Origin: Fidelibacterota bacterium
GTDB lineage: Bacteria > Fidelibacterota > Marinisomatia > Marinisomatales > TCS56
Direction of reading: 5' to 3'
Assembly (NCBI GenBank): GCA_043822705.1
Contig: JBDRBK010000084.1
Span: 1-26,367, forward strand
DNA length: 26,367 nt
This document shows positions 1 through 26,367 of the stretch, one piece after another. The first letter of the stretch is position 1, and each line of letters starts with the position of its first letter. The notes beneath the pieces were generated by a model. The model was not told the origin of the DNA. It did no database searches and saw only the letters and a list, made by a program, of their open reading frames with translations. A program made the translations under genes and the position numbers.

Positions 1-654
1 AAGCAGGGTGGCGGCCCCGGCCATACGGGCGACTTCCAGCGCTACCGACGGTTCAATCGTGCGACTGTTGGAATGACCAAGCTGATTGCGCAGGTCGAAT
101 AAACGCTGGCTGCTGAATACTTTATAGGATTCGACTTCCGAAAGATCGGTGATGATCAGTTCCTGGAGAATCTGTCCCAGGCGATCCTTGTCTTCTATGT
201 CGCGTAAATTTTCAAAATTCATCACCGCCAGGGAATTGGCCTCGAGTGACGATTGCAGGCCGAACAGGGACATCTGCGGGAAGGACAACCATCCGGTCAC
301 GGCGACGGCAATAATCCCAAGGATGAAAAAGCCAAGGTTGCGGTAGCGGCTCTGCTTGACATTGAGCGGCAGTGCCAGGCGTGGCGCGGCGCTGGCGCCG
401 GCTATGGTTGGCGTTTCGCCGGTACGATCCCGCTGAATTCCGTCGGGTGTGATGTCGAAGGCCCACGATAGCAGGATCGCAATCGGGAAACCGATAATCA
501 ACAGCACGATAACCAGGGTCAGGGCCCAGTCCGGGAGCAGCAGCGCGGGGAATGTTACCTCCCCGATCTGCATGATGATCCAGGCCACCAGAGCGTACAT
601 GCCGGCCACCCGGAAGACTTTCCGCCGCTTCAGTTCCTGAATCAGATTATTCAT
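1..654 (-). CDS. Membrane protein with N-terminal TM helices followed by a TolB-like (COG5616-type) domain, probably TPR-containing; 3' end lies outside the window
   Basis: Not in the ORF track because it runs off the left edge. Manual translation from ATG at 654 gives MNNLIQELKRRKVFRVAGMYALVAWIIMQIGEVTFPALLLPDWALTLVIVLLIIGFPIAILLSWAFDITPDG...SLAVMNFENLRD, open to position 1. The ELKRRKV.RV...FP L.LP.W...W.FD.TP.G pattern and the S.AV..F.N motif are typical of this family. Confidence 0.8.
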   Translation of the reverse strand, partial: MNNLIQELKRRKVFRVAGMYALVAWIIMQIGEVTFPALLLPDWALTLVIVLLIIGFPIAILLSWAFDITPDGIQRDRTGETPTIAGASAAPRLALPLNVKQSRYRNLGFFILGIIAVAVTGWLSFPQMSLFGLQSSLEANSLAVMNFENLRDIEDKDRLGQILQELIITDLSEVESYKVFSSQRLFDLRNQLGHSNSRTIEPSVALEVARMAGAATLL

Positions 655-911
655 ATTTTACCAATTTTCATCGATAACCCTATGCCATCGGAAATTACAA
701 TAAAATATTGGTGATTAGCTTAGTTATTATCGGACAATATGCATCCGGTCGCCGGATTGTTCCCGATCCTCAGATAATTAGAGATGTTCGCTCAGAAAAA
801 GTTGTCGGGAACATTTATTCGATCGACTGGTATCGAGCATCAATAGTTAATTAGTAAAATAATGGAAATGCAATATTATAATCCGTATCTGGTGGAAATG
901 TCGGGGGAAAA

Positions 912-1619
912 ATGATCCAAGTAATTCCATTCGAGTCATTGGGACACCAGAAGCATGGTTGGCTGGATGCCCGCCATCATTTCAGTTTCGCCCGTTATTT
1001 TGACCCGAACCGGTCGGGTTACCCGCCTTTACGGGTGTGGAATGACGATACGATTAAAGCCGGTACCGGCTTCCCGCTCCATCCTCATCAGGATATGGAA
1101 ATCATCACTTACGTGCGCAGCGGTGCGATAACCCACCAGGATAATCTAGGTAATCAGGGACGCATCGCGGCGGGTGACATCCAGGTAATGTCGGCGGGCA
1201 GCGGCATCATGCACAGCGAATATAACCACGAGGAAGTGGATACCACGCTGTTTCAGATCTGGATCGAGACGGCCCGGCGGAATGTCGAGCCGCGCTGGGA
1301 AACCCGCCCTTTTCCCAAGCAGAATACCGGCAAATTCGAACTGCTGGCTTCCGGCCGGCCGGAACATGCCGGATCCGGGGCCCTGGAAATTTACCAGGAT
1401 GCGGCCTTGTGGGTTGCCAGAGCCGTCACCGCGAGCCGGTTGCACCTGCGGTTGGGACCGGAACGCCGGGCCTATCTGGTGCCGGCTGTCGGTTCAATTG
1501 TGATAAACGGTGTAACCGCTAATGCCCGCGACGGAGTATATATAACCAACGTGGAAGACCTGCAGATAGAGATGCTGTCCGACGGCGAGATGGTACTGGT
1601 CGACCTGCCACCGATCTGA
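912..1619 (+). CDS. Pirin family (bicupin, YhhW-like) protein
   Basis: HGWLDARHHFSFARYFDP, LRVWNDD, GFPLHPHQDMEIITYV, HQDNLGN, QVMSAGSGIMHSEYN and LFQIWI motifs; GGGGG purine tract before the ATG. Confidence 0.93.
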   Translation: MIQVIPFESLGHQKHGWLDARHHFSFARYFDPNRSGYPPLRVWNDDTIKAGTGFPLHPHQDMEIITYVRSGAITHQDNLGNQGRIAAGDIQVMSAGSGIMHSEYNHEEVDTTLFQIWIETARRNVEPRWETRPFPKQNTGKFELLASGRPEHAGSGALEIYQDAALWVARAVTASRLHLRLGPERRAYLVPAVGSIVINGVTANARDGVYITNVEDLQIEMLSDGEMVLVDLPPI

Positions 1620-1625
1620 ATATTG

Positions 1626-1656
1626 TTGGCCGGAAAGTCCAGGACACTCCGGCCAA
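1626..1656. terminator. Hairpin between convergent genes (possible bidirectional terminator)
   Basis: TTGGCCGGA (1626-1634) and TCCGGCCAA (1648-1656) form a perfect 9-bp inverted repeat in the 45-bp gap between two convergent stop codons; no strong U-tract. Confidence 0.55.
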
Positions 1657-1664
1657 TCAGACAA

Positions 1665-4600
1665 TTATTTCAGCAGCAGCATTTTCCGGCGGGCCTGGTA
1701 TTCGGCAGTGCGAATCAGACAGATATACATCCCGGCGCTGACCTGCCGACCGTGGACATTAGTGCCATCCCAGCGGATCGATCGGTATCCCGGTTCCTCG
1801 ATGCGATCCACCAGTGTTTTTACCAACCGTCCCTGAAGATCATAGATTGTGATCTTGACCGCCGTTTGTTCCGGCAGGTCGTAGCAAATGGTGGTGGCCG
1901 GGTTAAAGGGGTTGGGATAATTGGGATGCAGGGCGAATTTTTCAGGAATCGGCAGCCCCCCGGCGATTGCCAGCGCCGAGCGATCGATTGTTAGCGTGAA
2001 GGGTCCATTGGCTGCTGAGATTGTTTGCTGTCGGTCGCTGGCAGTAACGGTCCAGCTGCCGGTGGCATTGGCAGCGGTATCCAGCAGCGCGACCAGTTCG
2101 GCGTAGGTCCAGGTGATGCTCGTGTCAGTAATTGCCGGTAGCATTAGAATATTGAGGCCGGCGGTCAGTTGAAGCGTGTAGAAAACGCTATCGCCCTCCT
2201 CATCGCCGGCGCTGCTCCAGAGCAGTGCCAGACTTTGCTCCAGATTGTCCGGGGCCAACATTATCGTTGTGGCGTCCGCTGGTTGCAGTAGAATAAACTC
2301 AGCCGGCGGGTCATTTACCGGTTGAACCAGCAACGCCACTACCAGTGTGTCGGAATATTCACCGTCACTGACGATAATTGTGAAACTGCTGTTGTGATCA
2401 CCCTGGCGGGGAGTACCGTATAGCGAATCAGCCGCTGCGTACAGCCAGTTTGGCCGTTCCGGGAACGACCAGGTCAGATTACCGTTATCCGGATCCTGAG
2501 CATGACAGCGATAGACAAAATATTGATCTTCAATGGCCGCTGCAGTGTCAGCTGAAGTAATGACCGGTGGATCGTTGATAGCCTGCACGCTCAGAATTAC
2601 CAGCATGCTGTCGCTGGAACTGCCGTCGGAAGCAATTACCAGAAAGGACGAGTCGACTACACCGTCCATCGGCGTACCAAAGATGCTGTCGGCGGCCGCT
2701 GTCAGCCAGTTCGGGTACTGGGCGAAAGTCAGGCTGACCGGGTCCGCTTCTTCGTCGCTGGCAGTTGCGCGGTAAACAAAATACTGGTCTTCCACGGCCA
2801 GTGTATTGCCGGCGGAGGTTATCAACGGCGGGTCGTTAATCTGCTGGACGGTGACAGCAACTTGCATGGTATCGAAATATTCACCATCGGTGACGATGGC
2901 TGTGAAAACAGTATCAATATCACCATGGCGGGCAATTCCGAAAATACTGTCGGCGGTAGTTGCTAACCAGGCGGGCAGCACTGGGAAAGTCCAATCCAGT
3001 TGCGGGCTGTCCGGATCGCTGGCGGTGGCATGGTACGCAAACCTTTGGTCTTCAACGGCCAGCACCCCGGCCGGTGATGTAATTGCCGGTGGATCGTTGA
3101 TATTGACAATTGTGATAGTGAAATCCAGGTTGGAGAGTGCGGCTCCGTCATAGGCACTAATATTGACTTGGTTGGCGCCGGTGTCCGAATCGCCGGGCGT
3201 GCCGGCCAGGATATATTGCCGTGGTGAAATCTGGCGCAGGCGATAATTCATACGATCAACGATGAATATTTCCTCGGTATTTGTCACGGCCAGATAACTG
3301 GGATATTTCAAACTCGCCGCCGTCGGGTCGCCATTATCGCCACCGAAACCGGCATTGCCGTCGCCAGCCAGTGTGTTGATTATTCCGCTGGGTGTGACGA
3401 TGCGAATCCGGTTGTTGCTCTGATCACAGATCAGTAGATTGTCATTATTATCTATCTCTATTGAAGATGGTAAATTCAGTTGGGCGTTAATGGCTAGTCC
3501 GCCATCACCGGAATAACCTTTGACGCCGCTGCCGGCCACGGTTGTAATAACACCATCCGAGTCCACCATTCGAATTCGATTATTGCCGAAATCGGCGATA
3601 TACATATTGTTGCTTTGATCAAAAGCCACCTGATGGGGATAGTACAACCAGGCGCTGGTGGCCGAACCGCCATCACCGGAAAAGCCACGACCGCCATTTC
3701 CGGCCACGGTAGAAATTATACCAGCGGAGTCGATTCGACGGATACGCTGGTTACCACTGTCAGCAATATAGATGCAATTATCCGGACCAACTGTAACGCC
3801 CTCGGGATAATACAATTGGGCGCTGGTGGCGGCGCCGCCGTCACCGCTGAAACCATATGAACCGGTACCGGCAATCGTAGAGATTACGCCGGTTGTATCA
3901 ACCTTACGGATTTTGTAACCGTAATATTCACTGATATATTCATTCCCGATAGGATCGACTGCTACGCCCCGCGGAGATCTTAAGGTGGCGGCAGTTGCTA
4001 AACCGCCGTCGCCGGTGGATGTGCCAATCCCGGTGCCGGCAAAAGTGGAAATGATACCGTCCGGCGCGATCCGCCGCACACGGTATCCAGACTCCTCGGC
4101 AATATAAATACTGCCATCTGGTCCGACAGCTATGGAAGTCGGATCTTTCAATTGGGCATTGATTGCCAGGCCGCCGTCACCGGTGTCAGAGTTATTCCCG
4201 TTACCAGCGATAGTCTTGATCTGAGCTGGCGTCAATTCCAGGGCAAGCCAGGCCGGCAGGGCAACCGGGGTGACACTGACTGAGTCGCCATCGGCATCAT
4301 TGACCGAAAAACTGAATTCATAGGGCTGATCTTCAAGACCATCTGGAATTGATTCATGAATGAAAGCCGGTGCGGAATTGGGCATTTTAACTGACAGGAT
4401 AAAACTGCTGGCAGCCGATAATTCGCCATCATTGACGGTCAGTGTAATAGTCGATAAGCCGGTTTTATCACTGACTGGTGTGACCGTGACCGTGCGCTCC
4501 GAGTCGCTGCCGGCCAAAACAATATTATCATCCGGAACCAAGGCAGGATTGGATGAAACCGCTGTCACCGTCAGCTCAGCCGTCGTGGTTTCGATATCGG

Positions 4601-6404
4601 CAATGGTGAAGGACAGGGGACCGGTGTTGCAGTTCATATAAATGGTCTGGTCGGCAATTTCGCTGATCATCGGTGTGTCGTTGACGGCTATAACCGTTAC
4701 TGCCACTGTCAGCGTATCATAAAGTCCGCCGTCGGAGGCGATAATCCGGAAGCTGGTGTCGACGGCGCCTTCACGGGGGGTGCCGAAAATACTGTCGCTA
4801 TCGAAGGTCAACCAGCCGGGCAACCATTCAATGGTGATCAGTAGGGGCGCGTTATCGGAGTCCTCGGCGGTAACCCGGTAATTGAAATATATATCTTCCG
4901 TGGCCGTCACCGCCGCCGCCGAGGTGATTTGCGGCGGGTCATCCACCTGAAATTCATAGGCGCCGATATCGACGATCCCGCCCTTGCGGCGCGGTTGACC
5001 GGCCAAGTCCACCGGAAAAGTATCAACATTGGTCAGCGTATCACCGGCATTGATACAGGGCGAATTTGCCGCCAGTCGATAATCACTGGAACTGACGCTA
5101 ATAAATTGTGGATCGGCGGTGATTTCATCCAGAGATGTGATTGTGCCGGTGCTGGCATAGTTCAAATAATTGTTGTGAAAGGCATTGTTTTTGATTGTCA
5201 GACTGGTGCCATAAATAGCGGCGTTGCTGGTGCTGGGGTGATTAACAAAAATATTATTTCTGATGACTGCGGTACTACCGTGAAAAATTGCTCCGGCCGA
5301 ACCGGAGGCGCTGTAAGCATATTGATTCTTGGCCGAATTATTTATAAAAGTATTGTTCTCGATAACTACGTTGCCGCTAGCTGAGATTGCGCCCCCCTGT
5401 GCTACCGAGCCCTGGCCTTGATAGATATTGTAATCCGGGCAATTCAATCCGAGGTTATTAATAAATAAATTATTCTTGATCTGTATGTTACAATTGTTGC
5501 CAGTGCAAATAGCGCCGCCGATTACGTTGGCACCCCAATTGGCATTATCATAGCTGATCCGCCGTTCCAGTGCAATATTGCCGTCAAAAATATTATTGTA
5601 GACTTTAGGCGATCCTTCGTACAGGTAGATGGCGCCTCCGCTGGTGGCATAATCCAGATAGTGTCCGGCGCCAACTCCGGCTTTATTGTTCCGGAATATA
5701 TTACCATAGATTTCCGGGGTGCTGCCCCAGTCGGCACAAATTGCGCCACCGGTGGATGAATTATTCGCTGTAGTTGTGATGTTATTACTGAAATTGTTAT
5801 TTCGAATAATTGGATTCGATCCGGTTTCCCGAGCATAAATCGCGCCGCCGCTGGCCTGCAGGTTCTGATAGACCTTACTACTGGTATTATTGGTTATCCA
5901 GCACTGTTCGATGATCGGGGAAGCGCCGCCGTAAACCACTATGGCGCCGCCGGCGGTGAACCAAACATCTTCAGTGGTGGCGTCGCCGTTCATCATTTTC
6001 AAGCCACGGATACGAGTGGCATTGGTTATCCCGTTTGATGACAGGGTAAATATCCGGCAGCCGGAAGCACTTAAAATACATTGACTGGAGTCGGGTGTAG
6101 CATCAGCCCAATTTGTTCCGCTACCGCCATCTGATGTGATCAGCCGGTTGGAAGTCAGCTTGATATCATTTGTAATCGTGTAGGTCCCGTATTTCACTAA
6201 AATTTCATCTCCCGGGGAAGAGGCACTGAGTGCCCCGGCCAGGGTCGTTTTGGCGGTTGCCCAGGACAAACCGGAACCGTTGGGGCCAGCGGCGTCAACA
6301 AAATAGGTGGCGGCATCAAGGCCGGATACAGAAAATAATAGAATAATCACAAAAAACGTAGTACAATATTTTTTGGGGAGTAGCGAGGAGGTCATATGTA
6401 TCAT
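1665..6404 (-). CDS. Large secreted/surface protein: signal peptide, right-handed beta-helix (GGAI repeats), choice-of-anchor-Q-like segment, cadherin/He_PIG-like Ig repeats, six NHL repeats and a C-terminal T9SS-type A/FlgD-Ig sorting domain
   Basis: Hydrophobic N-terminus ending LDA-ATYFVD; repeated GGAI..NN.F..N; ADPQF...YRLAANSPCINAG...DIGAYE; repeated NDPP.ITS...EDQ.F.Y...P.WL; six GDGG.A..A.L..P repeats; C-terminus FALHPNYPNPFNP...IYDLQGRLV...WDG...SAGMY...KMLLLK. The start may be 6395 rather than 6404. Confidence 0.88.
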   Translation of the reverse strand: MIHMTSSLLPKKYCTTFFVIILLFSVSGLDAATYFVDAAGPNGSGLSWATAKTTLAGALSASSPGDEILVKYGTYTITNDIKLTSNRLITSDGGSGTNWADATPDSSQCILSASGCRIFTLSSNGITNATRIRGLKMMNGDATTEDVWFTAGGAIVVYGGASPIIEQCWITNNTSSKVYQNLQASGGAIYARETGSNPIIRNNNFSNNITTTANNSSTGGAICADWGSTPEIYGNIFRNNKAGVGAGHYLDYATSGGAIYLYEGSPKVYNNIFDGNIALERRISYDNANWGANVIGGAICTGNNCNIQIKNNLFINNLGLNCPDYNIYQGQGSVAQGGAISASGNVVIENNTFINNSAKNQYAYSASGSAGAIFHGSTAVIRNNIFVNHPSTSNAAIYGTSLTIKNNAFHNNYLNYASTGTITSLDEITADPQFISVSSSDYRLAANSPCINAGDTLTNVDTFPVDLAGQPRRKGGIVDIGAYEFQVDDPPQITSAAAVTATEDIYFNYRVTAEDSDNAPLLITIEWLPGWLTFDSDSIFGTPREGAVDTSFRIIASDGGLYDTLTVAVTVIAVNDTPMISEIADQTIYMNCNTGPLSFTIADIETTTAELTVTAVSSNPALVPDDNIVLAGSDSERTVTVTPVSDKTGLSTITLTVNDGELSAASSFILSVKMPNSAPAFIHESIPDGLEDQPYEFSFSVNDADGDSVSVTPVALPAWLALELTPAQIKTIAGNGNNSDTGDGGLAINAQLKDPTSIAVGPDGSIYIAEESGYRVRRIAPDGIISTFAGTGIGTSTGDGGLATAATLRSPRGVAVDPIGNEYISEYYGYKIRKVDTTGVISTIAGTGSYGFSGDGGAATSAQLYYPEGVTVGPDNCIYIADSGNQRIRRIDSAGIISTVAGNGGRGFSGDGGSATSAWLYYPHQVAFDQSNNMYIADFGNNRIRMVDSDGVITTVAGSGVKGYSGDGGLAINAQLNLPSSIEIDNNDNLLICDQSNNRIRIVTPSGIINTLAGDGNAGFGGDNGDPTAASLKYPSYLAVTNTEEIFIVDRMNYRLRQISPRQYILAGTPGDSDTGANQVNISAYDGAALSNLDFTITIVNINDPPAITSPAGVLAVEDQRFAYHATASDPDSPQLDWTFPVLPAWLATTADSIFGIARHGDIDTVFTAIVTDGEYFDTMQVAVTVQQINDPPLITSAGNTLAVEDQYFVYRATASDEEADPVSLTFAQYPNWLTAAADSIFGTPMDGVVDSSFLVIASDGSSSDSMLVILSVQAINDPPVITSADTAAAIEDQYFVYRCHAQDPDNGNLTWSFPERPNWLYAAADSLYGTPRQGDHNSSFTIIVSDGEYSDTLVVALLVQPVNDPPAEFILLQPADATTIMLAPDNLEQSLALLWSSAGDEEGDSVFYTLQLTAGLNILMLPAITDTSITWTYAELVALLDTAANATGSWTVTASDRQQTISAANGPFTLTIDRSALAIAGGLPIPEKFALHPNYPNPFNPATTICYDLPEQTAVKITIYDLQGRLVKTLVDRIEEPGYRSIRWDGTNVHGRQVSAGMYICLIRTAEYQARRKMLLLK
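3228..4222 (-). repeat. Six tandem ~56-aa NHL repeats (teneurin-like beta-propeller) within the large secreted protein
   Basis: Six copies of I.T.AG.G..G..GD.G.A..A.L..P....V......YI.D..N.R.R.I are readable in the translation. Confidence 0.85.
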
Positions 6405-6567
6405 CTTTACAATCCTAGCAAATTAAATTGGACCCGGCGGTGTCGATGACGGATTTTTCACGATGTTGCTGTTGTCAATCATAATCCCGTCTGTTATGAT
6501 CGTCAAAATGGTTGGTGAATTTAAAGCGGATTCGACGGTTATTTTATGCTTTAAGACACAGACAGGA

Positions 6568-9500
6568 TCAGCGCGCTTTGGCGATTTTGCCGCGTTTTTC
6601 GATGGTGGTTTTACCTTTGGTCACTTTAATTTGGTAAAAATACACACCATTGGCGACAAAATCACCGCTGCGGTCGCGACCGTCCCAGATGATCTCATGA
6701 TAAGCGCCGGCCCGCGGATCGAGATCGGTGAGAGTGGAACCGCCGGTGAGCCGGCGGATGCGCCGGCCATCAACAGTATAAATATCCAGATGGAAATCAT
6801 CCACCGATTCGGTCAGTTCATAAGCGAAGCGCGTCTGGTCGGTAAACGGATTGGGGAAATTACCGTAATCGATCAGTTCCAGTTTTTCCCGGACGATAAA
6901 TTTAAGTTGCAGGGTATCGGACGCATTGCCGGAAGCATCGTGGGCTACTATTGCCATACTGGTATCCGTCCGGGAAAGGATTGGCGAATACTGCAAGCCA
7001 AGTTGGTTGGATTGGCCGGACATGACTGTAATTGCGGGCGCCGCGATTTTCTGCTGATTGATCCACACGGTAAAGGCCGAGGACCGGTGGTCGATACCGT
7101 TATCGTCCTGACCGACCAGGGAAATCAGCGGGGTGGAATTCAGGTAGCTGTCCCGCAGAAAGCGCTGACCGTTGATGGCGGCTTCCAGACACGGCCGGGT
7201 GACGTCACGGCTGGTCAAGAAGGCGAATCGTCCGGGAGCACTGGCGGTAAAACCGATGCGATCGCCGGTCGCGATAACATTAAGGACCGGCAGCCAGATT
7301 TCACGTTCGGGGTACCAGGTGAACAATTTCACCGAATCGGGCAATGTAGCAGGCAGTTTCCAGGAAATGTCGGCGCTGATTTCGGCGGTACAAAATAATT
7401 CTACTCCGAGTCGGAGCGTATCAACCCGCACCGCAGCCAAATCCGGTTGTCGGGGAATCACCGGCGTGTTCAAGTCACTGATTTTGAGTACCATATCTGC
7501 AGCTGTCGCGCCGGGGGCGATTTCCACTTCGATGCCGTCGACGCCGACAACGGAATGGTTCAGGCGATCGGTGGTGCTGCCCAGCGGACCGGTAAGCCAG
7601 AACGCATCGGTCAGCAGTTCGGTCGAAAGCGTATCGTTGCCGGTTTCCGCTGTCGCGATGGCACGGATTGTGTTCCTCCCGGCCGGCAGGGCGCAGCGCG
7701 TCTGGGCGGGCAGCAGACCGGCGCCGGCGAATTGAATAGTATCGGCGCCTGATTCCAGCCAGTTATTTCCATCCCGGCGCTGAAAACGGACCGTAACCGT
7801 CCCGACACCGATGGAGGTGTTTTGAACCTGGGCCGCCAGTTGAAGATCATTTTCGGTTTTCAATGTCAGGCCGACCAGTTTGACCTGTGGCAAGTCGCGG
7901 ATGATAATTGTTTTTTCTGGGCCGAGGCTGACCTGTCCGGTACTGTCGGTCACCCGGCAACGGAAGTTAAGCGTCGTCCCGGCAGCGAACGGTGGCAATG
8001 GTTGCGCCAGTTGATATGTCTCTCCGCCGGCATCGACCAGACCGGCATAATCGTTACTATTAATCAGGAGTCGCACGGCCGCAATTCCCTGGCGGTCGGA
8101 AACCTGGGCGGTCAGCCAGAGACTGTCGCGGAAAGTGGGATTTACCGGTAGTATCTCCCGGACTACGGCGTAACTGCCGGAAACCGTCAGAGGCGCACTG
8201 GCGCGATAACCACGACCACCGGCCTGCCAAGATGCAACCAGGGTGTAGTTGCCGGGCCGCAACGTGTCCGCCAGATTGTAGTAATACTTCTGGTCCGCTG
8301 ATATTTCGATCGTCTGCGGGTATTTGGTCGGGGGATTTCGATCGTCGTCAAATAACAGGATTCGCAGGGAATCGCAGGGCGAATCTGGTGGCTGGATAGA
8401 AATTGTTTCGCCCGGTTCCGGGTTGTTGGATGAGATTGCTATCGATGACTGGTCATAAAACGGCAGGGTCAGGGCGGGGTCGCCGGACAGATTGAATTGA
8501 TATATTTGCGATTTCGCAATATCGGGGAAAGCGCTGTTGGTCAGATAATATTCGATTTTAGCCTGATTGATCAGTTGACCGAATGGTATTCCCGGTGTCT
8601 CGAACAGGTGTTTGTGGATTGGTTGCAGCAGCAGGTAATCGTTGATGATCCAGCCGACCCCAGCGCTGCCGAACCAAGCCGCGACTCCGCCATTATCATA
8701 ACTCATCAATCGACGCCCGAGGGCGTTGGGGTTGGTCACATCTCCAGTATGACAAGTCATGCTGGTTACAAAAGGTGTTTTACATTTATTATCCAGATAA
8801 CTCACATCTTCCAGAGTGAATATGGAACGATCGCCCCAAACTGCGCCCCCACCATGCCCAAGGAAATTGATATAAAGTAATCCGCGCGAGAAATACTGCA
8901 GCAGCGAATCAGTGTTACCGTAATACAGACCACCTACGGAATATTGATCAATATTAAGTCTGATTGGAAATATACCACGGTCCAGGATATTGCTAATTAG
9001 CATCTCAGATTGTTCTTTGAAAGTATTGTTATAACCGGCGATCATCAATACCTGATCATGCCAGTTCCGCGGTGCCGATTCCAGTAACGTCAGAGTCTTG
9101 GCTACCATTTGTTCGAGTTCGGGAATATCCCGGGCCGGCAGTCGGCCGATGGCGATCTCGGGAAGCAGGTCATCGTCGATCAGTGTATACCAGAAATCAG
9201 CCGCCGCCGCCCCCCATTTAACAGTCTGGATTTTCATTGAAGGGATGAAATTGTTGCGGAACACTGATGATCGTTGCCAGCCTAATTGATCCCCTTGCAT
9301 GGCAATCAATACCGTCTGTAGCGGCTCCGGCCAGTTGTAATAAATATCTTTCAGGAATTCATTGATGGCGTATGGTGATAGCCGACCATGGCTGTAGCGG
9401 CGATAGACTTCATCGATATTGACTGCAAGTCCGTTGTGAATTTCAACTAACGGCTCTAGGGTGGTGAAGAATGAATCAGGCGCCAGGATCAGATATGGGG

Positions 9501-11226
9501 CCGAGCCGGTGATTGTTGCACCGGTCAGCGGTTCGGCTACCACGAGGTTTTTCACGGTTCGCAACTGATCATCCGTGAAGGCATGATAGCGGTTTCTTTC
9601 CGCCCCCGGGAAATCCTGGAAAATGATATTGAACTGATTCTGCCCGGCATCATCAAGCACTACAAAATCCTGTAACCGTGATAGATTTTCCTTGAATAGC
9701 CAGATATCCGGACTGGAAAAACCAGTAACTTCAAACTGAGTGACCACGGGTGTGTCACTGGCGCGGGTGAAAACGATCTGATCGGCGGTGGCCCGGTACA
9801 GGCGGTCGTAAGTAATTTCGACCCAGTTCAAATATACCTGATCGTAGAGGTTGGTTGGATCATCGCCTTCCAGTGTAATCAGCAGTCCATTGGCCCCATC
9901 AGTTAAATAATTATTAAGTAGCACCTTATTGGGGTCGGAAGATATTATTTGGGCCTGCTGGCCGGTCCAGCGTGCATCGGCTACCTGGTAATTGTTGAGA
10001 AACGCCTGGAGTGCATGTTCGCCATTGGTTATCCCCTGGATTTCCATTTTTACCTGGAATTTACTGGCGGTAGTCGAGCGCGGTCCGGGCAGGAACAGAT
10101 CGAATTGCCGGGAGGTACCGCCGTTGATCGGTGGTTCCATGAAGAAATGGTCGAATGTATCCCATTGCTGATGGGTGCCCATGCTGCCCAACCGGGCGAA
10201 ATATTCATCGCGTTCGATATGCTCGGTATGACGAAAACTGGGCGGTTGCAGTACTTGGTTTTCCGGCAGGTCGGGGTAGGCGCTCTCGGCAATGTAGCGC
10301 AGTCCCGGTTCGCCGCCCCAAGTCAGCCAGTAAACATTTTCGTTGGTATAGAAATTATTTTGATAGGGCGCTTCGGCCGGGGGCGGATTTTTTTCGCCAT
10401 AGAAAATTATCCGGTCGTTCCGGTTGAATTCACCGGCGGTCTGGCCCTCGACATAGATCAATATCTCGCGGTCGGCGTTCCACAGCCGGAAAGTGGCCGG
10501 ATCGACATTCCTGATGCTTAGCCCGCTGTCGACCAGAGTCGAACGCGGCAGGCTGTACCAACCAGTTGTGTCAATCGTGATCCGGACGAGATTGGCGGAG
10601 AACTGGTACGCTGGCGTACTGGTCGTGCGGGTCAGGGTTGGTAGTTGGCGTCGGGGCAGATCACTCAGATTGATCTGCGATAAAAGTACCGGCGTAGTCG
10701 TAGCCGGCTCGCTCCAGGTCAGCTTCACTGAAATGTTTTTATGCCAGATCAGTTCACCCGCCACAATCAGAACCGGGTTGACCCGGAGTATACTGCTGGT
10801 ATGGCCCCGTATCCGGCCGGCGTCGGTCAACTGGACGTTGACTGCGGGGTAGGGCGAACCATTCCAGGTTGGCCCGGCGACGGTATATTCGATTCCTTTG
10901 GCCTGTTCCTGGAGTGTTACCACAGGTACTAACCCGGAAATAGTATGGGCGGCATCAGTGAAGAATTCCACTGTCGCATCGGGTGGCACGCCGACGATTA
11001 CCTCGGCAACTACCGGCATTGCCGGATATCCCGGTACCAGCGACTGTTCCAGGGCCGGCGCGGTGATTATCTCCGACTGGTTTTTAATGAAGACGGTATC
11101 GATAGCAACTTCCAGAACCAGCAGGCCGGGGCGATTCATTACGATTTGCATAACCGGCTGGGCCGGCAGAATTGATGCAATGAGCAGACAGTAAATTAAC
11201 TGCTTGATAATTGTTACTAATCGCAT
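6568..11226 (-). CDS. C25-family (gingipain-like) cysteine peptidase with PorU-like architecture and C-terminal sorting domain
   Basis: Signal peptide; propeptide-like PGYPAMPV region; IIFYG...YTNENVYWLTW; IAIGRLPA; catalytic His in FLGHGG and Cys in SMTCHTG; NLSGDPAL; C-terminus NFPNPF...IYTVDGRRIR...WDGRD..GD.VANGVYFY. Confidence 0.88.
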   Translation of the reverse strand: MRLVTIIKQLIYCLLIASILPAQPVMQIVMNRPGLLVLEVAIDTVFIKNQSEIITAPALEQSLVPGYPAMPVVAEVIVGVPPDATVEFFTDAAHTISGLVPVVTLQEQAKGIEYTVAGPTWNGSPYPAVNVQLTDAGRIRGHTSSILRVNPVLIVAGELIWHKNISVKLTWSEPATTTPVLLSQINLSDLPRRQLPTLTRTTSTPAYQFSANLVRITIDTTGWYSLPRSTLVDSGLSIRNVDPATFRLWNADREILIYVEGQTAGEFNRNDRIIFYGEKNPPPAEAPYQNNFYTNENVYWLTWGGEPGLRYIAESAYPDLPENQVLQPPSFRHTEHIERDEYFARLGSMGTHQQWDTFDHFFMEPPINGGTSRQFDLFLPGPRSTTASKFQVKMEIQGITNGEHALQAFLNNYQVADARWTGQQAQIISSDPNKVLLNNYLTDGANGLLITLEGDDPTNLYDQVYLNWVEITYDRLYRATADQIVFTRASDTPVVTQFEVTGFSSPDIWLFKENLSRLQDFVVLDDAGQNQFNIIFQDFPGAERNRYHAFTDDQLRTVKNLVVAEPLTGATITGSAPYLILAPDSFFTTLEPLVEIHNGLAVNIDEVYRRYSHGRLSPYAINEFLKDIYYNWPEPLQTVLIAMQGDQLGWQRSSVFRNNFIPSMKIQTVKWGAAAADFWYTLIDDDLLPEIAIGRLPARDIPELEQMVAKTLTLLESAPRNWHDQVLMIAGYNNTFKEQSEMLISNILDRGIFPIRLNIDQYSVGGLYYGNTDSLLQYFSRGLLYINFLGHGGGAVWGDRSIFTLEDVSYLDNKCKTPFVTSMTCHTGDVTNPNALGRRLMSYDNGGVAAWFGSAGVGWIINDYLLLQPIHKHLFETPGIPFGQLINQAKIEYYLTNSAFPDIAKSQIYQFNLSGDPALTLPFYDQSSIAISSNNPEPGETISIQPPDSPCDSLRILLFDDDRNPPTKYPQTIEISADQKYYYNLADTLRPGNYTLVASWQAGGRGYRASAPLTVSGSYAVVREILPVNPTFRDSLWLTAQVSDRQGIAAVRLLINSNDYAGLVDAGGETYQLAQPLPPFAAGTTLNFRCRVTDSTGQVSLGPEKTIIIRDLPQVKLVGLTLKTENDLQLAAQVQNTSIGVGTVTVRFQRRDGNNWLESGADTIQFAGAGLLPAQTRCALPAGRNTIRAIATAETGNDTLSTELLTDAFWLTGPLGSTTDRLNHSVVGVDGIEVEIAPGATAADMVLKISDLNTPVIPRQPDLAAVRVDTLRLGVELFCTAEISADISWKLPATLPDSVKLFTWYPEREIWLPVLNVIATGDRIGFTASAPGRFAFLTSRDVTRPCLEAAINGQRFLRDSYLNSTPLISLVGQDDNGIDHRSSAFTVWINQQKIAAPAITVMSGQSNQLGLQYSPILSRTDTSMAIVAHDASGNASDTLQLKFIVREKLELIDYGNFPNPFTDQTRFAYELTESVDDFHLDIYTVDGRRIRRLTGGSTLTDLDPRAGAYHEIIWDGRDRSGDFVANGVYFYQIKVTKGKTTIEKRGKIAKAR

Positions 11227-11309
11227 GTACTAATATATTACGTGGTTATGATTCGAACAAAGTAGCTAACGACTCGTCTGCAACCGGCTGCTGGGCCAGC
11301 ATCGATTTT

Positions 11310-12314
11310 TCAGCGGTCGATGAATTCATGCACCACCGCCACGAACCGTTGCATTTCACAGCCGGGAGCCAGATGACCGCAATCATTGTCGAATATCAGT
11401 GTTTCAGCCCCCAGCATTCTCGCCAGTTCCAGCGCCGGTCCGGGATTAACCAGATGATCCTGCCGCGAAACAATGATCAGCAGGTCGGCCGCGATCACTT
11501 CCGCTGCCAGTGCCTTGGATGAGTCTAGTGCAGCGGTTATGTCGTGACTCATCATCGCCCGCAGTTGGGCGGCCCAATCGTCAATCCGGAAATTCCGGGC
11601 GAAGCGGGTGCTGTAATCATTGCGAAACTCGGTCACTTCGTTGCTTTTCGTCATCCGGTTGCGGTAATCCGGTGTATAGGCATTCACGACCTGTATCAGG
11701 GCTACCTGTTCGGTAGTTACCGCCAGCGGCAAATCATATTTACGCCCGATTTCGATCGCCAGCAATTCCATTTCCCAGACCAGGCGGCCGTAGGCTGTCT
11801 GCCAGGGCGCGCCCACATACGGCACGGCCTTATCCATGAAATCAGGGTAGGAAACCAGCCATTGAAAAGTCTGCATTCCGCCCATGGAGCCACCAACGAT
11901 GCAGTGCAGATGCCGGATATCAAGTACTTCGGTCAATGCTCGATACTGACTATTGACCATGTCACGGATGGTAAACAACGGGAATTGTTCACCGGGCTGA
12001 AACTGACTGTTGGAAGGTGAAGATGAAACACCATCACCAAGGGCATCGATTGCAATGACAAAATACCTGGTGCTGTCTATCAGCTTATCCGGGCCTACCA
12101 GATTGCCAAGATGTTCGCTGGTGCCGCCAAACCAGGTAGGGAACAGAATGACGTTGGATTTTTCCTGATTGAGCTGGCCGTAAGTGCGGTAACCAATCCG
12201 GCAATCCCGGATGGTTTCGCCGTTCTCCAACGAGAAATCTCCTAATTCGGCATACTGTTGCCCGGCAATCAGAAAGGTCGATAGTACTAATGCAAAACGC
12301 AGGTATCGCAGCAT
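11310..12314 (-). CDS. Alpha/beta hydrolase of the homoserine O-acetyltransferase (MetX)-like family, with apparent signal peptide
   Basis: GDFSLENG..I....IGYRTYG.LN..KSNVIL, YFVI..D.LG.G.SSSP, FP.FTIRDMV..Q, nucleophile GGSMGGMQ, Asp in QDHLV, His in GHLA. Confidence 0.85.
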   Translation of the reverse strand: MLRYLRFALVLSTFLIAGQQYAELGDFSLENGETIRDCRIGYRTYGQLNQEKSNVILFPTWFGGTSEHLGNLVGPDKLIDSTRYFVIAIDALGDGVSSSPSNSQFQPGEQFPLFTIRDMVNSQYRALTEVLDIRHLHCIVGGSMGGMQTFQWLVSYPDFMDKAVPYVGAPWQTAYGRLVWEMELLAIEIGRKYDLPLAVTTEQVALIQVVNAYTPDYRNRMTKSNEVTEFRNDYSTRFARNFRIDDWAAQLRAMMSHDITAALDSSKALAAEVIAADLLIIVSRQDHLVNPGPALELARMLGAETLIFDNDCGHLAPGCEMQRFVAVVHEFIDR

Positions 12315-12405
12315 CGTGTTGGTTGATCCTCGCTAAATAGATTGGTGATGGTGTTAAAAATTAAGCTACCCGGACCAAGTCCCGATGAAAAAAATCAAAA
12401 ATAAT

Positions 12406-12434
12406 TTGACAGTAAAGCTGGTACTGTGTAATAT
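12406..12434 (+). promoter_or_regulatory. Sigma70-type promoter of the ABC/GntR operon
   Basis: Perfect TTGACA at 12406-12411, 17-bp spacer, TAATAT at 12429-12434, with an A-rich UP-like tract upstream. Confidence 0.7.
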
Positions 12435-12436
12435 TA

Positions 12437-12462
12437 TAGTGTTCTATTACAATAGTACACTA
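12437..12462. promoter_or_regulatory. Palindromic operator, likely bound by the YtrA-subfamily GntR repressor encoded in the operon
   Basis: TAGTGTTCTATT-AC-AATAGTACACTA: 12-bp arms with one mismatch, overlapping the predicted +1. It resembles the long TGTAnTA...TAnTACA sites of YtrA-type regulators. Confidence 0.75.
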
Positions 12463-12476
12463 AAACTGAGGTACAA

Positions 12477-13334
12477 ATGGTTGGAATTGAAGAATTGAAT
12501 TTTGAATATACCCGAGGACAGAATCTGTTTGAAAAGCTGGTGCTGAATCTGACACCGGGGAATGTCTACGGTCTTTTGGGTAAAAACGGTGCCGGTAAAA
12601 CAACCTTGCTCAAATTGATTGCCGGCTTGCTGTTTCCGTTGAAAGGCCGATGTGACGTGCTGGGATATCGACCGGGCGAACGTTCGCCATTCTTCCTGCG
12701 GGAAATATTTTTCATTCCGGAAGAATTCTACTTGCCGCCAGTCAGGATTGATGAGTATCTGGCCATTTACGGTCCGTTTTATCCCCGGTTTGACCGCGGC
12801 CAATTCGCGACCTATCGCAATAATTTTAACATTCCTGATAATCCGCGGCTTTCAAACCTGTCCTATGGTCAGAAAAAGAAATTCCTGCTGGCCTTTGGTC
12901 TGGCCACCGATTGTCGACTGCTAATCCTGGATGAACCTACCAACGGACTGGATATCCCCACCAAGAGCCAGTTCCGTAAATTACTGGCCGCTTCTCTGAC
13001 CGAAGAAAGAACCTTTTTGATCTCTACGCACCAGGTGCGCGACATGGAGAATCTGATCGATCCGATCATAATTCTGGATGAAGGTGAGATAATATTCCAG
13101 GCTGACATGGCCGAGGTGACCGGCAAACTGATGGTCAAATTGCAAACGGCGGAGCCTGTTGACGATAGTGTGCTGTATCATGAAAAAGTGCTGGGCGGTT
13201 ATGCCGTGATACAACCCAATAGTGAAGGGATCGAAAGTAAAATCGACCTGGAAATTCTTTTCAATGCCATCATTAATAACCGTGACACAATTAAGACTAT
13301 GTTCAACCGGGAGGTGGCACATGTCAACAGCTGA
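12477..13334 (+). CDS. ABC transporter ATP-binding protein (YtrB-like)
   Basis: Walker A GKNGAGKT, signature LSYGQ, Walker B LLILDEPTNGLD, H-loop STH. Confidence 0.95.
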   Translation: MVGIEELNFEYTRGQNLFEKLVLNLTPGNVYGLLGKNGAGKTTLLKLIAGLLFPLKGRCDVLGYRPGERSPFFLREIFFIPEEFYLPPVRIDEYLAIYGPFYPRFDRGQFATYRNNFNIPDNPRLSNLSYGQKKKFLLAFGLATDCRLLILDEPTNGLDIPTKSQFRKLLAASLTEERTFLISTHQVRDMENLIDPIIILDEGEIIFQADMAEVTGKLMVKLQTAEPVDDSVLYHEKVLGGYAVIQPNSEGIESKIDLEILFNAIINNRDTIKTMFNREVAHVNS

Positions 13335-14100
13335 AAAATTCGATCTGAACCGGTTCTGGCACCTGGTTAAAAATGACTTGCTGACTAATTACCGCACGAT
13401 TCTAATTGGCGGCGGAGCGGCGCTGGGACTGCTGTTTTTCATTAATATTATTTCTATACTCAGCGATGGTGAGGTACTGGTTCCGTTGGTTTTTTATCCG
13501 TTGATGTTGTTTATCGGCGGGTATATAGTCACCAGTCTGGCTTTCCAGGATCTGCACCATCCCCAGCGCAGTTATGTGTATTTAACACTGCCGGCTTCCA
13601 ACCTGGAAAAATTTCTCAGTAAACTGGTGTTGACGACAGTAGGTTACATCTTCGGTACGCTGGTCCTGTATTTCCTGTTTTCACTGGTGATGTCGCTGCT
13701 GAACCTGTTGCTCTTCAGCCACGGATACCCCCTGTTCAATCCCTTCGACCGAATAGTCTGGATTACCATTGGTATTTATACCATCACCCAGTCGATTTTC
13801 ATGCTGGGAGCGGCCTATTTCAGAAAAAATGCCCTTATCAAGACGATCTTTTCGTTGCACGCACTGGCTTTTGCCGTGATTGTATTCACCGGGATTGTCT
13901 TCCGGATCGTATTCTGGGACTTGTTCAACGGTTTTGAATTCAATGCACATGATTTTGATTTTCCCTCGAATATGGCTGAGAAACGCCTGGAGAATTTTTT
14001 CCTGGGATTTGCCGAAGTGATGAAATTCATCTTTTTCTATCTCCTGGCTCCATTTCTGTGGTTGATCACCTATCTCCGGGTCAAGGAAACGGAGGTCTGA
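13321..14100 (+). CDS. ABC-2-type membrane permease-like protein
   Basis: About 6 hydrophobic segments and a YLTLPAS.LEKF motif. ATG at 13321 follows GGAGGT and overlaps the ATPase end; the ORF-track start at 13222 is probably too far upstream. Confidence 0.8.
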   Translation: MSTAEKFDLNRFWHLVKNDLLTNYRTILIGGGAALGLLFFINIISILSDGEVLVPLVFYPLMLFIGGYIVTSLAFQDLHHPQRSYVYLTLPASNLEKFLSKLVLTTVGYIFGTLVLYFLFSLVMSLLNLLLFSHGYPLFNPFDRIVWITIGIYTITQSIFMLGAAYFRKNALIKTIFSLHALAFAVIVFTGIVFRIVFWDLFNGFEFNAHDFDFPSNMAEKRLENFFLGFAEVMKFIFFYLLAPFLWLITYLRVKETEV

Positions 14101-14101
14101 T

Positions 14102-14467
14102 ATGGAATTTCATTCGGATCAGGCGATTTATCTGCAGATTGCCGATTATATCTGTGAACAGATCCTAACCGGAACCTGGGAATCCGGAGCGAAAATTCCT
14201 TCGATCCGGGAACTGGCCGTGGATATTGAAGTGAACCCTAATACGGTTATGCGCACCTATACTTTTCTACAGGAACGCGATATAATTTTCAACCGTCGAG
14301 GTATCGGTTATTTTGTGGCTGACGGGGCGTTGGATCAGACCCGTAAACTGAAACAGGACGAGTTCATTTCCACAGGCCTGCCGCGCTTTTTCAAGACACT
14401 GGATTTGCTGGGGCTTTCCTTTAGTGATTTGGAAAAACTATATCAACAGTACCAGCAGAAACAATAA
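14102..14467 (+). CDS. GntR family transcriptional regulator, YtrA subfamily
   Basis: IYLQIAD...KIPSIRELA....VNPNTVMRTY..L.......RRGIGYFV; 121 aa with a short helical C-terminus. Confidence 0.93.
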   Translation: MEFHSDQAIYLQIADYICEQILTGTWESGAKIPSIRELAVDIEVNPNTVMRTYTFLQERDIIFNRRGIGYFVADGALDQTRKLKQDEFISTGLPRFFKTLDLLGLSFSDLEKLYQQYQQKQ

Positions 14468-14477
14468 TGAGGTTAGT

Positions 14478-15188
14478 ATGAAAATATCCAACAAACTATT
14501 GCGTATTGCCCTGGTGATTCCGTTTCTGGTTATTCTGGTAGTGATTATTTATCTGCGCCTGGCTTTTAATTCCGCCGTCCGGGACGCAGGTGATAATCCG
14601 ACACACTATAGTGATGAAATAATCACCAGCAAATATGATTTTAACGAATTTTCCCGGTTGAAATTCCGTGGTGACTGGCAAATCGCGGTAACCTCCGGTG
14701 ATGACTATCAAATTACTGTCATTGGCCCGGAATACCGGGTTGAGGCGCTCAATATTGAAAAACGAGGCGATCAGCTGCGCTTGACCGAGAGTATCTTCAG
14801 AAAGGGCGGACCGCGTAGGCTGGAGATTGAAATCAGTATGCCCGAACTCACGCAGCTGTCAGCCGATGGGATGTCTAAAATCTACCTTTACGATTTCACT
14901 GCCAAAGAGCTGGAAATCGATTTGAAAGGTGCCGGTCGGTTGATTGGTGATGGCAATAATATTATCGACCTGGAACTGAGCTGCGCCGGCGGTATCGACA
15001 TAGATCTGGCCAATAGTGAAATCACCAATGCTGACATTAATTTGGTAGGCGCGTCCAAAGCTGAACTGAATATGGCTGGAGGCGAACTTACCGGCCATGT
15101 CACCGGAGCTTCTTCGGTGACCTATTACGGCGATGTCCGCGTTCAGGATGTTCGCACGACCGGGGGCTCGTCGGTCAGGAAAAAATGA
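14478..15188 (+). CDS. Membrane-anchored DUF2807 (GIN/head-domain-like beta-solenoid) protein
   Basis: N-terminal TM helix, F..L...G...I.V..G...I.V.G pattern, repeated G.S/G.G beta-solenoid units ending GASSVTYYG..V....TGGSSV. ATG at 14478 follows GAGGT. Confidence 0.72.
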   Translation: MKISNKLLRIALVIPFLVILVVIIYLRLAFNSAVRDAGDNPTHYSDEIITSKYDFNEFSRLKFRGDWQIAVTSGDDYQITVIGPEYRVEALNIEKRGDQLRLTESIFRKGGPRRLEIEISMPELTQLSADGMSKIYLYDFTAKELEIDLKGAGRLIGDGNNIIDLELSCAGGIDIDLANSEITNADINLVGASKAELNMAGGELTGHVTGASSVTYYGDVRVQDVRTTGGSSVRKK

Positions 15189-15192
15189 GCAA

Positions 15193-15226
15193 TGGCCCCG
15201 GAATGGCAGTGGCTGTTACGGGGCCA
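15193..15226 (+). terminator. Stem-loop at the end of the ABC/GntR operon
   Basis: TGGCCCCG (15193-15200) pairs with CGGGGCCA (15219-15226), with further inner pairing, 4 nt after the stop codon. No immediate U-tract. Confidence 0.45.
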
Positions 15227-15462
15227 CCGGATAAATTTCGGATACATTCTTTTATCACATATTTTATTCGCTTTAGATTTGCAGCCGACTCTGATGAATA
15301 AAAACGTCAAAACAGGCTCTTCGAATCGACCGGCAACCGGCTTATTTGCTTTATATAAAAGATGAAGGCTGATTTCCCGTTTCGCCGGTTACTGATCAAA
15401 ATCAGACTCATTCAACCAATTTTATCTCCGCAATCTCCCGCAAATTTGGAAATTACCGGATA

Positions 15463-16575
15463 GTGAATAGATCCATACCGGCGGTTCTGCTCCTGGAAGA
15501 TGGTCGTTTCTTCAATGGTTACTCTTTCGGTGCGACTGGTGAAGCAGTCGGCGAAGTGTGCTTCAACACCAGCTTCAGCGGTTATCAGGAAATCCTGACC
15601 GACCCTTCATATCGACGCCAGATCGTCACCATGACCTCGCCCCATATCGGCAACTACGGAGTCAATTCGGATGATGTGGAATCCGGGCGGATCCAGGTCG
15701 CGGGATTGATCGTGCGCGAACTGACCGACGAACCGTCCAATTGGCGCTCCACCGGCAAGTTGAATGATTACCTGAAGGATCAGAATATTGTCGGTCTGCA
15801 GGGACTGGACACGCGAGCTCTGACTCGTCATATCCGTGACTGCGGCGCCATGAACGGCATTATCTCCACTGTCAATCTCGATCCTTCCGCTCTTACGGAA
15901 AAACTGGCGGCGGTAACGCCGATGACCGGCCTGGACCTGGCCGCCGAAGTGACCTGCGAGTCGGCCTACGCCTGGCCGGTGGGCGCGAATCAAGTGCTGC
16001 CGCGCTACCGGGTTATAGCCATCGATTTCGGTATCAAATACAATATTCTGCGCCTGCTGGCGGAACGCGGTTGCGATGTTACCATCTTACCGGCCAGCGC
16101 ATCGGCCACGGACATTCTGGCCGCACGGCCCGATGGCGTGTTCCTTTCCAATGGCCCCGGCGATCCGGCGGCGGTGGATTATGCGATCGCTACCGTCCGG
16201 TCGTTGCTGGGGCGGGTGCCGCTGTTCGGCATCTGCCTGGGGCACCAGATCCTGGCGCTGGCGCTGGGTTGCAAAACCTTCAAATTGAAATTCGGTCACC
16301 GCGGTAGCAATCACCCGGTCAAGGATTTGATGCGTGGGATCGTCGAAATTACCAGCCAGAATCACGGCTTCGCCGTTGCCGGTGATTCCCTGCCGGAAGC
16401 GGTATCGCTGACTCATATCAACCTCAATGATAATACGGTCGAAGGCTTGGCCTGCCGCGACCTGCCTGCGTTTTCGGTCCAGTACCACCCGGAAGCCAGT
16501 CCCGGACCGCATGATTCCCGCTACCTGTTTGACCGTTTTATTAATCTGATGAAAAATTTCGCTGGCGGAGCCTGA
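15463..16575 (+). CDS. carA: Carbamoyl-phosphate synthase small subunit
   Basis: [27 protein letters not shown], catalytic [26 protein letters not shown]. Confidence 0.98.
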
Positions 16576-16578
16576 GCC

Positions 16579-19500
16579 ATGCCGAAGCGAACCGACCTGC
16601 AATCGATTCTGATCATCGGCGCCGGACCGATCGTCATCGGCCAGGGTTGCGAATTCGACTATTCCGGCACCCAGGCGGTGCGGGCCCTGAAAGAGGAAGG
16701 CTACCGGGTGATCCTGGTGAATTCCAACCCGGCCACGATCATGACCGACCCGGACTTGGCCGACCGGACCTATATCGAGCCAATTACCGCCGAATATGTG
16801 GAAGCGATCATTGCCCGCGAACGACCCGATGCCATCCTGCCGACGGTGGGCGGCCAGGTGGCCCTCAACCTGGCTCAGGAACTGGAACAGACCGGCGTCC
16901 TGGAACGGTATGGCGTGGAATTGATCGGCGCCAACAGTGCTGCAATTCGTTGCGGCGAGGACCGCGAACAATTCCAGCAGACTATGGAAAAAGCTGGTCT
17001 GCCGATGGCACATGGTGGATTGGCTCGGTCGGTGGCGGATGCGGAGACGCTGCTGGAAAAATTGAATTTTCCTATAATTCTTCGACCGTCGTTTACCCTG
17101 GGTGGGACCGGCGGCGGCATCGCCTACAACACCGAGGAATATGGCGAACTGGTCAGCAAGGCGCTGGCGGCCAGTCCGGTGCACGAAGTGCTGATCGAAG
17201 AATCGCTGCTGGGTTGGAAGGAATACGAACTGGAGGTGGTGCGGGATCGGGCGGATAACGCCATCGTGATTTGTTCAATCGAGAATGTCGATCCCATGGG
17301 GGTCCATACCGGCGATTCGGTGACGGTGGCCCCGGCCATGACCCTGAGCGACCGCGAGTACCAGCAGATGCGGAACTGGGCTTTGACCTGCCTGCGGGTG
17401 GTGGGGGTCGAGACCGGTGGGTCCAACGTGCAGTTCGCCGTCAATCCGGCCGATGGCCGGATGGTGGTGGTGGAAATGAATCCCCGGGTCAGTCGCAGCT
17501 CGGCCCTGGCCTCCAAGGCCACCGGTTTTCCGATCGCCAAGGTGGCGGCTAAACTGGCGGTAGGTTACACCCTGGATGAACTGCCCAACGATATCACCGG
17601 CCAGACCCTGGCCGCTTTCGAACCGGCCATCGATTATGTAGTGGTGAAAATACCGCGCTTCGATTTTGAAAAATTTTCCTCGGTGTCCGGTATTCTGGGC
17701 GTGCAGATGCAATCGGTAGGCGAAGTAATGGCGATCGGCCGGACGTTCCGTGAAGCGCTCCAGAAGGCACTGCGGTCACTGGAGGTCGGTCTGGACGGAC
17801 TGGAATCGAAACTGCCGGCCGAAGGCGATCCCGCCGCCAGCCGGGCGCGGCCGCTGGACCTGACTAAGCTGCGATTTCCCACGGCTTTCCGGTTACTGAA
17901 GATCTGGCAGGCTTTCAGAGCGGGCCAGGCTGTTGTCGATATTCACCAGCGCACCGGGATCGATCCCTGGTTTCTACGGCAATTGCGGGAACTCGCCGCC
18001 ACCGATGATTTTAGTCAGGATGCCGAGCGCCTGCGGCAACTGAAGCAAGATGGTTTTTCCGACCGGCAGCTGTCCCGCCGTTTCGGCCTGACTGAAATGG
18101 AGGTCCGCCGGTTGCGCCGGGATCTGGGTGTGCTGCCGACCTATAAAGTAGTGGATACCTGCGCCGCCGAATTCGTCGCCCGGACGCCCTACTGCTATTC
18201 CACCTACGAAGAGGAAAACGAAATCACTCCACTGGCCGGAAAAAAGGCGATTATTCTTGGTGGCGGTCCCAACCGCATCGGGCAGGGGATCGAATTCGAT
18301 TACTGTTGTGTACAGGCGGTGTTCGGCCTGCGGGAAATGGGTTACCAGACGATCATGGTCAACTGCAATCCCGAGACCGTTTCCACCGATTTCGATCTGG
18401 TGGACCGACTGTATTTCGAACCGGTCACGCTGGAAGATGTTCTGAATATCATCGATTTCGAAAAACCGGACGGGGTACTGATCCAGTTCGGCGGCCAGAC
18501 GCCCCTGAAAATAGCGCAGGCTTTGACCGCAGCCGGCGTTCCGATTATGGGCACATCGGCGTCCAATATCGACCTGGCCGAAGACCGGGAAAAATTCGGC
18601 AAGCTGCTGGACCGGCTACAGGTAAACCGTCCCGATTACGGCACCGGCCTCAACCTGGAAGAAGTCGTGAAAGTGGCTGAGCGAATCGGCTACCCGGTGC
18701 TGGTGCGCCCCAGCTATGTGCTGGGCGGCCGGGCCATGGAAATCGTCTATTCCACCGATCAACTGGTGGACTATATCGCCCGTTCCGCCGACGTCACCGC
18801 CGGTCACCCGATTCTGGTGGATGAGTTTCTGGAAGATGCCTTCGAATTCGACGTGGATGCCCTTTGCGATGGTGAACAGGTCTATGTCGGCGGCATTCTG
18901 CAGCATATCGAAGAGGCCGGCATTCATTCCGGTGACTCGGCCTGTGTGCTGCCGCCCTACCAGATAACCAATCAGGCCATGGATGAAATTACCCGGACGG
19001 TCCGGCAATTGGCGCTGGAATTGAAAGTCGTCGGGTTGATTAATTATCAGTTTGCCTACAAGGACCAGACCGTCTACATCCTGGAGGTTAATCCCCGGGC
19101 CAGTCGTACGACACCATTCGTAAGTAAGGCCCGTGGCGTACCGCTGGCCAAAATCGCCGCCCAACTGGCAGCCGGCAGAAAATTGGCGGAATACGATTTG
19201 CCGGCCTGGGATTCGTTCCAGCATGTGGCGGTGAAGGAAGTGGTCCTGCCGTTCAACAAATTCCCGGAGGAGCGCGTGTTTCTGGGGCCGGAAATGAAAT
19301 CGACCGGGGAGGTAATGGGCCTGGCTCGCTCTTTGGGTAACGCTTTCTCCCGCGCGCTGTTGAGCGCCGGTTATACCCTGCCGGACCAGGGGACGATCTT
19401 TATTTCGGTCAACGACCGCGATAAAATGACCGTGATCCCGATTGCCCGGGACTGGGCCGAGCTGGGCTTCCGGATTGTGGCTACCGCCGGTACGGCCAGC

Positions 19501-19776
19501 GTGCTGAACCGCAACGGCCTGCCGGCCGAGCCGATCCACAAGGTCGGCCAGGGGCGGCCCAATGTGGTCGATATGATCAAGAACAAGGAAATCCAACTGA
19601 TAATCAACACGCCCCTGGGAAAACGGGCGCGTTACGATGAGGAAGCCATCGGCCAGGCTGCCATCAGATATAGTGTTCCGATATTTACTACGCTTTCCGC
19701 CGCCCAGGCCGCGGTGCGGGCCGTTCGCGCCAAAGGCACCGCCACGGTACGACCTTTGCAGGATTATTATTCGTAA
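16579..19776 (+). CDS. carB: Carbamoyl-phosphate synthase large subunit
   Basis: [28 protein letters not shown], duplicated ATP-grasp halves ([27 protein letters not shown]), C-terminal MGS domain. Confidence 0.98.
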
Positions 19777-19798
19777 GTTAATCTGAATTAGCCGAATT

Positions 19799-20422
19799 AT
19801 GTCTCAACGAGCGTTGATAATTGTCGATGTCCAGAACGATTTTCTGCCGGGCGGCGCGCTGCCGGTACCGGACGGACATAAAATCATTCCGGTGATCAAC
19901 CGGGCGCAGGAAAAATTCGATCTGATCGTTGCCACCAAGGACTGGCATCCGGCGCACCATGGCAGCTTTGCCTCCAATTACCCCGATCGCGCCCCCGGCG
20001 AATTAATCGATCTGTTTGGCGTCCAGCAGGTATTGTGGCCCGATCACTGCATTCAAGATTCCCCCGGCGCGGAATTTCCCGAACGCCTGGATACAACCGG
20101 AATCAAGAAAATATTTCTCAAGGGCACCCATCCCAGGGTGGACAGCTACAGCTCATTCTTCGATAATGCCCGTAAAAATTCTACCGGACTGGAACAGTAT
20201 CTGAAAAAGAAAAAGGTCACGACCCTGTATTTTACCGGTTTGGCCACTGATTATTGCGTGAAATATTCCGTGCTGGACGCCATTGATCTGGGATTCCGTT
20301 CCTATTTGGTGAAGAATGGCTGCAAGGGGATTGATTTGCGTCCCGGCGATGTTGAGCGAGCCGAGGCGGAAATGGAAGCCGCCGGCGCCGGCCTGTTGCG
20401 GGGTGTGGATATACCCGGCTGA
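19799..20422 (+). CDS. pncA: Nicotinamidase/pyrazinamidase
   Basis: ALIIVDVQNDF.PGGAL.V, DWHP..H.SF, LWPDHC, KG....DSYS, GLATDYCV. Confidence 0.93.
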   Translation: MSQRALIIVDVQNDFLPGGALPVPDGHKIIPVINRAQEKFDLIVATKDWHPAHHGSFASNYPDRAPGELIDLFGVQQVLWPDHCIQDSPGAEFPERLDTTGIKKIFLKGTHPRVDSYSSFFDNARKNSTGLEQYLKKKKVTTLYFTGLATDYCVKYSVLDAIDLGFRSYLVKNGCKGIDLRPGDVERAEAEMEAAGAGLLRGVDIPG

Positions 20423-21091
20423 TTAGTTCATAGGTTGAACACAGGCCGGACTGTTATTGGCCGGTGAATTGACTATATTCGAAACGGGGTAAGCTTCAAG
20501 CTTTTTGCCGTAAGGCCGCAATAATGGCAGTGCCATGTCGGCCGAATTAATTTTCGTTTGCAGCCAAACGTCCAGATCTTCTTGTAGCAAGATCACCGGC
20601 ATCCGATCATGAATATAGGCCAGTCCTGGCTGGGGTGTGGTGGTAATTACCGTGTACGAATAGACTGTTTCACCATCCGGTTTCACCCAGCGGTCCCAGA
20701 GTCCTGCCATCGGCAGCAATCCACCGCCGGACGGGTGAATATAATAGGGCTGCTTTCCGGAGCCTGATTTACGCCACTCGTAATAGCCGTCGGTGATGAC
20801 GACGCACCGTTTATTGGGCAGCAGACCGCGGAAAGCTGGTTTCTCCCGGATAGTTTCCGTCCGGGCGTTGATCATCCGGGCGCCGTATTTGTCGTCTTTG
20901 GACCAGGCCGGAATCAATCCCCAGCGCATCAGCCGCACACGGCGGTGGCCGTCGTCGATCAGAATCGGTGAAGTCTGGGTCGGGGCGATATTGTAACTGG
21001 GGGCGTAATTATCGGGGTCCTCCCAATCCTGGATTGCCAGCTCCTCAATGATCGACTGCATGTCTTTGGTCAGTGTTTTACGTCCGCACAT
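20423..21091 (-). CDS. SOS response-associated peptidase (SRAP; YedK/HMCES family abasic-site cross-linking protein)
   Basis: N-terminal MCGR (Cys2), YNIAPTQ, MRWGLIP.W, INAR.ET, GYYEW, HDRMPVIL, PVS..VN: all family motifs are intact. Confidence 0.95.
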   Translation of the reverse strand: MCGRKTLTKDMQSIIEELAIQDWEDPDNYAPSYNIAPTQTSPILIDDGHRRVRLMRWGLIPAWSKDDKYGARMINARTETIREKPAFRGLLPNKRCVVITDGYYEWRKSGSGKQPYYIHPSGGGLLPMAGLWDRWVKPDGETVYSYTVITTTPQPGLAYIHDRMPVILLQEDLDVWLQTKINSADMALPLLRPYGKKLEAYPVSNIVNSPANNSPACVQPMN

Positions 21092-21093
21092 GG

Positions 21094-21128
21094 TCAGGGA
21101 TCAGGTTTCAGGGATCAGGTTTCAGGGC
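21094..21128 (+). repeat. Heptamer array A (TCAGGNN x5)
   Basis: TCAGGGA TCAGGTT TCAGGGA TCAGGTT TCAGGGC. It contains the four-helix-bundle stop codon and ends 2 nt from the SRAP ATG. Confidence 0.9.
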
Positions 21129-21473
21129 GGAGCGCAAGCCATTTAACATACGTCCGATTTCAGATGTTTGTTTTGAAAATGGTTTCATTTTGCTAGTGGA
21201 AATATAATCCAAACGATTACTGATATGCAGCAATGTCTCCAATTCAGCGAGTGAACCGTAAGCAATTGATAGATGCTGCAAATATTCTTTTGTGTGTTGA
21301 CGGCTGTGTCCTTCAGCTATATTTGCCGAAATAGAGACAGCAGCTCTTTGTATTTGACTGGATAAACCAAATTTTTCATTATCGGGATAACGTCTGGTGA
21401 TTGCATAACAATCGATTACTAAATCAACCGATTTCTGCCAAACAATCAAATCTCTATAATTCTTAATTTCCAC
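21108..21473 (-). CDS. Four-helix-bundle protein (23S rRNA intervening-sequence protein family, related to DGR bAvd)
   Basis: YRDLIVWQKS, YP..EKFGL.SQI.RAAVSI.ANIAEG..R, L.IAYGSLAELET, MLNGL. GTG at 21473 lies 8 nt after AAGGAG (ORF-track start 21482). Confidence 0.93.
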   Translation of the reverse strand: MEIKNYRDLIVWQKSVDLVIDCYAITRRYPDNEKFGLSSQIQRAAVSISANIAEGHSRQHTKEYLQHLSIAYGSLAELETLLHISNRLDYISTSKMKPFSKQTSEIGRMLNGLRSALKPDP

Positions 21474-21494
21474 AATTCTCACTCCTTCGGTGTT

Positions 21495-21529
21495 TTACTG
21501 ATCCCTGCCCCCTGAAACCTGTACCCTGT
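21495..21529 (-). repeat. Heptamer array B (NCAGGNN x5, inverted relative to array A)
   Basis: Minus strand reads ACAGGGT ACAGGTT TCAGGGG GCAGGGA TCAGTAA; it encodes the last residues and the stop codon of the upstream gene. Confidence 0.8.
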
Positions 21530-21938
21530 TTATGTTTTCCACCGGCAACCAGTCATCCATATTACCATATTCACTCTTGTCGATTTCGAATGGGGCGACC
21601 GCTTGAACATTTCCGACTTCGATCAGCACCAGGTAGTGTTTTCCAGCCCAGCGCTGGTACTCTCTGTCGCTCAATTGCAGTTTGTCGGCGTATCGGTCCA
21701 CCAGGGCGGTTGATTCATTTTTGGTCATTTTGCCGGAATTGATAACACCGGCCACCGTGCCCCGGGCTTTTACCAGTCCTTCGGCGTTATTGTTGATGAA
21801 ATAAAGGATATCATCTTTGAAAACCCGGCCGTGCGGCAGTTTGCGACCCGCCGCCCCGCGGATGATCATTGTCCTTGTTCCATCCAGCAGATTATCCATT
21901 TCCTTTGCTTTGGCGTCAACATATACTACGTGGTCCAT
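21495..21938 (-). CDS. Conserved hypothetical protein, possibly ASCH/PUA-like fold
   Basis: ATG at 21938 after GAGG. The pattern L..G.(K/R)T..IR.......GRV..DD.LYF followed by beta strands resembles the ASCH GxKTxxxR motif; the fold assignment is an inference. Confidence 0.6.
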   Translation of the reverse strand: MDHVVYVDAKAKEMDNLLDGTRTMIIRGAAGRKLPHGRVFKDDILYFINNNAEGLVKARGTVAGVINSGKMTKNESTALVDRYADKLQLSDREYQRWAGKHYLVLIEVGNVQAVAPFEIDKSEYGNMDDWLPVENINRVQVSGGRDQ

Positions 21939-21978
21939 ATTTTTCCTCATTTCCAATTGCTTAATTTACCTGAACTGA

Positions 21979-24900
21979 TCAAACATAGCTGGCCGTCGCC
22001 AGCGGTTTTTCATACTGTTTTGGTTCCTGATCCCTGAAACCTGGTCCCCGTTTTCTGTCCAGCGCCGGCAGGCTGGCCAGTTTTTCGATGGTGATCGTGT
22101 ACACGCCGAAGGCCTCTTCCACTTTGCCGCGCACGAGGAACAACCGCTCCCAGTTCAGCAGATCGCCGAATTCCCGGAAGGCCTCCGGAAAGAGAACGCA
22201 TTCGTAGATATCGGTCTCGTCTTCCAGGGTCAGGAATTCCATGGGGTCATGCTGGCGGGTGACGGCGACCTTGCGGGTGATGTAGACTCCCGCCAGCCGG
22301 ATCGACTGGCCCGCGTAGTGGGGAATATCCCGGGCTTTTTTCACTTTACCTTTCAAAAACGAATCGTATTCCGCCAGGGGGTGACAGGAAATCGGGAAGC
22401 CGAAGGAATCGATCTCCATCCGTCGTTTTTCCGCCGTGGTGGGATTGCCTTTCACCGGGGCGGTCGCCGGCCGGTCGGAGCCGTCGGACAGGTAGAAATT
22501 GGCGATCCGGTAGGCGATTTCCTTGTGGGTCAACTCCGGCTCCAGTTCGGCGAAACAGCCGGCATTGGTGAAAGCCATGGCATCGGACAAATCCAGTTCC
22601 ACCCGGGTCATAAAATCCTCGAGGTCGGTAAAATCGCCGGCCTTGCGCTCGGCCAGCACGGCAGTGATGGCCTTGCCCTGGAGCCGGTTGATCGCCATCA
22701 GGCCCATGCGAATCTGCCGTTTGCGGCCACGGAATTCCCGGAAACTGCGGTTGATCTGGGGCGGCAGGATGATGATCCCGAAACGCCGGGCCTCGCTCAG
22801 GTAGGCATAACTGGAATAGAACCCGCCCTGGTTGCTGATCACCGCCGCCAGGAATTCCGCCGGATAGTGGGCTTTCAGGTAGGCGCAGGTGAACGACAGC
22901 ATGGCGTATGAGGCGGAATGGGGCTTGCAGAAGGAATAACCCACGAAAGAGGCGATCATGTCCCAGACCTGGTCCACCAGTTCCTTGTCGTAACCGCGGT
23001 TGCGGGCGCCGGCGTAGAACTTTTTCTTCCAGCCGGGAATCAGCCGGTTCAGCGAGTCCCGGCTCATGGTCTTACGCAGGGCGTCGGACTGGGCGTAGCC
23101 GAAGCCGGCCAGGGCCCGTGCCGCCAGCGATACCTGCTCCTCGTACACCATAATGCCGTAGCTCTCGTTGAGAAAATCCAGGTCCCGGTGCAGCGGTTGC
23201 CAGGGCTGGCCGTGGATCCGTTCCAGCATCAGGTTGGTGAAGCGGTTGGCCGCCGGTCGGATAATCGATGAGTAAATCACCACGTGCTCGAAATCCACTA
23301 CTCCCGCCTTGGCCAGCAACTGGCGCGTGGCGGGGCTCTCGATGTAAAACACGCCCATGGTGCGCCCGGCCTGCATCAGGGCCGTGGTCTTGGGATCGCC
23401 GATGGGCTGGATCCGGTGATAATCGATGTAATCGGAACGGGCTTTCTTGGGATAGTAAAGGTTGATCTGTTTGAGCGTATCCCGCACCACCGCCAGGGAA
23501 CGGTTGCCCAGCAGGTCGATTTTGAGCAGGCCTGAGTCCTCCACCTGATCCTTTTCCCATTCGACGATCTGAACGCCCTTGGGAGCCGTCAGCACCGGCA
23601 CGTGCCGGCGAATCTCATCGGGCACGATCACGATACCACCGGGATGCACCGACGGATTGCGGAACGTGCCCACGATCTGCTGACTGCGGCCGATCACCTC
23701 CAGCAGGGTGTCATCCAGATGAGCGTTGGCGAAACGGGGGTCGGTCTTGATCCAGTTCACCAGATCGCTGCGGCTGCGCCACTGGTAGCCGATGCGCTTG
23801 GTGATGGCGTTGATCTCTTCATTGGACAGGCCGTAAACCTTGGCTACCTCGCGGATGGCGGAACGGGGGCGCAGAAACACCTGGCTGGCCACCATGGCCG
23901 TGCGGCTGGTGCCGTATTTCTTGAAAACGTAATCGATGATGTCGTCGCGTTCGTCCCAGGGAAAATCCACATCGATATCAGGCATGCTTTCGCGCTCGGG
24001 ATGGATGAAACGCTCGAACTGCAGGTTGAACAGGAGCGGGTCCACCTGGGTGATGTAGAGGCAATAGCTGACGATCGAGGCCGCCGCCGATCCGCGGCCG
24101 ATGGTGGATTTGGTCTGCCGCACGATATCGCGCACCACCAGGAAGTAGGGGGCAAAACCCTTCTGGGTGATCAGTTCCAACTCGTAGTCGATCCGCCGCC
24201 GCACTTCAGCGGTGATCGAGCCGTAGCGCTCCCGGGCGCCCTGTTCCACCAGCTCCCGCAGGCGGGTGTTGGAATGGTGCTGGTTTTTAAGGTCCAGGCC
24301 GGGAAAAATCGTGTTGACGAAATTCCAGTCGGTCTTGCAGCGCTCCGCCAGAAAGGAGCTGTTGTTGATGGCGTCCAGGCTGTTGGGGAAGCGGCGGATC
24401 ATTTCCTTCTCGTCGCAGAAATAATGGGCGGCGGACTTGTAATCGGCCGCTGTAAGTTGCGACAGGGTGGCGTTTTTTTCGATGGCCCGCAGCACCTGAT
24501 GGGCGGGTTGATCCTCCGGGCGCAGGAAATAGACATCGCCGGTGACCACCATTTCCAGGTTGAAACGCCGGCTCATCTGCCGGGCGACGGCTTCAGTCGT
24601 GCCGGGACGCAATTCCACGAACAGGTGCGAGTCGGGCACAATGGCAGCCAGTCGTTCCAGATTTTCACAGCGGTGGGCCAGGATGAAGAGTCCGCCGGAA
24701 TGGGGCTCGATCAATCCTTCCAGTTGGGCGTTTTCGTCATCGTGCACGGCGGAAATGATCCGGCAGAGATTGGCATAGCCGGTCGTGTTTTCCACCAGCA
24801 GGACCAGGTCCGCGTCGCCGGTGATGATATTGGCCCCGGCGATCGGTTTGACTTCCGCCGCGTGGGCGTGCTGCACGAAGCGGATGAAACCCCACAGGCC

Positions 24901-25023
24901 GTTGACTTCCGTCAGCGCCAGGTAATCCATGCCCTGCTCCCGCGCCGCCGTGAGCAGCTCCTGTTGGGAAACCGTTCCGCGCATGGCCGAAAACCGGGAA
25001 TGGACGTTGAGGTGGGTCAGCAT
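21979..25023 (-). CDS. dnaE2: Error-prone DNA polymerase III alpha-like subunit (DnaE2/ImuC type)
   Basis: PHP domain HLNVHS.FS, GRGSAAAS, FERF, catalytic PDIDVDF and KIDLLG, FCKPHSASYA..AYLKAHYP.EF.A, OB fold MEFLTLEDET. It has no C-terminal tau-binding domain and its start overlaps the stop of an ImuB-like gene. Confidence 0.87.
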   Translation of the reverse strand: MLTHLNVHSRFSAMRGTVSQQELLTAAREQGMDYLALTEVNGLWGFIRFVQHAHAAEVKPIAGANIITGDADLVLLVENTTGYANLCRIISAVHDDENAQLEGLIEPHSGGLFILAHRCENLERLAAIVPDSHLFVELRPGTTEAVARQMSRRFNLEMVVTGDVYFLRPEDQPAHQVLRAIEKNATLSQLTAADYKSAAHYFCDEKEMIRRFPNSLDAINNSSFLAERCKTDWNFVNTIFPGLDLKNQHHSNTRLRELVEQGARERYGSITAEVRRRIDYELELITQKGFAPYFLVVRDIVRQTKSTIGRGSAAASIVSYCLYITQVDPLLFNLQFERFIHPERESMPDIDVDFPWDERDDIIDYVFKKYGTSRTAMVASQVFLRPRSAIREVAKVYGLSNEEINAITKRIGYQWRSRSDLVNWIKTDPRFANAHLDDTLLEVIGRSQQIVGTFRNPSVHPGGIVIVPDEIRRHVPVLTAPKGVQIVEWEKDQVEDSGLLKIDLLGNRSLAVVRDTLKQINLYYPKKARSDYIDYHRIQPIGDPKTTALMQAGRTMGVFYIESPATRQLLAKAGVVDFEHVVIYSSIIRPAANRFTNLMLERIHGQPWQPLHRDLDFLNESYGIMVYEEQVSLAARALAGFGYAQSDALRKTMSRDSLNRLIPGWKKKFYAGARNRGYDKELVDQVWDMIASFVGYSFCKPHSASYAMLSFTCAYLKAHYPAEFLAAVISNQGGFYSSYAYLSEARRFGIIILPPQINRSFREFRGRKRQIRMGLMAINRLQGKAITAVLAERKAGDFTDLEDFMTRVELDLSDAMAFTNAGCFAELEPELTHKEIAYRIANFYLSDGSDRPATAPVKGNPTTAEKRRMEIDSFGFPISCHPLAEYDSFLKGKVKKARDIPHYAGQSIRLAGVYITRKVAVTRQHDPMEFLTLEDETDIYECVLFPEAFREFGDLLNWERLFLVRGKVEEAFGVYTITIEKLASLPALDRKRGPGFRDQEPKQYEKPLATASYV
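22024..22051 (-). repeat. Heptamer array C inside the dnaE2 3' end (inverted relative to array A)
   Basis: Minus strand reads ACGGGGA CCAGGTT TCAGGGA TCAGGAA; 22026-22043 is the exact reverse complement of 21102-21119 (18 bp). Confidence 0.85.
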
Positions 25024-26231
25024 GGCCCCCTCCGGGGGAAGTTAAATTTGAAATTTTCACTTTCCAGGTTCTTCCTGCCGGATTGATCCTGGCCACCGAT
25101 CCCGATACTGGTGAAGCCGTATTTTTTTCGCACCTTGTCCAGGGCATCGGACAGAATCCGCTCCCGGGGATCGCCGCCGGCGAACAGGTCCAGTTGCCGG
25201 GCGTGATAGCGCAGGCCGCCGGCATCGATCAGGAGCGAACGGATGCGGTTGCGGCGGTAATTGGCCTGATCGAACAGCCGGAAGCAGGCCGCCGTCACGG
25301 TGGCATCATCGTTGGCCTGCAGGCGGCTGACGCGGTTGTTTTTCAATCCGTCGGTGTAGTGGATTTCCACGGCGATGCGCCGGGCCACCTGTCCCCGCCG
25401 CCGCAATTTGAAGGCCACCTGCTCCGCCAGGTTGCGCAGCGCCGCCCGCAGCAGGTCGATATCATTGGTGTCGGCGGGGAGGACGGTCTGCTCCAGAATA
25501 TGCGCGCGCAGGGCCGGCGGCTGGACCAGGGAGGTGTCCTGACCGCGGGCCTCGCTGGTGAGTCGGCGGGTGTAATTACCGAACAGGGTGGCGGCTTCCG
25601 TGGGACGGTCGGCCACGGCCTGAATCTGGCGAACCTGCTCCAGAAACAGGAAATCCAGGATGCGCCGGACGGCCCGTTCACGGCTGGTGGGGAGCACCGG
25701 GGCCGGCAGGGGCGCCAGAAATATTGGTTCATCGCCGGCTGCGACCTGGTGGATGGTATCGGGCACCACGGCGGTGGAAATGCTGCTGACCAGCTTGTTG
25801 GGACTGATCCCCACCACCCCGGACAGGTTGGTGCGGTCCTGTACTTGGCGGGCGATGTTACAACCGGTGCGGCGGGCGTCGCCCCAGACCCGGTCCATGC
25901 CGCTCATGTCCAGAAAATACTGGCCGAAGGCCGCCGGCTCCACCACCGGCGTAAAATCGGTGACGGTGGAATAGACATAGCCGTTCAGCCGGGCGTAAAG
26001 CGATGAATTGTAGGGCAGCAGCAGGGTGGCGGTGGACATCTTGCGCACCAGCGCTACGTTCAGTCCCCGGAACAGCCCTTCCCGGCGGGCCTCGTCGGAG
26101 AGGACCACGATCGTGCCATCCTGCCGGTTAGAGGAAATGATGGCGATCGGCCGCGTCCGCAGGGCCGGATCCAGGATTCGTTCGGCCTGGAGTTCAAAGT
26201 CTTTTAAGCGAATGTGGTAGATGGAGGACAC
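25017..26231 (-). CDS. imuB: Catalytically inactive Y-family polymerase homolog (ImuB-like)
   Basis: DinB-like layout (P.LR.RPIAI, S.EAR..G...G, FTPVVE, FLDMSG, GISPNKLVS.I), but the catalytic motifs are replaced (HxDMDxF -> HIRLKDF; SIDE -> AFGQ). Beta-clamp motif QLDLF; C-terminal ALD.VR.KYG; stop overlaps the dnaE2 start (ATGCTGA). Confidence 0.82.
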   Translation of the reverse strand: MSSIYHIRLKDFELQAERILDPALRTRPIAIISSNRQDGTIVVLSDEARREGLFRGLNVALVRKMSTATLLLPYNSSLYARLNGYVYSTVTDFTPVVEPAAFGQYFLDMSGMDRVWGDARRTGCNIARQVQDRTNLSGVVGISPNKLVSSISTAVVPDTIHQVAAGDEPIFLAPLPAPVLPTSRERAVRRILDFLFLEQVRQIQAVADRPTEAATLFGNYTRRLTSEARGQDTSLVQPPALRAHILEQTVLPADTNDIDLLRAALRNLAEQVAFKLRRRGQVARRIAVEIHYTDGLKNNRVSRLQANDDATVTAACFRLFDQANYRRNRIRSLLIDAGGLRYHARQLDLFAGGDPRERILSDALDKVRKKYGFTSIGIGGQDQSGRKNLESENFKFNFPRRGPC

Positions 26232-26367
26232 TAGTTATTGGTCAATGGTCAATGGTCAATGGTCAATGGTCAATGGTCAATGGTCAATGGTCAATGGTCA
26301 ATGGTCAATGGTCAATGGTCAATGGTCAATGGTCAATGGTCAATGGTCAATGGTCAATGGTCAATGG
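26232..26367. repeat. Perfect heptanucleotide tandem repeat (TGGTCAA)n running off the window end
   Basis: One degenerate unit TAGTTAT (26232-26238), then 18 perfect TGGTCAA units plus TGG from 26239 to 26367, directly adjacent to the imuB GTG start. Confidence 0.97.

Follow-up and report, generated by a model that had tools for sequence, protein, structure and literature searches.

Results

A four-helix-bundle gene lies between complementary heptamer arrays

The window, that is, the whole stretch of 26,367 nt analysed here, carries a four-helix-bundle gene surrounded by DNA-damage-response genes and bordered by short tandem arrays (Table 1). The polymerase gene upstream scored below all NCBIfam dnaE/dnaE2 equivalog cut-offs but passed that of the superfamily polc, and the ASCH-like gene, present in 4 of 61 genomes, gave no match in a Pfam search. 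The four-helix gene differs in composition from its neighbours (GC 0.38 vs 0.50-0.63) and probably starts at the GTG at 21473, 7 nt past a Shine-Dalgarno-like GAAGGAG and at the position matching the ATG of its ortholog in the relative G001. It is the only ORF between arrays B and A, and no transposase is encoded there. As the original prediction had stated, every array overlaps the 3' end of a gene: the four-helix ORF (stop 21110-21108) runs into A for its final 18 nt, and the SRAP ATG follows A after 3 nt, B lengthens the ASCH-like ORF by six codons compared with G004, and C lies in the dnaE2 tail. A fourth array, (TGGTCAA)18, had been overlooked. If, as we infer, the window joins contig C192, where a four-helix gene and left arm follow lexA, this operon would hold two four-helix cassettes, with that array serving as right arm of the second.

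Table 1. Genes and arrays at the locus, in order of position (TRF, Tandem Repeats Finder)
Feature	Position	Strand	Remarks
SRAP (SOS response-associated peptidase) gene	20423..21091	(-)	Downstream host gene
Array A, right (C-rich) arm	21094..21128	(-)	5 heptamer units; TRF period 14/7 over 21094-21127
Four-helix-bundle gene (PF05635/TIGR02436, S23p/Xcc0516 family)	21108..21482	(-)	ORF finder start 21482
Array B, left (G-rich) arm	21495..21529	(-)	Carries ASCH-like ORF stop (21497-21495)
ASCH-like (PUA-fold) gene	21495..21938	(-)	Passenger between C and B; TM 0.77 to PF04266 cluster
dnaE2-type error-prone DNA polymerase III alpha gene	21979..25023	(-)	Upstream host gene
Array C, G-rich arm	22024..22051	(-)	Inside dnaE2 3' tail
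IMS/ImuB-like gene	25017..26231	(-)	
Array (TTGACCA)n, at least 18 units	26239..26367	(-)	Putative right arm of second four-helix cassette

The three arrays first described, and their complementarity, are real: of 35 positions, 25 match between B and A, including an unbroken core of 12 bp, and 18 bp match perfectly between C and A. Two inverted pairs were recorded, I1 (21088-21125/21498-21535; 38 nt, 76%) and I4 (21097-21119/22026-22048; 23 nt, 96%). The B-gene-A segment has terminal inverted repeats predicted to form a stem round the ORF: its arm score of 32 lies above the 95th percentile (22) of the 444 small ORFs from this genome that served as controls, and its 466-nt RNA folded with a z of -5.0, equalled by none of 100 shuffles. 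The orthologous RNA of G001, whose short helices are interrupted by internal loops, reached a z of only -1.5 and may be a poor RNase III substrate. Rfam covariance models gave no match in the window at the gathering score.

Family, fold and selection of the four-helix protein

The four-helix (PF05635) family was first found in ribosomal-RNA intervening sequences. The protein encoded here lies above the cut-offs of both family models (133.7 vs 33.8 bits, E 3.5e-39, for PF05635; 126.8 vs 24 bits for TIGR02436), has a pI of 9.3 and was modelled with a pLDDT of 95.5. The model has the S23p/Avd fold, matching Xcc0516 (2GSC; Z 20.6, rmsd 1.1, 113 aligned) and Avd (Z 14.5, rmsd 1.6, 106 aligned). Pfam, NCBIfam and fold searches returned no transposase or nuclease, and PADLOC gave no match among three proteins; the VIA and Foldseek lists held no catalytic family above the helical-bundle background, such a list excluding nothing.

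Compared with G001, dN/dS was 0.116 for the four-helix gene and 0.102 for SRAP, and it was 0.068 for the C192/G002 four-helix pair; judged by these ratios, the protein is under purifying selection. One copy in this genome is frameshifted. Since the dS of the copy in the window from its G001 ortholog (1.7) is similar to that of SRAP (2.0), this copy appears old and static, and no recent mobility was seen. Horizontal replacement of the C192 copy, suggested by its dS of 2.3 against 0.6 for imuB, was rejected, SRAP having a dS of 3.6 in the same genome pair. A tree of the four-helix proteins (61 rows, 115 columns, quick search only) was poorly resolved and serves as illustration only.

Complementary arms with different units recur at four-helix loci

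At 72 of 90 four-helix loci the arm score exceeded the control 95th percentile, with a median of 31; cross-pairs, arms in direct orientation and the 444 control ORFs had a median of 16. Once the loci were dereplicated at 80% aa, complementary 7/8-mer arrays flanked the gene at 53 of 69 PF05635 loci, significant arms being absent at 16; the locus's own arm ranked best at 33 of the 69 and within the top three at 50. The 53 armed loci carry 48 distinct repeat units, with a period of 7 in 31 loci and of 8 in 16. The number of units per arm has its mode at 4 (range 1-10) and lends no support to the idea of five units per pentamer. In this genome the paralogs behave as the original prediction expected, all six that could be scored pairing best with their own downstream arm despite different units.

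The unit follows the protein. Arms of different loci matched above threshold in 0.9% of pairs with <30% protein identity and in 53% of those at 60-80% (Mantel p 0.001, with kin not independent), and the unit type follows the protein also where neighbours differ (L094/L095, L031/L037 and, from Saprospiraceae and Rickettsiales, L036/L043). At the site shared by L031 and L057 the unit has changed in both arms, and each locus is still self-complementary; G021 has CAGTT-type arms at its dnaE2-SRAP site. The units resemble a conserved 5-nt core plus two variable nt. That they were chosen for stops in all frames was considered and rejected (40 of 53 on either strand vs 35.6 when shuffled, p 0.066; 32 vs 31.9 for the sense left arm).

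Cassettes are fitted closely between genes, with the upstream stop at most 15 nt from the outer end of the left arm in 26 of 36 loci and the next ATG -5 to 25 nt from the end of the right arm in 19 of 36. They are co-oriented with both neighbours at 48 of 62 loci vs 228 of 423 controls, which could reflect a mere need for a promoter. The host genes beside them are functionally unrelated, and copies per genome range from 0 to 26, none being found in 21 of 61 genomes. The proposal of a self-contained array, four-helix gene and complementary array thus stands as a recurring unit with different words at unrelated junctions of many bacteria, without the two-stem switch discussed below. Our literature searches found no description of this operon-junction class.

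Filled, empty and relic junctions, solo arms and gene-less hairpins

The empty-site alleles whose existence had been proposed as a check do occur: among 30 loci the four-helix gene directly precedes SRAP in three, whereas in 14 dnaE2 is followed by SRAP without it, and relatives show filled, empty and relic alleles at this junction. At the lexA-imuB junction G002 has a four-helix cassette, and G004, G005 and G008 have a GxxExxY gene. The relatives with filled and empty sites are too diverged (dS of about 1-2 or saturated) to reveal defined ends and a target-site signature, and no target-site duplication was evident by eye.

Cognate repeats flank the four-helix gene, but same-unit arrays are also dispersed without it, so the scattering named at the outset as counter-evidence is found in part. 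Gene-less hairpins were found on C66, with the unit of this cassette, and in G020, with another. As judged by eye, 18 of 20 solo arms obeyed a rule: ten were G-rich and lay at the 3' ends of genes, and eight were C-rich and preceded an ATG. One of the solo arms before an ATG is common to three genomes (C82, L140 and L142). Among dispersed CAGGG-type arrays in relatives, 0 of 20 had an inverted partner and some are kept across genera, and hence arms can persist without pairing. A genome-wide array scan with strict thresholds, which missed arms B and A, gave 8 of 42 paired as a lower bound. Of the relatives with CAGGG-type arrays, 13 of 14 have a four-helix gene, as do 26 of the 46 that lack such arrays, a hint only, kin not being independent; the reversed-pattern control for these arrays was not clean, as tandem units match by rotation.

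Array C is probably an older left arm

The original prediction saw C:A and B:A as mutually exclusive stems, selected to loop two genes or one out of the SOS transcript. The isolated duplexes are indeed nearly equal in energy (-47.5 and -46.6 kcal/mol respectively), the 18-bp C:A match is perfect, the two pairings are exclusive in the predicted ensemble of a 981-nt RNA, which prefers C:A, and the order dnaE2-C-ASCH is kept in a groundwater relative (a contig of run X5). The distribution of the arrays argues against such a switch, the three-array layout occurring in this genome only among the 30 SRAP loci: C-type arms are present in G002, G005, G008 and G036, with neither an A arm nor a four-helix gene there, and G001 retains B and A without dnaE2 or C. 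Moreover, this genome's C matches the A of G001 over 18 bp as well, so the C:A match is not tuned to the locus, and the C-type arms of the relatives pair with A of this genome at -40.5 to -49.5 kcal/mol, about as well as its own C. We consider a functional switch very improbable, and the alternative-stem idea adds little for this locus. With C kept in the absence of A, and B:A in the absence of C, we read array C as the probable remnant, in the dnaE2 tail, of an earlier left arm. The ASCH-like gene would have come to lie inside the cassette and stranded C, in which case C:A pairing would be a by-product.

Discussion

The best explanation, to which we give a probability of roughly 0.5, is that B-gene-A (21094-21529) is a cassette of a gene and two arms that fills a junction between operon genes, is present or absent among relatives, and has arms that probably pair in the transcript, enclosing the gene in the manner of rRNA intervening sequences. 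We take it to be probably an insert of a little-known type and not a two-way RNA switch. The cassette would be co-transcribed with the lexA-imuB-dnaE2-SRAP operon, and the arm stem, cut by RNase III or uncut, would let the insert cost the host little, since cuts would be confined to the space between genes and would call for no ligation. In what is the weakest step, the basic, presumably pentameric protein would bind its own repeat unit, so that the cassette persists and reaches new junctions, a spread that would use machinery supplied in trans since the cassette encodes no nuclease or reverse transcriptase. Decay would then yield solo arms and hairpins without a gene. An RNA stem under selection should show an excess of G·U pairs, but the mismatches of the arms have none on the sense strand (53 vs 52; per locus 17 more, 16 fewer and 20 tied), which counts against RNA pairing. 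The six read runs listed were all of small share and available as assembled contigs; from the single RNA run came a few short pieces, too little to be informative, with no joint at the arrays.

The strand symmetry of the mismatches would suit an element acting as DNA, in the manner of RAYT/REPIN, in which both arms would point inward and be recognised, as duplex or as a single-stranded DNA hairpin, by the four-helix protein and a nuclease in trans, with hairpins and solo arms as non-autonomous forms and RNA pairing incidental. Units that follow the protein, their 5-nt core with two variable nt, as binding sites would show, the gene-less hairpins of C66 and G020, and the presence, in junctions of the same type, of a PD-(D/E)XK GxxExxY nuclease gene between inverted arms of its own all agree with it. 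We nevertheless find it rather doubtful, given that the four-helix protein matches no transposase or nuclease in the Pfam, NCBIfam and fold searches, that no target-site duplication was evident by eye, that processing of the rRNA copies takes place at the RNA level (PMC4990558), and that Avd, its closest characterised relative, binds an RNA stem-loop according to the accessible part of a preprint (bioRxiv 10.1101/2023.10.23.563531). An improbable alternative is a domesticated translational regulator that binds solo arms at gene ends and starts to the benefit of the host, with autoregulatory flanking arms and gain and loss as ordinary gene turnover. Long vertical retention under purifying selection, the polarity of the solo arms and the retained arm before an ATG in C82, L140 and L142 fit this, as does MacGregor's proposal that TAACTGA arrays in front of start codons regulate translation (in the part of PMC4679880 at hand). 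However, decay of a junction-filling cassette leaves identical polarity, and the range of copy number, with many genomes lacking the gene, the unrelated functions of the flanking genes and the frameshifted copy speak against a host function. Lastly, heptamer arrays generated by slippage, together with template switching at quasi-palindromes, could have made the pattern, the gene being an ordinary passenger; heptamer excess has been attributed to polymerase slippage (as cited in the accessible part of PMC4679880), and arrays grow to at least 18 units and occur without the gene. Such a reading, scarcely credible to us, leaves unexplained why paired arms of their own unit flank 53 of 69 loci of one family vs 5% of control ORFs by construction, and is already largely ruled out by the arm scoring and by units that follow the protein.

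The closest known case to the junction-filling cassette is the 23S rRNA intervening sequence of Coxiella burnetii, in helix 45, whose ORF encodes S23p and whose stem of 28 bp contains heptamers, RNase III cutting at the first of them (PMC4990558). In both, the protein belongs to PF05635, inverted arms at the ends are predicted to pair into a stem, and the arm directly before the ORF contains tandem heptamers; GC is low, occurrence sporadic and size similar (about 435 vs 428-444 nt). Unlike it, the cassette lies between protein-coding genes and not in an rRNA helix, consistent with the lack of Rfam matches in the window, and occurs in multiple copies with a different unit in each. The Shine-Dalgarno-like site of its ORF lies in the loop, and purifying selection acts on this ORF, while that of Coxiella is reported to be decaying (PMC4990558); RNase III cleavage is known there, whereas here a stem is predicted from sequence and an RNase III gene is present in the genome. 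Avd of diversity-generating retroelements (PDB 4DWL, 8UB7) is likewise basic and has the same fold (Z 14.5-15.0), and there are weak family matches to PF22296 and phrog_3206, but identity is 12-14% and the score of 54.7 bits falls below the Avd equivalog cut-off of 80. The window holds no reverse transcriptase, PF00078 was not found in the 93%-complete genome, and the repeats listed for the window include no template/variable repeat pair.

As in RAYT/REPIN systems (PMC3337134, in its accessible part), a gene goes together with a family of short repeats of its own, which are also dispersed in intergenic space as solo copies and as inverted pairs lacking the gene; there, however, the protein is a transposase and the REPs are palindromes, whereas here the protein is a four-helix bundle for which no catalytic role is known, and each arm consists of tandem 7/8-mers. 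The GGGAATC inverted pairs of Xanthomonas (PMC4692102) and the TAACTGA arrays of Beggiatoaceae (PMC4679880) are also intergenic 7-mer arrays, often of 2-6 units, which lie in pairs that converge or directly before start codons, and word searches of both main texts turned up neither S23 nor intervening sequences nor a four-helix gene in the sense used here.

More tentatively, and with the odds somewhat against it, four-helix cassettes may be an undescribed class of transposase-free selfish elements, of which rRNA intervening sequences are a special case: a pentameric Avd-like protein would recognise its own 7-nt repeat, the arms would fold the insert out of mRNA at any stop/start junction, and decayed arms would be the source of the heptamer repeats that have long gone unexplained in many bacterial genomes. 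The cassette links three questions and opens them to testing, namely the function of the large PF05635 family, the origin and spread of ORF-bearing rRNA intervening sequences, and the excess of 7-nt repeats in bacteria. A protein family with variable repeat specificity would also be of interest as a tool, and this one genome, with seven paralogs that each have their own unit, offers a ready comparison of cognate and non-cognate pairs.

The B–gene–A cassette and its class

The window, the complete contig C84 of a 3.34-Mb genome, bears arrays A, B and C in the positions and with the mutual matches that the original prediction had described, and this heptamer-armed feature is real and non-random. 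The 147-153-aa ORF upstream of the four-helix-bundle gene has a predicted ASCH-like fold and no Pfam match.

Seven PF05635 genes were found in this genome, each with its own flanking short-unit arrays. As had been predicted for the paralogs, the upstream arm matched its own downstream arm best in all six with enough flank, and the seventh, on contig C192, gave an inverted-arm score of 41 in a genome-wide array scan. We added 56 loci from GTDB, 30 from same-order genomes (after dropping one that duplicated a paralog of the window's genome) and locus L003, with 96 profile matches and full flanks in 90. The median inverted-arm score of these 90 was 31, versus 16 for cross-pairs, direct orientation and control ORFs (444, mechanically called), and 72 scored above the 95th percentile of the controls. 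When loci were dereplicated at 80% identity and two that had been counted twice were taken out, 69 remained, of which 53 passed this threshold, with the own arm top-ranked in 33. Units of these 53 were 7 nt (31 loci), 8 nt (16), 9 nt (4) or 6 nt (2) long, comprised 48 distinct words and were most often four per arm; left arms were poor in C (145 C vs 543 G). Unit similarity tracks protein similarity, at unlike sites too; in one case of a shared site, the two arms had switched unit together. This shows that gene and unit are co-inherited, but recognition of the unit by the protein does not follow, because kin are not independent.

The cassettes fill operon junctions. Both neighbours were co-oriented with the cassette in 48/62 loci versus 228/423 in a noisy control set; the outer end of the left arm lay ≤15 nt from the upstream stop in 26/36, the next ATG lay -5 to 25 nt from the end of the right arm in 19/36, and the four-helix ORF entered the right arm in 21/53.

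That B–gene–A is a cassette of this class is well supported (probability about 0.9). The Coxiella 23S rRNA IVS is described as having the same anatomy, with heptamers and an RNase III cut at the first repeat, in PMC4990558, which also recalls the idea that the IVS ORF once served mobility. According to other papers, four-helix genes are scattered across 16S and 23S insertion sites (bioRxiv 10.1101/2024.02.27.582315), 18 lie within cas loci (PMC3936711), PMC10053308 and PMC5524665 give annotation only, and PMC4692102 and PMC4679880 report heptamers in pairs and as arrays ahead of start codons, with no four-helix gene mentioned in their main texts. Heptamer-armed cassettes at operon junctions were undescribed as a class in the main texts and abstracts searched, mostly from open-access sources. 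B–gene–A is a member of a widespread and apparently uncatalogued class. The cassette resembles IVSs in anatomy and RAYT/REP systems in its cognate dispersed repeats, but by the defining tests belongs to neither, and the class is best filed with ORF-bearing IVSs, as a variant outside rRNA.

Features of the window and related loci
Feature	Location	Description
Array A	window 21094..21128	right, C-rich arm
Array B	window 21495..21529	left, G-rich arm
Array C	window 22024..22051	in dnaE2 3′ tail
Gene order, minus strand		IMS/ImuB-like, dnaE2, 147-153-aa ORF, four-helix-bundle gene, SRAP
Second four-helix cassette	window 26239-26367 + G000:C192:15936-17139	TGGTCAA-type arms, lexA–imuB junction
Two further GxxExxY genes	G000:C98:35235-35594, C128:37510-37875	in the window's genome (G000)
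Motif upstream of lexA	G000:C192:15895-15935; L001, L003, L004	
C-rich solo arm	G000:C82:86690-86715; L140, L142	before membrane-protein gene
Schlafen/AlbA_2 + Fic-like gene	L004 oriented 7563-9023	relative G004
ParE/HTH pair	L077:163-749	relative G001
Mixed-repeat intergenic stretches	G000:C13:18300-19500, C100:36200-36554, C178:1-700, C198:20580-20930	
Inverted repeat	window 12012-12040 / 12342-12370	arms 29 nt, 76%, spacing 301 nt
Two large proteins	window 1665-6404 + 6568-11226	secreted-looking, by eye

Predicted RNA stems, solo arms and the four-helix protein

The B:A stem was closed in both minimum-energy and centroid structures of a 466-nt RNA fold (z -5.0); that of relative G001 was weaker (z -1.5) and interrupted by internal loops. 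Arm mismatches of the kind tolerated as G·U pairs in the sense RNA were not in excess among dereplicated loci (53 vs 52). No Shine-Dalgarno-like site precedes SRAP, whose ATG lies at the base of the stem as predicted, and arm A could be opened by translation of the four-helix ORF running into it. The AlphaFold model of the protein (pLDDT 95.5; pI 9.3; near-invariant L12, Q43, S50, N54-G58, S77 and E80) matches Xcc0516 and BT_0352, then Avd. Xcc0516 is described as a toroidal pentamer (PMC4990558) and Avd as a pentamer of positive charge, binding an RNA stem-loop next to the reverse transcriptase (bioRxiv 10.1101/2023.10.23.563531). The window's genome encodes RNase III, and no reverse transcriptase was found in it. 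We give even odds to a mechanism combining an RNA stem with cognate binding.

A switch between mutually exclusive B:A and C:A stems, as originally proposed, is very improbable. C:A did replace B:A in the predicted fold of a 981-nt RNA, but orphan C arms of relatives that lack A pair with the window's A at a strength close to that of its own C. The CAGGG-type unit gave 14 pattern matches in the window's genome, three of them in the window, and 27 sites listed in relatives, of which 20 were fetched (the remaining seven comprised the cassette of G001, the site G040:C113, which has a four-helix gene ~100 nt away, and five more). Neither a four-helix gene (0/20) nor an inverted partner (0/20) was present at the fetched sites. 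By eye, these solo arms comprised 10 G-rich at a gene 3′ end, 8 C-rich before an ATG and 2 unclear, with three orthologous sets; in three genomes a C-rich arm precedes the ATG of one and the same membrane-protein gene by 2-9 nt, with no partner arm or four-helix gene at any of the three. Given the partnerless gene-less sites and the comparable pairing of orphan C arms, arm pairing goes with gene presence, but single arms can be retained, and there is no conservation of C:A. The expected tie of heptamers to the gene held for inverted pairing, but not for the arrays, which are dispersed without it. Some intergenic stretches carry several repeat types in series, with heptamer and octamer arrays of unlike units and REP-like palindromes.

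History of the dnaE2–SRAP site

Among 30 SRAP loci compared (with the window's own; several are truncated at contig ends), the four-helix gene lay immediately upstream of SRAP in three (G000, G001, G021), and the anticipated empty-site alleles, dnaE2 then SRAP without this gene, occurred in 14, four with SRAP merely 35-88 nt past the last aligned dnaE2 residue. Relics are common at this site: G002, G005, G008 and G036 retain a C-type arm where dnaE2 ends but lack A, G004 has an A relic behind ASCH and a passenger Schlafen/AlbA_2 + Fic-like gene, and G020 has a hairpin without gene. In G021, of another family, the arms have a different unit, the left one at the end of dnaE2 and its matching right partner ahead of SRAP; a contig break lies between them, where a further inverted repeat between left arm and four-helix gene (L013 3′ end and L082) suggests another insert within the cassette. 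G001 has ASCH remnant–B–gene–A–SRAP without dnaE2, with a ParE/HTH pair directly upstream of the 5′-truncated ASCH-like gene. Most simply, the site can be read as an old insertion, dnaE2–[left arm]–gene–[right arm]–SRAP, that the ASCH-like gene entered later, leaving C outside and B inside. Judged from its dN/dS of 0.116 at dS 1.7 against G001, with SRAP alike, the four-helix gene at this site is old, vertically inherited and functional.

A probable second cassette at lexA–imuB

Contig C84 terminates in (TGGTCAA)18, and the only other contig ending in this array is C192, where lexA, an arm of the TGGTCAA type and a further four-helix gene are located. Since relative G002 has lexA, four-helix gene and imuB in series on a single contig, two cassettes with unlike units are very likely present in the SOS operon. 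The C192 gene has a frameshift within a run of A, either a pseudogene or an assembly error; the ortholog in G002 is intact, with the start of imuB apparently overlapping the stop of the cassette gene, inside the arm. Cassette aside, the ImuB-like gene directly follows lexA (window 26231-20423 and C192), with no imuA-like ORF seen between them.

At the lexA–imuB junction, G000 and G002 have a four-helix cassette, but G004, G005 and G008 have a gene of the GxxExxY nuclease family with different inverted arms, intact in G004 and decayed in the other two. Junctions therefore serve as slots that one or another unit of gene plus arms can fill. The GxxExxY genes (TIGR04256, PD-(D/E)XK) at this junction of three relatives (L001, L002 and L004) have their own ~9-nt inverted arms and may form a second, parallel class of cassette that includes a nuclease; in G047 a hairpin of this arm type precedes SRAP without the gene. 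Upstream of lexA, four genomes share a nearly identical motif of ~33 nt, which contains two copies resembling ACTTACG(A/G)GT and is a candidate LexA operator of the lineage.

Other features of the window

The start of an ORF that we take to be alpha/beta-hydrolase-like sits within the inverted repeat near 12 kb. Both large proteins bear a similar C-terminal sorting-type domain (by eye), and one contains 168-nt and 261-nt internal repeats.
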